DNA from: a virus
Taxonomy: Duplodnaviria > Caudoviricetes
Direction: 5' to 3' (one strand)
DNA length: 64,000 nucleotides
IMG/VR virus record: IMGVR_UViG_3300023170_000014
Coordinates: 1 to 64,000 of that record
Shown here: positions 1-64,000 of the stretch, piece after piece
Numbering within the stretch: position 1 is the first letter of the stretch
Layout of the letters: each line of letters begins with the position of its first letter
The notes under the pieces: generated by a model
Seen by the model: only the letters and a program-made list of their open reading frames with translations
What the model was told of the DNA's origin: nothing
Databases searched by the model: none
Position numbers and translations under genes: made by a program

Positions 1-151
1 AATATGACATTGATTATATATATATGTTATAAATATATAATAGGAAAGGAATATAAGAATGATTATGGGAATAGCATTAGGTATATGGATATGTGCTATG
101 CTTATATCCTGTTGGGTATTATTCAATGTAATGGGTAAATAGGAGGAATAT

Positions 152-466
152 ATGGACTACAAGGAGTTGGTATCACTTCGTAGCCAAAATAGTATTCAAA
201 TGCCTGCTAAGGTCGAATTGGAGAAAAAGGCTAATTCGCCTGCTGAGGATGAGGATTGGCATAGTGAATATTGGAATTCCATCATGGGACTTCTCTATAT
301 GGGTGGCTATCTGTTTGTATGGGGATTGGTCTTTGCCATTGTTTTGGCTGGGGGATTCATGATTGTTGGTGCTATACTCATGTGGGCTGTAGCGTTCCTC
401 ATGATGGTGACGTATCCCATCTGGGTCTTTTTTGCTTGGCTGGGATCGCTATTTAGTAGAAAATGA
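152..466 (+). CDS. hypothetical membrane protein
   Basis: AGGAGG RBS 6 nt upstream; long hydrophobic C-terminal half. Confidence 0.7.
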   Translation: MDYKELVSLRSQNSIQMPAKVELEKKANSPAEDEDWHSEYWNSIMGLLYMGGYLFVWGLVFAIVLAGGFMIVGAILMWAVAFLMMVTYPIWVFFAWLGSLFSRK

Positions 467-492
467 GTTTTCTCTATACTGTCATCATCTGT

Positions 493-503
493 TATGCTAT
501 AAT
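493..503 (+). promoter_or_regulatory. extended -10 promoter element (TGCTATAAT)
   Basis: TATGCTATAAT upstream of the ORF at 543; similar TGnTAnnnT elements at ~2420, ~18442, ~54802 (+) and ~59331, ~60265, ~60440, ~62926 (-). Confidence 0.55.
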
Positions 504-542
504 AATAGCAGTGATATTATTTCTAAAATGAAAGGATTAAAT

Positions 543-737
543 ATGGCAGATTATCGTGCAGTGGCAGATATTGTTCTGTCGGTCAATGTAAGCGCAGAAG
601 GTGTATCAGATGATCCCTCTGCAATTGACGCTGCAAAGCAGGATCTTATCAATAAGGTTGCTTCCGGTGAAATTAATCTTAATGATGCTGCTTATATTCA
701 AGATATTCAAATCTATAATCTTAAGAGAATTGCATAA
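543..737 (+). CDS. hypothetical protein (start moved to ATG 543)
   Basis: AAAGGA RBS before ATG 543; stop overlaps next start. Confidence 0.65.
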   Translation: MADYRAVADIVLSVNVSAEGVSDDPSAIDAAKQDLINKVASGEINLNDAAYIQDIQIYNLKRIA

Positions 738-1135
738 TGGAAGATTATATTCCTCCGTACACTTCTCCTGTTGAAACTAAAAATATGACTAAGTATTATG
801 ATAAGATGTTTAGCAATACAGACGCCGTTCTTAATGATCGAAACAAGGGCGACGACGAGTATTGGGATGAATTTATTAATACTGTAAAAGATGAGAGGAC
901 AGATAAGATTATGGAAGCAAAGGAAAGCAATCCAGCAGATTATACTATTAGCGTCAGTAATAGTGATGGTCGCGTCAATATCAATATGTGTCGCCATGAT
1001 GCTCTTCTGCTAATGGAGGAAATTGGGAGAGATGAAGTGAATGTCTACAACACTGTCTCTGGCTCCGTGAGAAGGATTCTACGGGATTTCTTTATCAATA
1101 ATGAGGATGTTATCGTAGAGGGCTATCCTTTTTAA
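737..1135 (+). CDS. hypothetical protein
   Basis: 132 aa ORF coupled by TAATG overlap. Confidence 0.7.
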   Translation: MEDYIPPYTSPVETKNMTKYYDKMFSNTDAVLNDRNKGDDEYWDEFINTVKDERTDKIMEAKESNPADYTISVSNSDGRVNINMCRHDALLLMEEIGRDEVNVYNTVSGSVRRILRDFFINNEDVIVEGYPF

Positions 1136-1139
1136 TTCT

Positions 1140-1352
1140 ATGGGCTTAAAATGGGTAGCATATTTTTTCTTAGTTAGTCCTTATCATATAAGTTTAGGAT
1201 TCCATATTGACTTGCGAACTCCTAATATAGAGATTCATGTGCCATTCGGGTTCATACGAATAGGCAAGGCATACGAGTCATTCCAGCCAAATGTCTATAT
1301 ATCAAAAATATATGGATATGATAGAGGTTGGAAGTGGGGAAAGAATCTATAA
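1140..1352 (+). CDS. hypothetical protein
   Basis: 70 aa ORF filling the operon gap. Confidence 0.45.
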   Translation: MGLKWVAYFFLVSPYHISLGFHIDLRTPNIEIHVPFGFIRIGKAYESFQPNVYISKIYGYDRGWKWGKNL

Positions 1353-1372
1353 TCCATGATCGTGCAATACTT

Positions 1373-1389
1373 TGTAACAAATTTGTAAC
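1373..1389 (+). promoter_or_regulatory. OmpR/PhoB-family response regulator box (TGTAAC-n5-TGTAAC = GTAAC-n6-GTAAC)
   Basis: perfect direct repeat with 11 bp period upstream of the Rpf-like gene; fits MtrA/GlnR GTnAC-n6-GTnAC and WalR TGTWAH-n5-TGTWAH consensus. Confidence 0.55.
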
Positions 1390-1454
1390 AAAAAGTATTT
1401 TTTGCGCGACTGCGGGCGGGGCGTATGCGGTAAACCGACGAAAGGAATGATGTT

Positions 1455-1940
1455 ATTGTTTCCAATCTAAGAACCAAATTTGCCGTTATTTCCATGATAC
1501 TAGTGGGATTAGTGGCATTCTCAGGGGGATTCGCTTCTCCCGCGACTGCGAAGCCATGCTTAAAGCACACTTCGGAGACAAAGGTAACTAAAAAGCAATG
1601 CCTTAAGGCTTATAAGAAGCAAAGGGCGAGGGATAATATGAAGTTTCCTCCCAATCCTACTAAGGCAGATGTTGCAAAGCGAGTTCCTGACTGGAAAGGG
1701 TTTGTCAGATTAGGAAGATGCGAACAGCCCGGATATTCCAAGTATAAGGATGGAGTAAATTGGTCACATTCTGGACCCACATGGGGCGGTGGTTTGGGCA
1801 TTTATAAATCCACATGGTATACTGCTCGTAGCCCATACAAACTGTGGAGTGGCGATAAGTGGGAAACTATCCTTGTAGGTGATGCGATTCGTGATAGATT
1901 CGGCATTACGGCATGGGGCGCACATCGTTGTTTCTATTAA
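1455..1940 (+). CDS. secreted Rpf-like (resuscitation-promoting factor) lytic transglycosylase
   Basis: signal peptide ending PATA; core RCEQ..NW..GGGLGIYKSTW..ETILVG..FGITAWG..C matches Rpf CES..NW..GGLQF..STW..EQI.VA..QG.GAWP.C; ATG at 1494, possible ATT start at 1455. Confidence 0.75.
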   Translation: MVSNLRTKFAVISMILVGLVAFSGGFASPATAKPCLKHTSETKVTKKQCLKAYKKQRARDNMKFPPNPTKADVAKRVPDWKGFVRLGRCEQPGYSKYKDGVNWSHSGPTWGGGLGIYKSTWYTARSPYKLWSGDKWETILVGDAIRDRFGITAWGAHRCFY

Positions 1941-1956
1941 AATAAGTTAGGATAAT

Positions 1957-2184
1957 ATGAAGATAGATGATATTATTGATTACTCAACTATGATTTCTAT
2001 AATGATTTGTTTAATTGGCTGGATAATACTTCTCGGATCATTGTTGGTGCTAATCATAAACGTTGAATTAGCAACAATTTTCTTTGTCATTGGAATGATT
2101 ATTATGGTAGTAGGATTTTTAATGACAATGCTAATTGAGCCAATATTTAGACTTGTTTATAGATATCTTCTATCAAAAGATTAA
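1957..2184 (+). CDS. small two-TM membrane protein
   Basis: two hydrophobic segments; AGGA RBS. Confidence 0.6.
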   Translation: MKIDDIIDYSTMISIMICLIGWIILLGSLLVLIINVELATIFFVIGMIIMVVGFLMTMLIEPIFRLVYRYLLSKD

Positions 2185-2187
2185 TAG

Positions 2188-2225
2188 AACCCTCTCTCCG
2201 TGACATAATATGGGGAGAGGGTTTT
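2188..2225 (+). terminator. hairpin/terminator overlapping the RBS of the holin-like gene
   Basis: AACCCTCTCTCC ... GGGGAGAGGGTT followed by TTATT. Confidence 0.6.
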
Positions 2226-2228
2226 ATT

Positions 2229-2408
2229 ATGAAGAAAAGAAACGGGCCAAGGACAACGGTAGGGGCAACTGCTGTCGGTGGAGCAATCGGAACCATTCTT
2301 ATTTGGATAATAACTCTTACAGGTGTATTTGTGCCCGATACTGTTGCTGCTGCTATTGCTACGTTATGTGCGGCTGTGTTTGGTTGGTTTTTCCCTAAGT
2401 TGGATTAA
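2229..2408 (+). CDS. holin-like two-TM protein (59 aa, not in ORF track)
   Basis: MKKRNGPRTTVGATAVGGAIGTILIWIITLTGVFVPDTVAAAIATLCAAVFGWFFPKLD: basic N-terminus, two TM helices joined by VP turn, GW near the end; GGAG-rich RBS. Confidence 0.6.
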   Translation: MKKRNGPRTTVGATAVGGAIGTILIWIITLTGVFVPDTVAAAIATLCAAVFGWFFPKLD

Positions 2409-2436
2409 TAAATAAAAGTATGGTAAAGTAGGATAT

Positions 2437-2739
2437 ATGAATATGTTTGAAATGAGTATTGAAGAGGTTTTGTATACATATTTAGTTGAAATACATATAA
2501 AGTCTGGAAGAGATGATTTAAGAATCCGGGCAAAATATGTAGAGGACGACGATTATGTGTGTATTTCTGAATCTAAACACAGAGTAAGTCCTGTTTATGT
2601 TCATGTTAATAACATAGACTTAGAACTAGATATTAAAGAAAATCTTAAAAATTTCCTTTTTGAATGGATTATTTCTGAAGAAGGAACTGATTTTATGAGA
2701 TTAGTGTTTGATAGTAAACCGCCAAAAGTTGGGAGATAA
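2437..2739 (+). CDS. hypothetical protein
   Basis: 100 aa ORF with AGGA RBS. Confidence 0.65.
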   Translation: MNMFEMSIEEVLYTYLVEIHIKSGRDDLRIRAKYVEDDDYVCISESKHRVSPVYVHVNNIDLELDIKENLKNFLFEWIISEEGTDFMRLVFDSKPPKVGR

Positions 2740-2740
2740 A

Positions 2741-3013
2741 GTGTCATCATTATTTAGCGGTTATACGATTTTTAATGATCCAGACGATGATAATGATATT
2801 TTCTTAGTTACGACTAAAGAAAGCATTGTATATGCTTCTTTTTCTGAGATAAAAGCACAAGAAGCAGCAGAAATACTTGATGTTCTTTTTGAAGAAATTA
2901 GAGATGACGAAGAACTTACAATTTATCAAATGGCTCTTGACGACTTCCTTTTGGTGGATGAAGAGTTAGATCAACTAGAAAAACTTATGGAAGAAGAGGA
3001 TGAAGATGATTGA
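2741..3013 (+). CDS. acidic hypothetical protein (GTG start 2741 preferred)
   Basis: GGGAGA RBS before GTG 2741; in frame with track ORF 2708..3013. Confidence 0.6.
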   Translation: MSSLFSGYTIFNDPDDDNDIFLVTTKESIVYASFSEIKAQEAAEILDVLFEEIRDDEELTIYQMALDDFLLVDEELDQLEKLMEEEDEDD

Positions 3014-3293
3014 AAATGATTTAGATGCAATTAGCGAAAAAATTCAAGCCATAACTCCTGCTTCTTGGAGCATAGATATTTCACAAGATGCACGATATCT
3101 GCTAGTATCTAGAAAAGATGAAAAAAATATGCGGCAATCTGATATTTTGTTTTTTGAAGATGCCGCTAAAGATGTTGCAAAGTTAGTTTATGAAATCCGA
3201 CGCCTTAAAGAGATTAATGTTGCCCTTAAGCGTCAAATTGTTAAAGATCTAGAAAATAAAAATAATATTGAAAAAGATTTAAGATTCCTATAG
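3000..3293 (+). CDS. hypothetical protein
   Basis: 97 aa ORF overlapping previous stop. Confidence 0.6.
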   Translation: MKMIENDLDAISEKIQAITPASWSIDISQDARYLLVSRKDEKNMRQSDILFFEDAAKDVAKLVYEIRRLKEINVALKRQIVKDLENKNNIEKDLRFL

Positions 3294-3302
3294 GATAGGT
3301 GT

Positions 3303-3752
3303 ATGCAAACATTTCTTCCACATTCCAATTTTTATGACACTGCTGCTGTACTTGACTGGCGTAGGCTAGGCAAGCAGCGTGTTGAAGCCAAGCAGATCCT
3401 TCTTACTATTGATCGCGGTGATGAGGCTAAGGGCTGGAAAAATCACCCTGCTGTTAATATGTGGCGCGGCTACGAGCCTGCTCTTGCTATGTATGGCGCT
3501 GCTATTTGTTCTGAGTGGATTCAGCGTGGCTATAATGATACGCAACTAGCATGGTTTCTTGAGCGTATGCCTGCTAATGAATATATCGTCCTCCCTCCGT
3601 GGCTAGGCGACGAGCGGCTTCACATTTCTCATCAATCTAATCTTATTCGTAAAGATCCAGATTATTACAGTCCACTATTTGAAGGAGTATCCGCCGATGT
3701 GCCATACTACTGGCCTGACCCCAGAACAGATAGAGTTCTACAGACAATATAA
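3303..3752 (+). CDS. MSMEG_6728-family / pyrimidine dimer DNA glycosylase (endonuclease V-like)
   Basis: MQTFLP..LDWRRLGKQRVEAKQ..GWKNHPAVNMWRGYE..PPWLGD..HISHQSNLIRKDP..Y..PYYWP signature. Confidence 0.85.
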   Translation: MQTFLPHSNFYDTAAVLDWRRLGKQRVEAKQILLTIDRGDEAKGWKNHPAVNMWRGYEPALAMYGAAICSEWIQRGYNDTQLAWFLERMPANEYIVLPPWLGDERLHISHQSNLIRKDPDYYSPLFEGVSADVPYYWPDPRTDRVLQTI

Positions 3753-3900
3753 TGAATATGTACTTACTGTAGATCCTCAAGAACCAGATATTGAAAAAAG
3801 AAATAGAGCGATTCATCCACCACCCGATTGGTGGGTTAGAGCATGTTCTAAAAATCCCGGTAAAAAGCCAGAAGATGTATAATTTCTCACTTATTTGCTT

Positions 3901-3941
3901 AAACCCTCAGACCCTTAATAAATAGGATTTGGGGGTTTTTT
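3901..3941 (+). terminator. hairpin/terminator directly before the 3236 aa ORF
   Basis: AAACCCTCAGACCC ... GGATTTGGGGGTTT followed by T run; ATG at 3942. Confidence 0.6.
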
Positions 3942-6900
3942 ATGGACCAAGAAGTTTATGATGTTGTTGAACGAATAAAAAATGAATTTAGTATAGATCT
4001 AGAGTCTTTAGTATCCGACTATGTTGGAAACTTTAACCCATCAATTAGAGAACCTGAAATTTGGAAATTTTTTAAATATTTTTTAAATTTTCCAGAAAAA
4101 GATGACCCCGAGTACGAAACTAAATTTTTAATTTCTTATAGAGAAATGATGAATTTTGATTATAATGCAATGACTTCTGATTTCCACGATTTAGTAGACA
4201 ATTGGGTTGAACAAAATTTAGGCCATTTTGAAGATAGTTTTTACAAAATTTATGATGAATATTCAAATATTAAACATATTGTAAGTTCAGAAGAAATTAA
4301 AAAATACCCTTCTGAAATTGATAATGCCATACAAGACTTAGTAACAAAATTCTGGGCAATTAAAGCAAAAAAAATGCTTGTTGATAAAGCAGATGAATTG
4401 TTTGAATATATCTTAACTCCAGAATATGTTAGCCAAAAATTAAAAGATGAATATAAAAAACATCATCTTGAAAAAGATAGAAATGTTCATCCAGATCAAG
4501 AGATGTTAGATATATATAATTTAAATAAATCAAACAAGTTAAGCGGTCATTTAGACCCAATTGCGTATATTACAAATGGCGGCGAATATCTTTGCCCTTC
4601 TTGTGCTGAAAAAGCGTATGGCTTAGATGAATCTGGTCGTTGGCCTCAACAACAACCAGATGGCTCTCCTAACCCAATTGCTCCGTGGGATGAATGGTAC
4701 AACTATCATGAAGATGATGCTCCATATCAAATGCTCACTTGTGTAGATTGTGGGGAAACAGTAGACGATTTCCTAAACGAATCTTCAGTTGATTGGGAAG
4801 ATGAATTTGGTGGGCTTGATGAAACTGAAATTGAGGCTAAAAAGAAATCTTACCGACAGGCTCAAAAAGATTTCTATAACCGCTGGACTCAAGAGAAACA
4901 CAATCAACAAAGACAACAAGAAATAAAAGATAAATGGGAACCGGCTAGTTGGTGGAAGGGGTCAAGTTCAGACACAGACCCATTAATAATTGCTGAAAAA
5001 TTTGCAGCAGCCTTTTTTAGAATCTCTTTAAGTGATTTTATTAATGAATATTATCAAAAGTCTTTTTTACGATATCACTCAGATGAAGCCGCAGCAGAAG
5101 AAACATTAAAATTTTTAGGATATGGAAACCCAGAATGGTTTAAACCATTTGACGACTTTATTAAATGGCATATAAACAATTTTGGAAATAAAAATATACC
5201 AAAAAATTCTCTTTTGAAATTTAAAAAAGATGCTTACGAAATAATCATAAATAAATTTCAAAGCATAATAGAAAATTACAGAATAAATATAAAAAAAAGA
5301 TTAAATAATTCAAATAAAAATATTTCTATTTCGCCTGAAGATATGAGTTCTGAAGAATATGATATACAAAATAATAAAAAACGTCAAAAAAATATTCAAG
5401 ACAAATGGGAGCCGCAAAGTTGGTGGAAAGGTTCTGCTCGCAACCCAGACATTCAAGAAAGAATCTGGTCTGAAACTTACGATGATGATGACGATTACGA
5501 CAGATTTTTTAATATAATGGAAAACGGCCAGTCGTTTGATTATTTTGTTCAAGAAATAAATAAAGTTATTGATCGTATGAACGAAGAAGAAAATGATGCT
5601 GTCAATTTAATTGAACGCAAAGATGTTGATTATCAAGAACTTTGGGATCAATGGGGATTCGAATACCAATCTGAGCAGCCAGAACCAGATGATATGGGTT
5701 ATATTCCTTCTAATCTCTATGACTTATATAACCCACTCCCAGAAAATATGGAAACTAATCTGGGGCCAGAGGCAACAGATAAGAACGAAGCCAGAAAGCA
5801 CCGTAAAAGAATTATTGACAAATGGGAACCAGCCGACTGGTGGAAGGGTTCTAAACGGAAAAGGGTTATTGCAGCCACCCCTGAATTAATTCAAGAGATG
5901 AAAGATAAGTTCTATGATCTTGAACAAGTTATAGTTGAAAGTTATGTGCAGCAGAAAAACAAAAGCATAACTGTTAACCCTACCAATCTACGGTACTGGG
6001 AAAAGGCCGATATTATTAGTGATTTGGTGACAGATAAAAGACTTCTTTCTAACGATCTTTTTTATCTTGAAGACGAAGTACATAATTTTGCCGATAGTTT
6101 TGTTAAACGATATAATATTAAAGATGAACAAGTAGTAAAAGAAAAGTTTATTGAAGCCGTCGAAGAAGAAATTTACGGAATTATTGATAGATATTCAAGG
6201 GATATCTATGATGCAATTTATGAAGATGCAAAAAGAGTGGGAAAAACAATTGCCTCCTACTTTATGGATTTTGACCCGGCTGAAGTAAAAAGTTGGCCGA
6301 TTGCGGCTAGACTGGACGAAATAAAAAATATCGAAGAAGGACATTCTAATCTTCTTGAATATGCAAATATGTGGGACTTTGATGAAGTTTATTCTTTTCA
6401 CAATGCCGCTGAAGTTCTTCAGGAAGCCAGTCTAAACAGCGGATACGATGATTGGAGCGAGGGGTTAGACGAAGGATTTCGGAGTAATATTAGTGTGCGA
6501 AAGATGGAAGACTCTTTGGGAGCAGACGCAAGACATTTGTATGAACCTGTTGACCCCTCACGAGAGCCGTACCTTGGCCCAGAAGAGACAGACGAAAATG
6601 AGGCCAAGAAACATCGCAGAGATATCGCTGACAAATGGAAGGTTGATTACGACCGATCAAAGGGAGACAGATTAAACTGGGCAACAGAAGAAGATTTCCC
6701 TAAAAAACCTTGGGACTTTACCTCTAAAACAAGTAGCCCTTTAGACTCACGCGACGAACACTACGTTATATTTAAAAATCAAGATGATTATGGGTCTGAC
6801 ATATGTAAAGATTGTGCCCAAAAGTATATGCAGTATCTAAAACCCGGAGATTATATTGACTTTGAAGGTGGTTCTTACCCCTCGTTATTTAAAGATGAAT

Positions 6901-9900
6901 ATCCCGATGAAGATGATTGGTGGAAGCAATGTGATGAATGTGGTAAAAATATAAACAAAAATTGGGAACCTACTGAAAAAGAAATTAAAAAAAGTTTACA
7001 TCCAATTCTTGATAGTATAAACGATCAACTTGCTAATCGCCAATATGATAAACAAGAATGGCTTTCATATTTTCCTTCCGCTATTCCTAAAATTCAAAAA
7101 GTTTTAAACGAATTAAAAAAATGGGTTGATAAATACCCAGAAGTTCAATTTATGGAAGATTGGTTTGGCAATAAAACAGATATCTTTGAATATTTTGAAA
7201 AAATTATAGAAACTGGTGCAAAAACTTCAGAAGAGTGGGATCGGCGTCAAGAAAAAGCCAACGAAGTACTTCATCAAGAAATTAACGAAGATGAACGTAA
7301 AAAGAAAACAGAAGAAGTAAAAGAAAAATGGGAACCCGAAGAATGGTGGAAAGGCTCTCATACTAAACAATCAAACGACAGAATAAATAATAATTTTTAT
7401 GATCCAGAAGAATATTTATTAGCAGAATATGCCAATCTTGCAGGAAAATCTCTTGGGTTAAATCCAAAAAATATAGCATACTGGGAAAGAGCGCAATTCC
7501 TTGGAATGTATGAAAGGCTAAAACAAAGCCTTATTGATGAAGCAGAAAGATATTTTTATAATACAGTCCCAGAAGAACTAAGAACTGAAGAAAACAGATG
7601 GGAATTTTTTGAGTATATTGAACAGTCTGTTCGGAATCTTGGAATAGAATATGCACAGATTATTGAAGAATCTGTTAATCAGGCAGGATATCAAGAGGGT
7701 AAATATTTTGCTGAATATGTAATGGATCTGTCTGAAAATTCTGTTAGGTACTGGTCTGTTAAAGATAGAATTGATTACTTAGAAAACCTTAAAGAAGGAA
7801 AGACTTCTTTAATAGAAGATCATATTTATGAATCTAATGCATACAATGAACTTCGTGCTGCAACAGGTTATATTGAAGAAGGAGAACCTAATCCCTATAT
7901 TCAAGATCCTTATTTTCTTATAGAAGAATTTTATCTTGACGTTGATGAAGGATTTTGGGAAAATATTGATGAAGAAAGGCTAAGAGCGGCATTCTCAGAG
8001 AGTGCAAATATCTCCGAATTATATAATCCTGTGCCAGAAAGTAGAGAACCCTATCTTGGCCCTGAAGCAACAGACGAAAATGAGGCTAAAAAACATCGCA
8101 GAAATATAGCCGATAAATGGAAAATCCAAACGGAACGCAAGCCGGGGCAAAAACTTGAGTGGGCTAGCGAAGACGACTTTCCTAAAAAAAGATGGGAGAG
8201 TAAGGTAGCATCTGATTACTCTACTCAAATTCAAAAAGAAATAGAAGAACTAGCAAAAGATGTTGCTCCATATCCCATAGATTATATGGATGCTTATAAA
8301 GATACCGCTTATTCTGATTTAGAATTTGTGCAAGACTCTACTTATAGAGATGCAATTTATGTTGCCGAAGATAGCATATCAGAAGCAATTTGGAGAGACA
8401 TTTATGATTATCTTGAAAGCCCTCAAAGCGGCGTTTCTCCAGAATTAAGAGAATTATATGATAATGATACAGATTTAATTTATGATATAGAAGATTTAGC
8501 AAGAGAGCATGTAGATTGGGAAGACACTAATAGATATTTTGCAAATCAGGCTATTGATGAAGTTAGAGGCGACATATTTCATTTTGTTAAAAAAATTCGC
8601 AATGATTTAACAAATTTAACAAATGATAAAATAATTTGGTTAGAAGAAGATATGCTTCTTGAAAGGTATCTTTCTTTCGAAATGAATAGTTTAGACTTTT
8701 TAGGATTCTTAGACGAAGCGCTTAATGGTTGGGATGATTTATCCGATCAACTTAACAAACTGATAAGTGTATATGAACCTATTAATAACTATGTGTATAA
8801 CGAGTTAAACAAATACGCTCAAGATTTATTAAATGATAGTAAAGTTTTAAGTTTATGGCCTACTGTAATAAACAACATTGAACGTTTTTATGACCCAGTA
8901 GACTCAGACGCCGAAGCCTATCTTGGTCCCAAAGAGACAGATGAGAACGAGGCTAAAAAGCATCGTAAGAAAATTAAAGATAAATGGAAGATTCAGACAT
9001 TGCGTGGATCTGATGAGCCTTTAAATTGGGCAACTGAAGAAGACTTTCCTAAAAAGCCTTGGGATTTTACTTCTAAATGGAAGATTGCAGGGGGATTTGA
9101 AGATTTATATACTCAATACTACAATCAATTAGAACAAAACGAAAATCAAACTAAGCAATTAATTGAAAAATATGCATTTGATGTTGTTTTAGAAGATCTT
9201 CCATCAATGGGAAGCGGTTTTACCGTTGAAAAATATCCAGATAGAATGGAAGTTGTTCCCAATCAATTAAAAATGGAACGGCTTCATGATTCGTGGATAG
9301 ACTTTACAAATCATCAAAAATTATTAGAATCACTATTCCCTGATTGGAAGAAAAGTTATTATTCTTTCAGCGAAACAAGAATTATAGCAATTGAAGAATT
9401 TATTAACAATAAAATGCCCGACTTGCTTCAAAAAATGGAAAGCATGTATAATTATATCTCTCAAGGGCGTTTAAGTGGAGAATCGGATGATGAGATTAGA
9501 GCAGGATATGAAAAACATTTTCAAACAAAAGTTTCTGCTATGCCCAATCAGTTCCTGCCTCGCCTTTATCATACAATGATAGAAAATCTTAAGAAAACTG
9601 CGACGTTTGATTGGGAATCTGAAGCAACTGTATTTGAAAAGGTTAAAGTTGCTTACGAAATATTATATAATTGGTATGATTATATTGATGAAATCAAAGA
9701 AGAAAGTGGTTACAATGGCCCAGCATATGATCTTGATTCATTTATCCAAGATGCATTTATTGATATTTTTACGCCAATATTTGAATCATTGATGTATATA
9801 GATGATGATGAAATACATAGTCAGTTTGAAATAATGCATAATAATGTTCGTCAAACTGCATTTGGCGGTCCTTATGCTATTAATAACGCTTTGTACGAAG

Positions 9901-12900
9901 TTTATACTGAAACTGGATACGAGTTAGACCATCAAGATCACCCCAAGTGGACTCCTTCTGATATTGTAGACTTTTATGAAAATAAACCAGAAAGAAATGA
10001 ACAAGAAGAAGAAGAGTTAAGAAGATATAAAAATCTTGACAAATGGGAACCTGAAAGTTGGTGGAAGGGTTCTAAAAGGAAGATTGTTGCAGCAGATGAG
10101 TGGGATGAAGAAGAAGAGGAAGAAGAGGAAAAAGATATTAGAGACTGGTCAGAAATTGACTGGATGATTCTTCAAGAAGTTCAAACTATAGATGGAGATT
10201 CGATTGTTACCTCTTTTCTTGAAGATTATGACTGGGAAGATATAGTTTTTGAGCAGTTAGTACCATTAGGTGTGTGGTCTGACGAGGCAATTTTTAAAAA
10301 ATATGTTAACTCCTTAGTTAATAATTCAAATCCTGAAGAAAATCTTGCAATAGAATGGGCAACAGAAGAGGCGGGACGTTGGTTTGAATATTTTGTAGAA
10401 ACAGCAATTGATTTTTATATAAATATTGAAGATCAGTTAACTACAGAAGAATATGAAGAACATTGGGCAGACATAGAAGATACTATAAGACAATATTTGT
10501 GGGATGAAGCACATGATTATACTGGAGAACTAGAAAGACGAGCAGAAATAGAAATAAACCATGTTTTAGGTGGTTATAACATTGCTGAAGCATTTTTTGA
10601 AAAATGGAAAGAGCAAAGACAGAGAGAGCAAAATGATCGTAACATTCACCCCGATCAAGAAATGATGGATCTTTATAACGTAAAGGGTGAGTTGCCCGAG
10701 CCAGAACCTGCTTCTCCAAGTCCACAAGTTGTTGATTGGATGAGGCAACAATCTAAAACTGCTTCTCAATATGAAAATTGGTCTACTCCAGAAACAGAAA
10801 TTTTAGTTGAACAAATATTATCGGACTCAAGAATATTGCGTCCTTCTATTAAGACAATGGAAAAGATTGTTCGTCAAGGTGGCTCTGTTCAAGACCTTGC
10901 TAATTGGATGATTGAAAATGTGCTTAATCCTTATAATCAAGGAATTGCTCAAAATTGGGAAAATATATCAGACGAACAAGATGTAGAAGCCCAAAAAAAT
11001 GAACTTAGAAAAACATGGAAACAGCAAGCAAGAAAACAGTTTCCGTTTAGTTTGCAAAAGCAAAAGCAATATGTTCAAGAGATGGAACAGATGCAATTTG
11101 GTTTCTTTGGAGAACCAGAGCCAGAAGATATTGAAAGATATTTACTTAAAGTAGAAAATATAAATTGGCAAGAAATTTATGACTGGGTAAAAGAAGATCT
11201 TCAATATCGTGGTAAGATCGCTTCTCATGACGACTATACTGACAGTACAAAACAAATTATAAATAAAATAATAGAAGAAGTTCCTGTTCTATTACCTCAA
11301 AGAGCCGGGTGGGAAGCCTCTAGAATTTTAAAAGCATGGATTGATAGATATAACACTGATAGATTAAATAAACATTACGATAAAGAAAAAAAAGTATGGT
11401 TGGACGATGATGGTGAGATAATTTCTCCTTTAAATACATATGAAGAAAAAATGATTCATTTTCATCAAACGGAAGAAAATCGTTTAATTAATAAAAATCA
11501 ATTAGGATTAGGAATTGAACAACTCAGAACTATGGCAGATAATGTTTTGAAAGATGAAGTTTATTGGGTTGGATCGTTTAAAACAGAACTTCAATGGCTT
11601 ATTCTGGATCGAATAGAATATTATATGTTAGAGTTAGGATATTTAGAAAAAAAGATTATATTAAAAGACATATTTGATATTACAAACACAAAAGAAAATG
11701 AATTAATTTATAATAATGCTTTTTATAAAGCGTGGGATGAGACATTTAAAGAAGAAACATCTTCAAAATTATCTAAATGGAAAATTATTTCATCTGACTG
11801 GGATGAAGAAGAGGCTCAAATAGACTTTTTGCTTAATGACCACGAAGATCAAGTAATTGAAGAGTCGGAAGACTTAAAATCTTCAAAAAATGCTTTAGTT
11901 GCTGATAATATTCGTTTTCAAGGTGTTGTTAATGGATTTCATAATGCACAAACAGCGTTAGCCAGAATTAATTATAATGAACTTAATAAATCAGACGATT
12001 ATGTTGAACCAGATAGACATTACAATCCAAACCAATTAGAATTATTTAGAGAGAGATTAAGAAATAATTTTGAACCAATAATTGTTGGAGAAGGCGTTCG
12101 TATTATAGTTAAAAATTATACTCATTTTTTTGAAAAAACAGATATTCCCAACGATGACTGGGAAAAATTCTGGGAAATACTAGAACAGAGTTATAAGGCT
12201 GGTTGGGAATATGGCATAGTTCACAACTACATAGATTTTAATAAACTTAATAATAAAGAAATAATTAATATTGCAAAGAAAACAAGTTCTCATGGGCAAA
12301 GACAAATGGCAATTGGAGATGAAGTTGCAGAAACAACCTTTGAAGGAATTCCAGATTCTATTGAAGAAGATGACAAGCCTGAAGAAAAAGTCATTAATAA
12401 TAAAAAATGGAAAATAGTTCGTCCTAAGCATAATCCACAACCAGCAGAATATGCAAGACCAAAGGGACAATGGGGTATGTATTCAAAAACCGCTATGTTT
12501 GAAAATAGTGAATTTACAGACTCTTTTGTTAGAGAAAAACTTATTCCTGCAAGAAAATCTCTCCCAGAAGTTACAAAAAAAGAAGCGATTAGAAAAGCAA
12601 AACAAATATGGGAACAATTTGAAAATCACCCATTTGGAAATGCAATTCCCGGAAGTAGTAATGAACAATTAAAATATCTTGTAGATGATATAGATCTATC
12701 TTCATCTGGGATAACTCAAGAAACTCTTAATAATCGTTTTTATGATCCAAACCAAGTTGACATTTTTAGAGAAAAAAGATTAAAACAACTTTTTGAAAAA
12801 GGAATTTCAATTGAAAAATTTTATATTTATTATCTTCTACAAATAGCAAAAGAAGCGTTGTGGAATCATCTTTTTAATAATACAATGCCTGTTTATGAAA

Positions 12901-13652
12901 TGGATCAAGCAGAAAAAGAATTGATGAATTCTTTATCAAATGATGATAAAAATAATCTTTATCTTATATTTAAAAATACTTATCACGAAGAGTTTAAAAG
13001 ATTATTTAATGGTAACAAAACTTCAGCAAATAAAAAAGACGCATGGGAAGCCGTTCTTGATGGAGAGATGGGCCACGATATCCTCACTACTGGAAGTTGG
13101 GAAGAAGTAAAAAAACAAACCCTCAAGTGGCTTAAACAACTTAAAGACGGATATATAAATAAAGAAAATCCTCATGATAATGAAAAGATTGATTCCGAAG
13201 CAAAAGAGCAAGACGGGCATGCAATGGAAGATCTAAAACTTTACGAAGAAAAGAAGCGCTGGTCATTCCACTTTGATCATGGCAAGCATCCATATGATCT
13301 TATCATTCAGCCTGTTGGATATAAAGAATCAAATAATAATTGGAGACACGGAGACTGCGACCTTTTTGCAATAAAAAAACATCAAGAAACAGGCTGGCCG
13401 ATCTATAAAATTGCTGAAGGGCCAAATGACGGGGCGTGGCACTTTTTCTTAATTAATCCCGAAACTGGAGAAGGATTAGATGGAGATGGTCTTAGACCTG
13501 TAGAAGAAATACTTCAAGAACACGATCCAGACTTTAATCCTGAATACGAAGAACTAGGAATTTACCCTGATGTTTTTGAATCTTCGCTAAAAGAAGCAAT
13601 AAATTACAGAAAAGGATATAAAGAATCTAAATTAAAAGAAATATGTGTATAG
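3942..13652 (+). CDS. giant acidic modular protein (putative virion polyprotein / polyvalent protein)
   Basis: 3236 aa open frame; ~20 modules separated by K-x-A/S linkers; repeated peptide tags; two double-CxxC modules; C-terminal Cys-His-Asp module. Confidence 0.85.
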   Translation: MDQEVYDVVERIKNEFSIDLESLVSDYVGNFNPSIREPEIWKFFKYFLNFPEKDDPEYETKFLISYREMMNFDYNAMTSDFHDLVDNWVEQNLGHFEDSFYKIYDEYSNIKHIVSSEEIKKYPSEIDNAIQDLVTKFWAIKAKKMLVDKADELFEYILTPEYVSQKLKDEYKKHHLEKDRNVHPDQEMLDIYNLNKSNKLSGHLDPIAYITNGGEYLCPSCAEKAYGLDESGRWPQQQPDGSPNPIAPWDEWYNYHEDDAPYQMLTCVDCGETVDDFLNESSVDWEDEFGGLDETEIEAKKKSYRQAQKDFYNRWTQEKHNQQRQQEIKDKWEPASWWKGSSSDTDPLIIAEKFAAAFFRISLSDFINEYYQKSFLRYHSDEAAAEETLKFLGYGNPEWFKPFDDFIKWHINNFGNKNIPKNSLLKFKKDAYEIIINKFQSIIENYRINIKKRLNNSNKNISISPEDMSSEEYDIQNNKKRQKNIQDKWEPQSWWKGSARNPDIQERIWSETYDDDDDYDRFFNIMENGQSFDYFVQEINKVIDRMNEEENDAVNLIERKDVDYQELWDQWGFEYQSEQPEPDDMGYIPSNLYDLYNPLPENMETNLGPEATDKNEARKHRKRIIDKWEPADWWKGSKRKRVIAATPELIQEMKDKFYDLEQVIVESYVQQKNKSITVNPTNLRYWEKADIISDLVTDKRLLSNDLFYLEDEVHNFADSFVKRYNIKDEQVVKEKFIEAVEEEIYGIIDRYSRDIYDAIYEDAKRVGKTIASYFMDFDPAEVKSWPIAARLDEIKNIEEGHSNLLEYANMWDFDEVYSFHNAAEVLQEASLNSGYDDWSEGLDEGFRSNISVRKMEDSLGADARHLYEPVDPSREPYLGPEETDENEAKKHRRDIADKWKVDYDRSKGDRLNWATEEDFPKKPWDFTSKTSSPLDSRDEHYVIFKNQDDYGSDICKDCAQKYMQYLKPGDYIDFEGGSYPSLFKDEYPDEDDWWKQCDECGKNINKNWEPTEKEIKKSLHPILDSINDQLANRQYDKQEWLSYFPSAIPKIQKVLNELKKWVDKYPEVQFMEDWFGNKTDIFEYFEKIIETGAKTSEEWDRRQEKANEVLHQEINEDERKKKTEEVKEKWEPEEWWKGSHTKQSNDRINNNFYDPEEYLLAEYANLAGKSLGLNPKNIAYWERAQFLGMYERLKQSLIDEAERYFYNTVPEELRTEENRWEFFEYIEQSVRNLGIEYAQIIEESVNQAGYQEGKYFAEYVMDLSENSVRYWSVKDRIDYLENLKEGKTSLIEDHIYESNAYNELRAATGYIEEGEPNPYIQDPYFLIEEFYLDVDEGFWENIDEERLRAAFSESANISELYNPVPESREPYLGPEATDENEAKKHRRNIADKWKIQTERKPGQKLEWASEDDFPKKRWESKVASDYSTQIQKEIEELAKDVAPYPIDYMDAYKDTAYSDLEFVQDSTYRDAIYVAEDSISEAIWRDIYDYLESPQSGVSPELRELYDNDTDLIYDIEDLAREHVDWEDTNRYFANQAIDEVRGDIFHFVKKIRNDLTNLTNDKIIWLEEDMLLERYLSFEMNSLDFLGFLDEALNGWDDLSDQLNKLISVYEPINNYVYNELNKYAQDLLNDSKVLSLWPTVINNIERFYDPVDSDAEAYLGPKETDENEAKKHRKKIKDKWKIQTLRGSDEPLNWATEEDFPKKPWDFTSKWKIAGGFEDLYTQYYNQLEQNENQTKQLIEKYAFDVVLEDLPSMGSGFTVEKYPDRMEVVPNQLKMERLHDSWIDFTNHQKLLESLFPDWKKSYYSFSETRIIAIEEFINNKMPDLLQKMESMYNYISQGRLSGESDDEIRAGYEKHFQTKVSAMPNQFLPRLYHTMIENLKKTATFDWESEATVFEKVKVAYEILYNWYDYIDEIKEESGYNGPAYDLDSFIQDAFIDIFTPIFESLMYIDDDEIHSQFEIMHNNVRQTAFGGPYAINNALYEVYTETGYELDHQDHPKWTPSDIVDFYENKPERNEQEEEELRRYKNLDKWEPESWWKGSKRKIVAADEWDEEEEEEEEKDIRDWSEIDWMILQEVQTIDGDSIVTSFLEDYDWEDIVFEQLVPLGVWSDEAIFKKYVNSLVNNSNPEENLAIEWATEEAGRWFEYFVETAIDFYINIEDQLTTEEYEEHWADIEDTIRQYLWDEAHDYTGELERRAEIEINHVLGGYNIAEAFFEKWKEQRQREQNDRNIHPDQEMMDLYNVKGELPEPEPASPSPQVVDWMRQQSKTASQYENWSTPETEILVEQILSDSRILRPSIKTMEKIVRQGGSVQDLANWMIENVLNPYNQGIAQNWENISDEQDVEAQKNELRKTWKQQARKQFPFSLQKQKQYVQEMEQMQFGFFGEPEPEDIERYLLKVENINWQEIYDWVKEDLQYRGKIASHDDYTDSTKQIINKIIEEVPVLLPQRAGWEASRILKAWIDRYNTDRLNKHYDKEKKVWLDDDGEIISPLNTYEEKMIHFHQTEENRLINKNQLGLGIEQLRTMADNVLKDEVYWVGSFKTELQWLILDRIEYYMLELGYLEKKIILKDIFDITNTKENELIYNNAFYKAWDETFKEETSSKLSKWKIISSDWDEEEAQIDFLLNDHEDQVIEESEDLKSSKNALVADNIRFQGVVNGFHNAQTALARINYNELNKSDDYVEPDRHYNPNQLELFRERLRNNFEPIIVGEGVRIIVKNYTHFFEKTDIPNDDWEKFWEILEQSYKAGWEYGIVHNYIDFNKLNNKEIINIAKKTSSHGQRQMAIGDEVAETTFEGIPDSIEEDDKPEEKVINNKKWKIVRPKHNPQPAEYARPKGQWGMYSKTAMFENSEFTDSFVREKLIPARKSLPEVTKKEAIRKAKQIWEQFENHPFGNAIPGSSNEQLKYLVDDIDLSSSGITQETLNNRFYDPNQVDIFREKRLKQLFEKGISIEKFYIYYLLQIAKEALWNHLFNNTMPVYEMDQAEKELMNSLSNDDKNNLYLIFKNTYHEEFKRLFNGNKTSANKKDAWEAVLDGEMGHDILTTGSWEEVKKQTLKWLKQLKDGYINKENPHDNEKIDSEAKEQDGHAMEDLKLYEEKKRWSFHFDHGKHPYDLIIQPVGYKESNNNWRHGDCDLFAIKKHQETGWPIYKIAEGPNDGAWHFFLINPETGEGLDGDGLRPVEEILQEHDPDFNPEYEELGIYPDVFESSLKEAINYRKGYKESKLKEICV
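4929..10073 (+). repeat. dispersed DKWEPxxWWKGS peptide repeat (copies 4929, 5400, 5817, 7323, 10038; sixth at 63894)
   Basis: 36 nt units conserved at protein level with synonymous variation. Confidence 0.9.
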
Positions 13653-16600
13653 CGAAGTTTTAATAATAGAATAGAAAGATTGGATAATTATGAAAGTTGA
13701 TTTTCAAAACATAGAAGAAGGACAAAATGGTAAACTATTTGCGGTCTTAGAAGAAGACCAACTTCCGGTAGGTCAATTGTTTTATAAAGTTGATAATAAT
13801 AATAAAAATCTTATTGTAGATTATATCTATATTCCTCGTAAGTATTGGCGCGAAGGTGGAATTAGAGAACAACTTATTGCTGAACTTCAGAGTATGTATC
13901 CTGCCTATTCTTTTTCTATGAAACAAAATCAAAAACAATCTTATCTTTTAAAAGAAGCGCCCGCTCGTAGTAAAGCCCAATTTAGATATATGCAAGGTAT
14001 TTGTAATGGCTCTATTGAGCCTCCAAAGGGGATGACTCGCGCTAAGGCTTGTGAATACGTTGAAGGACAAAAAAATTATAAAAGTTTGCCGGATAAAAAA
14101 TCAGCGCGCCCATCAATCCGCGACACAAAAGGTTCTGAGTTTTTAAGAGATATTATCGCTGAATACGTTGGGGGAGAAAGCGTAGCATCACTTGCAAAAA
14201 AATATAATGTTTCTACAAATGCAATTAAAAATTATTTACAAGAAAACAATATTCCTTCTAGAAGTCTTAAGGAGCATAGGCTTCATCCAAAAACAAAAAA
14301 ACAAACGCCGCCAATTCGGGAGCGTGTTCCAAACAGAAAACAAAAAAAACTTCTTGTACCCAAAAAACAAAGACCAGATACTCTTCCTAATTTTAAATTT
14401 AAAACAGATCATGATTTATTAATAGATGAACTCCCTCAAGAATTACAAGACGAAATTAATGAAAGAAAGAAATTAGAAGAAAGTGGAGAAGTCCCATTTA
14501 TTCCTCAAATGAATTGGGCAAGCCCCTATTCTGGCGACTATGTACCTTCTGCATCAGAAATACTTGGCGATAAAAAAATGAAACCTAAAGAAAAATATAG
14601 AAGTGAAAAAATTGCAAAGTCTACTCTTCATAAAAATGTTCATACAGGGAAACCATGCACTTGTGGTTTTTATAGACCAGAACAAAAACAATCTAAGTGG
14701 AAACAAGTAACCGCATCTAAACTAGATAAGATTATTAAAGACGATCCTAAAGTGCTTAGAACAGAAGAGGGGCAAAAGGTTCTTGACTGGATGAAAGGTC
14801 TTCCCGAAAAAGTTGATGACTTTCTGCCTTGGATTGTAAGAGAATATAAAAAGAAAAGATTAGAACCTTCAATGGTTGGAGAAGGCGAAGATGCTTTTGT
14901 GGAACTGATGCAAACTACTCCCATTGAAGGAACTGAATTTAGAGGATTTTTAGACGAAGCAACTCTTTCTCATTGGGCAGATTGGTATGGAAGTAATTCT
15001 CCTACTCGTCGTGGCGTTAACATCATGGAATTTTCAGTAAAAGATATTTTTGATAAAATCCAAGAATGGGACTTAGAACTTCTGTCTCAAGGAGTTTCTT
15101 TAGATGAAGAAAAGAAAAAAGACGAAAAAATTATTTATGAGTGGCCCGATGGATGGTTTATAAGGGATCTTTCACCAGAAGAGTGTGATTATGAAGGTCA
15201 AACTATGCAACACTGTGTTCGTCGTCAAGGATATGGAGACAGAATAGAACAAGGTCTAATAAAAATTGTTTCTTTAAGAAGTCCAAATAATAAACCTCAC
15301 GCTACTTTAGAAATAAATAAAGACGGCTCTATTCAACAAATTCAAGGAAAACAAAACCTTCACCCTCTTGCAAAATATAGAAAAAGAATTCGTCAATTTA
15401 TGACAGATCCCAACGGGTTTGAACGACTTTTTAATAAAAAACCGACTCTTCCCGGGGGTCGCAATATAACCGAATGGCAAGAGTTTAGAAATATGGATGG
15501 AGAGTCTAACTATGATCCAAGTATGATTGCTATTGATGAAGAAGAAGAATTTGATTCAAAATATGACGAAAATATGAGGCGACACCCTTACGCCGGTCCC
15601 GGGGGGTTTGATAGAAACTATAGACCAGAGCATTATGGAATCTATCCGCCAGAAGCAAGCCCAGATAAGCCTGTTGATATGGCAAGATTATTAACCTCTT
15701 TGCCAGAAGATATCTCTCAAGAAGATCTTCAAAAACTATTAGATTATGCAAGAAGAACGGGCCAAGTAGATCAACTTGCTAAAATAATGCAAAGTCAACA
15801 AACAAGAAATCAAGACTTATTGATAATTCCTAGTTTTGAAGATCAACGCCGTGGGGGATGGAGAGATGCTTTTGAAAAGATGACTATGACAAATCCAAAT
15901 GATCCTAATTATAAAGAAAAATGGAACGAGTGGCTATCCTCTATTTGGAGCGAAGATCCTAAACAATTGGCAAAAAATCTTGTTGAAGTTAATAAAATAA
16001 ATCAAAATTGGGGGGAATCAGGATCTGAAGATGAAAGTCGTGCAACAAGTATTCTTAAAATTATAAACAAATATAATTCAATGAATCAATTGCGTTCAAT
16101 GTTTAATCCAGAAGAAGACGAATTATTAAATTGGTCTGAGTTTGATGAAACAGACTTTTCAGATTATCGTCAAAGATTTGAACGAGGTTTACATAAGGGA
16201 GAAGGTATTTCACAATTGCCCACTAGAGTTGATGAGCAACAACTTTCACTTCTGTCTAAGTGGAGAAGGACTTCTAAATGGAAAAAGACTTCAGTTGATA
16301 ATTGGGATGATATTGAAAACGAAGAACACGAAGAACACACTCAAGAAGAGGCTAAATGGGAAGGTCAAGCCGCAGCCATGTATAATTTGTCAATAGTTCC
16401 TAATTTTATGCAATCTCAAAGCATTTCTAGTTATGGCGGCCTTTACCGCGAAGTGGGTGCTGCTAGTAAAACTCAAGATTTTTATGATAATTTTATAGAC
16501 CGCGCCTCAGAATATTTAATAGACATATTTGCAGGATCTGAAGAAAGTTGGGTTCTTGATGAGGAATACCAAGATTCTTTTTATGATGGTTTTTGGGAAG

Positions 16601-17142
16601 AAACTAATAAAAATTGGCAAAATTATATAGAAGCACTCAAATATGACATTAAAAAGAATTTACAAGATGAACCTATATATGAGGCAATAATAAAAGACTG
16701 GCCGTGGCAAGAAGAAGGAGCAATTGAAAGTTTTCAAAATACAATAGAAAAAACTAAAGAATTGGGATTAGGACATTTACTTTGGATTTTTGAACGTTAT
16801 TATTCTGAAATTTATGATAAAGCAGAATTGATGTATGCAAATGATCCTAACTTTGCATGGATAAAAGGAGAACTAGATAAACAAATTCGTGAAGTTATTA
16901 ACAACGCTGACGAAATAATTGCACAAGGGTTAGGCGCTTCAAATCCAGATTACAGTGCTGATATGTCTAAATGGTATGCTGAACCTGTTTCAAAAAGAGA
17001 AGAAGAATGGCTTGGGCCTGAAGAAACTGATCAAAATGAAGCAAGAAAGCATCGTAAAAACATTAGAGATAAGTGGAAAGTGCAGCCGGGTAAAAAACTT
17101 GAATGGGCAACTGAAGAAGATTTTCCTAAGAAAAGATGGGAA
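5727..17142 (+). repeat. dispersed ~60 aa YxP..LGPEETDENEAKKHR..IxDKWK..LxWATEEDFPKKxW repeat (6540, 8022, 8889, 16974; hybrid copy 5727)
   Basis: directly visible in the translations of the 3236 aa and 1151 aa ORFs. Confidence 0.9.
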
Positions 17143-17145
17143 TAA
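13690..17145 (+). CDS. modular (polyvalent) protein: GNAT-like, HTH and PcfJ-like domains plus shared C-terminal tag
   Basis: VGQLFY..LIVDYIYIPRKYWREGG (GNAT-like); GESVASLAKKYNVSTNAIKNYL (HTH); EGQTMQHCV..IVSLRSPNNKPHATLEI..QIQGKQN (PcfJ-like). Confidence 0.8.
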   Translation: MKVDFQNIEEGQNGKLFAVLEEDQLPVGQLFYKVDNNNKNLIVDYIYIPRKYWREGGIREQLIAELQSMYPAYSFSMKQNQKQSYLLKEAPARSKAQFRYMQGICNGSIEPPKGMTRAKACEYVEGQKNYKSLPDKKSARPSIRDTKGSEFLRDIIAEYVGGESVASLAKKYNVSTNAIKNYLQENNIPSRSLKEHRLHPKTKKQTPPIRERVPNRKQKKLLVPKKQRPDTLPNFKFKTDHDLLIDELPQELQDEINERKKLEESGEVPFIPQMNWASPYSGDYVPSASEILGDKKMKPKEKYRSEKIAKSTLHKNVHTGKPCTCGFYRPEQKQSKWKQVTASKLDKIIKDDPKVLRTEEGQKVLDWMKGLPEKVDDFLPWIVREYKKKRLEPSMVGEGEDAFVELMQTTPIEGTEFRGFLDEATLSHWADWYGSNSPTRRGVNIMEFSVKDIFDKIQEWDLELLSQGVSLDEEKKKDEKIIYEWPDGWFIRDLSPEECDYEGQTMQHCVRRQGYGDRIEQGLIKIVSLRSPNNKPHATLEINKDGSIQQIQGKQNLHPLAKYRKRIRQFMTDPNGFERLFNKKPTLPGGRNITEWQEFRNMDGESNYDPSMIAIDEEEEFDSKYDENMRRHPYAGPGGFDRNYRPEHYGIYPPEASPDKPVDMARLLTSLPEDISQEDLQKLLDYARRTGQVDQLAKIMQSQQTRNQDLLIIPSFEDQRRGGWRDAFEKMTMTNPNDPNYKEKWNEWLSSIWSEDPKQLAKNLVEVNKINQNWGESGSEDESRATSILKIINKYNSMNQLRSMFNPEEDELLNWSEFDETDFSDYRQRFERGLHKGEGISQLPTRVDEQQLSLLSKWRRTSKWKKTSVDNWDDIENEEHEEHTQEEAKWEGQAAAMYNLSIVPNFMQSQSISSYGGLYREVGAASKTQDFYDNFIDRASEYLIDIFAGSEESWVLDEEYQDSFYDGFWEETNKNWQNYIEALKYDIKKNLQDEPIYEAIIKDWPWQEEGAIESFQNTIEKTKELGLGHLLWIFERYYSEIYDKAELMYANDPNFAWIKGELDKQIREVINNADEIIAQGLGASNPDYSADMSKWYAEPVSKREEEWLGPEETDQNEARKHRKNIRDKWKVQPGKKLEWATEEDFPKKRWE

Positions 17146-18437
17146 TGAAAAAGCGATCCTATTTTGAAGAATTTAATGTTGAGCATGGATCAGATAATGT
17201 CAGTGAATATTTCTTAATAAAAGACGAAGATCAAATTATTGGTTCTGTTTACTATGCCCCTGTACCTAACGGCGACGGAACTGCAATTTTTTATTTGGGA
17301 TATGGCGACAAACTTCATCCTTATGAAAATACAAAAGAAATAGAAGAACTTAAAAGTAAATATCCTCGTCTTAGTGTAGAAATTTTTAAATGGATAAGAA
17401 AAAACTTGCCGCAACCTTACTATGCTGCATTTGCAAATGAAGAATTAAAAAGAGCATTAAGAGCAGAGCCTACTGGAATGAGAAGTGTTGATATAACAAC
17501 AGGAGAGCCAGTAGATATTCATATCATACGTCGTTCTAGTGAAAGGTTTATTATGAGTAGTAATGAAAAAGTTGATAGAGTAAAAGAAGCACTTAAAGAA
17601 AAAGATGATGAAGAATACAACAATGCAATGATTGATCTTTGGGAAAGTATTTCTCCGGGAATGGGTAAGCAATATATAGAAAAATATCATAGCCCCCCAA
17701 AAAGTGAAAAAGAATTAAAAGAGTGGGCAAATGAAGAATTAAAAAAAGCAGATCCTACGGGTACTAAAACAATGGATAAACCTGAACAAAGAAAAAAGAA
17801 ATCATCTGTTGACTTAACTCCCCCAGAGGGCGTTCGTGCTGCTGCTCGTAGAGGTATTAAATATCATTCTGAAGGAAAAGCGGGTAAAGGCTTTGAATCT
17901 GCGACTCTCACTCGCGCTCGCAAGATTGCAGAAGGAAAAGAATTAACCCCAGAGCATGTTAAGCGTATGCACTCTTTCTTTGAAAGACACGCTGGAGGTC
18001 GCTCAGAAAAGGCTGGCAAAGGCGAAGTTACACCTTGGGATGTTGCTTGGCTGGCTTGGGGCGGGAATGCAGGAAGATCTTGGGCTGCATCTAAAGTTAA
18101 AGAAATGGAAAGAAGTAAAGAATCTTCTAAGAAAAAACGGGGTTTTATGTTTAGCCCACAAAGAATTAAAGACGCTGTTGATAATAAAAATTTTAAAGAA
18201 GCCGAAAGGCTTTTAGAAGAATATAGGATGACGCTAGATGGTAGCAGAAATCCAAAAGAAATTAATGCTGTGTTAAAATCAATTAAAAACTTAAAAGAAT
18301 ATATTCAAAGAAACAAAGAGGCAAAGAGTAAATGTAATTGTTGGGATGGGTATAAAAGAGTGCCCGGAACAAAGCCTTGCGCTCCCGGCTCTTGTGAAAA
18401 ATGTGATAACCACAGAAAAAAGAAAAAGAAATCATAA
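17145..18437 (+). CDS. modular head-associated protein
   Basis: TAATG coupling; PPEGVRAAARRG..RMHSFFERH..VAWLAWGGNAGRSWA domain and CWDGYKRVPGTKPC motif seen in phage head proteins; K-x-S linkers. Confidence 0.7.
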   Translation: MKKRSYFEEFNVEHGSDNVSEYFLIKDEDQIIGSVYYAPVPNGDGTAIFYLGYGDKLHPYENTKEIEELKSKYPRLSVEIFKWIRKNLPQPYYAAFANEELKRALRAEPTGMRSVDITTGEPVDIHIIRRSSERFIMSSNEKVDRVKEALKEKDDEEYNNAMIDLWESISPGMGKQYIEKYHSPPKSEKELKEWANEELKKADPTGTKTMDKPEQRKKKSSVDLTPPEGVRAAARRGIKYHSEGKAGKGFESATLTRARKIAEGKELTPEHVKRMHSFFERHAGGRSEKAGKGEVTPWDVAWLAWGGNAGRSWAASKVKEMERSKESSKKKRGFMFSPQRIKDAVDNKNFKEAERLLEEYRMTLDGSRNPKEINAVLKSIKNLKEYIQRNKEAKSKCNCWDGYKRVPGTKPCAPGSCEKCDNHRKKKKKS

Positions 18438-18475
18438 AATATGATATTATGTTAGTATAAAGTTAGGAGATTAAT

Positions 18476-19243
18476 GTGGATAAAGTTGCAGTAGTTATGT
18501 TAAATTATAATATGCCCGAAATTATTGAGCATAATATAAAAGTGTTAAAAACATCAGAAGTGCCGATGGATATTATTGTTGTTGAAAATGGTTCAGATGA
18601 AGAGTGGATGTTTGCTCCAAACGACGACGATATCCATATGGTTTATTTGGATTATAATTTGAGAGCCACACATGGCTATAGAATGGGTTTAACATATGCA
18701 AAGTCCCTTGAAGCATTAAATTGGGAAAATTATTTTGCCTATTTTATTATGACAACTACAGGGCAACTTGTTGAGGGAACAGATCCTTTATTGCCTCTTT
18801 ACACTTTCTTAAAAGAAAATGATAATGCTGTTATTGTGCAAGCCGCTCATGATGAGTCTTCAATTGGATTTTGGAAGCATCTTAGAAATAGAGGAACGGG
18901 TCAGCCTCGCCAAACTTGGATGATGGAACATTCTTGTGCTTTATTTAGAGCAGACTGGTTTGATGAATCTAACTGGCTACACCCTCTGTTATTAATTCAT
19001 GGAACTGATCTTTACTACTCTTGGCAAGCACGAAAAGATGGAAGAGGCATTTATGTCCATGAGGGGCTAGAAATGCATCGTCATAATAATAATATGTTTG
19101 AACTTGGCCGCGCTCCTGAATCTGATCCTGCTGAAAGAACTAGATTAGCAAGAAACGCTATGGATCAAGCCTTATCTATTGAGATGGGCGAGAATTGGGA
19201 AGAGCGGCTAATGAAAGAGTTTGTTCAAGAAGAATGGCTATAA
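18476..19243 (+). CDS. glycosyltransferase, GT2-like (GT-A fold)
   Basis: VAVVMLNYN..IIVVENGS..N...GY..GL..GTDLYYSWQARKDGRGIYV pattern. Confidence 0.7.
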   Translation: MDKVAVVMLNYNMPEIIEHNIKVLKTSEVPMDIIVVENGSDEEWMFAPNDDDIHMVYLDYNLRATHGYRMGLTYAKSLEALNWENYFAYFIMTTTGQLVEGTDPLLPLYTFLKENDNAVIVQAAHDESSIGFWKHLRNRGTGQPRQTWMMEHSCALFRADWFDESNWLHPLLLIHGTDLYYSWQARKDGRGIYVHEGLEMHRHNNNMFELGRAPESDPAERTRLARNAMDQALSIEMGENWEERLMKEFVQEEWL

Positions 19244-19244
19244 G

Positions 19245-19658
19245 ATGGATGAAAAGAGTGAGTATTATTGTTACTTTCCAACAGTAAATATAGATAAAAA
19301 ATATGCTTACTCTTTAGTTTATGCAAGATACCCCAATCAACGTGAAAACCTCATCGTGATTGGGGTTATTGCTATTTCAGATAAAAACAAAGATCAATTT
19401 GTCTTACAATTTTTCAAAGATAGAGATATAAAAATGTTTTTTGAAGAAGAAATTTTAGACAAATTTGATTTATTTTCTGAAAGTTGGTTAGTACACATGA
19501 GTTTTAAAAATTTTCATGAACCATTTTTCATTGGCAAACCTTTTGTTATAGCAAGTAATTCTGCTGAAGATATTTGCAAAAAAATTCACAATAAATATGA
19601 ACAAACTGGCTATATAATTAAAGATGATATAACTGATGTTCGTTTTGAACTTGATTAG
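19245..19658 (+). CDS. hypothetical protein
   Basis: ATG immediately after the GT stop. Confidence 0.6.
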   Translation: MDEKSEYYCYFPTVNIDKKYAYSLVYARYPNQRENLIVIGVIAISDKNKDQFVLQFFKDRDIKMFFEEEILDKFDLFSESWLVHMSFKNFHEPFFIGKPFVIASNSAEDICKKIHNKYEQTGYIIKDDITDVRFELD

Positions 19659-19702
19659 TCCTATTAGCGATAGATTAATTATAGAAACATCTAGGAGATA
19701 AA

Positions 19703-20581
19703 ATGGGTACAGCCGGTGCTGAAAGAACCTCTCAATTAAATTTATACTATTGGGAAGACTTATCAGATTTTTATAATCATATTGAACTATATAATAATTG
19801 GTTAGTTGTAGATGCTGCTCTTGTAAAAAAGAAATACGGAGGAACTGCAAACTTTACTTATGGTGATTATGCTGAAGATATAAGATTTGCAGGAACTGCC
19901 GGATTAGGTTCAAGCGCTATTTCTGTTAGATCAGGAACAGTAACTGGAGCAGGGACTTCATCTCCGGGGACATTAAGTGCTGCCGATACTCATGATAGAT
20001 TTAATATTTTAACTGGAGGTACTGTAAATTGGGGCAGTGGTGGAACTACTACTGACGTTTCTTTATACAGAAGTGGTGGAAGCGCTCTTACATTATCAGG
20101 AACTTTAAGTGTTGATTCACTTGGACTTCCAACTGGAGGAAATATTAGTCAAACTGAAGCCAGTTTAGCATCAGATTCTTTTCTTCAATCTTCAGTAACA
20201 GGAGACACAGATAATAGATTTTCTATTACTACAGCAGGAAGTGTTGATTGGGGTAGCGGAGTTGCTGCAACAGATGTTAACCTCTACAGGCTAGGAGTTG
20301 GTACAATTGCAACAAACGGAGTTTTTGCAACAAACGGAATAAGTTCAACATCTGGCACTGGAGGAACAACTGTTTTTTATTCTAATGTTAAGTTAACTGG
20401 CAATAAATTTGGAGTCTTTGGTTCCGCTTCTGTCCAATCTATAGGATGGGGAAGTGGACCAAGCAACGTCAGTGCAGGAACAAAAACTTATGATGCAAAT
20501 GCTGTTAGTATCGGAGAACTTGCTGATACATTAGGAAATCTTATTGTTGCATTAAGAGACTATGGAATTTTAGGGGCATAA
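19703..20581 (+). CDS. Gly/Ser/Thr-rich virion fibre-like protein
   Basis: internal duplication DRFNILTGGTVNWGSGGTTTDVSLYR / NRFSITTAGSVDWGSGVAATDVNLYR; adjacent to tail-collar gene. Confidence 0.65.
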   Translation: MGTAGAERTSQLNLYYWEDLSDFYNHIELYNNWLVVDAALVKKKYGGTANFTYGDYAEDIRFAGTAGLGSSAISVRSGTVTGAGTSSPGTLSAADTHDRFNILTGGTVNWGSGGTTTDVSLYRSGGSALTLSGTLSVDSLGLPTGGNISQTEASLASDSFLQSSVTGDTDNRFSITTAGSVDWGSGVAATDVNLYRLGVGTIATNGVFATNGISSTSGTGGTTVFYSNVKLTGNKFGVFGSASVQSIGWGSGPSNVSAGTKTYDANAVSIGELADTLGNLIVALRDYGILGA

Positions 20582-20582
20582 A

Positions 20583-21374
20583 ATGGCTATATTTGGAGAT
20601 ATTTCCTCAGACGAACTTAAAGATTATTATTATATACCACCATCAACTATCTTTCCTTATGCGGGGACTGCTACAGGAAGTGCCCCGGCTGGCTGGCTTT
20701 TCTGTGATGGCGCCTCTGTAGGAACAGCAACTTATCCAGATTTATTCGCAGTAATTGGATATAGTTATGGCGGGAGTGGAGCGTCTTTTACCATTCCTGA
20801 TCTTAGAGGTCGTGTAATTGCTGGTAGAGACATAGATAATGGTTCTGGCACTGCTGGAAGATTAAGCACAATGGGCAGTGGTGGAACGGTAAGTGCTGTT
20901 GCTGGGGGTGCTGAAACACACACTTTAGGAACTGGAGAAATGCCAGCGCACACTCATGGGACAAGTGCTTTAACATCAGGAGTAACAGATGCTACTGGTG
21001 GGCACAATCACTCTGTAAGTGGTAATACTGGATCTACAGATTTAAGTCACACACACAATGTCGTTCCCGGAGCAGGAGTTGATCATGTTTTCTTACGACC
21101 AACTTCTCCATCTGAATACGTTAGATTATATTCAAGTGGTGCTTCTGGTCCCGGATATACAACATTGGGCCAAGGATCAAGAGGTATGAGTGTAAATCTT
21201 CTTAATCAGGCGGCTTCATTAAATCACACACATACTTTTGTAGCCTCAACATCTTCTGTTGGAAGCCACACTCACAATGTCTCTGGAAATATTGTAACCA
21301 ATTCTGTTGGTAGCGGAAATGCTCACAACAACGTACAACCAACAATGGTTATGAACTACATTATTAAAGTTTAA
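20583..21374 (+). CDS. tail-collar domain fibre protein
   Basis: PPSTIFPYAG..APAGWLFCDG..YPDLFAVIG..FTIPDLRGRV; HxH repeats; AHNNVQPTMVMNYIIK end. Confidence 0.9.
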   Translation: MAIFGDISSDELKDYYYIPPSTIFPYAGTATGSAPAGWLFCDGASVGTATYPDLFAVIGYSYGGSGASFTIPDLRGRVIAGRDIDNGSGTAGRLSTMGSGGTVSAVAGGAETHTLGTGEMPAHTHGTSALTSGVTDATGGHNHSVSGNTGSTDLSHTHNVVPGAGVDHVFLRPTSPSEYVRLYSSGASGPGYTTLGQGSRGMSVNLLNQAASLNHTHTFVASTSSVGSHTHNVSGNIVTNSVGSGNAHNNVQPTMVMNYIIKV

Positions 21375-21376
21375 AT

Positions 21377-21511
21377 ATGGAACACTTAACTATAGAAAAA
21401 GTAGCAAATCTAATCGGGCAATTGCAATTAAATATCCTAGATTTACAATCTTATGTAGAAAAACTAGAACAAAAAATTGCCGAATTAGAATCTAAAAACA
21501 TAAAAAACTAG
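21377..21511 (+). CDS. small coiled-coil protein (44 aa, not in ORF track)
   Basis: MEHLTIEKVANLIGQLQLNILDLQSYVEKLEQKIAELESKNIKN. Confidence 0.5.
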   Translation: MEHLTIEKVANLIGQLQLNILDLQSYVEKLEQKIAELESKNIKN

Positions 21512-21571
21512 AATTTTGCCTGTACCTTAAGAATAATATGTAGGTTACAGTTAGAACAAGGAGTATATTTA

Positions 21572-22198
21572 ATGTACAAAACTGCAATTGCTCACGTTGA
21601 AGGTGAACTTTCATACGATGAGGCTCTAAATAATTTTAAAACTGCTTATCCAACATACGATGTTAGAGCAGTTAAGCAATCTAATTATGGTTGGATTGCC
21701 TTTATTCAAAAAGAAGCATATCAAGATCAAAATGTTCAAGATGGCGTTCCTGCTGAAATGGATGAACTTTCAAGTCCCGGCGCTGATTCTGAAATGCTAG
21801 AAGTTGAAATTGGCGAAGGTCCAAAAGAAACTTATGGCGAAGAAGAAGAAAAGCAAGAAGGGCTTATGGAAAAACTAGAAGAGGCTCTTGATGAAGTAGA
21901 GCGTCTAGTTTCTGAAATTAAAGATTCTGAAGAAGATGAAGAAGAGGTTAGACCATTTGACACTCCAGAAGAGATGGATGACGAATTGGATCTAGAAGAA
22001 GATGTTGAAGAGATGGAAGGTATTGAAAAAGAAATGCCTCTTACCATCGCAAGAGAAAAAGAAGCCGGTGTAACTCTAAAAACTGCCTCTAGAGAAGTAG
22101 AACAACTAATTAGAAGAGAAAGAGAATTTAGAGGATACAAATTAGCAGGAATTGAAGAAAAGAAAAATAGTTTTGTTGCAAAACTTGTTAAGAAGTAA
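21572..22198 (+). CDS. acidic head morphogenesis protein
   Basis: AAGGAG RBS; Glu-rich; several KTA/KEA/KQS/KLA motifs; precedes the protease gene. Confidence 0.65.
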   Translation: MYKTAIAHVEGELSYDEALNNFKTAYPTYDVRAVKQSNYGWIAFIQKEAYQDQNVQDGVPAEMDELSSPGADSEMLEVEIGEGPKETYGEEEEKQEGLMEKLEEALDEVERLVSEIKDSEEDEEEVRPFDTPEEMDDELDLEEDVEEMEGIEKEMPLTIAREKEAGVTLKTASREVEQLIRREREFRGYKLAGIEEKKNSFVAKLVKK

Positions 22199-22200
22199 GC

Positions 22201-22458
22201 ATGATTCAAAGAAATGAATGGGTTCCTGCATCGGAATTCGTTATAAGAGAAATGAATAGTTTGAGAGGTAAAATGTGTTCTGTAGTGGAAGGAATGCATC
22301 TGCCTGAAAAACAAGAACGCGCAGCAATTGCTTTAATTAAACAACTTTCATATCAAACGCAAGATACTCTTGCTCAATTGATTGAACATTCTGCCGGTTC
22401 TGCTCAATTTAGGTATCAAAATGAAAAAATTGAAGTTTTACCGGGAACCGTTGTATAG
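22201..22458 (+). CDS. hypothetical protein
   Basis: 85 aa ORF in the head operon. Confidence 0.6.
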   Translation: MIQRNEWVPASEFVIREMNSLRGKMCSVVEGMHLPEKQERAAIALIKQLSYQTQDTLAQLIEHSAGSAQFRYQNEKIEVLPGTVV

Positions 22459-22470
22459 ATTGAGGAAAAT

Positions 22471-25218
22471 ATGATAACTAAATATACAAATTGTGAAGTT
22501 ATTGAAGTTAAGAGTGCAGATGAAAAAATAGAAGGGAATGCAAAGTTTTCTTCTTTTGATCATATTCCTAAAGATACTTATCGAACGAACGATGGGTATG
22601 TTTATGTTAAAGTTAGGGCTATTTCCTCAAGAGTAAATAAAAACTTTGATGGTTGGCCGGTTAATGAACTTGCTGGGATGGATGAGGAAGAGTTTAGAAA
22701 GTTAACTTCTAAAATAGAAAAAGAAGCAGGAAGCAGTCTCAAGAAATGGCAAAAAGAATTAAAAGGTAGAGGTTTTTCTTTTAACAAAAGTGGTGGTGGA
22801 CACATAAAGATAACTCACCAAGATCATCCAACAGGTAAAAATGTTGTGATGGCTAGTACTCCGACTGTTGAAGAGCATGAAATTGATAATACTACAAAAA
22901 TTTTAGCCCAGAAGTTTCCAAAAGAAATGAAGGGCTTTGTATTTAAAGGTAAGAGATACGCTTCTTTAGATCGTCTAACTTTTACCAAAGATAGCGCAAT
23001 CAAATCTAAAGGCGATTATGGATTTAGAACCTTTATTGGACGACCAATTTTTATTGATCACAATAATTCTGATCCTGAAAGAACAAGAGGCGTTATTGTA
23101 GATGCAATGCTACATATTGAACCTGCACATAAAATTTCTAGCGATTCATACTGGGGAGATGCGCCAAGTAACCACAAACCCGAAACTTGGATTGAACTTT
23201 TGTTAGAGGTTGATGCCAAGTCTTTCCCTAAACTAGCAAGCGCTCTTATTGAAGGTAAAGTCAATGCAGTTTCAATGGGTTGCAATGTTGAATATACTGT
23301 TTGTTCTGTCTGTAACCATAAAGCAGCAAATGTAGATGAATATTGTAATCATATTAAGAAAAAGGGAACTACATTTAAAACTGGTAATGTAAGCAAACTC
23401 GCTTACGAAGATTGTTATAATGTAAATTTCTTTGAAATATCTGCCGTATTTGATCCAGCAGATGTTACTGCATTATTTACTGAGCCTGTTAAAACAAGTC
23501 ATACAAAAACTGCAATGGATCTGCCAGAACATCACTCAGAAGTAATAAAAGCGGTTGAAGATTTGATGGATATTGTTAGAAGAGAAGCAGAAATGGTTGA
23601 AGATAAAATTACAGCCGGGTTAGATCCATTAACTCTTGAAGAAGAAAGACCTTTTATTGAAGAATTTGATGAAACTTTTAAAATTTTAATTGATAAATTA
23701 AAAAATCTAGAAGGTTCTTATGAATTAAATGAAGTATATCAACTTTTTAAAAGATACAAAGATTTTTATGAAAAGGTCGCTGAAAAAGTAGAGTCTTGGC
23801 ACGAATTGCCAAAAAAAGCCTTTGATATGTATGATCAATTAGCAAACACTTGGCACAAAAGACTTAACGATTGGGTAAAAGTTTTTGCACATCCTGCTAA
23901 AAAAGTACAAGAGACTTCACTTCTTGAAATGCAAGAAAATTATGACAGAAGTTTAAGCAATGAAGATTTAGACTTTTTAATGGATACTGGAATTGATCCA
24001 AATTCATTAAATAAAAGCAGTCATCGCTTAAAAGATGCCAATCCCGAAACTAAAGAAGTAGAAACAATTTTTTCTAAGGCTTCGTCTGTAGAAAAACAGG
24101 CGGATTCTATAACTGCTCCTAATAAGGTTGATACACTCAAGACTGAAAAACCTTGTCCTATCGGCCTAGCAGGAGAGTGTGGGCTTGATGATGAATCAGG
24201 TAGATGTGAGAAATGTGGTTATCGTGAGCCACCAGCGCCTCTAGATGATCCAGATTTATCAAAAGCGAAGGACTTTGATCGTCAGAAGGAAGAACAAAAA
24301 GATGAAACCCGAGATGAAACCAAAGACCTTATTGATCAGTTAAAGAGAACACTATCAAAAAATCAAAAACGGAGTGTTAATAGTAAGATGAATGAAAATA
24401 CAAAAATAACACTTACGGCAAATGTTGAAGAGGTTCCAAGCGACGAAAAACTAGCCGATCTTGGTTGGATTCTTCCAGAAAAAGAGGCCGGTGTCGCTTC
24501 TAATACGGTTCCTGTAGCAGAAGATGGTCAATCCGCTTCTGATAGACCAAAGGAGCAGAGAGTGATTTCAGATCAGAAAAAACCTGTTGAAAGCACTACT
24601 AAGGTCGCTTTAGGTGAATTGCCACAAATTCCACAACCGAATGGTGGCGATTCTTCTCCGCAATACAAAGGTGATAAAAATAATCAAACTTCAGGAATTT
24701 CTGAACACGAACCATCACCTATGGCTGAACAATATCAGAGTGTAAAGCGAGAAGTTGAACAACCTCAATATGCCGACGAGGGTTATACGAAAGATATTAA
24801 AAACCATAACCCAAGTACGATGCCAGAACAGTATCAAAAGGTTAAGAAAACGGTTGACAAACCGCAGTACTCCGATGAGCCGGGAACTTCAGGTATTTCG
24901 GAACATCATGCAGAGTTGCACAAAAGCAACGTCGAATCTCCAGTTCTAGCCGCTATTAAGTTAGCAGATCTAGAAGTAGAACTAGGCTTAAACGACGCGG
25001 AGATGAAGTATGCAAGAGTTGCTGAGTTAGAGAATGAAGACCTAACAATTGTACAGGCCAAGTATGAGACTCTTTCAAAGATTAAAGAGGCTGGCCTTAC
25101 AAAGAAAGAGGCTTCTTCTAATAAAAAATTGGCAAGTTTTCCCTCATTGAAGGGCGTCAAGGAATCTTCAGTAACAAGTTCTGCTGGTAGCCTCCCTGAC
25201 GATGCTATTTTTGGCTAA
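22471..25218 (+). CDS. prohead (capsid maturation) protease-scaffold fusion with inserted HicA-like domain
   Basis: RVNKNFDGWP..TFIGRPIFIDHNN..RGVIVDA..VSMGCNVEYTVCSVC..YCNHI..FFEISAVFDPAD, as in Bxz1-type/HK97-like proteases; charged scaffold-like C-terminus; upstream of capsid genes. Confidence 0.85.
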   Translation: MITKYTNCEVIEVKSADEKIEGNAKFSSFDHIPKDTYRTNDGYVYVKVRAISSRVNKNFDGWPVNELAGMDEEEFRKLTSKIEKEAGSSLKKWQKELKGRGFSFNKSGGGHIKITHQDHPTGKNVVMASTPTVEEHEIDNTTKILAQKFPKEMKGFVFKGKRYASLDRLTFTKDSAIKSKGDYGFRTFIGRPIFIDHNNSDPERTRGVIVDAMLHIEPAHKISSDSYWGDAPSNHKPETWIELLLEVDAKSFPKLASALIEGKVNAVSMGCNVEYTVCSVCNHKAANVDEYCNHIKKKGTTFKTGNVSKLAYEDCYNVNFFEISAVFDPADVTALFTEPVKTSHTKTAMDLPEHHSEVIKAVEDLMDIVRREAEMVEDKITAGLDPLTLEEERPFIEEFDETFKILIDKLKNLEGSYELNEVYQLFKRYKDFYEKVAEKVESWHELPKKAFDMYDQLANTWHKRLNDWVKVFAHPAKKVQETSLLEMQENYDRSLSNEDLDFLMDTGIDPNSLNKSSHRLKDANPETKEVETIFSKASSVEKQADSITAPNKVDTLKTEKPCPIGLAGECGLDDESGRCEKCGYREPPAPLDDPDLSKAKDFDRQKEEQKDETRDETKDLIDQLKRTLSKNQKRSVNSKMNENTKITLTANVEEVPSDEKLADLGWILPEKEAGVASNTVPVAEDGQSASDRPKEQRVISDQKKPVESTTKVALGELPQIPQPNGGDSSPQYKGDKNNQTSGISEHEPSPMAEQYQSVKREVEQPQYADEGYTKDIKNHNPSTMPEQYQKVKKTVDKPQYSDEPGTSGISEHHAELHKSNVESPVLAAIKLADLEVELGLNDAEMKYARVAELENEDLTIVQAKYETLSKIKEAGLTKKEASSNKKLASFPSLKGVKESSVTSSAGSLPDDAIFG
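24655..24909 (+). repeat. tandem ~33 aa repeat in scaffold (PQY..SGISEH.PS.M.EQYQ.VK..V)
   Basis: 2.5 imperfect copies visible in translation. Confidence 0.7.
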
Positions 25219-25275
25219 TTAGCCATAACTCAATTTATGAGATTAATTCAAAAGGTTTTTAGGAGGAAGATTTAA

Positions 25276-25824
25276 ATGCTTCGAATTCAAAATATTTCAG
25301 CAGCAAATCAGCAACGTACCCTCCGCGCTTTGTATGCACAAACTCAAGCGTATCCATACGCCGCAGTTCTGTCATCAAGCACTTACGGTACTGCTGGTAC
25401 TGCTACCGGAGACTTTTCAAAAGGCTCTGGAACTGCACCCGGAACTCTTGGTAACGGGCCAATCTTCCCCGGCATGGTAGCCGCACTCGCCCCCGCTGGC
25501 GAAGTTGTGTGTGTATCAGTCGGTGGAACTGCCCTTTCACCATTCGGGCTATTTGGTAACTTTATCGGTGGAGAATTTGACGAAGTTGGAGACTTTACCG
25601 AAGTCGGTGTTTGGCGCGGTCCAGCAGCCGTGTTTGAAGTGCTTTCACCAGCATTTAACTCAAACATTACTGCTGCCGATGAAGACACTGATGCAAATCG
25701 TAAACTATATGCTGACGCTAACGGTCTTCTCAACGACACAGAAGTAGATTCTGGCCCTGCCGTTGCAAGACTTATTGACTATGTAAGTGCTAGCAAGATC
25801 GTAATCGAACTGTTGAGTGTCTAA
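25276..25824 (+). CDS. capsid decoration/cement protein
   Basis: AGGAGG RBS; lies between scaffold and MCP; IFPGMVAA..PFGLFGNF..VGVW pattern; high-expression codon usage. Confidence 0.7.
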   Translation: MLRIQNISAANQQRTLRALYAQTQAYPYAAVLSSSTYGTAGTATGDFSKGSGTAPGTLGNGPIFPGMVAALAPAGEVVCVSVGGTALSPFGLFGNFIGGEFDEVGDFTEVGVWRGPAAVFEVLSPAFNSNITAADEDTDANRKLYADANGLLNDTEVDSGPAVARLIDYVSASKIVIELLSV

Positions 25825-25837
25825 GGAGAGTATGATA

Positions 25838-26803
25838 ATGGATGAAGCAAGACAGGCAATTAACAGCAGTGACTACGTTCAAAAACTTGCTGGTATGCCA
25901 AAATTAACAAATGAACAAAAGAAAGCAAAACTACAGACCATTCTTTCAGACAAATCAAACGCTATGAAGCGTCTTGGTGTCGCTATGATTGGTCCAATTC
26001 AAATTCGTCTTCGCTACGAAGGTATTGTTCGTAACGTGCTTGTAGAAGACACCTTGGAAAAGGGTCCACTCTTGCCTTACGACGTTCTTGATGACTTTGG
26101 ACAGGCTTATATTCTTAACCAGACTGACTCAGAAATCAAGATCACTCCCTTCGAAGGTAAGCAGGTTTACCCAAGACTCTTCAGAGTCGCCGCGTTCCCT
26201 CGCGTTCGCAAGGAAGACCTGTACTACCTCCGCGTAAACGCAATTGAATATGCCCAAGATGAATGTCGTCAGGCTATTCAGCGTCAAGAAGACTCACGCC
26301 TCTTGACCTTGCTTGACACCGCTGTAACTGACTGGGCTGCCAAGGAACCAAACCGCTATGCAGGTTCTGGTGGTACTGGTTCAACCACCAAGTCAATTGG
26401 TGCTGGAAACCCACTAGAAGTTGTTGACTTCTACGACCTAGTTGCTAACCTAGAGCAGCGTCAAATCGAAACCAAGCGTATTCTTATGAATCCTGCTGAC
26501 GTTCGTGACCTCTACTCATGGGACATTAACGTAACTGGTTGGCAATTCAAGGACACCGTATTCGGTGGTGGCATGATTACTGAGTTTGGTGAGTTCACCA
26601 TTCAGAAGTCAATCATGATTTCACCCGGTAACGTATACCTAGTCCCAGACCCCAACTTCTTGGGTGTCATGCCCGTCATGTACTCACTTGACGTTGAAGA
26701 GAACAACCAAGTTGAACAATTCTACCGTGGATGGGTAATGGATGAGTTGATCGGAATGCTTATCCTCAACCCCAGAGGTCTTGCCAAGATTGTCAAGGCT
26801 TAA
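25838..26803 (+). CDS. major capsid protein (HK97 fold, mycobacteriophage Bxz1-like)
   Basis: RLGVAMIGPIQIRLRYEGIVRNVLVED..YDVLDD..FPRVRKEDLY..AIQRQEDSRL..PVMYSLDVEE..GWVMDELIGMLILNPRGL; AAGGAG RBS favours ATG 25832/25838. Confidence 0.92.
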   Translation: MDEARQAINSSDYVQKLAGMPKLTNEQKKAKLQTILSDKSNAMKRLGVAMIGPIQIRLRYEGIVRNVLVEDTLEKGPLLPYDVLDDFGQAYILNQTDSEIKITPFEGKQVYPRLFRVAAFPRVRKEDLYYLRVNAIEYAQDECRQAIQRQEDSRLLTLLDTAVTDWAAKEPNRYAGSGGTGSTTKSIGAGNPLEVVDFYDLVANLEQRQIETKRILMNPADVRDLYSWDINVTGWQFKDTVFGGGMITEFGEFTIQKSIMISPGNVYLVPDPNFLGVMPVMYSLDVEENNQVEQFYRGWVMDELIGMLILNPRGLAKIVKA

Positions 26804-26840
26804 TTGTAGCAATTGTTTGATATTTTTAATAAAATGTGTT

Positions 26841-26883
26841 AAAGTAGGGGGGATGGTAAACTATCATCCCCCCTATTTACTTT
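26841..26883 (+). terminator. intrinsic terminator after MCP
   Basis: TAGGGGGGATG ... CATCCCCCCTA stem followed by TTTACTTT. Confidence 0.8.
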
Positions 26884-26909
26884 AAAGTAAGGTTAAGGAG
26901 AAAGAAAAT

Positions 26910-27359
26910 ATGCCTAAAGTACATTATGTAAGAAATCTCACCCCAAATTCCGTTAGAATTTCAGATATTAATCTTGGCCCAAGAGGGCAAAGAGATGTTG
27001 CAGAGGTTTCTGATGAGCAATTTCAAAATGCTAAATTTGCTCCTTCAGTCGGGTTATTGGTTGAAGAAATAACGAAAGCACAGTATCAAGAAAGAATTAG
27101 CGCTAAATGGCATGAGCCTGTTAAGAGTTCTAAGCAACAGGAGATTTTCCATGTTGACAGTAAGGGCGAAGAAAAGCAATTACCTGTTGAAATGGAAATA
27201 GAACAAGATGCTGTTCGTGTCCCCGTTGACACTGCTGGCTTTGCTGGTGCTGAAAGAGTTATGGGTAGCCGTCCCGATGAAGGAGATGGTAAGACTCTAT
27301 CAGAGATGCGTGCAGAAAATATGGACAACCCAGACGTAAGTGCTGAACTAGGAATTTAA
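26910..27359 (+). CDS. hypothetical head-region protein
   Basis: AAGGAG RBS; 149 aa. Confidence 0.7.
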   Translation: MPKVHYVRNLTPNSVRISDINLGPRGQRDVAEVSDEQFQNAKFAPSVGLLVEEITKAQYQERISAKWHEPVKSSKQQEIFHVDSKGEEKQLPVEMEIEQDAVRVPVDTAGFAGAERVMGSRPDEGDGKTLSEMRAENMDNPDVSAELGI

Positions 27360-27360
27360 T

Positions 27361-27648
27361 ATGAGTTCAAAGATAAATAGAACAAGATCTGGTACAATTA
27401 CACTAGGAACTGCTGGAACTGTCACAACACAAGCAGTAGATGCTGAAAAGGATAGACAACATTTGTATATTCAAACAGGTACTGCTGGATTATACTATGG
27501 TTTTTCATCTGCTGAAGTCGCAGGTGGAAGCGCATTATATATTGATGGTGGAACTGCTCTAGTAGAAGTGTGGGGCTACACAGGACCATTATATGTTAAG
27601 ACAAGCACAGGTGCTGCCCCTTACACTATCGGTGAATTGATTATCTAA
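27361..27648 (+). CDS. small Gly/Thr-rich virion protein
   Basis: beta-rich 95 aa with repeated GTA/GTV/GSA. Confidence 0.6.
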   Translation: MSSKINRTRSGTITLGTAGTVTTQAVDAEKDRQHLYIQTGTAGLYYGFSSAEVAGGSALYIDGGTALVEVWGYTGPLYVKTSTGAAPYTIGELII

Positions 27649-27671
27649 TTTTAATTTAAGTCAGGAGAAAA

Positions 27672-28928
27672 ATGAGAATTAATTGGTTTAGCAATGCCCC
27701 TTGGGGTCCGTCAGGCTATTCAAATCAAACCGCCCTATTTGTTCCTAGAATTAAGGAATTAGGGCACGAAATGTCTATAACTGCTTTTTGGGGACTCCAA
27801 GGTGGTCGTCTTGACTGGCATGGAGTCCCCGTCTTTTCTGGTGCATTTGATCCTCATGGTCAAGATATTATGGGATTTTATGCAAAAGCGTGGAAAGCAG
27901 ATATCCTTCTTACTCTCTATGATACTTGGGTAATGAACTTAGATGGGCCACATATGGAGGGAATTCCATTCGTTCCTTGGTTCCCTGTAGATCATGAGCC
28001 TATGCCACAGGGAGTTTATGATCGCCTTAAAAGAGCGATGGTGGCTATTGCTTACTCAAAATCTGGCGTAAGAGAAGCAAAAGAGCGAGGTTTAGATGTT
28101 GAGTATGTACCTCATGGCGTAGATACAAATCTATTTAAGCCTAAAATGCGTGAAATATCTCGTAAACAGATTGGTCTTCCTCAAGATTGTTTTATTGCTT
28201 CTATTGTTGCGATGAATAAGGGAATTCCTCCACGCAAGGCATGGCCTCAACAGTTACAAGCCTTTGCTGAGTTTCATAAGAAACATCCAGATTCAAAGTT
28301 GTATCTTCATACTTTGATGACACCTGAAGTTGGTGGATATAACATTTGGGATTTGGTAAAGATGCTTGGTTTAGAAGACGCTGTAGTGGTTCCAGAGCAG
28401 TTTCAATATATTGCTGGATATCCACCAGAGTTTATAGCAGAAGTTTATAATGCAAGCGATGTTCTTATGTCTGCAACTATGGGAGAGGGATTTGGTATCC
28501 CAATTATTGAAGCGCAAGCATGTGGTACTCCCGTAATTGCTGGTGGGTGGACTGCTATGGAAGAACTGGTATTTGCTGGATGGAAGTTAGATCGCTATTC
28601 GGAGGCAATTCCGTATATCACACAGTTGGCAGCAACTCAATATGTTCCTTCTGTTGATGCAATTCTTGATAAGTTAGAGCAAGCATATGATATGCCTAAT
28701 GAAGACAGAATGAAACTACGCGAAACTGCAAGAGAAGGTGCTTTACAGTATGATGCAGATCTGATTACTGAAAAGTATTGGGTTCCTACTCTTAAGGTCA
28801 TTGAAGATAGATTAGTAGAATTTAAGGCTAGTCAAAACAAGGCTAGCGTTCCTGTAACAAAAGGAACTGGAGCGGGCAATCGCGCACAACGTAGAAGGCA
28901 AGCGAGAAAGGCAAATAAGAATGGCTAA
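27672..28928 (+). CDS. glycosyltransferase family 4 (GT-B)
   Basis: SNAPWGPSGY..YVPHGVDT..RKAW..YNASDV..GEGFGIPIIEAQACGTPVI. Confidence 0.92.
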   Translation: MRINWFSNAPWGPSGYSNQTALFVPRIKELGHEMSITAFWGLQGGRLDWHGVPVFSGAFDPHGQDIMGFYAKAWKADILLTLYDTWVMNLDGPHMEGIPFVPWFPVDHEPMPQGVYDRLKRAMVAIAYSKSGVREAKERGLDVEYVPHGVDTNLFKPKMREISRKQIGLPQDCFIASIVAMNKGIPPRKAWPQQLQAFAEFHKKHPDSKLYLHTLMTPEVGGYNIWDLVKMLGLEDAVVVPEQFQYIAGYPPEFIAEVYNASDVLMSATMGEGFGIPIIEAQACGTPVIAGGWTAMEELVFAGWKLDRYSEAIPYITQLAATQYVPSVDAILDKLEQAYDMPNEDRMKLRETAREGALQYDADLITEKYWVPTLKVIEDRLVEFKASQNKASVPVTKGTGAGNRAQRRRQARKANKNG

Positions 28929-29616
28929 TAACGCTTTAATCCTTCAGTCGTGTATTAATTGGAAAGCAGAAATGGTGAAGGCTCTAGATTGGCTAGAGCC
29001 TATTCACCAAGCCTACGCTGATAATTGGGATATGGATTATCTGGCTAACAGAGAACAAGTAATTGAAACAGATGATCCTGAATATAATCCAGCGTGGGAT
29101 AGAATTAAATTAATGATGGATATTTTAGATGAAGAAAGATATGAATATATCTTTTGGATTGATCATGATTGTGTAATAGTAGATTTTTCTACAGATCTTA
29201 GAACTGGTCTTGATGAAGGAAAAGATCTTGGTTTAGTTCTTCATCCCGGAGTTCCGGGGCATCCTCAACTGGGCGCACACTTTAATATGGGTGTTATTCT
29301 ATTAAGATGTACGGATAGAACTAAAGAATTCATTCATGAAGTATGGAACAATAGATTTTCTGGACCTCCGTGGTATGAACAAGATGTTGTTAATAGATTG
29401 TTAAGAGAATTTAAATGGATGAATATGTTTCAAATTGCTGATGATAAATGGAATTCTACATTAAATGTAAATGATTCTCCCAATCCTGTAATTATGGCTT
29501 TTCATGGGCATGGTCAGCATCATGATGTAGATTATCGTCTTAACTTAATGAAACAATCCTATGATCATTTTAATGTAGAAAAACAAATAGAAACTGTAAA
29601 AAACCACTCTGCTTGA
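28921..29616 (+). CDS. glycosyltransferase, GT34/MNN10-like (GT-A)
   Basis: HQAYADNW..PAWDRI..YIFWIDHDCVI (DxD)..FNMGVILL..WYEQDVV..WNS. Confidence 0.8.
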   Translation: MANNALILQSCINWKAEMVKALDWLEPIHQAYADNWDMDYLANREQVIETDDPEYNPAWDRIKLMMDILDEERYEYIFWIDHDCVIVDFSTDLRTGLDEGKDLGLVLHPGVPGHPQLGAHFNMGVILLRCTDRTKEFIHEVWNNRFSGPPWYEQDVVNRLLREFKWMNMFQIADDKWNSTLNVNDSPNPVIMAFHGHGQHHDVDYRLNLMKQSYDHFNVEKQIETVKNHSA

Positions 29617-29717
29617 CCTTAAAAGGTAGACGATTTACCTTCCCCCATAAGAAAGGATAGTTTGGGGCCTATAAGGTCTGCGTCCCCTTTGTACATTCTA
29701 AAAAGGAGTGACCCAGA

Positions 29718-30266
29718 ATGGCACAAGAAGTAAATGTAAGAGGTATTGCGCGTGTACCCTTTGGTGCAGGTTCAGCCTCAACCACAACCGTATCAGGTAG
29801 CGCTGTTGCTACTCTTGACCTAGATAACGGTCAAACTCGTAGAGTGCTACAAAATGAAAGAGCAAGATTTGTTGTTCTTCCAGATCTTTACCCAGTAATG
29901 CAAGTTTCTGGTGCAGTTGCAACTTCAGGTACTGCTTCAGGACTAGTATGGCGTGCCCCTCGCGCCGGTAAACTAACTGGTGTTGTTGCTCAAGTAGGTA
30001 CTGCTCCTACTGGTGCGACTTTAATCCTTGATGTTAAGCGTGTTGGTGCTGGTTCAGCCCCTACCGCTGCTGGAACTTCCGTATTTACCGAAGCAGGACA
30101 CAAACCAACCATTGCAACTAGTGCTTTTGCTTCTACTCTTAATGGAACCGCTGGTGTACCAGACAATCAGAGTTTTGCTGCTGGTGACTATTTAAGAGTT
30201 GAAGTAGAACAAGTAGGCTCATCTGTAGCCGGTGGAAATCTAACCGTCCAATTCTTTGGATACTAG
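29718..30266 (+). CDS. virion structural protein (paralog 1)
   Basis: AAGGAG RBS; SGTASGLVWRAPR..GDYLRVEV shared with next gene. Confidence 0.7.
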   Translation: MAQEVNVRGIARVPFGAGSASTTTVSGSAVATLDLDNGQTRRVLQNERARFVVLPDLYPVMQVSGAVATSGTASGLVWRAPRAGKLTGVVAQVGTAPTGATLILDVKRVGAGSAPTAAGTSVFTEAGHKPTIATSAFASTLNGTAGVPDNQSFAAGDYLRVEVEQVGSSVAGGNLTVQFFGY

Positions 30267-30275
30267 GAGGCTATC

Positions 30276-30824
30276 ATGGCTACCTATGTAAGACTAAGAG
30301 GACTATCAAGAAGACCATTTCGTGTAAGCGATACTAATTCTGTAAATGATGTTAAAGTAAGATATAGTGATATTGTAACTGTTGATATTGACGATCAACA
30401 AACTCTTCGTCATTTAAGAAATTCAGGCGAAGGTCGCTTTATCACAGCATCTGATAATTATTTTAATCTATCACAGCCGGGTGACTTTAGTGCAACTTCA
30501 GGAACTGCTTCAGGGCTTGTTGTTCGCGCTCCAAGAGACTTGGTTATTAAAGGTGTAGATGTAGCAGTTGGAGCAAATGGTGGGACTGTACAATATGACG
30601 TTAAATACATGACTGCCGCAGAGGGACCAAATGCAGCAGGTATTTCTATTTTTGGAACAGTAACCGCTGACCGTCCTACAATTGGGGCTGGTGAGTTTGC
30701 TGCTTCAAGTGGTTCAGTAACAAATACCACTTGGGGTAAAGGAGACTATCTAAGAGTAGAAGTTGCAGCGATTTCTGGTACTGCTTCTAATGCTTCTATT
30801 TCAATTAGATCAGACCAGATTTAA
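30276..30824 (+). CDS. virion structural protein (paralog 2)
   Basis: AGGAGG RBS; SGTASGLVVRAPR..GDYLRVEV; same length as paralog 1. Confidence 0.7.
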   Translation: MATYVRLRGLSRRPFRVSDTNSVNDVKVRYSDIVTVDIDDQQTLRHLRNSGEGRFITASDNYFNLSQPGDFSATSGTASGLVVRAPRDLVIKGVDVAVGANGGTVQYDVKYMTAAEGPNAAGISIFGTVTADRPTIGAGEFAASSGSVTNTTWGKGDYLRVEVAAISGTASNASISIRSDQI

Positions 30825-30844
30825 AAACTGAATATGTATTAAAT

Positions 30845-30878
30845 AAAAAGGTCCAGTCTTACCGGCTGGGCCTTTTTT
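30845..30878 (+). terminator. intrinsic terminator
   Basis: AAAAAGGTCCAGTC-TTAC-CGGCTGGGCCTTTTTT. Confidence 0.8.
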
Positions 30879-30918
30879 ATGCCCTTTTTCTTTAACTTAA
30901 ACTATGAAGGAGAAAAAC

Positions 30919-31515
30919 ATGGCCTTAACAATACCCGGTACTGCAAGTAGTACAATGCAAGGAATTTATCCTACCATTCCTAGTGGAAATTTAACTCCAG
31001 AACAACAGACTGCTGTTGATCTTGCGTGGTTAAAAGTAGAAGATGGGTTTGACTCTTTACCCGGTGGACCTTATCTACTAGATATTACAAGAAAAAACTT
31101 TAGTGAGCAAAAATCCGCACTTCTTTTTCCTTTTGCTCTTCAAAGAATTAATTATACTTTCCCAAATCCCTCAACTCCAACTTTTGATTTAACAAGTTTT
31201 CCGTGGAGGGATCATCACACTTTAATGGCTCAAGGATTAACTCTTGAAATTATTCAGCACTTAATTAGATCGTATTCAGAAATTCCATTGCCTACAGGAT
31301 CGGGTAATATTACTTTGCTTGATAGAACTACTTATCAACAAAGATGGACTGAAATTTATAAAACAGAAGAAGAACTTTTTAAAAACGAATGTAGAGTATT
31401 TAAGCGTTCTTACATGCAACTTGGGAAGGCTCGCGGTCTTGTGGACAGCAAGCAGGGTCGTCTTGTTCCAATTCCAATGCGTGTACGTTACCCACGCTTT
31501 ATGGGTTACAGATAG
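30919..31515 (+). CDS. head-tail adaptor (neck) protein
   Basis: position before head closure/tail terminator; AAGGAG RBS before ATG 30919. Confidence 0.6.
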   Translation: MALTIPGTASSTMQGIYPTIPSGNLTPEQQTAVDLAWLKVEDGFDSLPGGPYLLDITRKNFSEQKSALLFPFALQRINYTFPNPSTPTFDLTSFPWRDHHTLMAQGLTLEIIQHLIRSYSEIPLPTGSGNITLLDRTTYQQRWTEIYKTEEELFKNECRVFKRSYMQLGKARGLVDSKQGRLVPIPMRVRYPRFMGYR

Positions 31516-31522
31516 GATTATT

Positions 31523-32161
31523 ATGGCAATTGAAAACATGATGTTTAAGTATGGTTATGATGATGGAACTACTCCTGCTGAAGTTAAGAATGTAAGACAA
31601 TCTGTTTTTGATTATACATTTAGATACGGCAATCCTGTTGTAATAAAACGTATTTATAATACAGATGACGTTGCAGCAGGAACGACAGAATGGGATAACA
31701 CTTTTGATGACGTTTATGAGCAAAGTTCTACAATTGGAGATAATTTAGGATTTAGTGCCGGGTGGAATGACGGATATTTTACTTACATCACTTTAGGTGA
31801 TGGAAATATAATGATTGACGATGACACTCCAAATAGAACAGGTGCTTTTAAGTTATTTGTAACTTCGGGAGTCGCACCGTGGACTCCTGCTATTCAAGAC
31901 GGAGATATGATTATATCAACAAGAATAGAATTAGATTCTAATAATAAAGTTGTTATTACAGGAACTGGAGATAGATATAGGGTACAAAGAGTATATCTAG
32001 TTCCTCTTAGAGCAGAATTAAATCGTGGATATATGAATTCAGAAACAAATTATGTAGAGAACCCGGATATTATGGTTTCTCAGAATTTTGAAGCGGTTAG
32101 AATACCACGTTCTGATCCTTTATATGATATTGAAATTAATAGTGGTACTACGATAGGATAG
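31523..32161 (+). CDS. head closure / neck protein
   Basis: synteny; start at ATG 31523 after AGGA rather than 31319. Confidence 0.55.
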   Translation: MAIENMMFKYGYDDGTTPAEVKNVRQSVFDYTFRYGNPVVIKRIYNTDDVAAGTTEWDNTFDDVYEQSSTIGDNLGFSAGWNDGYFTYITLGDGNIMIDDDTPNRTGAFKLFVTSGVAPWTPAIQDGDMIISTRIELDSNNKVVITGTGDRYRVQRVYLVPLRAELNRGYMNSETNYVENPDIMVSQNFEAVRIPRSDPLYDIEINSGTTIG

Positions 32162-32163
32162 TA

Positions 32164-32802
32164 ATGGCAGAAAGTACGCTTAAAGCCCCAATTAATTATA
32201 AAATGGAAATCAAAAGGGCTGTTGTTAAAAGTCTTCAAAATGTTTTTTATAATACTGAAAATTATTTCCCGGAGTATAAATCTTCAGAATTAATGACAAA
32301 ATCTCACATTACTATTGAATATCCACAAAAACCAGAACAATATCCTTCTATGATTGTCGGTTTTAAAGAAAAAGAATTAAAATCAGCAGGAATTGCTCAT
32401 AGTGAAATCATTGACGGGACTTCTGTTGTTCAGAGATGGTTATTTCAAGGTTCTATTTCAATAGAAATCTTTGCGTTAACATCTATGGATAGAGATTTTA
32501 TATCTGATAGTCTAGTAAATATGTTGTCTTTTGGAAGAATTGAAAATTTTCCATTTCGTGATTATATAGAAGATAATGCTCAGGTTGACATACAGGTTTC
32601 AGTAGGTTCTTTATCACCTATCGGTGAGGAAACCATGAGTGGAGCAAGTTGGGGTCTTACCGACCAGAGGATTTATACTACGGGTTATGAATTTGGTTGT
32701 ATGGGTGGATTTGTTTCAACTACGAATAATTATGACTTTGTATCTGGATTTGACGCAAGAGCAGTTGGTTCTTGGGAAACAATAGAAATAGACGTCCCTT
32801 AG
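32164..32802 (+). CDS. tail terminator/completion protein
   Basis: ITIEYPQKPEQYPS..SIEIFALTSMDRDFISD pattern; immediately before sheath. Confidence 0.65.
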   Translation: MAESTLKAPINYKMEIKRAVVKSLQNVFYNTENYFPEYKSSELMTKSHITIEYPQKPEQYPSMIVGFKEKELKSAGIAHSEIIDGTSVVQRWLFQGSISIEIFALTSMDRDFISDSLVNMLSFGRIENFPFRDYIEDNAQVDIQVSVGSLSPIGEETMSGASWGLTDQRIYTTGYEFGCMGGFVSTTNNYDFVSGFDARAVGSWETIEIDVP

Positions 32803-32878
32803 CCGCTATAAAGTATTTAATTTCTATCACATTAATAAGTAGAATATTTAATTATTGATTCAATAAAGGATGGTTAAA

Positions 32879-34714
32879 ATGGCATTATCTTATGTGCCGC
32901 CCGGAGTTTTGCCAGCGATTGAGGTAATATCAACTCCACAGGCTCCTAATGTAACATCACAAGTTGTACCTATTATCATAGGAGAAGCAAGCGGCTATCA
33001 AACTTTTAGTGAAAATATTCAATTGAGTGGGACTACCGCTGTAAACTTTTCTAAAAAGGGCATAGACGTATCAACAAACGGAACGGCTCTTTATAACTTG
33101 GCTGTTACTGGAACCAATCCTGTAACTTTTGAATCAGTAAGTCCTGCTAATTATATTGTAGAACTGGTTTCTTCTGGGACAGCAACTGGAGATGAACAAT
33201 ATTCAGTTAAAAGAGCCTCTATTCCCGGTACTCCTACTCTTACTCCGGGAACCGCAGGGAGTGCAGCCGTTCCAGCAGGAACCTATCGTTATGCTGTCTC
33301 ATATTTAGTTAACATTGAGACTGGTGGAGGAACTACAATCTATGAAACTGGAATCGGTTCTTATGGAACTGTAAATGTTGTCGCCGGAACTGCGGCTGAA
33401 TCAGTTGGTGGTACTGTTGTTATCTCTGGAATGGGAAATTCAAGTCCTTCGGATATTGCTGCTATAGGTAAAAACATTTATAGATCTGTTAACTTAGGAA
33501 CGGATTCAAACCCAAATTGGGGTCCATATTATAAAGTAACTTCAGGTACTGCTGCAAGTGCTGCAATTGGCGACGATGAATATACAGATTCTGAAATTGA
33601 TGTAACTGCAAATTCAAATGCTTTAGATCCAATTGAATCTGGCAACACAATTACTTTCCAATATAATTATACTGATGTAAATTATTGGGAGCCAACATTA
33701 TTTTCAGATTTTAATGATGTTGTAGAAAAGTATGGTGATGCATTCACTGCAACAGGAGAAATTAATTCTGAAGCATCTTTTGCTGCAAAACTAGCGATTC
33801 TAAATGGCGCAGGCACTGTAGTTGTTGCGCCAATCCCAGCGAATGGTGAATCTAATAATACAAATTGGGAAAATGCATTGCTTCGTCTAGAAGAAGATCA
33901 AGATGGTAATGTTATTGTACCATTAACAGGAAGAACCGCAGTACATTCGCTAGTTTCTGCTCACATTACTAAATTAAAACAAAGAAATGTATGGAAAACA
34001 GCAGTCTTGGGAATGGATGGTTCTTCAAATTCCGTATCAGCAGATACTTTAAGAGCAACTGCCGAATCATATGCAAACTCTGATTTGGCTTTAATATCAC
34101 CAACAATCTTTAACTATTACAATAGTTATTTAGGCACAGAAGTACCAATTGGTGGTCAATATGTAGCGGCCTGTCTTGCAGGTATGCACGCAAGTAGACC
34201 TCTTTCAGAGTCTTTGACTAGAAAACAAATTGCAGGAATTTCCTCTGTTGGAGAAAAAAGAACTACTGTTGGTAAAAATCAAGATGGACAAGCAGGATTA
34301 ACTGTTGTTGAACAAATTCCAAGTACCGGAAGTATTAGAATTCGTCATGAAATCACAACAGATCCTAGCGATATCAACACTAGAGAATACCCAGTTATTT
34401 TACAAAGAAACAATATGGTTAATATTGTTGCTCAAGAATTAGATAATCAAGTCGTTGGAAAAATCTTAGCAGACACTTCTGCACCTTCAAAGGTTTCTCT
34501 AGTTGTTTCTCAGATTTTAGATAATCTAGTAAATACTAGAAATCTTGGAGACTATCAAGCAGTTACTGCAAGATTTTCAACAAACGACCCTACAGTAATT
34601 AGTGTTCGTTGGGAATATCGTCCATTCTATACAATTAATTACGTTCAAATTTCGTTTGGTATTAATCTTACAACTGGCGGAATTACTACTGGCAATATTA
34701 ATTTGATACTTTAA
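32879..34714 (+). CDS. tail sheath protein
   Basis: YVPPGV N-terminus; YVAACLAG..SLTRKQIAG..GLTVVEQ..IRHEITT..WEYRPFYTINYVQISF C-terminus. Confidence 0.9.
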   Translation: MALSYVPPGVLPAIEVISTPQAPNVTSQVVPIIIGEASGYQTFSENIQLSGTTAVNFSKKGIDVSTNGTALYNLAVTGTNPVTFESVSPANYIVELVSSGTATGDEQYSVKRASIPGTPTLTPGTAGSAAVPAGTYRYAVSYLVNIETGGGTTIYETGIGSYGTVNVVAGTAAESVGGTVVISGMGNSSPSDIAAIGKNIYRSVNLGTDSNPNWGPYYKVTSGTAASAAIGDDEYTDSEIDVTANSNALDPIESGNTITFQYNYTDVNYWEPTLFSDFNDVVEKYGDAFTATGEINSEASFAAKLAILNGAGTVVVAPIPANGESNNTNWENALLRLEEDQDGNVIVPLTGRTAVHSLVSAHITKLKQRNVWKTAVLGMDGSSNSVSADTLRATAESYANSDLALISPTIFNYYNSYLGTEVPIGGQYVAACLAGMHASRPLSESLTRKQIAGISSVGEKRTTVGKNQDGQAGLTVVEQIPSTGSIRIRHEITTDPSDINTREYPVILQRNNMVNIVAQELDNQVVGKILADTSAPSKVSLVVSQILDNLVNTRNLGDYQAVTARFSTNDPTVISVRWEYRPFYTINYVQISFGINLTTGGITTGNINLIL

Positions 34715-34729
34715 GGAGAATAATAAATA

Positions 34730-35311
34730 ATGGCTATTAGAGCAAGACAAACGGGTTCCGCATTTACTGCGTGGACTTTAAAAGATGGAGCAGGCAATAA
34801 TAAAATTTTAGCCTTATGTCAGGAAGTTACTCATCGTTCTCCACAGCCAGTAACTGGAGCCGTTGAAGTACATCCTTTGAATTATGTAAGGCCAACTGAG
34901 ATTATTGTTCCTCGCGCAATTACTCACGGCGAGATTACAATGACCGTTCTTGAAACTTTTGATAAAAATATTTGGCAAACACTAAGAGATATGTTTAGTG
35001 GAATTCCTCAAGATATAAACGATTTAGCGGATTTCTTTACTTGGATGATGACTAGCACAGATATGAATGATGATAATGGAAGCAAGTTTGCCTTACAAAG
35101 AGTAATTAGAAATCCAAATTCAACTACTTGGAGAGTAAAAACTTTTAAAAACGCAAGAGTTGTTGATGTAAGAGATGATGAAAATGCAACTGTTGATTCT
35201 ATTGTTAATCCTTTATCAATTACAGTTTGGTACACAAATCTTGAAGAAACAACAGCAACTTATGCAAATGAAGGCATTCCAGTACAAGACCCAGTTTGGG
35301 GGGTTAATTAA
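34730..35311 (+). CDS. tail tube protein
   Basis: 193 aa immediately after sheath; AAGGAG RBS; beta-rich. Confidence 0.8.
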   Translation: MAIRARQTGSAFTAWTLKDGAGNNKILALCQEVTHRSPQPVTGAVEVHPLNYVRPTEIIVPRAITHGEITMTVLETFDKNIWQTLRDMFSGIPQDINDLADFFTWMMTSTDMNDDNGSKFALQRVIRNPNSTTWRVKTFKNARVVDVRDDENATVDSIVNPLSITVWYTNLEETTATYANEGIPVQDPVWGVN

Positions 35312-35315
35312 ATAA

Positions 35316-35804
35316 TTGGAGATTAAATTGAGTGAAGAAAATAGTCAGGATTTATTTGAAGAAATAACTAATTCAGACGAATTTAATGAATTGATTCATA
35401 TAGGTCATATTGTTCGTTCTTTTGAGTGGTATAATCATAAATTTGAAATAAGAACTTTAAAATTGGAAGAAGAACTAATAGTAGGTCAAATAGTTAAAGA
35501 ATTTACAGATACGATTGCTGAAGAGAAGGCTGCCGCTGTTGCTATAGCGGCAGCCTGTATTGTTTCTATTAATAACACTCCATTTATGCCTCGCTATGAC
35601 AAAAGCGCTTACATAAATATAAAAGAAAAGTTTAATTATATATTAAAAAATTGGAATTGGATAATTATAGAATCAATAAATGGTGAATATGTACAACTTC
35701 TAGCATCTATGTATGATGAAATAGAGAGGGTTGAAAATTTATCAAGCAAGGATCTGAAGAATTCAAGTTCTTTCTCAGATCCCTTGACAGATCAGGTGTC
35801 ATAA
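35316..35804 (+). CDS. tail assembly chaperone
   Basis: between tube and tape measure; carries slippery heptamer near the 3' end. Confidence 0.75.
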   Translation: MEIKLSEENSQDLFEEITNSDEFNELIHIGHIVRSFEWYNHKFEIRTLKLEEELIVGQIVKEFTDTIAEEKAAAVAIAAACIVSINNTPFMPRYDKSAYINIKEKFNYILKNWNWIIIESINGEYVQLLASMYDEIERVENLSSKDLKNSSSFSDPLTDQVS

Positions 35805-36085
35805 ATAAAAAACCCTTAAATCATTTAACAAATTTAATAAATCTTCATCTTTTTGTTTGGGAAAGAGAAGATCAAACAGAAGAAAAAGAAACAATGTTTA
35901 AACAATCACTAATGCAGGCTTTCCCATCAATGACTGAAAAAATCTGGGGAATTGATAATAAAGATGATGAAGCATTAGGAGATAATTACGAACAAATTAT
36001 CCCCGATACAATGGAAGATTTTGTTTCTCTTGAAAAGTTTTTAACAAATCTTGAAATGAAGGCTGAAGATTTAGAAAAGAGTTAA
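35735..36085 (+). CDS. -1 frameshift extension of tail assembly chaperone
   Basis: A AAT TTA (XXXYYYZ) at 35735-35741; -1 frame open from 35735 to TAA 36085 and closed by TGA at 35732. Confidence 0.8.
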   Translation, partial: KFIKQGSEEFKFFLRSLDRSGVINKKPLNHLTNLINLHLFVWEREDQTEEKETMFKQSLMQAFPSMTEKIWGIDNKDDEALGDNYEQIIPDTMEDFVSLEKFLTNLEMKAEDLEKS

Positions 36086-36086
36086 A

Positions 36087-38321
36087 ATGGCGGATTCTGA
36101 TAAAATTGTAGAAGCAATTGCAAGTTTGCATGAAACAACGAGAATAGGTGTAAAAGCACAAGAAGCCTATAATGAATCCCTATCTCAACAATTAGGAGAA
36201 ATTAAAAATCTTTTATCAGGAAGTTCTGGGGGATCTGGTGGGGATTCAGATCAAAGAAGATCTAGCAATGCTTACACTCGCGCTACAAGAAGCGCTGAGG
36301 AATTCAGATCGCTTCCTGAAAAGGTGAGAGCGCGGCCAAGGACGCAGTTTGCCTACGGTGTTAAAAACGCAGAGGGTGATGTAGCAGATGGGTATTTAAA
36401 CTTAAGAAGAAATGTTGGTTTATTAAACCTTCCCGAAGCACACAGGATGTTGCAAGAGGGTCATTTCCAACAAGCGGGATATCAGGTTGCCTCTGGACTA
36501 GTTAGTAGTCCTTATTCTCGTCCATTTACAATTCCGTCTGGTCTAAGGTTAGGCGCTCAAGGTTTAGACTTTGCAAGAAATAGAGTAATTGGGCAAAGAT
36601 TAGGACAACCTAACCAGATGGGTATGCTTGGTGGAGCAATGGGTCCGGGAATTGACAGTTTTTCAAGTGGACTTGGATCTTATGTTGCAAGCCTTACAGC
36701 CTTTCCTTCTATATTTGCAAGTAAAACCGGAGAACCGTTTAGTATGTTTGGCGGATCAATGGCTCCCGCTATTTCTCAAGGTTATCAAATGCGTAAAGAA
36801 GCATTTATGCGTTCAATAAATCCTTTTGATATGATGGGTTATAAACAAAATCTTTCTCTTATAGAGGCGTCAAGATCAAAAGGATTTAGAAGTTTAGGAG
36901 AGACTTATAACGTTTCTGAAAGCGCAAAAGAAATTATGCAAAAAGTCGGAATTGATGCAGGAACGGCGATAGATGTTATTGATCTTTCTATAAAAAGGCT
37001 TGGCTTAGACGCAAAAGAAGCACAAGAAGAGATGGAAGTTTTTGGTAAAATGGCAAGGGGAGCAGGAAAAGGTGTTGCTCAATTTGCTCAAGAAACTGTT
37101 CAAGTGCTAAATCAAATGAGTTTGCAAAACACAAGAGGTCCGGGTTCATTACAAGCCGCCGCCTTAATGAGCAGCGTTCCCCAAGTCCAAGGACAAGGTG
37201 TATTTAATCTTCTAAATAGCCCTACTATGCTTGGGCTAACTATGGGTAGCATGGCTGGTCAAGGTGCTAGTATGTCAACTATGATGGCAATGGCAATGGG
37301 CGATCCATTTTCTGCTGGGGGTGGAAGAGAGTCGCTTGAAATGATGAGTCAAGGTTTGAGTTCATATAAAAGCACAGTTGATATGTTTATGCGATCTGCT
37401 CCGGGATCAACTAAAGAAGAAAAAGAAACTTTTGCATTTAATATGGCAGCACAAACTTTTGGGCTAGACGGACCAATGACTGCTCAAAGAATTTATAATC
37501 AAACTGACAAAATAAAAACTCAAGCCTCAACGCTAGAAAGTTTAAATGAAATGAAAAGTTTAGAAAAATTTGGCGTTAAAGGAATGCAAAAGCAAGCATT
37601 AGGACTTGGTGGAGGTAAACCTTCAAAAGAAGTTAAAAGCGCTTTAGATACATTGAGAAAGGGTTTTAAACAATCAGCAAGTGGAGGACCAATGTTACCG
37701 GGTATGGCTTCTCCCGGTATAACTTTTGCTGATCCTAGTGGTAGAGATAATCAAGCATTTAATATATATGTTAATAGAATGATTCAAGCAAAACGATTTA
37801 AAACTGAAGACCCTACTGAAGTTTATCAAATGGCAGAAGATGCTGGTTTAGATCCAGAGCAAGTTGAGAGAGCAGCAGATTTATATATTGCCGCAGGAAG
37901 AGCAGAAGGCGATGGCGCAAAAAATGCTTTTGGCAAGTTAGCCTCAGAATTTGATATATCAGTTGGCGGAAACCCAATGCGAGGGGAAAAAGGTTTTGTC
38001 AGTAGTGAATTGAAAGAATTATCAAAACAGAACTGGCAAAAATTAAGTGCCGCTCAAAAGAATCAGTATATTAAAAAGGGAACTGAAACTCTTGATAAAG
38101 CATTAGAGGGTGGATTAATTAAAAAACCATACTATCAAAAACAACTTGAATTAGTAAGAAAAGGTGAATTTGATATTTCTGCATTTGAAAAAAGAATTGC
38201 TGGAACTGCGGCTGGTCAAACACAAGATCAAAGTAGACAACTTGTTGACTTAACTGATGACGCTAAAAAACTTCTAAAACTATTGCCTAACAGAGAAGCC
38301 TCTAAGAGAGAAACGGGATAA
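36087..38321 (+). CDS. tape measure protein
   Basis: 744 aa Ala/Gly/Met/Gln-rich helical protein after the chaperones. Confidence 0.75.
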   Translation: MADSDKIVEAIASLHETTRIGVKAQEAYNESLSQQLGEIKNLLSGSSGGSGGDSDQRRSSNAYTRATRSAEEFRSLPEKVRARPRTQFAYGVKNAEGDVADGYLNLRRNVGLLNLPEAHRMLQEGHFQQAGYQVASGLVSSPYSRPFTIPSGLRLGAQGLDFARNRVIGQRLGQPNQMGMLGGAMGPGIDSFSSGLGSYVASLTAFPSIFASKTGEPFSMFGGSMAPAISQGYQMRKEAFMRSINPFDMMGYKQNLSLIEASRSKGFRSLGETYNVSESAKEIMQKVGIDAGTAIDVIDLSIKRLGLDAKEAQEEMEVFGKMARGAGKGVAQFAQETVQVLNQMSLQNTRGPGSLQAAALMSSVPQVQGQGVFNLLNSPTMLGLTMGSMAGQGASMSTMMAMAMGDPFSAGGGRESLEMMSQGLSSYKSTVDMFMRSAPGSTKEEKETFAFNMAAQTFGLDGPMTAQRIYNQTDKIKTQASTLESLNEMKSLEKFGVKGMQKQALGLGGGKPSKEVKSALDTLRKGFKQSASGGPMLPGMASPGITFADPSGRDNQAFNIYVNRMIQAKRFKTEDPTEVYQMAEDAGLDPEQVERAADLYIAAGRAEGDGAKNAFGKLASEFDISVGGNPMRGEKGFVSSELKELSKQNWQKLSAAQKNQYIKKGTETLDKALEGGLIKKPYYQKQLELVRKGEFDISAFEKRIAGTAAGQTQDQSRQLVDLTDDAKKLLKLLPNREASKRETG

Positions 38322-38327
38322 TAATAA

Positions 38328-39887
38328 ATGGCTATTCGTAAAATTATTTCTCGCTCAACGTGGGGCGCTCAACCTCCTAAAAAAACAAAAAAAACTTCTT
38401 GGCACAAAGGAATTAAAGTATTTATTCACCATACCCAAGAAGTTACCCTTGGAACAGGAGAAAGCGCTTCTAATGAATATCTAAGATTAAAAAAAATACA
38501 AAGTGAAGATATGACTTTAAGACCCGCAGGCAAAGGGTTAGATGATATTAGATTTCATTATATAATAATGCCTAGTGGAAATGTTTATGAAGGAAGAGGG
38601 AAAGCAGTAGAAGGTCAACATTGTGTAGGTCATAACAATGAGCCGGGAATTGCTATTGATGGAGATTATAGCAATGATTTACCCTCCGAAGCAGCGTTAA
38701 AATCTTTATCGTGGCTACTTGATGAACTCAATTTAGATCAGAATAATTTACAAGGTCATAAAGATGGCGACAATAGCGTTAGTTGCCCCGGTGATGAATT
38801 CTATTCCTACATAAAAAATAATAAACTACCTTCATGGAAAGAGGGCAGTTCTGATTCTGATGACGGAACAAAAGATATTAGTGGATATACTTTTCCAAAA
38901 GGAGTGGCCGCAAACGCTGTTACTAGGATTGTTCCAATGCCAGAGGACGATCCTTTTTCTCCAAATTTAATTGCAAATAAAGAAAAATATTATAATTCTA
39001 TAGATCCAAATTTTAAAAAAAGTAATACAAGTAGATATCTTGATTCTTCAGCATATTTTTCAGGTGGAGTTTATGATACAAGAAATATGTGTTCTTTTTC
39101 CTATTATGATAATACTGTAGAAGGAGAGCCAATAAAGAAAAGTATATGGCTTTTAGTTCCTCCAGAAAATATTTCTTGGAGTTATTCATTAAGAACAAAA
39201 GTTGAAGATACTTACGGCGGTCAAGTAATACAGATATTAGGCGTTCAAATAGATAATTTCAAATTAAGCGGATATGTGCCGAACGGTTTTTGGGGAATAA
39301 ATAACAATTATTATAATAAAAGCGATGATATTTCTTTTTTTGAAGATAAAGAAAATGCTCGCAAAAATGGAATAGTGCATCTTGCTAATTTCTTTAGAGA
39401 TTTCTTTACAGTTAAGAGTCAGTCATCTTTTTCTAATCAAAATATGCGATTTAGTTACCCTCATTACGGTTGGGAAGGGGCTAATGATATTAAATTAATT
39501 CCTTATGAATTTCCAAGGGTCAGAATTGCAAATGACGAGATTTTACCTCAATGGGAATTAGAATGTAGTTTAGTAGAATATTTATCTAGTCATTTTGTTT
39601 CTAAAGCAACTACAGCAGCAACAAATCAACTTAAATACAATAAAGGTGGAATTGGTTTTGTCGAATTTATTCAATGGTCTGATCCCACTGCAACAAGTGA
39701 TATTTCGGTAAGCGAAGAAGCCCGGTCACTTGGAGCCTCATATGCTGAATTTGTGAACAATTTTGATATAACTGAATCTGATGCACTTTCGCAAGCAGGT
39801 TTTACCTATCCCCCAGACGTAATAGATAGGAACGTTACATCAGAAGTACAAAAAGTAATTGAAGATAGGTTTGGAATAAATGTCTGA
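38328..39887 (+). CDS. baseplate/tail-tip protein with N-terminal PGRP-type (Amidase_2) domain
   Basis: IISRSTWGA..FIHHT..DIRFHYII..GNVYEGRG..GHKD..SCPG with Zn ligands H/H/C; C-terminal PENISWSY..EDTYGGQVIQILG baseplate-type region. Confidence 0.85.
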   Translation: MAIRKIISRSTWGAQPPKKTKKTSWHKGIKVFIHHTQEVTLGTGESASNEYLRLKKIQSEDMTLRPAGKGLDDIRFHYIIMPSGNVYEGRGKAVEGQHCVGHNNEPGIAIDGDYSNDLPSEAALKSLSWLLDELNLDQNNLQGHKDGDNSVSCPGDEFYSYIKNNKLPSWKEGSSDSDDGTKDISGYTFPKGVAANAVTRIVPMPEDDPFSPNLIANKEKYYNSIDPNFKKSNTSRYLDSSAYFSGGVYDTRNMCSFSYYDNTVEGEPIKKSIWLLVPPENISWSYSLRTKVEDTYGGQVIQILGVQIDNFKLSGYVPNGFWGINNNYYNKSDDISFFEDKENARKNGIVHLANFFRDFFTVKSQSSFSNQNMRFSYPHYGWEGANDIKLIPYEFPRVRIANDEILPQWELECSLVEYLSSHFVSKATTAATNQLKYNKGGIGFVEFIQWSDPTATSDISVSEEARSLGASYAEFVNNFDITESDALSQAGFTYPPDVIDRNVTSEVQKVIEDRFGINV

Positions 39888-40650
39888 AAAAAAGATAACT
39901 CCAAAACAGCAACAATTAATCAATAAAAATGCTGGTGAAAGAAAAGCATTTCTTAAAAAAATTTCTTATGGAACAGACTCTTATAGTCAAAGCGGTCAAT
40001 TAGGATTTAATCAAGCCGCTTCTGATAATAAAGAAGAAGATAGAAAGTTTACTTTACCACAAGACACTGCTTCTTTTGATTTATGGGTACTAGAAGTAAA
40101 TTATGGATATGGCTTAGTTGGACAAAATGCTGTTTCTCGTTTTTATAATAAATTTTATCCTCAATACTTTAAAAGAAATCCTTTTCAAATCAAAGGACTT
40201 TGTAAAGATGAAGCAGAATATAATGCATTAGCAAAATTTATTAGAGAACAACAAGTTAATGCAACTATTGATCATAATAATTTATTTTTATTAGAAATTC
40301 CCGGGGCTGGAGTTAGATCATTGGGAGTAGTTATGAGTTTTCAGGCTGGAGTATCTGTTCAAAATCAAGGTATCCCAGTTGCTCCAGAGTTTGTTTTTGA
40401 ATTTGTTATTTTTAGAGATTTGACAGATCCTCATGATATTAATTTTAATAGAAATGCAAAATTTAGTGAATTTATAAAGTACCCAACTAATAAAACGGCG
40501 ACAATAAAAGATGGTCAAAAAATTCCTGCAATTTTTTCAACAGATGCTGGAGCAATTAAACCATTTAATCCCGCTAGACAACCGTTCACTTCTAATAACG
40601 ATCCAATTTCAGGAATAAACGACGGGACAAAGGGAGCGAAAGGAAGTTAA
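39880..40650 (+). CDS. baseplate/tail-tip protein
   Basis: synteny between amidase fusion and hub. Confidence 0.55.
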   Translation: MSEKKITPKQQQLINKNAGERKAFLKKISYGTDSYSQSGQLGFNQAASDNKEEDRKFTLPQDTASFDLWVLEVNYGYGLVGQNAVSRFYNKFYPQYFKRNPFQIKGLCKDEAEYNALAKFIREQQVNATIDHNNLFLLEIPGAGVRSLGVVMSFQAGVSVQNQGIPVAPEFVFEFVIFRDLTDPHDINFNRNAKFSEFIKYPTNKTATIKDGQKIPAIFSTDAGAIKPFNPARQPFTSNNDPISGINDGTKGAKGS

Positions 40651-40651
40651 A

Positions 40652-43600
40652 ATGGGAAGACGAATCGCCTATTCTCCAGAAGTTCGTGTTTATATACAGC
40701 CTAATGAAACAGACGATGAGGGCAAATTAGTCCCCCCTATTGATATTTCTAATGATATAATTGAAGGGTCAATAGAAAGAAGATCAAATGACGTTTCTAC
40801 TGCTAGGTTTGTTCTTCAAGGTAGAAGATCTGGTGGGTCAGAAGACAATACTACTTCTATTTTATTATCAGGCAAAATTCGTCCTATGGATAGGATCGTA
40901 GTTTATCTTAAAAAAACGAAGCCAATTTTAGTGTTTTCTGGCTATATTGATTTAGTACCTTTAGTTCAGTTCGTTCCAGAGCCAGTTGTTATCGAAGCAA
41001 GTTGTTCTCTAAAAAGATTGCAATATACTTACTTTGACCCAACTCTTCCCAACGTAATGCAGGCTTTTTTGCAAATGGGTATGATTGTTCAAAATAATGA
41101 TAGTGGATTTAATGTATTTCAGCCTCCCGGAGCAGATTCAACAGGAACTGGAGACATTGAAGATCAAGGTTTTCCTAAACTACTTAGTTTTCTTTTAATT
41201 GATGTGGGAGGTTGGAACCCAGATACTGTTTACATTGAACCTCTTCCTCAAGAATGGTTAGACACTGTTGAGCCAATGTTTAGAAACTTTATTGTAGAAG
41301 ATCAAACTTGGGAATCAGCAAAAGAATTTTTAGATGCTTGGCTTGGGGCTGAACCGTCAGGAGATGGTGGTGGTGGTGTAGGAGGGTCAGGAACTCATGT
41401 ATTAGTAGACGAAGAAAAAGTCTTGAATTATTTAAAAAGTGTTGATGTAGCACAATGGATTATTGATCAATTGCCAACTTACTACAATGTTGGGACAAAG
41501 CATAAAGTTGATCCAAGATTTCTTATTGCAATCACTTTATTAGAAACTTCTTATGGTAAACACCAACCTGCTGTAAACAGACATAATCCCGGAGGTCTAG
41601 GAACAGATTATTCTTATCCTTCTTGGGAAGTTTCGATTCCCAAGATGGCTACCATAACATGGGAATCGAAAAGCGAATATGATGGGAAATATACTGTTGA
41701 AGAAATTGGTTCTGTTTGGGCACCTGTTTCTGATCCTAGAAATGATAATGCAAATTGGCCTAAAAATGTAAAGAGTTTTATGGAAAAAATGGGAGCCAAT
41801 CCTAATTTTCCCGTTCGTGGTCCAAAATATGAAAAAGCAGTAGAAGATGCTGCAAGCCCGACAAGAAACTCTGCCGCTGGAACGGGGACTAGAGACAATA
41901 ATACTTTAACAGTGTATTTAGAAGCAGTTGGTGCTGGAGCAAATAATGATACGTTTTTAAATGGATATCAAAAATTAGATTTTTTTGCAAGAGGATATGA
42001 AGTAGAATCTAGTATTAATAGAATGGCAAAAAATAGAGATATTGCTAAAAGAATTAAAGATAGAGTAAATGAAATAATTGCTACACAAAATAGAATAAAT
42101 AAATCAAAAAAAATTAAAGAAGTTGATCCAATTGATATTAAAATAGTTTATCATTCAGATGTTACAAAAGGTTGGAAAGGAGATTTGTATTTAGCAATAG
42201 ATCATACTGATTCTGATAGAGATGAAGATTTTTGTTACTATGTTACACCAAAGGGTAGCAGTCCTAATTTAACTAATCCAAGCATTACTCAGGGTTATCG
42301 CGGTCCTTTGAATACGGGTCAATATGGGTCTGATTGGAAGAAACCTTCAAGTATCTTTGGACGGGACGTAATTAAAAATGACAAATCTTTAATAAAAAAT
42401 TCTAATAATTTTATCAATTTACTAGGAAAAGCAAAGAACAATCCTAATTCAAAAAAGAGTGGCAATGGATTAACTGCAATTAGAGGATCACAAAGTTTTA
42501 GTTCAGAAGAGGCCGCAAAAAATTCTTGGAACGGATCAATTCCCGGATTTTTCTATACTGCGGCATCAACTTGTGCGTATCTACAACTTCCAAATAAAAG
42601 TTCAGAATGGATTCCTGAAACCGATGATTGGGCATGGCAGATAGCAATTGCTATTTATGATTATGCTATAAAAATGAAATCTAAAGGAAAAATTCAAAAA
42701 ACTATTGCTGAAGGAAACCCAAATAAAGAAGATACTACTGATCGCGGTAATGGAACTTCCGTCGTGGGGAGTGAAAAATTTTTTAACCCGCTAGGCGGTG
42801 TAAAATGGAATAATTTAGGTGGCGTTGCTGGTCACAAAGCGAGACCGGAGAACAATTGGCAAAGCGATTATGCTGTTGATATGGGAGTCCCTGAAGGCAC
42901 TCCTGTTTTTGCTCCTTTTAGTGGGAAAATAGTAAAAGAAGGACTACTTGATTCTAGCGATCCTAAAATGGCTGGGATTAGAGTTGGTTTAGAAGGAAAT
43001 ACTGGATATTCTGCTTATCTTGCTCATTTGAGTTCCACAATTGTAAAAGTCGGAGATGAAGTCACTGGAGGTCAACAAATTGGTTTAAGTGGTAAGGCTG
43101 GTCCTCCCCATTTACATTTTGGAATGGCAAAAGGTTCATATAATGCACCATATTCTGCTGGAATTGACCCAATGCCATTTTTAGATGGCGCATCTACAGA
43201 TGTGTCTGGCGGTTCTAGTAGCGGAAATGATGATTCTAAAAACTATCAAGATGCAATTAATTTTAATAGAGCAGCCTTTAATGTTGCTTATCAATTCCCC
43301 GGAAGTCTAGTTGATTCACTTTTGTTGAGAGGTAAAAGAGCATTACAAAATGACGTTCCTTTATTTGACAGTGTTAAAGATATAGCAATTGGTTCAATGC
43401 GTAATTTTGCTTCTCTTCCAAATGGCGATTTTATTGCTTGGTATCCCGATTATTTTAATATTGCAAAAAGAACTCCGTGGCTTAGAATTAGTCAATTAGA
43501 AATTAAAAAATGTACAATTGATTTTTCTGATAAGTATCTTACTACTCATGTTTATATTATGGGAAACCCTTACGGAATTGGCAATTTCCCCTCTGCTAAT

Positions 43601-44272
43601 TCCGATTGGTATGAAAAATTACAAGGTGCTGGAGTAATTACAATTGAACAAGAAGGAATATTAGATTCTTTTCTTTATCCATTAAATAAAGAAGAAAAGA
43701 CAAAAGATAAAACAAAAAAAGATAAAGAAGAAAGAACAGATGATGGTGAAGATTTTGAATTTAATCAAAAAGAATCTTCTCTTAATTTTCTAGAAAAATA
43801 TGGAGCAAGACCTTACACAGAAAGTAATCTTACTATTCGTCATCCTATTGTTGAATTTTTTTACGCATATCATACCTTTATGACTAAATGGGCAGAACAA
43901 TTTATTTCAAGAGCAGAATTTACTTTTATGCCTGAACTATTTCCCGGCATGATTATTGAAATTCCTAATTATCAAAATAATATAAAAAGTTTTACTTTTT
44001 ATGTTCAAGATGTAACTCATACATTTAGTTATTCTAGTGGATTTAGTACTTCAGCAGTTTTGATTGCTCCGGGAATGACAGATTATGACGAAACAAAAGA
44101 TCCTATTGGTATGGTCGCAGTAAGACCTCCTTCTGGAGCGCGACCAGCGACAGTTGTTCCTATGAACAAAAGTACGACAGGAAAAAAGCAAACTTATAAG
44201 GAATGGCTCAATGGGAGAAAAAGTACAAAAAAACTAGCGGCTCAATGGGATAAATTGGATGGAATAAGTTAA
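40652..44272 (+). CDS. baseplate hub with glucosaminidase/lysozyme-like, degenerate Amidase_3-like and M23 peptidase domains
   Basis: VDPRFLIAITLLETSYG..NPGGL; AVDMGVPEGTPVFAPFSGKI..YLAHLS..VKVGDEVTGGQQIG..PHLHFG; hub C-terminus FTFMPELFPGM..FYVQDVTHTF. Confidence 0.85.
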   Translation: MGRRIAYSPEVRVYIQPNETDDEGKLVPPIDISNDIIEGSIERRSNDVSTARFVLQGRRSGGSEDNTTSILLSGKIRPMDRIVVYLKKTKPILVFSGYIDLVPLVQFVPEPVVIEASCSLKRLQYTYFDPTLPNVMQAFLQMGMIVQNNDSGFNVFQPPGADSTGTGDIEDQGFPKLLSFLLIDVGGWNPDTVYIEPLPQEWLDTVEPMFRNFIVEDQTWESAKEFLDAWLGAEPSGDGGGGVGGSGTHVLVDEEKVLNYLKSVDVAQWIIDQLPTYYNVGTKHKVDPRFLIAITLLETSYGKHQPAVNRHNPGGLGTDYSYPSWEVSIPKMATITWESKSEYDGKYTVEEIGSVWAPVSDPRNDNANWPKNVKSFMEKMGANPNFPVRGPKYEKAVEDAASPTRNSAAGTGTRDNNTLTVYLEAVGAGANNDTFLNGYQKLDFFARGYEVESSINRMAKNRDIAKRIKDRVNEIIATQNRINKSKKIKEVDPIDIKIVYHSDVTKGWKGDLYLAIDHTDSDRDEDFCYYVTPKGSSPNLTNPSITQGYRGPLNTGQYGSDWKKPSSIFGRDVIKNDKSLIKNSNNFINLLGKAKNNPNSKKSGNGLTAIRGSQSFSSEEAAKNSWNGSIPGFFYTAASTCAYLQLPNKSSEWIPETDDWAWQIAIAIYDYAIKMKSKGKIQKTIAEGNPNKEDTTDRGNGTSVVGSEKFFNPLGGVKWNNLGGVAGHKARPENNWQSDYAVDMGVPEGTPVFAPFSGKIVKEGLLDSSDPKMAGIRVGLEGNTGYSAYLAHLSSTIVKVGDEVTGGQQIGLSGKAGPPHLHFGMAKGSYNAPYSAGIDPMPFLDGASTDVSGGSSSGNDDSKNYQDAINFNRAAFNVAYQFPGSLVDSLLLRGKRALQNDVPLFDSVKDIAIGSMRNFASLPNGDFIAWYPDYFNIAKRTPWLRISQLEIKKCTIDFSDKYLTTHVYIMGNPYGIGNFPSANSDWYEKLQGAGVITIEQEGILDSFLYPLNKEEKTKDKTKKDKEERTDDGEDFEFNQKESSLNFLEKYGARPYTESNLTIRHPIVEFFYAYHTFMTKWAEQFISRAEFTFMPELFPGMIIEIPNYQNNIKSFTFYVQDVTHTFSYSSGFSTSAVLIAPGMTDYDETKDPIGMVAVRPPSGARPATVVPMNKSTTGKKQTYKEWLNGRKSTKKLAAQWDKLDGIS

Positions 44273-44273
44273 A

Positions 44274-45245
44274 ATGGCACAGTTTATTAATTCTCCTTCT
44301 CAAGTTATATACAATAGAATAAAAATAACTATATGTGATCCTTTAAATGGATATATTGAAGGAATAGATATGTATGGGCAATCTATTAGACTTGCCTATT
44401 CTTTTTATTATTCTCCCTATATACAAATTCCGAGAATAGACGAATACTGGATTGTAAAAAAAATTGACAACAACTGGAATCTATATGCTCGTTTTGAAAG
44501 CGATGATCAGTTAAGAAAAATTACAGATCTTAGTCCGGGGGATGTTAGAATAGAAAGTAAAAATATTCTTTATGTAGATGCAGATCAAGAAATAGTTATG
44601 GATTTTAATAAAGCGGCTCCAAGTTTGAGAAATCTTGAAGAAAACACTTTACCCGGAACGGCTCTATTTGGTTCTGGTACTCTAAATCAATTTTCAGCAG
44701 GAACTCTTATTTATACAACTAAATTAGTATCACCGTTAGTATCTGGACTTTCTACAGCAAATTTGCTTGATGGACAAGAAGAAAAGTTATTATTAGAAGA
44801 TGATGACGATAGGCTTATTTGGTCATTTAGATATAATCAATTAAATACAGAATGGAACTTTATTGGTGGTCCCTCTCATGTTCACTTTACTCCCGGCACT
44901 ACCACTAACACAGGAACTGCTTGGGTAGGAACGGCACCGGCAATTACTGTCCCCTATGATGGAACATATATTCTTTCAGGAGGGGCTGAAGCACAATCAG
45001 ATGCAAACAATACAGGATTTAATTTAGGCTTATCTGTAAATGGTTCCGCTCCTGCTGCTACACTAACTATTTATGCTTCTCAAAAAGATAAACCAGAGGC
45101 CGTTAGTACTACATATAAATTAGATTTTAATAAAAATGACGTACTTTCTATTCAGTATAGAAAAGATCCAGATTATGCACCTGCCGGTACAGCATCTTTC
45201 TTCAATAGATGGATCAGAATTGAACCTATAACTGTGACTACATAG
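44274..45245 (+). CDS. baseplate spike-associated (gpV-like) protein
   Basis: N-terminal OB-like region (IPRIDEYWIV) after hub; C-terminal beta-sandwich. Confidence 0.5.
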   Translation: MAQFINSPSQVIYNRIKITICDPLNGYIEGIDMYGQSIRLAYSFYYSPYIQIPRIDEYWIVKKIDNNWNLYARFESDDQLRKITDLSPGDVRIESKNILYVDADQEIVMDFNKAAPSLRNLEENTLPGTALFGSGTLNQFSAGTLIYTTKLVSPLVSGLSTANLLDGQEEKLLLEDDDDRLIWSFRYNQLNTEWNFIGGPSHVHFTPGTTTNTGTAWVGTAPAITVPYDGTYILSGGAEAQSDANNTGFNLGLSVNGSAPAATLTIYASQKDKPEAVSTTYKLDFNKNDVLSIQYRKDPDYAPAGTASFFNRWIRIEPITVTT

Positions 45246-45286
45246 TGGTGAATAGCGCAACCTAATTATAGAGGAATATATAAAAA

Positions 45287-45772
45287 ATGACTTGGAGCCT
45301 TAAAATCTCTAACGGAGATTTAGCAAAAGGATATGATAATAACTTAGAAGTTGTAAGGGGATCAGAAAAGGTCGTCCAAGATTTGATGTGCTGGATTCGT
45401 CATCCTGTTGGCACCGATCCTATGAACCCAGATCTTGGTTCTCTGATTGAATATGGAGAGCAAGGTAAAACTTATATGATTAATAAAGAAATGGTTGTTT
45501 TACCTGAAGAATACGAAGATTTAGTTGTTTCAGAAATAAATAGACTTATTCGTTATTATCAGTCTTACCAAGGAATGAGGATAGAACAAGAAATAAACCA
45601 GTTTGGTAGAATCGTTACTTATGATCAGGATGAAATTATTAATAATTTTAATATAGATTATATTAAAAATTATGATACTTTATATATTTCTGTTAATTTA
45701 GAAACAATAAGCGGTGAATTGTATAGATTAAATATACCAATACAAAACGAAGCAACTGTTAGAGGAATCTGA
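45287..45772 (+). CDS. baseplate wedge protein (gp25/gpW-like)
   Basis: SLKISNGDL..GSEKVVQDL..PVGTDPMNPDLGS. Confidence 0.75.
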   Translation: MTWSLKISNGDLAKGYDNNLEVVRGSEKVVQDLMCWIRHPVGTDPMNPDLGSLIEYGEQGKTYMINKEMVVLPEEYEDLVVSEINRLIRYYQSYQGMRIEQEINQFGRIVTYDQDEIINNFNIDYIKNYDTLYISVNLETISGELYRLNIPIQNEATVRGI

Positions 45773-48180
45773 TGTGGACTCAAGAAGAATTTAGTAAAAA
45801 AATGAGGGATCAGTTGTATCTATTAGATCCTGAAATTTCCGCCGAATTAGGAACTCCTGAAAGAAAAATTATTGATGCAGTTGCTCAAGCACTTGCTGAA
45901 ACTCAATTTCAAGGTTTTATAGAAGATTATCAATTTGATATTGATACAAAATTTGGATCTGATCTTGATGATTTTGTTCAACTTTTTGGGTTTTCTAGAC
46001 AAACTGCAAAAAGAGCAATTGGTCAAGTAACTTTTAGTCGTAATCAAACGAATGGCATTCCAGTTTTTATTCCTGCTGGAACTCAACTCAGTACAGTTGC
46101 GAATGCAGCCTCTCCTGCTGTTAATTTTATAACCTCTGTTGATGCAACTCTCTCAGAAAATCAGTTGTTTGCTAAAGTTCCAATTGAGGCTACTTTTGCT
46201 GGAGGAAACGGAAACGTTGCCGCAGATAAAATTACAGTTTCTACTGGAAACCTAAGTAATATTTCTTCAATCACAAATGAAGTTGCTACTTACGGTGGAA
46301 CAAGTTCAGAAACAGACGACGAACTTAAAATAAGATTTAAGAATAATTTATTTAGAAATATTGCGGGAATTGAAGATCAGTTTCTTGCGTTATCTGTTGC
46401 TAATCAATATACAAATAGAGCAGTTATTCTTAAAGCATCAAATAAATTTGAAGAATACATTCAAATTGACGCATCTGGGACTGCGGTTTCTGAAAATAGA
46501 AATGCAAAATATATTTATAATCAAAATTATTATTTAAGTGACAGAAAAGACAACGATACTAAATTCTATAGCCCAGATAGCGATTATACTTTTACTAGAA
46601 ACACTCTGGGAGACATAAAATATCCTAGCATTTCTGTTGACAGTTTTGCAGTTAATCCAGCACCAAACGGAACTGTGTCTTTAACTTCTTATGAAGATAT
46701 AGATAGTGGTAATCTTTTTGGCGAATACCAGTATGCTTATACTTATAAATATAATCCGGGTGGAGAAAGTTCTTTATCTCCATTAAGCGGTACTGCGGTC
46801 TTAGAACAAGGCTCTGTAACAATTACAGACATTGAAAATTCATCAGGAACATCTTCTGCCGGGGGAACTGTTCAATATAAAAATGTTTATAGAAGAGATT
46901 TATTATATGACAACACTTGGTATCAAATAGGAAGTGTTGTTCCAGAAGCAGTATTTGATGTTACAACTGTAGCAAGAGATGCTAATAATATTGTTACTTT
47001 AACTCTTAATAATGGAACTGCTAGTACAGAAGGTATTGCAACAACTGGAACTGTAACAGTAACTGGTTTAAGTGGAATTGGAACTGCTTTAGATGGAACT
47101 CATGAAATATATTCACTAGGTTCTTCTTCAATATCTTACTCTTCTTCAGGAACAGTTATAACTGCCTCAGCAGCAAGTGGAACTGCTATTTCTGCATTAA
47201 CTTTATTTAATGACAATATAGAAATTACTGATTTTATTGAACCTCCCACCGAGGCGTTATCTGAAGGCAAAGTCGTTTTCCTAGAACATGAATATATTTC
47301 TAAATGGAGTAGAAACATATTAGATGAAACTTTAAATTATTCAAATCTAAATAAAATAGATATTTATATTTCAGGTCAAAATACAGAATTTGCTACTGAT
47401 GTAATTTATGGGTATGGTAATTTGCTTGTAACTGTAGTAGATAATCCATATTATAATGAAAACTATATTAGACAATCTAGTGGTAGCGTTTGTTCTGATG
47501 GAAATTATTTAATAAATCTAACATGGGTTCCTGTTGTTTCAATTCCAGAACAGATAACTGTAGATGGCTATACTTGGGAATTAAATCAAGACTATTGGCT
47601 TGCTAAGGATATAACAAATATTAGAGATAGTGAACGTTGTCGTGATGGTCTTGAGATAAGTGCTGCTATGGGTAGTGCTGTGGCAAATAGTTCTTATTCT
47701 GTCGAATATTACTTTAATAAATTGCCTTTATTGACAAACAGAGTCATTGACGCTCACAAACAAATAAATCAAGATGTTCTTGTTCATGCTGCTAATTTCA
47801 GACAATTTCTTATAAATCTTGAAATTATCTATGATAATACTTTTAATGTAGAAGCGACAAATAATGCCATATTTACAGCATTAAGTACATATTTTAATTC
47901 AAACCCATTTGGAGCAATTGTACAATTTAGTGATATTGTTGCTTTAGTATATGATGTTCCGGGTGTTTTAAATGCAAGAATTCCAACTGCCAGTGATGTT
48001 GCGGGCACTTCTTATTCTTCCTATTATGGAATTCAAGAAATTAATCCTGATGAAAGTATAAAACAAACTTTTACTAATGATTTTACATTAGATGAAATTG
48101 ATCTGCCTGCACTTTATGGTATTGGTCCTGTTGATGGAACAAAGCCTGTTCAAAAGACAAAGGGTACATGGGTGTCTTAA
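45772..48180 (+). CDS. baseplate J-like protein
   Basis: GSDLDDFVQLFGFSRQTAKRAIGQVTF..IPAGTQ..GGNGNVAA..GGTSSETDDELKIR. Confidence 0.9.
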   Translation: MWTQEEFSKKMRDQLYLLDPEISAELGTPERKIIDAVAQALAETQFQGFIEDYQFDIDTKFGSDLDDFVQLFGFSRQTAKRAIGQVTFSRNQTNGIPVFIPAGTQLSTVANAASPAVNFITSVDATLSENQLFAKVPIEATFAGGNGNVAADKITVSTGNLSNISSITNEVATYGGTSSETDDELKIRFKNNLFRNIAGIEDQFLALSVANQYTNRAVILKASNKFEEYIQIDASGTAVSENRNAKYIYNQNYYLSDRKDNDTKFYSPDSDYTFTRNTLGDIKYPSISVDSFAVNPAPNGTVSLTSYEDIDSGNLFGEYQYAYTYKYNPGGESSLSPLSGTAVLEQGSVTITDIENSSGTSSAGGTVQYKNVYRRDLLYDNTWYQIGSVVPEAVFDVTTVARDANNIVTLTLNNGTASTEGIATTGTVTVTGLSGIGTALDGTHEIYSLGSSSISYSSSGTVITASAASGTAISALTLFNDNIEITDFIEPPTEALSEGKVVFLEHEYISKWSRNILDETLNYSNLNKIDIYISGQNTEFATDVIYGYGNLLVTVVDNPYYNENYIRQSSGSVCSDGNYLINLTWVPVVSIPEQITVDGYTWELNQDYWLAKDITNIRDSERCRDGLEISAAMGSAVANSSYSVEYYFNKLPLLTNRVIDAHKQINQDVLVHAANFRQFLINLEIIYDNTFNVEATNNAIFTALSTYFNSNPFGAIVQFSDIVALVYDVPGVLNARIPTASDVAGTSYSSYYGIQEINPDESIKQTFTNDFTLDEIDLPALYGIGPVDGTKPVQKTKGTWVS

Positions 48181-50934
48181 ATGGCTGATATTTTTACTCT
48201 TCTTTCAAATGGTCAATTAGTAGAAAAAAGAGAAATTGTTGAAGGATTAAATCCAACTTCAGATTTTTTGGAATATATTAGAAAATTTTTTCCTGAAGAA
48301 ATTTACAATTTAAATGAAAACAGTACTTTATATAAATTTTTATATTCTTTATTAGGCGACTCAGGTGTACTTGGAGTTAAAAAAGGATTGTTAGCCCCTC
48401 GCCTTTATACAACTCTTAACGGTACAAATTTTAATGATATAGATACTCTTTTTTCTAATTTATTTGGCTTAATTAGAGCAAAAAAAGAGTTATATGATTA
48501 TGATCCATATAATCAATTGTTAACAGAACAACAATGGTCTTCAATTAAATACAAAGACGCTTCTTTTAAATCAAGAACTCAAGATTTTATGAGATTTTTT
48601 CAGTATGGAAATTCTTACGATGGAATAAAAATTCTTTCAAGAGCCTCTTCTGGATATGAATGTTATATACAAGAAAATTGGAAATACTTAGATGATATCC
48701 AATCTGACGATCCAATCGGCATTCGAAATTTAAGTAAAACTAACGCTTTTCAAGAAATTATTATAATTCCACAATCTGAGCAAACTCTATCTATTGAAGA
48801 AAAAAGAAGAGTTACTGAAACTCTAAACCGATTTGTTCCTTCAAATGCGATTGTATCAATTTACTCTGGCGAAAGTTTGCAAACAGAAGTGCCTTTTGAT
48901 GTAGACAATATGGAATCTACTAGTAATTATTTTTATATTGATAAAAAAGTAATTGGTAAAAATCTTTTAGATTACTCTTATTCATCTACCAACAATTGGA
49001 TTGAATTGGGTCAAGAAAAAAGCGCACCGTATGCTGCCTTTGAGTCAAAAAGTGAAACAGTAGAAACAATTCCAATTTTTAACATTACTGGGTCTAGTTA
49101 TCATACTGGCGCTTTTAACTTTGAACAAAAAAAATTATTTGAACATTTAAATGAAATAGAGGATAATAAAAATTATTCTTACACGCCACAAAATGCGCTA
49201 ACGAATGTAATTAAAAATAATTACATTTTTAGTCCTTGGCTTTACAGATCTTCTACAAATAAAGGAATCTATACTGTAGATAGATCTTATCCTGTAGGAT
49301 ATTTTGCTAATCAACAAAATGCTGTTCAAAAAAGATTCTTCTGGGCTTCAGAAGAAAAACCCTCTGAAATAACAGAGACATTAGAAATTGATTTATTAAC
49401 AAATCAGCCTGTAAACAATATAGAGTTTGAAATTTGTCAAAAACCTATTGATATAAAAATCTATTATTGGTCCCAAGATGTTTTGGATTGGATTGAAGTT
49501 AACTATAGAACGGATATAGAAACTGATTTGTCCGTTTATTATCAAAATGTTTTTAATTATTCATGGCAGTATATGAATCCATACTTTGAATTAATAGAAA
49601 CAAATAAAATAAAAATTGAATTTTATAAAAGAAATGATGCTTTTCCGTTTAACAACTCTATACCTTTCGATTGGTCAGTTGAAGTGAGAAATATAAGATT
49701 TTTATACTCTATTGCGTCTATTGATGATTTTGTTGCTATGCAAACTATTGATATGTTAGGCAATTCTTATAGAACTTCTTTAAATCAATATTCGCTAGAG
49801 AACAGATTTAAAACAAAAAAGAATAAGTATTGGAAAAGTCAGATTAACCCAGACAAGTTTGCTGTTGAAGCGCTTTACTTTGATGTGAGTCAGGCAGGGG
49901 AGTCTGTTGCAATAGATGAAATCTTTATTGATCCTCTCACTCCCGGGTGTATAATGCATTTTTATTATTCAACTGATGACTCTTTAACTAGTTGGGAAAA
50001 CAAATTATGGAATCCCATTCCTCGTCATTATGTTTTATCAAAAGAGAGTTATCAATTACCTAATACTATTTATGCAAAATATATAAAAATTGAATTTTCT
50101 AAACTCGCAACAACTCCGTACAATTTTCCAAATACTCAAGAAAAAATAAAATATCGGTTATTTCCCACTTGGGTTGAAGAACTAGCAAAAGACTTTATCT
50201 CAGTTGTTAACACTCCAACAACGGACTCTAATCAATATTCTGAAGTAAAAACTACTTTTATTAATACCGGAATTGTAACTCCAGAGTCTGATAAATTAAC
50301 TTCTGAAATTTCAAAAAGTGTTGTTGATTTTATTAAAGAAAACGTAAAAAGCACAGTACTTGATGAATATCAGGTCTGGAAAAACCCAGAACAAGAAACT
50401 AGTCGTAGTTCTCAAATATCTGATGTTAATTTTTATCCAAATACTGTTGATAACTTATATCACAATAGTCTTTTACAAACAGTAACAAATCGCGTTTCTG
50501 ATTCAAAGTTTCAAACATTGTTGCAATCTTTAGACACAAATTCTTGGAAAACAGAGAATTACATACTGCCAAAAACATTAGTTAATGTTTCTTCTAAATC
50601 AAATAGAGTTCCTATTGAAGAAGAAAAAAATTGGCCCGATATGTGGTTTATGAAAAAATGTCGTCATGCTTATAAAATTGTCGAATCTCCAAGAAATGCA
50701 CAAGTTGGTTATTATGTAGGAATTAAAGATATTAAATTTTATAAAAGAGATAAAACTAAAACTTTTGATGATAGAAATTATATAATTACATTAAATGACG
50801 AAAGTTTTATTGAAAAAAATGAATTTTCTGCAAACGATTGGAGATGGACATTAAGCGCAGATTCTTTAATTTCTACAGGAGAAAATGTGATGCCTGAGTT
50901 TGCATCTGAAAATTTTGATGGGGTGGCGTTTTAA
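48181..50934 (+). CDS. baseplate wedge/tail protein (gpI-like N-terminus)
   Basis: 917 aa directly after baseplate J; FPEEIY..LYKFLYSLLG..DASFKSR pattern. Confidence 0.6.
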   Translation: MADIFTLLSNGQLVEKREIVEGLNPTSDFLEYIRKFFPEEIYNLNENSTLYKFLYSLLGDSGVLGVKKGLLAPRLYTTLNGTNFNDIDTLFSNLFGLIRAKKELYDYDPYNQLLTEQQWSSIKYKDASFKSRTQDFMRFFQYGNSYDGIKILSRASSGYECYIQENWKYLDDIQSDDPIGIRNLSKTNAFQEIIIIPQSEQTLSIEEKRRVTETLNRFVPSNAIVSIYSGESLQTEVPFDVDNMESTSNYFYIDKKVIGKNLLDYSYSSTNNWIELGQEKSAPYAAFESKSETVETIPIFNITGSSYHTGAFNFEQKKLFEHLNEIEDNKNYSYTPQNALTNVIKNNYIFSPWLYRSSTNKGIYTVDRSYPVGYFANQQNAVQKRFFWASEEKPSEITETLEIDLLTNQPVNNIEFEICQKPIDIKIYYWSQDVLDWIEVNYRTDIETDLSVYYQNVFNYSWQYMNPYFELIETNKIKIEFYKRNDAFPFNNSIPFDWSVEVRNIRFLYSIASIDDFVAMQTIDMLGNSYRTSLNQYSLENRFKTKKNKYWKSQINPDKFAVEALYFDVSQAGESVAIDEIFIDPLTPGCIMHFYYSTDDSLTSWENKLWNPIPRHYVLSKESYQLPNTIYAKYIKIEFSKLATTPYNFPNTQEKIKYRLFPTWVEELAKDFISVVNTPTTDSNQYSEVKTTFINTGIVTPESDKLTSEISKSVVDFIKENVKSTVLDEYQVWKNPEQETSRSSQISDVNFYPNTVDNLYHNSLLQTVTNRVSDSKFQTLLQSLDTNSWKTENYILPKTLVNVSSKSNRVPIEEEKNWPDMWFMKKCRHAYKIVESPRNAQVGYYVGIKDIKFYKRDKTKTFDDRNYIITLNDESFIEKNEFSANDWRWTLSADSLISTGENVMPEFASENFDGVAF

Positions 50935-53900
50935 ATGGCATATTTAGAATATGGATTAGTCTCAGATGGTAGTGGAACTGTAGAATTATTTTCTGATCCT
51001 TCTTATACAGTTAGAGCATGTAATCTTTTTATAAAAGAAGTTTCAATTTCTAACTATGATCAGCAGTACCATACTTATTACCAACAAAAAGTAGATGGAA
51101 AATGGGCAATTAGTAACGAATATTATTTTACTAATGGGTCTGTCCCAACAATAGGAACTGTTTTAACAAAAAACCAAGAAAATTGGGTGTATGCTGGAAT
51201 AAATCAGGGAACTTTAAATGACTATACTCAGTTTATAGCAAACTCTCAAAATCAATTTCAATTAGAAACTGGAGTCCCTATCAATAATAATGCTAATGGA
51301 AATTATGACGACGGAATTGCTGTTCCAGTTAATGGAACAGTTGAGTTTGAAACTATTTATGATGATAATTTATTAGAAGGTTCTTTTAGTACAGGAACTC
51401 ATTACCTTCAAATGGCATTATGGGACTTACCGGGTACAGCAGATCCTACAACAATAGACTTAAGCGCTAGTACTGTCACTTTTAGTTCTTCTTTAAATCT
51501 AGACCCTGCAAATACTGTTACAATACCATTTGATTCAAGCGAATTAGAGATACCAATAATTGACGCTGGGACCGCAGACCATTTATGGAAAATTAATAGA
51601 AATGTTTTGACAAATCAATCAATTCCTGATTCTGGAGTCGTTGATCTTTCATCTTTAAAAAGAATTAAATTTAATATAGTTAGCAATGGTGGGTCTTTTG
51701 TATTTAGAACTGGTCAACTAAAAATGGTTCCAACCACATATTCACACTCTTATGCTAATGTAAATAATAAAACTGGAGTTTTGAGTAGAGAAACTTGGCC
51801 CACTGTATCTCAAAATGATATGCCTGTTTTAATACAAAATGGTTTAAAAGTTAAAGATTTTACATATGTTGCAAAAATTAGTTTGCAGACTGCGCCGAGT
51901 TCTGGAACAACAGAATTTTCCATGTTTGGGAGAGTAAATCCTGATTTTATTTTTGGAACAGCGGCTATTAGTGGTGGTAGTGTTACTTATCCAAGTACCA
52001 GCGGTGTATATCCCGGGACTGCTTTTTATCCTACGATTGCAGCAGACGCTAATTCATATTTACGTTCTAAATTGTTAATTACATCAAATAATATAGAAAT
52101 TAAAATGTATGAAGACCATTTAGGTAATTTAGATAATGAAGTTTTTAATATTATCCACGACGAACCCATAACGCAAGGAGATTATTTTTTTGTAACAAAC
52201 TTTGTTGGAAATAAATGGGAATCAATATTATTTTCAAGTGAAGATGGCTCTGGTTTTGTAAAAGAAAGAATTATTGAAACAGGAAAACAAAATATTTCTA
52301 ATCCTTGGCTTAGAGGCAAAGTCTTAGATATAGATTTAGATGATTATGGTAAAGGGTATGCAGGATATCAATTTAAACCTTCTGAAGTAGGTGGATTTAA
52401 TGTAGATTACATTTATTCAAAAGAAGCAGTTCTTGCAGAATATGAATCTAAAACTTTTAATTCTTATAGTCCTGTAAAAGCAGTCAGTTTATTTTCAAGT
52501 TCTGTTCCAGATATTGAATTACTATCTGGAAATATTGAAGATTTTGAAAGAGTACAAAATACTAACAATTTTAATTTTTCAGGAAAAACAGAATGCGGCT
52601 TTATTGCAAATCCACAAAATGCAGATATTGATGATGTTGTTGTAGAAGAAGATACAAATATATTTTATAGATCAAAATCTCTTAAAATTATTAAAAAAGA
52701 AGATGCAAAAATTGCTGCTGTTCAATATAAGTCAAAATTAAAAATTAATGATTTTTCAAAACTTATATTTAAAACAAAAATAAGATTTAATGATTTATTA
52801 AATGTTGGAGATTTTAGAATTGTATTTTGGAACGAAAATAAAACAAGAGTTCTTTATCTTCAAGATTTGCCCGATCTTGTACCAAACGAATGGAATGAAG
52901 TTGATATTCCATTATCAACTAATGTGCTTTATAATAATCAATTTGTTTTAGAAATTGGTCATTATGGAGAAATAGAACCTATCCCACCCATTACAGATCC
53001 CTATGGATATTTTTGGATTGAAGATGTTCAACTAACGCTAGAGGCAGTAGAATGGGAAGCATCAAATAACGACGGAAGAACTTATGTTCCATTTTTAGAT
53101 GCAATCAATGGAGAATACAAATCTATCAATTTTGCATCTCAAAATTACTATACATCAATCATTAATAAAAATCCTTATATACTTTGGGAATTTAATACAG
53201 GGGATGCTGGATATGTGCTGCCAAAAGACGACGTTAGTTATACGGTTGGAGAATTTATAACAACAAGTATTGGTAGCCTAAATGACTATCTTGTGAATAC
53301 TCCCGGCTGGTTATCTCCAACAGGAGAGTCAATTGCAATTTCTGGAGTAGGTTCTGTTGGAGCAAATGATTATTATATTCCTGAAAGTGTTAAAAAGTTT
53401 AAAAATAACAAAGCAATTGCAATTTATGGAGGTACTGAAAGTTATTTAGAAACAAGAGGAACTGTAACTTTAGGAGAAATATTTGGAATTGGAGTGGGTT
53501 CTGCAACAAATATAACTGGTTCAATAAGATTTTATACAGACACAATTAATAATGATATTACAATTCTTTCTTGTCAAGATGCTCTTGCTTCTGATACAAA
53601 TAGTTGGTCTTTCTCAATTCAAAATACAAACAATTTAGTCTTTACTTCTAATAATGTAGGAACAGTAACTGCAACTGTTCCTACTTGGAACGATCAAAAT
53701 TGGCATACAGCATGTTTTACATATGACTATCACGGAAGTATTTTAACTTTATACTGGGATGGAGATTTGATCGCTAATGAAAACTTGTCATCAGATCTAA
53801 TTTTTGATTATAAATTAAAAATACCGGGACCAACAGCAACTATTCCTCATAATACTTTTAATAGTTTTAATCCAGACTACCCGTTTATATTCATAGATAA

Positions 53901-54186
53901 TATCTCTATCCATCAAGAAGTTCTTGATCAAAATGAAATAAATAAGGATTATATTGCAGCAATTTCTGAATATAATAAATTAAAAGTTAGAGCAAGAGCA
54001 TACACAACAAACGCTTGGATATATGGATATGAAATAATTCCTCATTATGCAAAGATGGGGAGATTAAGAGAATTGTCTAGCAGATCAATTACTGTTGACG
54101 ATTCTTTTTCAGCAACAGAAGATACAAATCAAGGAATTATATTCGATCAGGCTATATTTGATGAGTCTACTTTTGGTAATGATTAG
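50935..54186 (+). CDS. large tail/baseplate protein with carbohydrate-binding and LamG-like domains
   Basis: WNDQNWHTACFTYD..LTLYWDG..IDNISIH..L..EI (LamG-like); LVPNEWNEV..FWIEDVQL (CBM-like). Confidence 0.65.
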   Translation: MAYLEYGLVSDGSGTVELFSDPSYTVRACNLFIKEVSISNYDQQYHTYYQQKVDGKWAISNEYYFTNGSVPTIGTVLTKNQENWVYAGINQGTLNDYTQFIANSQNQFQLETGVPINNNANGNYDDGIAVPVNGTVEFETIYDDNLLEGSFSTGTHYLQMALWDLPGTADPTTIDLSASTVTFSSSLNLDPANTVTIPFDSSELEIPIIDAGTADHLWKINRNVLTNQSIPDSGVVDLSSLKRIKFNIVSNGGSFVFRTGQLKMVPTTYSHSYANVNNKTGVLSRETWPTVSQNDMPVLIQNGLKVKDFTYVAKISLQTAPSSGTTEFSMFGRVNPDFIFGTAAISGGSVTYPSTSGVYPGTAFYPTIAADANSYLRSKLLITSNNIEIKMYEDHLGNLDNEVFNIIHDEPITQGDYFFVTNFVGNKWESILFSSEDGSGFVKERIIETGKQNISNPWLRGKVLDIDLDDYGKGYAGYQFKPSEVGGFNVDYIYSKEAVLAEYESKTFNSYSPVKAVSLFSSSVPDIELLSGNIEDFERVQNTNNFNFSGKTECGFIANPQNADIDDVVVEEDTNIFYRSKSLKIIKKEDAKIAAVQYKSKLKINDFSKLIFKTKIRFNDLLNVGDFRIVFWNENKTRVLYLQDLPDLVPNEWNEVDIPLSTNVLYNNQFVLEIGHYGEIEPIPPITDPYGYFWIEDVQLTLEAVEWEASNNDGRTYVPFLDAINGEYKSINFASQNYYTSIINKNPYILWEFNTGDAGYVLPKDDVSYTVGEFITTSIGSLNDYLVNTPGWLSPTGESIAISGVGSVGANDYYIPESVKKFKNNKAIAIYGGTESYLETRGTVTLGEIFGIGVGSATNITGSIRFYTDTINNDITILSCQDALASDTNSWSFSIQNTNNLVFTSNNVGTVTATVPTWNDQNWHTACFTYDYHGSILTLYWDGDLIANENLSSDLIFDYKLKIPGPTATIPHNTFNSFNPDYPFIFIDNISIHQEVLDQNEINKDYIAAISEYNKLKVRARAYTTNAWIYGYEIIPHYAKMGRLRELSSRSITVDDSFSATEDTNQGIIFDQAIFDESTFGND

Positions 54187-54207
54187 GATAAATATTAAGG
54201 AACAAAA

Positions 54208-54804
54208 ATGAGTTACACAACACCATCTACTGCCGTTGGTAACGGAACTTTAACCGTTACAATGTGGAATACAGAAGTAAGAGACAATTTAAACCATTTA
54301 AATAGTTACGCTAACCCAGTAGGAGCCGTTTTACCTTATGCGGGAACTTCTGCCCCTAGTGGATACTTATTGTGCGATGGAGCATCTATCGGTACAGCAG
54401 ATTACCCAGATTTATTCGCAGTTGTTCAATACAATTATGGTGGTAGTGGTACTGCCTTTAATGTTCCAGATCTTTCTACTCGTATGCCTATCGGTACGGG
54501 AAATGGAAGGTCAGAAGGAGATGCTGGAGGAACAGAAAATGTTACTCTTGATGTAACACAAATACCTTCTCACTCTCACGTTGCAACAGATTCTGGTCAC
54601 ACTCATACATACCCAACAAGTGCTGGTGGTGATAGTTTAGGTGGTGGTGATACTGGAGCATTTGATGTTGCCACTTATGGAGCAAACGGGTCGCTAACAA
54701 CAAATACTGGATACGCAAATGTGACAATTAATAATACTGGTGGGGGATCTTCTCACACAAATATGCCACCCTATCTAGTAATGAATTATATTATTAAAAC
54801 ATGA
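54208..54804 (+). CDS. tail-collar domain fibre protein
   Basis: PVGAVLPYAGTSAPSGYLLCDG..YPDLFAVV..FNVPDL; HSH/HTH; HTNMPPYLVMNYIIK. Confidence 0.9.
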   Translation: MSYTTPSTAVGNGTLTVTMWNTEVRDNLNHLNSYANPVGAVLPYAGTSAPSGYLLCDGASIGTADYPDLFAVVQYNYGGSGTAFNVPDLSTRMPIGTGNGRSEGDAGGTENVTLDVTQIPSHSHVATDSGHTHTYPTSAGGDSLGGGDTGAFDVATYGANGSLTTNTGYANVTINNTGGGSSHTNMPPYLVMNYIIKT

Positions 54805-54816
54805 TATAATGTAATA

Positions 54817-55287
54817 GTGATTATTAAATATGGTTCTTTTCAAGAAATAGAAGAACAAATACTTAGTATAGAAGATAAAAAAGGTATTTATCTTATTGAA
54901 CCAAAGGGTAAGGGCAACTTACTCATCTCTTCTTTTGCTAATAACCAAACAGAAGAAATACGAGCAGATATGCTTGAGGACTTTCTAAAAGACAAAGAAG
55001 GAACTCATGCATTTTTTATTGGAGTTCGTCCCCCACGCTGTATTAAGAAGGAACTATCTGATCGTTATAATGTTAAAGAGGCAATAGAATGGTGTAAAAA
55101 AATTATGCATCTATCTATTGGAAACCCCTCTTACGACCAGATAGATTTTTCTTTAGAGAATATTTTAGCCATAATGAGAGAGGTAGAGGAAGAATCAGAG
55201 CAAACTCTTGAACTTCTTATAGCGAAAGAAGATCCCCAACTGGATATAGATCTTTCTGATCAGGATCTTTCTGATAACCCATTCTAG
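54817..55287 (+). CDS. hypothetical protein
   Basis: 156 aa, GTG start just after TGATATAAT (near-leaderless). Confidence 0.55.
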   Translation: MIIKYGSFQEIEEQILSIEDKKGIYLIEPKGKGNLLISSFANNQTEEIRADMLEDFLKDKEGTHAFFIGVRPPRCIKKELSDRYNVKEAIEWCKKIMHLSIGNPSYDQIDFSLENILAIMREVEEESEQTLELLIAKEDPQLDIDLSDQDLSDNPF

Positions 55288-55465
55288 ACAAACTTTTAAT
55301 GGCGGTCTTTTTTGATGAAAAATTATGCGTGTTGCCAATTTTTACCCATCCGAGGGGTGAGCGTTGGTAAAAATCAAATGCAAATTCTTTAAACATTGTG
55401 CGCTCTTCTTCATGGACTCTATATAAAAGAGCCACACTTTCATTATCTCTAATCCATACTTCCAT
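55217..55465 (-). CDS. hypothetical protein
   Basis: AAAGGA RBS on minus strand; 82 aa. Confidence 0.5.
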   Translation of the reverse strand: MEVWIRDNESVALLYRVHEEERTMFKEFAFDFYQRSPLGWVKIGNTHNFSSKKTAIKSLSRMGYQKDPDQKDLYPVGDLLSL

Positions 55466-55612
55466 TATTCATCCTTTCCTTTATGTATTATAGCAGCAGC
55501 ACCATACAGTATGTCAAGCAAAGCGGCGCTATAAATAATAATAAACTGTCCTATCATCTTCTTATATACTACTCCTTTCTTATATAGTAAGTTTGCAATT
55601 AGTGTTACTAAC

Positions 55613-55645
55613 CCAAAAATAAAGGCCCGCTTTATGCGGGCCTTC
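55613..55645 (-). terminator. terminator of the tRNA/tmRNA operon
   Basis: AAGGCCCGC-ATAAA-GCGGGCCTT followed by TATTTTT on minus strand. Confidence 0.8.
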
Positions 55646-55672
55646 TTAATTTTATTTTTGTTATGTAACATA

Positions 55673-55745
55673 TAGCGGGGGAAGGATTCGAACCTTCGAT
55701 CTTCGACGCATGAAGCCGACGAGATAACCACTTCTCCACCCCGCG
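55673..55745 (-). tRNA. tRNA-Met(CAT), initiator-like
   Basis: 5' CGCGGGGTGGAGAAGTGG; C1:U72 mismatch; anticodon arm TCGGC-TTCATGC-GTCGA; GGTTCGAATCC. Confidence 0.85.
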
Positions 55746-55750
55746 TTGTA

Positions 55751-56032
55751 TGGAGATGACCGGCTCTGCCCCGGTGTCCCATATAGTTCCCTCAAATCAA
55801 CTTATACAGCATATTATACTACATTGTACTTCGGTTTACTACTGTGCTTAGTAGTTGTAGACTAAGCGGCTACTCCAGCAAATTCCTCTACCCATGAGGC
55901 GGGGAAAGTGTCTGGAACGATGACTTCATTTAAGTTGCCATTTATGTTTATTTGCTTATCCAAGCAGGAGTTATGAGGTAACTAACCGCTGATTGATTTG
56001 GCTTCTCTATAGGTCGAAACTAATTCATCCCC
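55751..56032 (-). ncRNA. ssrA: tmRNA
   Basis: 5' GGGGATGAA..TTTCGAC; 3' GGAC-ACCGG-GGCAGAG-CCGGT-CATCTCC-A with G3:U70 pair; tag frame after ATAAAT at 55939-55862 encodes GNLNEVIVPDTFPASWVEEFAGVAA*. Confidence 0.9.
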
Positions 56033-56045
56033 AAGTAACCACTAT

Positions 56046-57140
56046 TTAATTGTTCGTTTTTTCTTCTTTTTCTAGTTTAGCATATTTCATTGCTTGTCCA
56101 ATAACTTGATGCATATCATAGTATTTATAGTTGCCAAGCCTACCTCCAAAAATAACTTTTGGTGCTTTTACTTTAGCCATTTTTCTATATTCATTATATA
56201 GATCGTTGTTTTTCTTATCGTTTATTGGGTAATAAGGTTCGCCAAACTTTGTAGGAAATTCTCTAGTAATGATTGTTTTGTCTGTTTTTAGTCCGGGGTA
56301 GAAATGCTTATGCTCAACAATTCTCGTATGAGGAATAAACTTTTCTGTATAATTTATTTGGGCACAACCTTGATAATATTCAGACTCATAAACTTCATTT
56401 ACAAGATCTAATGAACGATATTCAAGTTTACCCAGTTCATAATCAAAAAACTCATCAATTGGTCCTGTGTAAACGACTTTATGAGCCAATTCTTTAAGAT
56501 GATGAGCATATGGCATATTTGTTAGATATGGAATATCTTTAAGAATATTAGATATCATATCTGTATATCCGTTTACTGGGATACCCTGATAAGTATCATT
56601 AAAATAGTTATCATCAAAAGTCATACGAATAGGAAGACGTTTAATAATATCTGCTGGCAACTCTGACGGAGGTTTGCCCCACTGCTTCTCTGTATAGCCT
56701 TTAATAAGCGTTTTATAAACTTCTGGACCTACTTGTGATATTGCCCAAGTTTCTAAATTAGATTGTTTGTTTGGTAGTTCGTTCCATTGTTCAATCCAAC
56801 CTTGCAATTGTTTAATACTAGAAGCATTAGCAATTTCATTAAATGTTTTTAAATTGAAAGGTAAAGTATAAAATTTTCTTTTATAGAATGCCTTAACCCT
56901 ATGAGTATAATTATTAAACTCTGCATATTTATTTACAAAATCCCAAATATCTTGATTTGATGTATGAAAAATATGAGGACCATATTTATGAACATGAATG
57001 CCCTCATGCTTTTCTGTATATACGTTGCCGCCAATATGCTCTCGCTTATCAATTACTAAACAACTTTTTCCAGAATCGGTCATGATGCGAGCAAACGTTG
57101 CTCCAAATAATCCTGCTCCAACCACTAGATAGTCATACAT
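56046..57140 (-). CDS. glf: UDP-galactopyranose mutase
   Basis: YDYLVVGAGLFG..HIGGNVY..HKYGPHIFHT..YTEKQWG..RLPIR..YFNDTYQGIP..EPYYP..GRLGNYKYYDMHQ. Confidence 0.96.
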   Translation of the reverse strand: MYDYLVVGAGLFGATFARIMTDSGKSCLVIDKREHIGGNVYTEKHEGIHVHKYGPHIFHTSNQDIWDFVNKYAEFNNYTHRVKAFYKRKFYTLPFNLKTFNEIANASSIKQLQGWIEQWNELPNKQSNLETWAISQVGPEVYKTLIKGYTEKQWGKPPSELPADIIKRLPIRMTFDDNYFNDTYQGIPVNGYTDMISNILKDIPYLTNMPYAHHLKELAHKVVYTGPIDEFFDYELGKLEYRSLDLVNEVYESEYYQGCAQINYTEKFIPHTRIVEHKHFYPGLKTDKTIITREFPTKFGEPYYPINDKKNNDLYNEYRKMAKVKAPKVIFGGRLGNYKYYDMHQVIGQAMKYAKLEKEEKTNN

Positions 57141-57569
57141 CTAATTATTACTCCAATCTTCTGCCGTGCGAGCCTTAATCATCTTGATATCAGGAAAACC
57201 ATGCCTAAAATCAATCTCGCCATATTCATCATTACTTACAGAATAATAGACCTTACGAATACCCGCATCGTAAAGGTGGGCCATACAAGACTTACAGGGC
57301 TTGCTATTAGTGCGATTCTTACTCTTGGCAGATAGAGTTACAAGAAAACAATCTGCTCCTTCAAGGAACTTAGGGTTAGCCCTCCAAAGGGCATGAATCT
57401 CTGCATGAATAGAAATATAACTCTGCAACTTAAGATCGGACATATGCGCCCATCCGGTACTAATCTCTCCATCTCTATGGATAAGGGCACCGACCTGAAA
57501 GCGCTTAAGTGTAGAGCGCTCTGCCATATTCTCAGTTACAGCAAGAAACTCTTCAATCTTATTAGCCAT
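57141..57569 (-). CDS. zinc-dependent cytidine/deoxycytidylate deaminase family protein
   Basis: VGALI..HAE..PCKSC..GIRKVYYS. Confidence 0.85.
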   Translation of the reverse strand: MANKIEEFLAVTENMAERSTLKRFQVGALIHRDGEISTGWAHMSDLKLQSYISIHAEIHALWRANPKFLEGADCFLVTLSAKSKNRTNSKPCKSCMAHLYDAGIRKVYYSVSNDEYGEIDFRHGFPDIKMIKARTAEDWSNN

Positions 57570-57662
57570 TAATTACTCCTTATCTGGAAGTTTTTCTACC
57601 CACCAGTCGCAAGCCGATGGAGCCGCATCCAGCCGTGCGCGTATCTCTGCGAGGCGGTCACT

Positions 57663-57823
57663 CATACTGTTTCCTTTAGCAGACGTTCAAGTTCATTCAA
57701 CAACCATTCAATATCGCTTTGCATCTTATCTCGCAACTGCGCGTCTAGATCTGCACTCAACCCTGCTGGATAATAATTAGCCTGTGCCAATGTAGTGCGA
57801 ATTTCTTTAATTCGATAACTCAT
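57663..57823 (-). CDS. small hypothetical protein (not in ORF track)
   Basis: GGAGG RBS; MSYRIKEIRTTLAQANYYPAGL..DIEWLLNELERLLKETV; end coordinate approximate. Confidence 0.45.
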
Positions 57824-57825
57824 TA

Positions 57826-58353
57826 TCAACCTCCAAACTGCTGAATATAAGAATACATTGCGATACCGCTAGCCACTCCAACATTAAGAGAGCGGGTAGA
57901 TCCAAACTGAGGAATATAAACAACGTCGTCAGCAAGATCCATAGCCTTGTCGGTAACTCCAATGCTTTCCTGCCCAAAAACCATAATAGTCTTTTCGTTC
58001 CAATCATACTCACGGATATCCTGTGCATTATTGTAGTTTTCAAATACTACCACACGATAGTCAGGATGAGCATCTACCGTATTCTGTAGAGATGCACCAA
58101 ACTTAAGATGCTCATAGTGATGAGTACCGACAGCACCGCGACGGTCCCACCTTCGACGCCCAAGAATCCATACTTCTTTTCCAGTAAAAGCATTACAATT
58201 ACGAATGGTAGTGGAAATATTAAAATCCTTGTCAAAGTTTTCGATTGCAACAACAAACGGAAACCTCACCTTATCTAAAGATGCCTTAATAGCATCCTCA
58301 TTCCAATACTTATAGTAATCAATAACATTACGGCTGTCAGTGGCTGTATTCAA
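57826..58353 (-). CDS. TrmH/SpoU-family RNA 2'-O-methyltransferase
   Basis: ENFDKDFNISTTIRNCNAF..VFGQESIGV..VYIPQFGSTRSLNVGVASGIAMY SPOUT motifs. Confidence 0.9.
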   Translation of the reverse strand: MNTATDSRNVIDYYKYWNEDAIKASLDKVRFPFVVAIENFDKDFNISTTIRNCNAFTGKEVWILGRRRWDRRGAVGTHHYEHLKFGASLQNTVDAHPDYRVVVFENYNNAQDIREYDWNEKTIMVFGQESIGVTDKAMDLADDVVYIPQFGSTRSLNVGVASGIAMYSYIQQFGG

Positions 58354-58540
58354 ATTACAGTCCTTTCTCTATATTATTTTAATAATGGAGAGTTATCATA
58401 TAACGGTCCATGCTCATCTTGAACTATAGCATAAGCATGAAAAATGTCTATGTTATAGATATCACATATAACTTCAATTGAAGATATCATATTATCAGGA
58501 TATTTTTCTATTGCATATAATATTTGTTGATTAGTCATAG

Positions 58541-58612
58541 TGGCCCCACTAGGATTCGAACCTAGACCTGAAGGATTAAAAGTCCCCTACGCTGCCATTA
58601 CGCCATAGAGCC
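58541..58612 (-). tRNA. tRNA-Lys(TTT)
   Basis: cloverleaf; GGGGA-CTTTTAA-TCCTT; GGTTCGAATCC. Confidence 0.88.
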
Positions 58613-58704
58613 ATATATTAATCTTTAAGTCCCCAATATAAAAACCATAAGAATATTATAACAAGGACTACAAAGAAAAACCAGTCATACCACTGCCAAT
58701 TCAA

Positions 58705-58929
58705 TTAGTTTTCTTTCTGTTTCCATCTTTTATAGTTTATCACATAAATCGTTATGTATCCAACGGTGAGTAAGATAAATCCGTATTGTTTAGTCATTAT
58801 ACCATAAAAAGTCCAAAGGATTTCTAGGCAACCTAAATAAATCCAAGCCCAAAGTCGGTATTTCCCTACATTCCACATTCCAATTAAACTGAGTACTGCA
58901 AGCACCCAAGAAAGTATATAGATATTCAT
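58705..58929 (-). CDS. small PnuC-like membrane protein
   Basis: three TM segments; WAW..LW..YG..KQYG..Y.INYKRW pattern. Confidence 0.55.
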   Translation of the reverse strand: MNIYILSWVLAVLSLIGMWNVGKYRLWAWIYLGCLEILWTFYGIMTKQYGFILLTVGYITIYVINYKRWKQKEN

Positions 58930-58975
58930 AATATTATCCTCTATTACTTATGCTTAGTAATAAAAGATAAATAAA

Positions 58976-59046
58976 ATCCGGGACTAGGATTCGAACCTAG
59001 ATTAGAAGGTCCAAAGCCTTCTGTCCTACCATTAGACGATCCCGGA
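58976..59046 (-). tRNA. tRNA-Gln(TTG)
   Basis: cloverleaf; GAAGG-CTTTGGA-CCTTC. Confidence 0.88.
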
Positions 59047-59053
59047 GTAAAAC

Positions 59054-59221
59054 TTATTCAGTAACTTGTACTTCTTCTTGTTTAGTGGGTCGCAACCCAG
59101 CCTTTTTAATATTTTTATGCTCTTCTAGCATTTCTTGATGCTTTCGTTGACGTTCAACTTTATTTATTAACGCCCACATTTGATCACGTTGTCTACGCCA
59201 CCGATGCTTTGCTCTTGCCAT
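59054..59221 (-). CDS. small basic hypothetical protein
   Basis: AGGAGG RBS before MARAKHRWRRQRD. Confidence 0.55.
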   Translation of the reverse strand: MARAKHRWRRQRDQMWALINKVERQRKHQEMLEEHKNIKKAGLRPTKQEEVQVTE

Positions 59222-59246
59222 TATTCCTCCTATTTTTAAATAGTGA

Positions 59247-59319
59247 TAGCGCATAGGGGGTTCGAACCCCTGTTGCGGGAATGAAAGTCCCGAGTCCTAG
59301 ACCACTAGACGAATGCGCC
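59247..59319 (-). tRNA. tRNA-Glu(TTC)
   Basis: cloverleaf; CGGGA-CTTTCAT-TCCCG. Confidence 0.88.
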
Positions 59320-59354
59320 CTATAAGTTTGATTATATCAAAACCAAAATAGTTT

Positions 59355-59543
59355 TTATAGTTCTAAGTTTGGATCTTTTAAAGCATTTTGTAATCTTATC
59401 CATGCTTTTTCTTCTGCTTCTAGGTATGATTCAGCAGAAAAATAATTTTTATAAGTTTTACTTATATGAATGTAGTCAGATTTAGCCCTTTGGAACTCAT
59501 CAAACGGATCATCCATTGGTCTATAATCTATATCATTAGTCAT
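59355..59543 (-). CDS. hypothetical protein
   Basis: ORF between tRNAs; start 59543 or 59561. Confidence 0.5.
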   Translation of the reverse strand: MTNDIDYRPMDDPFDEFQRAKSDYIHISKTYKNYFSAESYLEAEEKAWIRLQNALKDPNLEL

Positions 59544-59621
59544 TGTTTCTTCTTCAACCATAGTCGCAATCCTTTGTTATTAGTTTCCGTAATAGAAAAT
59601 AATTATGCACTATTTTTTTAG

Positions 59622-59704
59622 TAGGGGCGGTGGGAGTCGAACCCACAAACCTTACAGGTTAAGGATTTTAAGTCCTCTGCGTATGCCAATTCCGCCACGC
59701 CCCC
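59622..59704 (-). tRNA. tRNA-Leu(TAA)
   Basis: long variable arm; GAGGA-CTTAAAA-TCCTT. Confidence 0.9.
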
Positions 59705-59745
59705 TTATTTCTTTTTGTCATGTATGCTCATATTAGTTCTTTTCA

Positions 59746-59817
59746 TCGGCCCACTGGGAATCGAACCCAGATTACGACTTTATAAGAGTCGCGTCCTAAC
59801 CGTTGAACGATGGGCCA
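59746..59817 (-). tRNA. tRNA-Ile(TAT)
   Basis: cloverleaf; CGACT-CTTATAA-AGTCG; A73. Confidence 0.8.
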
Positions 59818-59818
59818 G

Positions 59819-59900
59819 TAGGGAAGGAGGGACTTGAACCCCCACGCCTTGCGGCAACGGATTTTGAGTCCGTCGTGTCTGCCAATTTCACCACTTCCCC
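59819..59900 (-). tRNA. tRNA-Leu(CAA)
   Basis: long variable arm; ACGGA-CTCAAAA-TCCGT. Confidence 0.9.
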
Positions 59901-59903
59901 TCA

Positions 59904-59977
59904 TGGGCAAGGAGGGACTTGAACCCCCGACTTCCTGCGTGTAAAGCAGGCACTCTGACCAACTGAGTTACTCGCCC
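59904..59977 (-). tRNA. tRNA-Val(TAC)
   Basis: cloverleaf; CCTGC-TTTACAC-GCAGG. Confidence 0.9.
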
Positions 59978-59980
59978 AAA

Positions 59981-60053
<73 letters not shown>

Positions 60054-60060
60054 AGGATTA

Positions 60061-60252
60061 TTAACCTGTTAATCCTATACCGCTTGGTCTATCCTTTTGC
60101 ATCTGATCTGCCCACTGTTGGGCTTTCTTAACGCGAGGACGCTCTGCCGAAGGCATGCGATCCTGCTCTGACTTATTTGGATGAAGTACTTCGGGAGTCC
60201 CCTTGCGAGGATCTGTGTTCTTCTTACGCTCATTAACCATATCATACTCCAA
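60061..60252 (-). CDS. small hypothetical protein
   Basis: ORF fills the gap between tRNA-Gly and tRNA-Arg, downstream of TGATATAAT. Confidence 0.5.
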   Translation of the reverse strand: MEYDMVNERKKNTDPRKGTPEVLHPNKSEQDRMPSAERPRVKKAQQWADQMQKDRPSGIGLTG

Positions 60253-60280
60253 TCTGTTTTTTACATTATATCATACTGCA

Positions 60281-60351
60281 AGCGGCTAGTCGGAATCGAA
60301 CCGACGAATATGGCTTGGAAGGCCAACGTTTTACCCCTAAACTATATCCGC
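60281..60351 (-). tRNA. tRNA-Gly(TCC)
   Basis: 5' GCGGATA; TGGC-CTTCCAA-GCCA; U73. Confidence 0.85.
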
Positions 60352-60354
60352 ATA

Positions 60355-60426
60355 CTCGGGAGGCAGGATTCGAACCTGCGACATATCGGTTAACAGCCGA
60401 CTGTTCTACCACTGAACTACTCCCGA
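60355..60426 (-). tRNA. tRNA-Asn(GTT)
   Basis: cloverleaf; GTCGG-CTGTTAA-CCGAT; G73. Confidence 0.9.
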
Positions 60427-60455
60427 ACGTTGCTATTTAATTATAGCAACTAACC

Positions 60456-62264
60456 TTATGCAGCAGCAACTTCTTCTAAATCTGGAATATCGCAAACCCC
60501 ACCAACACACTCAAGAGAATTAAGTTCAGCAAAGTTAGATCCTTCAATGACAATACCTTGCTCTTCAATAATCTTTTTAGCCTCTGCTACAGGAATGTGT
60601 TCTAGTGGCTCTTCTCCGCGAGAACCTTGACGATAAATAGTTGTTCCCTTGCATGAATCAAGGTATTGTAACCATAAGTCGCTAAGATTGTCAAGTGGAT
60701 ACTCTTTTGGAAGATTAATTGTCTTTGATACTGCATTATCAATGTGCTTTTGCACAGTCTTCTGCATTTCAAAATGTGCTTCTACAGGAATGTCATAAGC
60801 ACCAACGGCAATCTCACCAAACTCCTTATATTCATCTGTAATAACAAGTTCTTGTTTTTTCTGGTCACGACCTTTTTCATCGCTAACACGATAACGACGC
60901 CAGTATACGGGAGCAAACAAAGGCTCAATGCCGCTAGTTACACCAGATACCATAGAAGTAGTTCCGGTAGGAGCAATAGTCATAAGGGCACAGTTGCGAA
61001 GACCGTGAGCCTTGATCTTGTTACGAATACCACGCTTAAGCGTCTTAGCAAAACCACCTTGCAAATATTTGTCACGATCAAAACCGGGGAATGGTCCCTT
61101 CTCAGCAGCAAGAGTTGCAGAAGCATCATAGGCTACATTCTTGTAAAACTCAAATAGTTTATTAACGAATTCAAATCCTTCTTCTGAATCGTAACGAAGA
61201 CCCAATTTTAAAAGCATAGTGTGAAGTCCCATAACGCCAGCGCCAAGGCGACGGTTCATGTGGCACTTCTCTTGAATCTCAGGAAGAGGAAAATGATTAA
61301 CATCAAGTACATTATCTAAGAAACGAACAGCAAGACGAATTGAAGCATCAAACTGGTCCCAATCAAATTCTCCGTCCTTAACAAATCTTGGAAGGACCAA
61401 AGAGCCAAGATCACAACAATCATATGCGCCTAACCAAATTTCACCACAAGGATTAGTAGAAATAAGTTCTTCATAGTAGTATATGTTGTTCATCTTGTTT
61501 GCAAGGTGCCCATTAAGAACACCCGGCTCACCAGAATTCCACGCATTTGTTACAAGAGTCTCCCAAACTTCTTTAGCCTTAAGGATTTCACCAGTTGGGA
61601 GTCCATTGAATTCTAATACAATATCACCATCTTCTTGAACTAATCTTACAAATTCTTCTGTTGGCATATTAAGAACAACAGAAATGTTTGCATTTTCAAG
61701 TTCTTGACGATCTAGTTTAACGTGAAGAAACTCTTCAAGATCTGGGTGATTAATATTAAGGCACTGCATAAGAGCAGCACGACGCCCACCGCCTTGACGA
61801 AGTTCATTAGCGATACCGTCTTGCATCTTCATAGCAGACACAGCACCTGTTGATACTCCACCAGTTCCCTTAATTGCGAATCCGCGAGGACGGGGCTTTG
61901 AATAGTTTGCTCCAATGCCGCCACCTAAACCTGAAATAACAGTAGTGTCATAAAGCATCTTTCCCCAACCTTCTCGGGAATCGTCTACTGGAATAACAAA
62001 ACAGTTAAGTAACTGTCCCTTTGGACGACCAGCCCCGTACCAAATACGACCACCGGGCATAAACCTATTTGTTACCAATTCCTCATAAAATTTTTCTGAG
62101 TACTTGTTAACTTTTCCATTAGTCTCTGCGTCAGCGATATGACGCGCAACTCTTTCGCAGGCTTCTTCCCAAGTCTCTTCTTCATTTCTAGCGTATCTCT
62201 CTTTAAAAATAATCTCTCCAAGTCCAGACGGACTAAACTTTTGCTGCTTCTCGTTCTCTTCCAT
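60456..62264 (-). CDS. nrdJ: adenosylcobalamin-dependent (class II) ribonucleotide reductase
   Basis: FMPGGR..LLNCFV..RQGGGRRAALM..TNPCGEI..CDLGSL..TIAPTGTTS..AVSKTINLP; C-terminal CVGGVC; no small subunit nearby; AAAGGAG RBS before ATG 62264. Confidence 0.88.
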   Translation of the reverse strand: MEENEKQQKFSPSGLGEIIFKERYARNEEETWEEACERVARHIADAETNGKVNKYSEKFYEELVTNRFMPGGRIWYGAGRPKGQLLNCFVIPVDDSREGWGKMLYDTTVISGLGGGIGANYSKPRPRGFAIKGTGGVSTGAVSAMKMQDGIANELRQGGGRRAALMQCLNINHPDLEEFLHVKLDRQELENANISVVLNMPTEEFVRLVQEDGDIVLEFNGLPTGEILKAKEVWETLVTNAWNSGEPGVLNGHLANKMNNIYYYEELISTNPCGEIWLGAYDCCDLGSLVLPRFVKDGEFDWDQFDASIRLAVRFLDNVLDVNHFPLPEIQEKCHMNRRLGAGVMGLHTMLLKLGLRYDSEEGFEFVNKLFEFYKNVAYDASATLAAEKGPFPGFDRDKYLQGGFAKTLKRGIRNKIKAHGLRNCALMTIAPTGTTSMVSGVTSGIEPLFAPVYWRRYRVSDEKGRDQKKQELVITDEYKEFGEIAVGAYDIPVEAHFEMQKTVQKHIDNAVSKTINLPKEYPLDNLSDLWLQYLDSCKGTTIYRQGSRGEEPLEHIPVAEAKKIIEEQGIVIEGSNFAELNSLECVGGVCDIPDLEEVAAA

Positions 62265-62328
62265 TCTACGCTCCTTTAAATACAACAAAGTACACTTTAC
62301 ATTACAGTAACTAAAAATAATTTAGATC

Positions 62329-62763
62329 TTACTTTCCAGAAGATCCGAACCCGCCGACACCCCTACCGTCGTGTGAAGGTGGAAGTTCGTTAACTTCTTC
62401 AAGAGAAACGCGCTCATGTTGAACAATAACTAATTGCGCGATCTTGTCTCCCTTTTTAATCTTATAGATATTGTTAGACAAATTTAAAAGCATTACTTTT
62501 ACTTCTCCACGGTATCCAGAATCAATAAGTCCGGGAGCGTTAGGGATGATAATGCCTTTCTTGCCCATAGAAGAGCGCGGAAGTACTAATCCGCAATATC
62601 CTAATGGAATAGCAATGCCTATCCCGGTACTAACTGAATTTACTTCACCCAAGTATAGAGTATAGTCTTCACAGGCAACCAAGTCAAGACCAGCATCTCC
62701 ATTGTGAGCAACTTCTGGGACTACAGCGTTATTATTTGATAAAATAATAGGTAAATGAAACAT
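62329..62763 (-). CDS. dut: trimeric dUTPase
   Basis: DAGLDL..PRSS..GLIDSGYRGEV..GDKIAQLV..RGVGGFGSSG. Confidence 0.96.
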   Translation of the reverse strand: MFHLPIILSNNNAVVPEVAHNGDAGLDLVACEDYTLYLGEVNSVSTGIGIAIPLGYCGLVLPRSSMGKKGIIIPNAPGLIDSGYRGEVKVMLLNLSNNIYKIKKGDKIAQLVIVQHERVSLEEVNELPPSHDGRGVGGFGSSGK

Positions 62764-62840
62764 TTAAGTAATGACCCCTTTTTCACTAAATAAGGTTGTT
62801 ATTCTAAGCCTTAAGATATAGATATCTAAAGAGAATAATT

Positions 62841-64000
62841 ATGCAATATAGATTTATTTGGAATATAGATCAAGATCAAATTCACTTTGTAAATAATTTT
62901 GATTTTGAAGAACCCCTAGAAGATAATTATATCACAGGAGACTATCTTCCTGCTGATAAATCTATTTCTTTATATAAAGAAGATGTTAAAGTTCCAATAA
63001 ATTTAGATTATTTTGTTCGTCTATGGAAAGCGTCTGAACCAGATAAAGAGATTGTTAGAGAAAGAGTAGAGGTAGTGAGTTTAAATAAAGTTTCAAACGT
63101 TAGACTTGCCTCAAGTCAAGAAGAAAAGTTGGTCGCCCAGTTTTTAATTGCTGAACATGGTCAAGATAGTATGTTAAATCTAGATAAACTTTTTGAAGCA
63201 AATCCTACTCCCGATGATGTAAGAAGATACTTTATTCCTTTTATAAAGAAGTTTAATCAAAACACTTTTAAGCAATTCCCTGACAACCTTCCTAGAAACG
63301 CAAAGCAATGGAGAGCCTTATCAGAAGAAGAAGTTTTTGCTTATGTAGAATATTTTGCAAATAATATATCAAGAGGCGATCAACAACTTGCTAATTCTTT
63401 AACTCAAGCAATGATGGATAAATGGGAAATGGATGGAGTTCCATTTGATCCTGCGGAATATATCATAGATGAGGGAATGATAAACTGGAATGAAGTTCGA
63501 TCTTTACTATTAAGAGAATTTGGCAATTCATTTAATTTGTTTTCTAAATGGGAAAAAGTTTCTGACTATGGAGGCTGGACAAACTGGGAAACGTTTTTGA
63601 CAAATAACATTATGGAAAACGAATTTAATATATATAAATATTTTTTAGATTTAGCAAAAAAAGCCATTAGTAAATACCCAAGTGAAACTTTTTTTGAATT
63701 AAAAGAAGTTTGGCGTGAAAAAATTGAAGAAATGGTTATTGATGTACATAACAGAACCTGTGACGAAACAGAACGAATTGATGATATTCTGAAAGTAGAC
63801 TTTGATGAAATTTTAGGTCATTGGTTTGAAAAAGTAAACGAAGAATTAGGTTACGATGAAGTTTATTCTTTACAAAGAAAAAATCAAATTCTAGATAAGT
63901 GGGAACCCGAAAGTTGGTGGAAAGGGTCTAAATGGAATAAAATCTCAGATCATAATGGCTGGACAAACTGGGAAACTTGGAACGTTAATCTTATGATGGA
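62841..64000 (+). CDS. third modular polyprotein, 5' part (runs off window; not in ORF track)
   Basis: open frame from ATG 62841 to window end; linkers NKVSNVRLAS, SKWEKVS, SKWNKIS; DKWEPESWWKGS at 63894; GWTNWET modules. Confidence 0.85.
   Translation, partial: MQYRFIWNIDQDQIHFVNNFDFEEPLEDNYITGDYLPADKSISLYKEDVKVPINLDYFVRLWKASEPDKEIVRERVEVVSLNKVSNVRLASSQEEKLVAQFLIAEHGQDSMLNLDKLFEANPTPDDVRRYFIPFIKKFNQNTFKQFPDNLPRNAKQWRALSEEEVFAYVEYFANNISRGDQQLANSLTQAMMDKWEMDGVPFDPAEYIIDEGMINWNEVRSLLLREFGNSFNLFSKWEKVSDYGGWTNWETFLTNNIMENEFNIYKYFLDLAKKAISKYPSETFFELKEVWREKIEEMVIDVHNRTCDETERIDDILKVDFDEILGHWFEKVNEELGYDEVYSLQRKNQILDKWEPESWWKGSKWNKISDHNGWTNWETWNVNLMM

Follow-up and report, generated by a model that had tools for sequence, protein, structure and literature searches.

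The internal proteins and Alt of bacteriophage T4 are non-structural cargo that carries a capsid-targeting sequence, is trimmed by the gp21 prohead protease and is injected into the host. Each of these proteins has a single N-terminal tag that is cut after Glu (L/I-x-E), and the internal proteins are basic. The motif recognised by gp245, the prohead protease of phage SPN3US, is likewise cut after Glu. In herpesviruses, the capsid-maturation serine protease assemblin is fused to the scaffold and acts on maturation and release sites of the form (V/L)-x-A/S, cut between A and S, which are located near the end of the protease and near the scaffold C-terminus. RNA virus polyproteins follow a related principle, with one translation product cut at repeated short motifs by a virus-encoded protease, which answers a constraint of eukaryotic translation.

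Among the phiKZ-like giant phages, a single prohead protease (gp245 in SPN3US) processes numerous head proteins and ejection proteins, recognising a short motif; it cuts long propeptides at several sites and also cuts itself (PMC10052503). The available part of that study gives 14 mapped sites in nine substrates, mostly representing N-terminal propeptide removal, and does not describe a polyprotein of shuffled autonomous modules (PMC10052503). Polyvalent proteins, found in phages and conjugative elements, contain many unrelated modules per polypeptide, from two domains to 15 or more, and have been proposed to travel with the DNA and to be processed by peptidases, including assemblin-like ones (Iyer, Burroughs, Anand, de Souza, Aravind 2017, PMC5512222). 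In the part of that article available, the word 'linker' is absent and a recurring junction peptide is not described (PMC5512222).

The window analysed here is a stretch of 64,000 nucleotides of viral DNA and contains a gene for a giant protein whose modules are separated by a recurring short peptide, referred to as the joint. From its sequence, we read this protein as a joint-marked cargo polyprotein, a kin of polyvalent or head-cargo proteins that is unreported in the literature searched. Those searches found no title or abstract describing such a joint and none pairing SKWK with phage.

The giant gene and its modules

The gene and the modules referred to individually below are as follows.

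3942..13652 (+): giant polyprotein gene, 3236 aa, ATG start, 18 modules of 68-293 aa (from the ORF list, translation and module table)
12291..12494 (+): module 15, 68 aa, ending in joint SKTA(M) and common to nine of the ten relatives compared
13029..13331 (+): module 17, better conserved than any other in the family, with YKES at its end
13332..13628 (+): module 18, with a second YKES at its end and free-standing homologues P0029, P0031 and P0037

The major capsid protein (MCP), protease and sheath genes place the giant gene in a phage context, and several distinct domains are found in one phage chain, the 18 modules being delimited by joints together with homology breakpoints. The original prediction had recognised this modular build, although its count of about 20 modules is corrected here to 18. 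It had also called the protein very acidic, which agrees with a pI of 4.61 (4.6 rounded) and with 672 D+E against 392 K+R residues, giving a net charge of −280. When the chain is cut at the joints, 17 of the 18 modules have a pI of 4.1-6.1 and the remaining one has a pI of 9.1.

No Pfam, PHROG or NCBIfam family reached threshold in the giant protein, and tblastn of its first 3000 residues against 50,697 phage records gave no match, which leaves this part of the protein without a cultured-phage homologue. Module content varies strongly between relatives, in which ParB_N, PcfJ, GNAT and an HExxH module occur, and the N-terminal modules are not the same from one relative to the next. As the giant protein itself has no recognised domain, the term 'effector' rests on the relatives with ParB_N, PcfJ and GNAT domains. 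Module 15 had no match in P0011, the protein of the neighbouring gene, among the ten relatives compared. A self-encoded metalloprotease in the giant protein was ruled out, as HExxH is absent from it; the motif is also absent from nine of the ten relatives and from the protease-scaffold protein, P0010 alone having one.

Modules 12, 17 and 18 have counterparts among free-standing proteins of 98-176 aa. Module 17, which shares 92% identity with P0010, has free-standing homologues in P0025, P0035 and P0036, and the free-standing homologues of modules 17 and 18 start or stop a few residues from a joint. The protein of the ORF starting at 17136 is found fused within P0009 and P0021, which indicates that modules shift between genes. 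On the basis of these stand-alone homologues and of the movement between genes, the modules are judged to be autonomous.

Structure prediction agrees with borders at the joints in the stretches modelled. In the AF2 model, module 17 has a pLDDT of 85-95 and module 18 of 70-92, with values below 50 exactly at the NKTSA joint (aa 3013-3029) and the YKES joints. Around joint SKWKIAG, one helix is followed by coil with a pLDDT of ~30, and the joint lies within this modelled coil; both modelled stretches are mostly helical. A fold search with the model of aa 2781-3236 against PDB and BFVD gave nothing at E 0.001 or better, leaving the two confidently folded modules without a significant structural match, and the best viral matches, below significance, were small uncharacterised phage proteins. 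In the ESM Atlas, the top score for module 17 was 0.78, to unnamed clusters, and neither sequence nor profile searches of the PDB with modules 15-18 gave a meaningful match.

Joints at module borders

Joints and linkers of the giant protein are listed below, together with clusters of BLAST HSP ends from the comparison with relatives.

4533..4547 (+): joint NKLSG, modules 1/2 border, HSP-end cluster at aa 197
4929..4964 (+): short linker DKWEPASWWKGS, end of module 2
5400..5435 (+): short linker DKWEPQSWWKGS, end of module 3
5724..5876 (+): hybrid long/short linker (LYNPLP...LGPEATDKNEARKHRKRIIDKWEPADWWKGS), then joint SKRKRVIAA (from 5850)
6537..6737 (+): long linker (LYEPVD...DKWKV...LNWATEEDFPKKPWDFT), then joint SKTSS (from 6723), ten HSP ends clustered at aa 929
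7323..7373 (+): short linker EKWEPEEWWKGS, then joint HTKQS (from 7359)
8019..8213 (+): long linker, then joint SKVAS (from 8199), HSP-end cluster at aa 1420
8886..9092 (+): long linker, then canonical joint SKWKIAG (from 9072), eleven HSP ends clustered at aa 1714
9525..9539 (+): joint TKVSA, HSP-end cluster at aa 1860
9591..9605 (+): motif match KKTAT, ~20 aa into module 10, with no HSP-end cluster
10038..10094 (+): short linker DKWEPESWWKGS, then joint SKRKIVAA (from 10071)
10752..10766 (+): joint SKTAS, HSP-end cluster at aa 2273
11211..11225 (+): joint GKIAS, eleven HSP ends clustered at aa 2430
11772..11795 (+): canonical joint SKWKIISS, HSP-end cluster at aa 2609
12276..12290 (+): joint KKTSS, HSP-end cluster at aa 2782
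from 12483 (+): joint SKTAM, end of module 15
13014..13028 (+): joint NKTSA; P0010 has SKWKKTKK at the equivalent position
from 13320 and from 13617 (+): two joints YKES, ends of modules 17 and 18

All 17 linkers named in the original prediction were recovered at the positions it had given or a few bases away. Its statement that they always fall at module borders is borne out for most of them, the exception being KKTAT at 9591, which lies inside module 10 and is probably not a module border. Its description of the linkers as basic applies mainly to the KRK and KWK forms, the local charge around the joints being just −1 to +4.

A Trp/Lys-rich linker often stands ahead of the joint and is either DKWEPxSWWKGS or a ~60-aa element, LGPEETDENEAKKHRKxIxDKWK...WATEEDFPKKxW. 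At some borders, relatives carry a different joint from that of the giant protein: SKRKRVIAA is SKWKRVIAA in P0002, SKRKIVAA is SKWKKVSA, and the modules 1/2 border is SKWKRVSA in P0006 and SNWKVSG in P0009. The full joint in relatives is S-K-W-K-[IK]-[VAIS]-[SAG] and the short form is S-K-x-[AS]-[SAG], with 55 occurrences of the latter over 20 relatives against 14.6 expected. The family logo, built from 91 distinct sites, reads K(-2) [EQ] S K W K [IK] [VAIS] [SAG], then acidic residues, and the family consensus can be written as S-K-(W-K-x)-[TVIE]-[AS]-[SAG].

Chance levels for motifs in the giant protein were obtained from 2000 whole-protein shuffles. The K-x-A/S motif of the original prediction is present and modestly enriched (39 against 27.6 +/- 4.8 expected, reached in 29 of 2000 shuffles), which makes it too loose by itself, whereas the four-residue form is strong: K.[AS][ASG] occurs 12 times against 3.9 expected and K[TVIL][AS][ASGM] ten times against 0.9, neither count being reached in any of the 2000 shuffles. 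The same is true of KWK, with seven occurrences against 0.7 expected (0 of 2000). These enrichment figures are inflated to some degree, as the motif is short and whole-protein shuffles lose the local S/T/A/K-rich composition of the linkers.

Among the 121 BLAST HSP ends from comparison with ten relatives, 42% lie at most 15 aa from one of 10 strict sites, compared with 9% under random placement (0 of 5000 placements reaching the observed value), so that the motif is commoner at borders than chance would give. Of the 17 clusters with at least three HSP ends, 12 are within 9 aa of a joint; among the others, three coincide with the beginning of the repeated long linker and one with a YKES joint. 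The joints are non-random, real and specific, and they are placed at module borders.

Internal translation starts at the joints were considered and rejected, as one ATG and no GTG or TTG follows the 20 sites and the spacing from any SD-like GGA to the start is too short at the 20 joint sites examined.

The joint motif in head proteins and neighbouring genes

Head-region genes and further genes carrying the linker are located as follows.

13690..17145 (+): second polyprotein gene, 1151 aa, with joints QSKWKQVTAS and TSKWKKTSV and a long linker at its end
17136..18437 (+): gene of 433 aa whose modules recur inside polyprotein P0009 and in relatives' protease-scaffold proteins
21572..22198 (+): acidic head-region protein, 208 aa, with a conserved [KR]-[LIV]-A-[GS] near its C-terminus
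22471..25218 (+): prohead protease-scaffold fusion, 915 aa, phrog_18299 at E 1.1e-24
25817..26803 (+): MCP, phrog_2522 at E 6e-97, whose N-arm contains ARQA and QKLAG
62841..64000 (+): third gene to carry this linker (DKWEPESWWKGSKWNKIS), along with a module of DUF7249 type, continuing to contig position 64412

The protein at 22471-25218 has the features of a head-maturation serine protease as far as its sequence tells, namely the family match, an invariant His and Ser (His197 and Ser268 in six orthologues) and a scaffold/MCP neighbourhood, with the MCP two genes downstream. It matched no Pfam protease family, with nothing at E up to 0.01, and had no PDB sequence or profile match. Its protease domain ends at FDPAD (aa 327), followed by SHTKTAM, and VKESS is found 19 aa from the C-terminus. 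The MCP has 55% identity to that of Mycobacterium phage Myrna. A portal gene is absent from the contig; in a relative, the portal is located ~28 kb from the giant gene.

The scaffold, the acidic head protein at 21572 and the MCP N-arm had all been said to share the motif, and it was found in all three. K[TVIL][AS][ASGM] occurs twice in the 21572 protein against 0.09 expected and four times in the protease-scaffold protein against 0.79, while a joint-type motif occurs once in the MCP N-arm, which is not significant alone. In the 21572 protein, [KR]-[LIV]-A-[GS] is kept at one aligned column in a relative with just 18% identity. A comparison of head with tail proteins, proposed with the original prediction, showed enrichment in head-region proteins and not in tail proteins: sheath and baseplate have no joint-type site, and the other listed genes (26910-54804, mainly tail and baseplate) have five K[TVIL][AS][ASGM] sites against ~4 expected.

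The placement of the motif in the protease-scaffold family is conserved, with consensus K-[TE]-A-S. Within 30 aa past FDPAD, [KR]-x-[AS]-[ASTGM] is present in 80 of 120 orthologues (16.6 expected), and it is present in the last 50 residues of all 70 orthologues with a complete C-terminus (17.7 expected). The motif extends to cultured cluster C Mycobacterium smegmatis phages, the nearest cultured relatives available, where Myrna gp96 and gp97 are enriched in it in like manner, and Myrna gp97 and ScoobyDoobyDoo gp90 also have it in their last 50 aa. No relevant study of cluster C virion proteomics turned up in a literature search. In 24 of the 120 orthologues, modules homologous to cargo genes of the phage analysed here are fused directly after the protease domain, and in P0085, P0091, P0123 and P0140 the same modules occur in permuted order between KEAS, KTAS, KKSS and KISM joints. 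Complex prediction for the protease domain (alignment A2) with a 41-aa SKWKIAG stretch scored 0.00 in two runs without controls, and counts neither way.

The second polyprotein gene matches PcfJ (PF14284) at E 8.8e-11 and, weakly, DUF3849. Three separate genes end in ...KW[KNR]xI directly ahead of the next gene's start. A C-terminal ...KWKRI as a protein tag was downgraded: these ends overlap the next gene's ribosome-binding region and are in one case conserved as DNA, the conserved letters of the SWIM-domain gene including both the ribosome-binding site and the start codon of the gene that follows. The ends are accordingly weak evidence for such a tag.

Proposed mechanism and relation to known systems

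We consider it fairly probable that the giant protein is a head-cargo polyprotein, which would be loaded in the prohead, cut at the joints by the phage's prohead protease and injected in pieces. In this model, 18 autonomous small proteins, mostly acidic, would be translated as one chain with a joint at each border, and the chain would be co-assembled into the prohead. The phage's own prohead serine protease (22471-25218) would then cut each joint at its small residues or immediately behind them, sites of the same type serving to release the protease from its scaffold part and to remove the C-terminal tail of the scaffold, and the freed modules would remain in the head before reaching the host along with the DNA. 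Our inferences here concern packaging and cutting, the position of the scissile bond, injection and effector activity; the original interpretation ran along the same lines, with DNA mimicry or anti-defence as conceivable roles of the modules, and the part of it that the sequences support comprises joint specificity at borders, sharing of the motif with head proteins and the cargo-protease fusions. A broader and more tentative reading, to which we give slightly less than an even chance, is that the joint represents a portable cargo grammar, whereby joint-flanked small proteins (W...S-K-(W-K-x)-[TVIE]-[AS]-small), in the giant chain or behind the protease, would be loaded, released and injected. 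One gene would then be an evolvable magazine of early-acting proteins, and, with the protease removing any difference between the two, a module could equally well be encoded fused or unfused.

An uncleaved chain of beads on a string, in which the joints are conserved tethers, for instance making Lys-Trp-Lys contacts with packaged DNA or the inner capsid wall, would account for Trp/Lys-rich linkers in an acidic protein and has a precedent in giant virion proteins such as the N4 vRNAP that are delivered whole (PMC5512222). It is nevertheless unlikely, given that K-x-[AS]-small also sits after the protease domain and before the scaffold C-terminal tail, where self-processing is expected, and that modules also stand alone and pass readily from the fused to the separate state and back, which is easier if the fusion is absent from the mature products. 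A sacrificial core or scaffold, loaded and cut at the joints but with its acidic pieces expelled before or during DNA packaging and nothing delivered, seems to us quite unlikely. The protein resembles a scaffold in its acidity and shares the motif with the scaffold, no enzymatic domain was found in it, and its net charge of −280 is compatible with a scaffold that leaves the head and counts against injected cargo; on the other hand, a structural core would not be expected to vary in content across relatives or to bring along ParB_N, PcfJ and GNAT modules as well as one with HExxH, and the 22471-25218 protein already supplies a separate scaffold region.

The DNA of the joints bears on whether they are fusion scars or recombination joints, derived from gene ends and starts and kept as shared DNA for module swaps with no peptide role. 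TCT encodes the Ser of SKWK at 17 of 20 sites, against a share of 45% among all Ser codons of the ORFs concerned, which hints that joints spread as copied DNA; module-exchange breakpoints coincide with the joints, and the three ...KW[KNR]xI gene ends, one conserved as DNA with the following start, point in the same direction. However, Lys codons vary at the same sites (AAA:AAG 11:6), the flanking residues conform to a peptide logo and not to one constant DNA word, in-frame start codons after the joints are missing (one ATG in 20 sites), and the short form lacking KWK is found at fixed protease-scaffold positions, where exchange plays no part, making this origin improbable. Cutting outside the capsid by another protease, encoded by the host or being another phage enzyme, would be in line with the HExxH module of P0010 and with the proposal that metallopeptidases process polyvalent proteins (PMC5512222), but HExxH is missing from the giant protein and from 10 of 11 other proteins scanned, and the motif is specifically shared with the prohead protease-scaffold family, so that we regard it as highly improbable.

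If the joints are cut as the head-cargo model proposes, the locus would represent a dsDNA phage polyprotein strategy of unusual scale, with 18 products from one gene and the same joint grammar over ~14.5 kb of adjacent genes. It would also provide a simple sequence rule for the proteins a phage loads into its head, bearing on the choice and loading of ejection proteins in large phages and on early-infection roles of 'dark' small phage proteins, and the joint might serve to load chosen proteins into capsids. With the motif present in cultured cluster C phages, the specificity of the protease is checkable at the bench without culturing the source phage.

Relative to the systems described above, the giant protein resembles polyvalent proteins in having many modules in one chain, and its relatives and neighbouring gene carry ParB_N, PcfJ, DUF3849 and GNAT. 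It differs from them in that a single joint motif, shared with the protease-scaffold protein, is found at the borders, and in having neither recognisable disparate activities nor a processing peptidase of its own. As with the T4 internal proteins and Alt, its candidate cleavage motif is also found in the phage's own head proteins; in contrast to T4, there are up to 17 internal joints per chain, in which the presumed P3 is Lys and the presumed P1 Ala/Ser, and the protein is acidic whereas the T4 internal proteins are basic. The SPN3US arrangement of one prohead protease, a short motif and several sites per substrate would have a parallel here. The likeness to assemblin, drawn from sequence, lies in the conservation of K-x-A-S at the corresponding two places of the phage protease-scaffold protein, with Lys instead of Val/Leu third before the presumed cut. 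Finally, a dsDNA phage is free of the eukaryotic translation constraint that RNA virus polyproteins answer, and the likely benefit of a single chain here would therefore be co-loading into the capsid.

The phage and its giant acidic protein

The source contig is viral, 76,390 bases long and about 48% complete by CheckV; the window covers its first 64 kb, with DNA low in G+C (about 33–36%). The phage is a myovirus; a tail sheath gene (phrog_2839, E 1.3e-81) is present on its contig, as is one for a baseplate wedge, and the giant open reading frame shares its strand with the head and tail genes. The genes concerned, including those bearing the short border peptides referred to here as joints (S-K-W-K-[IK]-[VAIS]-[SAG] in the long form, S-K-x-[AS]-[SAG] in the short form), are as follows.

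3942–13652, + strand: giant gene, putative acidic polyprotein
13690–17145: second cargo-type gene, 1151 aa, PcfJ domain, joints QSKWKQVTAS and TSKWKKTSV
17136–18437: third cargo-type gene, 433 aa, modules recurring in polyproteins and protease-scaffold proteins of relatives
21572–22198: acidic head-region protein, 208 aa
22471–25218, + strand: head protease-scaffold, 915 aa
25817–26803: major capsid protein (phrog_2522, E 6e-97)

The capsid protein shares about 55% identity with its counterparts in cluster C Mycobacterium phages such as Myrna, a match that bridges a phage of 33–36% G+C and high-G+C mycobacteriophages; together with protease relatives at loci of 39–59% G+C (L002–L012), this points to a head module common to very different hosts.

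The giant protein consists of 3236 residues with a pI of 4.61 (672 acidic versus 392 basic residues). All 17 short linkers listed in the original prediction were found where it had placed them, and the K-x-[AS] motif drawn from them is indeed over-represented, but modestly so (39 versus 27.6 ± 4.8 expected, a count reached by 29 of 2000 shuffles). Stricter patterns are far more enriched, none being matched in 2000 shuffles: K-x-[AS]-[ASG] occurs 12 times (3.9 expected), K-[TVIL]-[AS]-[ASGM] 10 times (0.9) and KWK 7 times (0.7). The enrichment is somewhat overstated, because shuffling ignores local composition and S, T, A and K are naturally frequent in linkers. Self-comparison places longer repeated elements upstream of many joints; the protein holds five copies of a short linker, [DE]KWEPxxWWKGS, and three copies plus one hybrid of a linker of about 60 residues, LYxPV...LGPEETDENEAKKHRKxIxDKWK...L-WATEEDFPKKxW.

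Nine relatives of 1950–2678 residues came from a word-indexed search across 5.8 billion proteins. The family is rare, as an exhaustive HMMER search with residues 2272–3236 against 1.84 billion cluster representatives matched only 29 proteins at E ≤ 0.001, and the first 3000 residues had no match in any cultured phage. No Pfam, PHROG or NCBIfam domain was found in the giant protein, and fold searches with its models gave no significant match; among relatives and neighbouring genes there are ParB_N, PcfJ, DUF3849, DUF5661 and GNAT modules and one HExxH module.

Joints as borders of autonomous modules

Module borders in the relatives read S-K-W-K-[KIVR]-[IVK]-[SA], and at orthologous borders this form alternates with the shorter S-K-x-[AS]-[SAG] of the window protein. 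A logo of 91 distinct sites, in which S, K and W are invariant by construction of the site-selection pattern, has K at −2 (54 of 91), [EQ] at −1, then S-K-W-K, [IK], [VAIS] and [SAG], followed by acidic residues. Over 20 relatives the short form occurs 55 times against 14.6 expected. When the window was scanned in six frames, nine of the 12 KW[KN][KIVRM] matches fell in the giant gene, its neighbour 13690–17145 and the gene from 62841 onward, and in a related record of 129,640 bases (623 stop-to-stop reading frames of at least 60 aa) the giant gene holds 8 of 11 [SNT]KW[KNR] matches. Our literature searches found no description of the SKWK joint.

The joints are module borders. BLAST alignments of the giant protein with 10 relatives have 121 ends, 42% of which lie within 15 residues of 10 strict sites (9% at random; 0 of 5000 placements reach this), or 53% versus 14% for a wider set of 16 sites. 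Clusters of at least three ends number 17, and 12 of these are no more than 9 residues from a joint; the others mark the start of a long linker (three), the YKES joint (one) and a point 24 residues from NKTSA (one). Cutting in silico at the joints yields 18 modules of 68–293 residues, 17 with a pI of 4.1–6.1 and one of 9.1; this acidity is compatible with the originally suggested roles as DNA mimics or anti-defence factors.

Judged by their sequences, the modules are autonomous. Modules 12, 17 and 18 are matched by free-standing proteins of 98–176 residues, which for modules 17 and 18 start or stop a few residues from the joints, and the modules of the separate gene 17136–18437 are found fused within the relatives' polyproteins P0009 and P0021. 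AlphaFold2 modelled modules 17 and 18 at pLDDT 70–95 (residues 2781–3236, 15 sequences), dropping below 50 at residues 3013–3029 and 3130–3136, the NKTSA and YKES joints. Residues 1426–1862 gave a helical bundle, followed by a single helix where the long linker is basic and then by coil through SKWKIAG at pLDDT ~30. Because the alignments are shallow, such low values indicate disorder only weakly.

Besides the joints, a second short motif recurs at 12027–12065 and 12747–12785 and also at 4491 and 10650: [DN]R-x-Y-x-P-[DN]-Q-[LV]-x-[LI]-F (for example RHYNPNQLELFRE and RFYDPNQVDIFRE; DRFYNPDQLSLFRE in relatives). It resembles the bacterial sliding-clamp-binding peptide QL[SD]LF; its simple pattern occurs 14 times versus 5.2 expected in 21 family proteins, many copies being homologous.

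The head protease-scaffold and its shared motif

The product of 22471–25218 is matched by phrog_18299, a family of head-maturation proteases (E 1.1e-24); Pfam and PDB searches returned no family. Its protease domain, in which His197 and Ser268 are invariant across six orthologues, is followed by a long scaffold-like tail. About 70 inserted residues precede the catalytic core (22700–22970, aa ~85–165); they are missing in L002 and L004, both close relatives, and also in L009 and L011.

The proposal that the joint motif recurs in head proteins was borne out by a within-contig count of K[TVIL][AS][ASGM]: 10 in the giant protein (0.97 expected), 4 in the protease-scaffold (0.79) and 2 in the acidic protein 21572 (0.09), whose site a relative of just 18% identity retains in the same alignment column. 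The N-arm of the capsid protein has one site, and the motif is absent from the sheath, the baseplate and most tail genes.

Prohead proteases fused to a scaffold are expected to release themselves after the protease domain and near the C-terminal tail, and it is at these places that [KR]-x-[AS]-[ASTGM] lies: within 30 residues past the conserved FDPAD that closes the protease domain, in 80 of 120 orthologues (16.6 expected), and within the last 50 residues in every one of the 70 with the conserved terminal ...[AL][IL]F tail (17.7 expected). Together these sites have the consensus K-[TE]-A-S. C-terminal sites were also found in Myrna gp97 and ScoobyDoobyDoo gp90; Myrna gp96 and gp97 are enriched in the motif, and the Myrna portal, its capsid protein and four further large proteins (gp102, gp112, gp114 and gp117) are not. 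Although its record note says 'tape measure', Myrna gp97 (L013 11743–15378) is a prohead protease-scaffold homologue, as its FDPAD core, its ...SLMFG tail and its place two genes ahead of the capsid gene indicate; the ScoobyDoobyDoo homologue is annotated as hypothetical. Myrna gp96, directly upstream of this gene, has a SWIM-like Cys/His pattern.

In 24 of 120 protease-scaffold orthologues, the protease domain is directly followed by modules homologous to cargo genes of the window phage, namely ORF 17136, ORF 62841, which has a DUF7249-type module (the giant protein's module 12 is also of this type), and the N-terminal module of 13690–17145. P0085, P0091, P0123 and P0140 carry the same two or three modules in varied order between KEAS, KTAS, KKSS and KISM joints, and P0063 and P0067 have, after the protease, the long linker as well as W-S-K-[TV]-A joints. 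Because the protease-scaffold protein works inside the prohead, these fusions are the strongest argument yet that the modules would be head cargo and that the 22471–25218 protease would read the joint.

A probable cleavable cargo polyprotein, its rivals and known systems

Genes 13690–17145 and 17136–18437 follow the giant gene with what is, in their predicted products, the same joint grammar, and cargo-type coding runs uninterrupted over about 14.5 kb. In the 13690–17145 protein a long linker (...FPKKRWE) directly precedes the stop. Of the readings of the giant protein, that of a cleavable head-cargo polyprotein has the best support; it is moderately probable though unproven. The bond cut would presumably be the one after the [AS] of the joint, as the P3-x-P1 motifs of other capsid proteases suggest. 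A chain that stays uncleaved, with joints as conserved tethers, is a less probable alternative; neither the fixed places that the motif has in protease-scaffold proteins nor the ready interchange of fused and separate modules fits it well. A sacrificial acidic core would share every step with head cargo except retention and delivery.

The joints may instead have been copied as DNA, as the serine codons suggest: TCT encodes the residue at 17 of 20 SKWK sites (window 3942–17145, locus L002 and the related record G001, L017–L023), with TCA at two and an Asn codon at one, against a TCT share of 45% among all Ser codons of SKWK-bearing reading frames. In addition, KW[KNR]xI-type peptides end three separate genes just ahead of the next start codon: ...SNWKVLKWNRI (62841–64000, on to contig 64412), ...KNKWKRI (contig 68345–70327) and ...SKSKWRII (contig 72289–73164), the latter two within locus L005. 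Such ends may be a peptide tag or an RNA constraint: where the SWIM-domain gene ends, the conserved letters extend over the ribosome-binding site and start codon of the gene that follows. An origin at the DNA level is opposed by the variable Lys codons, by joints with no start codon after them, and by conservation of the short form also where no exchange occurs. Orthologues end in SKWKIRRR (P0030), SKWKVSK (P0033) and SKWKIC (P0019). Contig 68345–70327 (L005 6345–8327) fuses a tRNA nucleotidyltransferase (phrog_2244, E 1.4e-71) to the SWIM zinc-finger module; in G001 the two are in separate genes.

T4 internal proteins and the head proteins of phiKZ and SPN3US are cut after Glu. Among described mechanisms these come closest to a cleavable head-cargo polyprotein, and their processing is mostly removal of N-terminal propeptides (for phiKZ and SPN3US, PMC10052503). 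The closest described class to the giant protein is that of the polyvalent proteins, whose repertoire is the ParB_N, PcfJ, DUF3849, DUF5661, GNAT and HExxH set of the relatives and neighbouring genes; processing by peptidases has been proposed for them, with no recurring junction peptide described in the sections consulted (PMC5512222).

Follow-up and report, generated by a model that had tools for sequence, protein, structure and literature searches.

What is the function of the short peptides that recur at the ends of otherwise different modules in a set of giant phage proteins? The window analyzed here comprises 64,000 nucleotides (positions 1 to 64,000 of IMG/VR record IMGVR_UViG_3300023170_000014). 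It comes from an uncultured salt-marsh phage, a myovirus, whose genome has, next to the head genes, ORFs for giant chains built from small and mostly unrelated protein modules. The original prediction was that four types of peptide tag are reused on unrelated modules as address labels. Positions below are those of the window, and all features are on the + strand.

The array of modular proteins

The ORFs of the array encode 3236, 1151, and 433 aa (P1, P2, and P0012), with a satellite of 523 aa (P3) in addition; together they form an array of giant, modular, ‘polyvalent protein’-like chains. P1 (3942–13652) is a polyprotein of about 16 modules with a net charge of −280 and 3.15% Trp. It matched no family in Pfam or PHROG, and these searches and further domain checks gave no recognizable effector domain. 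Its nine orthologues have 1950–2678 aa. P2 (13690–17145) has three modules and a PcfJ-like domain at residues 483–567. P0012 (17136–18437) overlaps the end of P2; the three genes have a common orientation, with a gap of 37 bases and an overlap of 10 bases. Downstream are tail-fibre-like genes and those for a protease-scaffold fusion, a cement protein, and the capsid protein, and a giant ORF is kept at the same position in relatives. The protease-scaffold fusion P0011 (22471–25218, 915 aa) matches PHROG 18299, head maturation protease, with E = 1e-24, and its N-terminal part is homologous by eye to Myrna gp97. The major capsid protein (25817–26803; PHROG 2522, E = 6e-97) is 55% identical to that of cluster C mycobacteriophages. 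P3 (62841–64000, continuing to contig position 64412) contains two joints, one type 1 tag, and DUF7249, and it is located among nucleotide-metabolism genes, not head genes. In the orthologues, ParB_N is found in 3 of the 4 scanned and HExxH in 3 of 14, and PcfJ is also seen.

Two families of tags

The four predicted tag types can be grouped into two families. Types 1 and 2, with their chimeras, form the DKW family, in which a basic helix is followed by I-x-DKW and a Trp-rich tail, and types 3 and 4 form the DRxxxPxQ family. The type 1 pattern, [DE]KWEPxxWWKGS, begins at 4929, 5400, 5817, 7323, 10038, and 63894, in frame in all six cases, and a six-frame search for KWEP..WW found precisely these copies. 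Two of them, DKWEPASWWKGS (4929–4964) and DKWEPQSWWKGS (5400–5435), have no KWK joint behind them; EKWEPEEWWKGS (7323–7358) is on the zinc-ribbon module F, another (10038–10073) is on module H2, and the copy in P3 runs together with its joint, KWNKISD, from 63894 to 63950. The remaining copy (5817–5852) belongs to a chimera at 5727–5852, where the N-terminal part of type 2 (5727–5816) is joined to type 1 at I-x-DKW; residues 590–628 and 1355–1393 are 64% identical (E = 4e-14). Other intermediates between tag types also exist. The type 2 tag, 56–59 aa in length, is found on module E (6540–6716), on its paralogue E′ (8022–8198), on module G (8889–9065), and at the true C-terminus of P2 (16975–17142), where it ends at the stop codon. 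The P2 orthologues P0006–P0008 end in the same way, and altogether six P2-type proteins have a natural stop exactly at the end of type 2 (P0002, P0005, P0006, P0007, P0008, and P0010).

The type 3 motif ends module A (DRNVHPDQEMLDIYN, 4476–4520) and module A′ (10635–10679). All motifs of types 1–3 lie at their predicted positions. Those of type 4 are also present, each one codon beyond the predicted start (12018 and 12738): YNPNQLELFRE (12021–12053) is within module J, and YDPNQVDIFRE (12741–12773) is within module K. The remainder of the 76,390-base contig contains no further tag copies.

The tags are genuine elements at the peptide level, kept by purifying selection, as had been predicted from their third codon positions. 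Synonymous sites are saturated between type 2 copies (pS 0.67–0.91) while the peptide is kept (pN 0.19–0.26), which is not neutral. Type 1 copies have pN of 0.03–0.25, compared with 0.48 between the bodies of the paralogues E and E′. The tags also exceed their bodies in conservation in most orthologue comparisons. The identities are 83–93% for type 2 tags vs 60–94% for bodies in four orthologues (P0015 is level, 93 vs 94%), 71–79% vs 47–72% for type 1, and 39–67% vs 21–32% for type 3.

In AlphaFold models, the tags and joints fall in low-confidence stretches between modules, and types 1, 2, and 3 are within no confident fold. Type 1, the joint, and the acidic run behind it are coil with pLDDT below 50 (24–29 for the tag of module H2). 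The domain of module A′ has pLDDT of 71–92, and type 3 begins just beyond its last helix. The second model shows type 2 as a single short helix, with pLDDT means of 33–51 over 10-residue blocks. Both models were built on 7–8 sequences and have mean pLDDT of 62 and 46, so a low score at the tags counts as weak evidence of disorder.

A profile search run exhaustively against 1.84 billion proteins detected no tag carrier outside one small phage lineage, and the tags do not represent a general phage system. Types 1 and 2 are wholly absent even from close relatives with a 98–99% identical capsid protein, which have the joints and a conserved protease. The tags are thus dispensable for head assembly as such.

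The joint and the exchange of modules

More basic than the tags, and found more widely, is the SKWK joint, to which they are secondary. The sequence K-x-S-K-W-K-(K)-[IV]-[SA]-[AS], often succeeded by an acidic run, lies between modules in all 14 of the related giant proteins compared, tag-less relatives included, and its 4–8 residues are almost invariant. The pattern [SG]KW.?K occurs 64 times in these 14 proteins, with shuffle means of 0.01–0.12 per protein, and K[IVT][AISV][ASG] occurs 11 times in P1 vs 1.14 expected, a count reached in 0 of 1000 shuffles. The joints of P1 are KRKRVIAA (5853–5876; KWKRVIAA in the orthologues P0015 and L002), SKTSS (6723–6737), SKVAS (8199–8213), SKWKIAGG (9072–9095), TKVSA (9525–9539; in orthologues SKVAA, directly behind a type 2 tag), KRKIVAA (10074–10094, with an acidic run next), SKTAS (10752–10766), GKIAS (11211–11225), SKWKIISS (11772–11795), and KKWKIV (12402–12419). 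P2 has SKWKQVTA (14692–14715) and SKWKKTS (16273–16293), and P3 has SKWEKVS (63543–63563).

The tags are conserved short linear motifs in flexible C-terminal module tails, directly before a joint or a stop. In the joint catalogue, 23 of 23 DKW tags directly abut a joint, and in the orthologue P0018 the joint KWKRVSAD is immediately behind the type 3 motif matching that at 4476. The prediction that types 1–3 sit just before a linker holds in part: half of the six type 1 copies of this phage (those at 4929, 5400, and 7323) have no recognizable joint behind them. Since these tags are kept without a joint, the tag is more than a component of a cleavage site and may have an internal function.

When the tag-less bodies of 22 modules were compared (231 pairs), only five pairs gave z > 5: I1/P3c (37.5), E/E′ (19.2), P3b/P3c (17.3), J/K (5.9), and G/P2b (5.2). 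Hence two of the four type 2 carriers and both type 4 carriers are paralogues; between the two type 3 carriers, any similarity of the bodies is weak (z = 2.5). BLAST clustering of 34 tag-bearing bodies gave 15 clusters. The carriers are thus mostly, but not entirely, unrelated to one another, as the exceptions E/E′ and J/K show.

The order and content of modules vary among the nine orthologues. The most conserved module, L1 (13017–13346), is 49% identical in P0021, 84–95% in the other eight orthologues, and 89–90% in three IMG/VR contigs. The modules of P2 and P0012 sit within single polyproteins in P0021, L004, and L006; the P0012 modules match P0021 at 82% over 107 aa and 45% over 119 aa. 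Relatives thus shuffle, split, and fuse modules at the joints. Tags are exchanged as well, as the P2c-type module has a type 2 tag in P2 and P0017 and a DRxxxPxQ tag in P0019 and P0020.

Possible functions of the joints and tags

Our leading explanation, held tentatively and at slightly less than an even chance, is that the chains are loaded into the head and cut at the joints, with the tags as shared C-terminal handles. The anatomy, the selection on the tags, the shuffling of modules, and the narrow distribution are shown by the data above; packaging, cleavage, the enzyme, and the partner of the tags are inferred. The chains would be loaded into the procapsid and then divided at the joints, with the prohead protease of the phage, candidate P0011, as the most plausible enzyme. 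Cutting would leave the tag of each module at, or close to, a free C-terminus, as is natural in P2, and the tags would be handles recognized by one common partner, either for head loading or retention or for a host target after injection. Against this explanation, a single loading signal per chain would suffice if loading precedes cutting. The position of P3 outside the head genes, the lack of a recognizable effector domain in P1, the type 1 tags that persist without a joint, the dispensability of the tags for assembly in close relatives, and the absence of the joint from the expected substrates of the protease (see below) are also at odds with it.

It is possible, though rather doubtful, that the chains instead work uncut, as full-length polyvalent proteins like beads on a string, similar to the N4 virion RNA polymerase. 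The joints and tags would then be conserved connectors between modules, serving for instance in spacing, in solubility, or in contacts made with packaged DNA, rather than processing or address signals. Iyer et al. (PMC5512222) mention polyvalent proteins whose packaging or transfer takes place without processing. There is no universal cis-peptidase in the chains here, since HExxH is in so few of the proteins and the possible Cys-His-Asp domain at the P1 C-terminus is absent from all orthologues. The persistence of three type 1 tags without a joint also fits uncut chains. The stricter joint pattern is absent from all other contig ORFs of at least 100 aa, the capsid and protease-scaffold genes included; SKWK occurs 0 times in the 824–825 aa P0011 homologues of L004–L010, and none was seen in the P0011 sequence. 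Thus, the expected substrates of the protease, its own scaffold among them, do not share the joint. However, four orthologues retain a joint behind the last module, with the stop only 16–20 residues further; a spacer would not be needed there but a cleavage site would, and this counts for the cleavage-site reading. Furthermore, the ORFs naturally begin and end at module edges, the modules are freely shuffled, and the near invariance of the joint is beyond what a spacer needs.

We think it unlikely that the tags are host-directed short linear motifs that dock the modules on a host hub protein once these are delivered or expressed, a role that would be compatible with processing. Type 4 would be a putative sliding-clamp-binding motif; the clamp-binding consensus is given as QL[S/D]LF, more generally QxxLF (PMC12309361). 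The type 4 cores are QLELF, which fits QxxLF, and QVDIF here, and at the same position in orthologues QLSLF, QLSIF, and QLSVF, in two each. The location of tags in low-confidence segments between domains, with conservation above that of the domains, is typical of linear motifs, and their dispensability for assembly in close relatives is also in keeping with a host target. However, about 4 chance QxxLF matches are expected in about 27,000 residues, as estimated from composition, and conservation around type 4 extends over a block of 14 residues, more than a clamp motif needs. Type 3 is outside QxxLF, and types 1 and 2 fit no motif that we can name.

That the tags are the conserved C-terminal part of one repeated folded domain is highly improbable: E and E′ are paralogous over about 290 aa, tag included, J and K are related, BLAST similarity extends 50–85 aa upstream of type 2 in E/P2c and G/P2c, E and G both begin (S/T)PELI, and all modules are helical and acidic, but the other type 1 and type 2 carriers have mutual z < 4.2 with tags removed, the bodies fall into 15 clusters, homologous P2c-type modules bear different tag families, the chimera and intermediates exist, and AlphaFold packs neither type 1 nor type 3 into an adjacent confident domain.

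Relation to known systems

Encapsulin C-terminal cargo-loading peptides and the C-terminal tail of the HK97 protease dock cargo inside an HK97-fold shell. A type 2 tag exposed at a free C-terminus would be functionally analogous to these peptides, without likeness in sequence. The cutting rule for the head-internal proteins of phiKZ and SPN3US, after Glu, is unlike the SKWK joint.

The original prediction regarded a tag-plus-cargo system as undescribed, but its principles are in print for the T4 capsid targeting sequence (PMC3012670) and the polyvalent proteins (Iyer, Burroughs, Anand, de Souza, and Aravind 2017, PMC5512222). Polyvalent phage proteins, predicted to be packaged in the capsid, are likewise giant, multi-module, and encoded with virion genes, with mosaic and fast-changing module combinations (PMC5512222). 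ParB-like, zincin-type HExxH, and PcfJ-like modules are shared with the orthologues here, whereas P1 has no known effector domain. That account, whose main text does not use the word ‘linker’, is not known to describe a conserved joint between modules or shared C-terminal peptides (PMC5512222). The T4 internal proteins IPI–III and Alt also combine diverse cargo with one short conserved peptide, which in T4 directs them to the head; they are cut by gp21, with protease processing integral to the system (PMC3012670). T4 places its tag once per protein, at the N-terminus, and removes it (PMC3012670). The tags here are C-terminal to modules, with up to about 10 per chain; the tag sequences and capsid lineage also differ. 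In phiKZ and SPN3US, the head protease processes many proteins from inside the head, and these are ejected into the host (PMC10052503, PMC7411985); they are encoded by separate genes with propeptides rather than as 16-module chains. For the phage described here, the placement of the tags before a conserved joint suggests a plug-in system of cargo proteins.

Two families of junction motifs

The original prediction described four types of C-terminal tags reused on different modules of the giant phage ORFs. Every motif was confirmed at its predicted coordinates, the sole shift being type 4, which starts one codon later, and the chimera of types 2 and 1 at position 5727 is real. A six-frame search of the window and the whole contig gave no further similar copies of type 1 beyond the six known. 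The four types collapse into two families of junction motifs, a DKW family (types 1 and 2) and a DRxxxPxQ family (types 3 and 4). Types 1 and 2 both have a basic helix and I-x-DKW, whereas the Trp-rich tail varies between them. They are linked by the chimera in P1, the larger of the two giant ORFs, by intermediates in the related protein P0021 (DKWEPKGQWAEESDFK..PWEFNS, then KWK), and, in four orthologues, by a shorter version that reads RKRKxDPENWRQS and then KWK. Types 3 and 4 have DR-x-hydrophobic-x-P-x-Q in common, and the pattern [DN]R.{3,5}[DNE]Q gives 35 matches in 12 proteins, compared with about 5 expected from a composition-based estimate. The ‘HPD’ of type 3 is not a J-domain motif, as the orthologues read TPD, HPN, HPE, or NLD.

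The values of pS between type 2 copies are 0.67–0.91, which is saturated, and those of pN are 0.19–0.26 for type 2 copies, 0.03–0.25 for type 1 copies, and 0.48 for the paralogous E and E′ module bodies of P1. The predicted selection on the tag peptide is thus borne out by saturated synonymous sites and low nonsynonymous differences between copies, and it follows that the copies are old. Recent duplication or gene conversion of the tags is ruled out by the same saturation.

In most orthologue comparisons, the tags are more conserved than the modules that carry them. The identities of tag and body are 83–93% vs. 60–94% for type 2 (level in P0015, 93 vs. 94), 71–79% vs. 47–72% for type 1, and 39–67% vs. 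21–32% for type 3. Orthologous modules usually keep the same type of tag, as seen for type 2 on E, type 1 on H2, and type 3 on A′. The exception is the P2c-type module, which carries a type 2 tag in P2 and P0017, whereas in P0019 and P0020 its tag is of the DRxxxPxQ family.

The joint and the module array

The peptide K-x-S-K-W-K-(K)-[IV]-[SA]-[AS], the joint, separates the modules in all 14 related proteins, often with an acidic run behind it. With patterns that were set after the data had been seen, [SG]KW.?K occurs 64 times in 14 proteins, compared with shuffle means of 0.01–0.12 per protein, and the degenerate K[IVT][AISV][ASG] occurs 11 times in P1, compared with 1.14 expected, a count equalled in none of 1000 shuffles. 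The joint, rather than the tags, is the basic element. It is present in orthologues without types 1 or 2 (P0018, P0019, P0020, and P0022), and also in two contigs of close relatives, L004 and L006, whose capsid proteins are 98–99% identical to that of this phage. SKWK does not occur in the giant ORFs of relatives with a 51–57% identical capsid protein, nor [SG]KW.?K in any of the protease–scaffold ORFs of relatives scanned. A stricter joint pattern found no ORF of the contig beyond P1, P2, and the satellite ORF P3, and there is no repeated joint in Myrna gp96 or gp87. Reading of the AAA-rich joint codons ruled out a −1 frameshift site there, since the KWKI joints have no slippery heptamer.

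A regular-expression catalogue of the 14 proteins contains 61 joint-like sites, a few of them probably false (e.g., GKTIAS inside module E). A tag precedes 29 of these (5 type 1, 16 type 2, 2 other DKW, and 6 DRxxxPxQ), and 32 have none. The predicted position of the tags just before a linker is partly right, as three of the six type 1 copies in this phage have no recognizable joint behind them.

DKWK[VI] in the middle of the type 2 tag (6630–6641, 8112–8123, 8979–8990, and 17068–17079) resembles SKWK[IV] of the joint. In P0010, a P2-type protein, a variant of type 2 is reduced to its second half, fused directly behind the SKWK of a joint, which looks like a deletion between the joint and the internal DKWK. 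The type 2 tag may stem from a duplicated joint, with its internal DKWK looking like a degenerate joint copy.

The array comprises P1 (3942–13652, + strand, 3236 aa), P2 (13690–17145, + strand, 1151 aa), and P0012 (17136–18437, + strand, 433 aa), and the G+C content of the two giant ORFs is 32–36%. P1 has about 16 modules, the order and content of which vary among 9 orthologues. Module I2 precedes J in P1, whereas in P0003, P0016, and P0017 it follows K, and modules A to D are absent from most orthologues. Since the modules of P2 and P0012 sit within single polyproteins in P0021, L004, and L006, P1, P2, and P0012 are one split array. The last residue of the type 2 tag is the natural C-terminus in six stored P2-type proteins, and the joint is kept behind the terminal module in four orthologues, with a stop only 16–20 residues further on.

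Module L1 (13017–13346, P1 residues 3026–3135) is by far the best-conserved piece of the polyprotein, with 84–95% identity in eight of nine orthologues, 49% in P0021, and 89–90% in three IMG/VR contigs. It is flanked by SKWK joints in L004 and L006, and no family or function was matched to it. The last ca. 100 aa of P1 (13332–13649) have a G-D-C-x-x-F-A ... W-H ... D pattern, which resembles papain- or transglutaminase-type cysteine peptidases; this domain found no support in Pfam or the Atlas and is absent in all nine orthologues. The giant ORFs of L004 (5363–11920) and L006 (2921–12580) contain 6–8 tandem modules with HW[IV][DE]G[FY]HAA ... RGLYNP.TGELIHM, and they also carry HExxH, ParB-like, and PcfJ-like modules, with SKWK joints between all of them.

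Relationship and structure of the tag carriers

The bodies of 22 modules, with the tags removed, were compared by Smith–Waterman alignment against shuffles (231 pairs). The pairs that stood out were I1/P3c (z = 37.5), E/E′ (19.2), P3b/P3c (17.3), J/K (5.9), and G/P2b (5.2), and all of the remaining pairs have z < 4.6. By these scores, E/E′ and J/K are paralogues, so two of the four type 2 carriers and both type 4 carriers are related. The type 3 carriers match in BLAST with 26% identity over 117 aa (E = 6e−8), largely due to the tag itself, and the bodies of the six type 1 carriers have no mutual similarity in the alignments against shuffles. Most carriers are thus unrelated, as originally proposed, but this does not extend to E/E′ and J/K. 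A regular expression found 35 DKW-family tags in 16 proteins, with one known copy (P1 2033) missed, and the 34 bodies of testable length fell into 15 BLAST clusters, one of which (P1 485 and P1 624) is an artefact of overlapping windows.

No known domain was found in P1 in Pfam, PHROGs, NCBIfam, or PDB sequences, whereas P2 has PcfJ. The orthologues have ParB_N in three of four scanned and HExxH in three of 14. Nothing significant came from searching PDB sequences with P1, P2, or the protease domain, and the best score for the C-terminal 211 aa of P1 in the ESM Atlas, 0.76, is uninformative. The AlphaFold model of P1 1863–2424 (8-row alignment) has a mean pLDDT of 62. In this model, module A′ is a confident helical bundle (pLDDT 71–92), the stretch of type 1, joint, and acidic run is coil (pLDDT 24–44), and type 3 lies just past the last confident helix in a stretch with pLDDT < 50. 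The model of P1 638–1139 is poor, with a mean pLDDT of 45.7, and type 2 is one short helix (NEAKKHRRDIADKW) between coil. None of the 62 Foldseek matches of the first model to the PDB had E ≤ 0.001, so no PDB relative was found.

It is unlikely that the tags are part of one repeated folded domain, although the carriers could still be kin at the level of the fold, since all of the modules are helical and acidic. Homologous bodies with the same tag type are limited to E/E′ and J/K, the testable bodies are spread over many clusters, and a tag is predicted to pack into a domain in neither of the two models, which were built on shallow alignments.

Genome context and possible function

The contig has 76,390 bases, of which the window is the first 64 kb, and, as a single contig with no terminal repeat, it represents a partial genome. 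Downstream of the array are tail-fibre-like genes, the 915 aa protease–scaffold fusion P0011 (22471–25218), a cement protein (Pfam PF23968), and the major capsid protein, followed by sheath, baseplate, and lysis genes. The protease–scaffold, cement, and capsid genes lie 5–12 kb 3′ of the array, with sheath and baseplate genes beyond, and portal and terminase genes are absent from the partial contig. At residues 181–335, P0011 matches PHROG 18299, a family of head maturation proteases (E = 1e−24), and the major capsid protein matches PHROG 2522 (E = 6e−97). Cluster C mycobacteriophages, Myrna among them, have capsid proteins with 55% identity to the one encoded here (228 records, each < 60% identity), and by eye the protease domain of P0011 resembles the N-terminus of Myrna gp97. 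The accessible part of the Myrna capsid paper (PMC7150772) contains no protease or cleavage data.

A DenV-like pyrimidine-dimer glycosylase gene is directly 5′ of P1 (3303–3752), with synteny kept in the metagenome locus L002, and two glycosyltransferase-like genes lie inside the structural block (18476–19243 and 27672–28928). P3 is situated among nucleotide-metabolism genes. Next to it, past the window (contig 64397–68344, L003 2398–6345), is a 1315 aa protein with a weak nucleotidyltransferase signal and a PcfJ-like domain, followed by a tRNA nucleotidyltransferase-like gene. Public runs labelled as salt-marsh metagenomes contain the stretch. Pieces of P1 and P2 are matched at 99% or above by metatranscriptome contigs from two studies, which is no proof of transcription, and, as coverage comes from contigs only, the uncovered parts carry no meaning. 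Contigs of three runs (X10, X11, and X13) join 9197 to 18179 via 23 other letters, at a depth of 4–32; a repeat, a genome variant, or a different organism might lie behind this.

The ORFs most likely belong with the polyvalent proteins of Iyer et al., judging from their architecture and from the presence of ParB_N, HExxH, and PcfJ modules in orthologues. According to that work, polyvalent proteins have 2–15 distinct domains per polypeptide, with mosaic architectures among relatives, and phage-encoded ones are predicted to be packaged and injected (Iyer et al. 2017, PMC5512222). P1, with its many modules, is likewise mosaic among relatives and encoded by a phage near virion genes. The recognized conflict or effector domains of polyvalent proteins (ParB, zincin peptidase, methylase, ART, and others) are not seen in P1, but there is PcfJ in P2, and ParB_N and HExxH in some orthologues. 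Unlike T4-type targeting, with an N-terminal tag removed at [LI]xE, the shared peptides here are at the C-terminal edges of modules, and the N-termini of P1, P2, P0012, and P3 have no common peptide. Also unlike head proteins processed by the prohead protease, the joint of the cargo is not found in the scaffold and capsid substrates.

The joint is a putative processing site because it is near-invariant and lies in flexible segments, and because it is kept behind terminal modules and natural ORF ends match module edges. The conserved prohead protease would be the obvious candidate enzyme for cutting. If the joints are cut by the protease, each tag would be at or near a free C-terminus, as it is naturally in P2. 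The C-terminal peptides of encapsulin and HK97 systems are a parallel for a head component as the partner of the tags. The T4 targeting sequence (PMC3012670) likewise suggests such a partner; alternatively, the tags may bind a host hub. Packaging and cutting of the chains is a candidate reading, and several points stand against it: the scaffold and capsid proteins lack the joint, three type 1 copies in this phage keep the tag though the joint behind them is lost, near-identical capsids occur with tagless polyproteins, and P3 sits among nucleotide-metabolism genes.

Co-folding of the type 2 tag with protease–scaffold residues 1–560, chosen because residues 340–540 and an 80 aa insert differ from tagless relatives, gave a score of 0.00, but controls were not run and the result is uninformative either way. 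Compared with L004 and L006, P0011 has the insert at residues 86–167 and an unrelated segment at 340–540, the rest being nearly identical, and this variable part might covary with the cargo. Directly 5′ of the protease is a very acidic 208 aa ORF (21572–22198), conserved in relatives, which contains LKTASRE, akin to degenerate joints; it may be a scaffold or an internal protein of the head.

The bacterial clamp-binding consensus is given as QL[S/D]LF, more generally QxxLF, in PMC12309361. QLELF of type 4 in the window fits QxxLF, whereas QVDIF does not, and six orthologous copies have QLS[LIV]F. Such pentapeptides are so short that chance matches occur, and type 4 as a clamp-binding motif is only a lead. 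It is conceivable, though we think it rather unlikely, that the whole is a plug-and-play system, in which the joint sets the units to be cut out and a few C-terminal handles (DKW, and DRxxxPxQ including the QLSLF-type clamp-binding motif) give the released modules their destinations. A destination would be a site inside the head or, after injection, a host hub such as the sliding clamp, and handles and cargo would be swapped independently through recombination at the joints.

The type 2 profile gave seven matches with E ≤ 0.001 among 1.84 billion representative proteins, six of the lineage and one, the FN3-repeat protein P0013, judged spurious on reading. A word-indexed search of 5.8 billion proteins gave eight matches, and in such a search the type 1 profile found only P3 itself. 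Types 1 and 2 were not found in IMG/VR scans, and a scan of JGI metagenome contigs gave one locus, L002. Full-length P1 as query found the 9 orthologous giant proteins (1950–2678 aa, on contigs up to 127 kb), and L1 found three IMG/VR contigs with a giant ORF in the same position. Among 50,697 phage records, neither megablast with the region nor tblastn with P2 produced a match. Rather than a widespread phage system, the scans show one small lineage, and the tags are very rare, in a handful of uncultured relatives.

The literature search found no description of the SKWK joint or the tag peptides in papers; supplements were outside its scope, and that of PMC5512222 could list related architectures. 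Related topics are polyvalent proteins, T4 targeting sequences, and giant-phage ejection proteins, and the literal peptides WWKGS, DKWEP, and EEDFPKK gave unrelated matches only. What is new relative to known systems is the joint, together with additional families of C-terminal motifs and another capsid lineage, in few uncultured phages. The practical reach is limited by this distribution. T4 uses an N-terminal targeting sequence, whereas this lineage has another capsid type, another joint, and C-terminal tags; should the joints be cut and the tags serve as handles, this would be a second, independent way to load a variety of proteins into a phage head and deliver them. In that event, the short peptides (12–60 aa) would be testable as portable packaging or host-targeting tags, and giant uncharacterized phage ORFs could be divided by rule into their functional units. 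Tags that bind host hubs would point to the host proteins attacked first by the phage.
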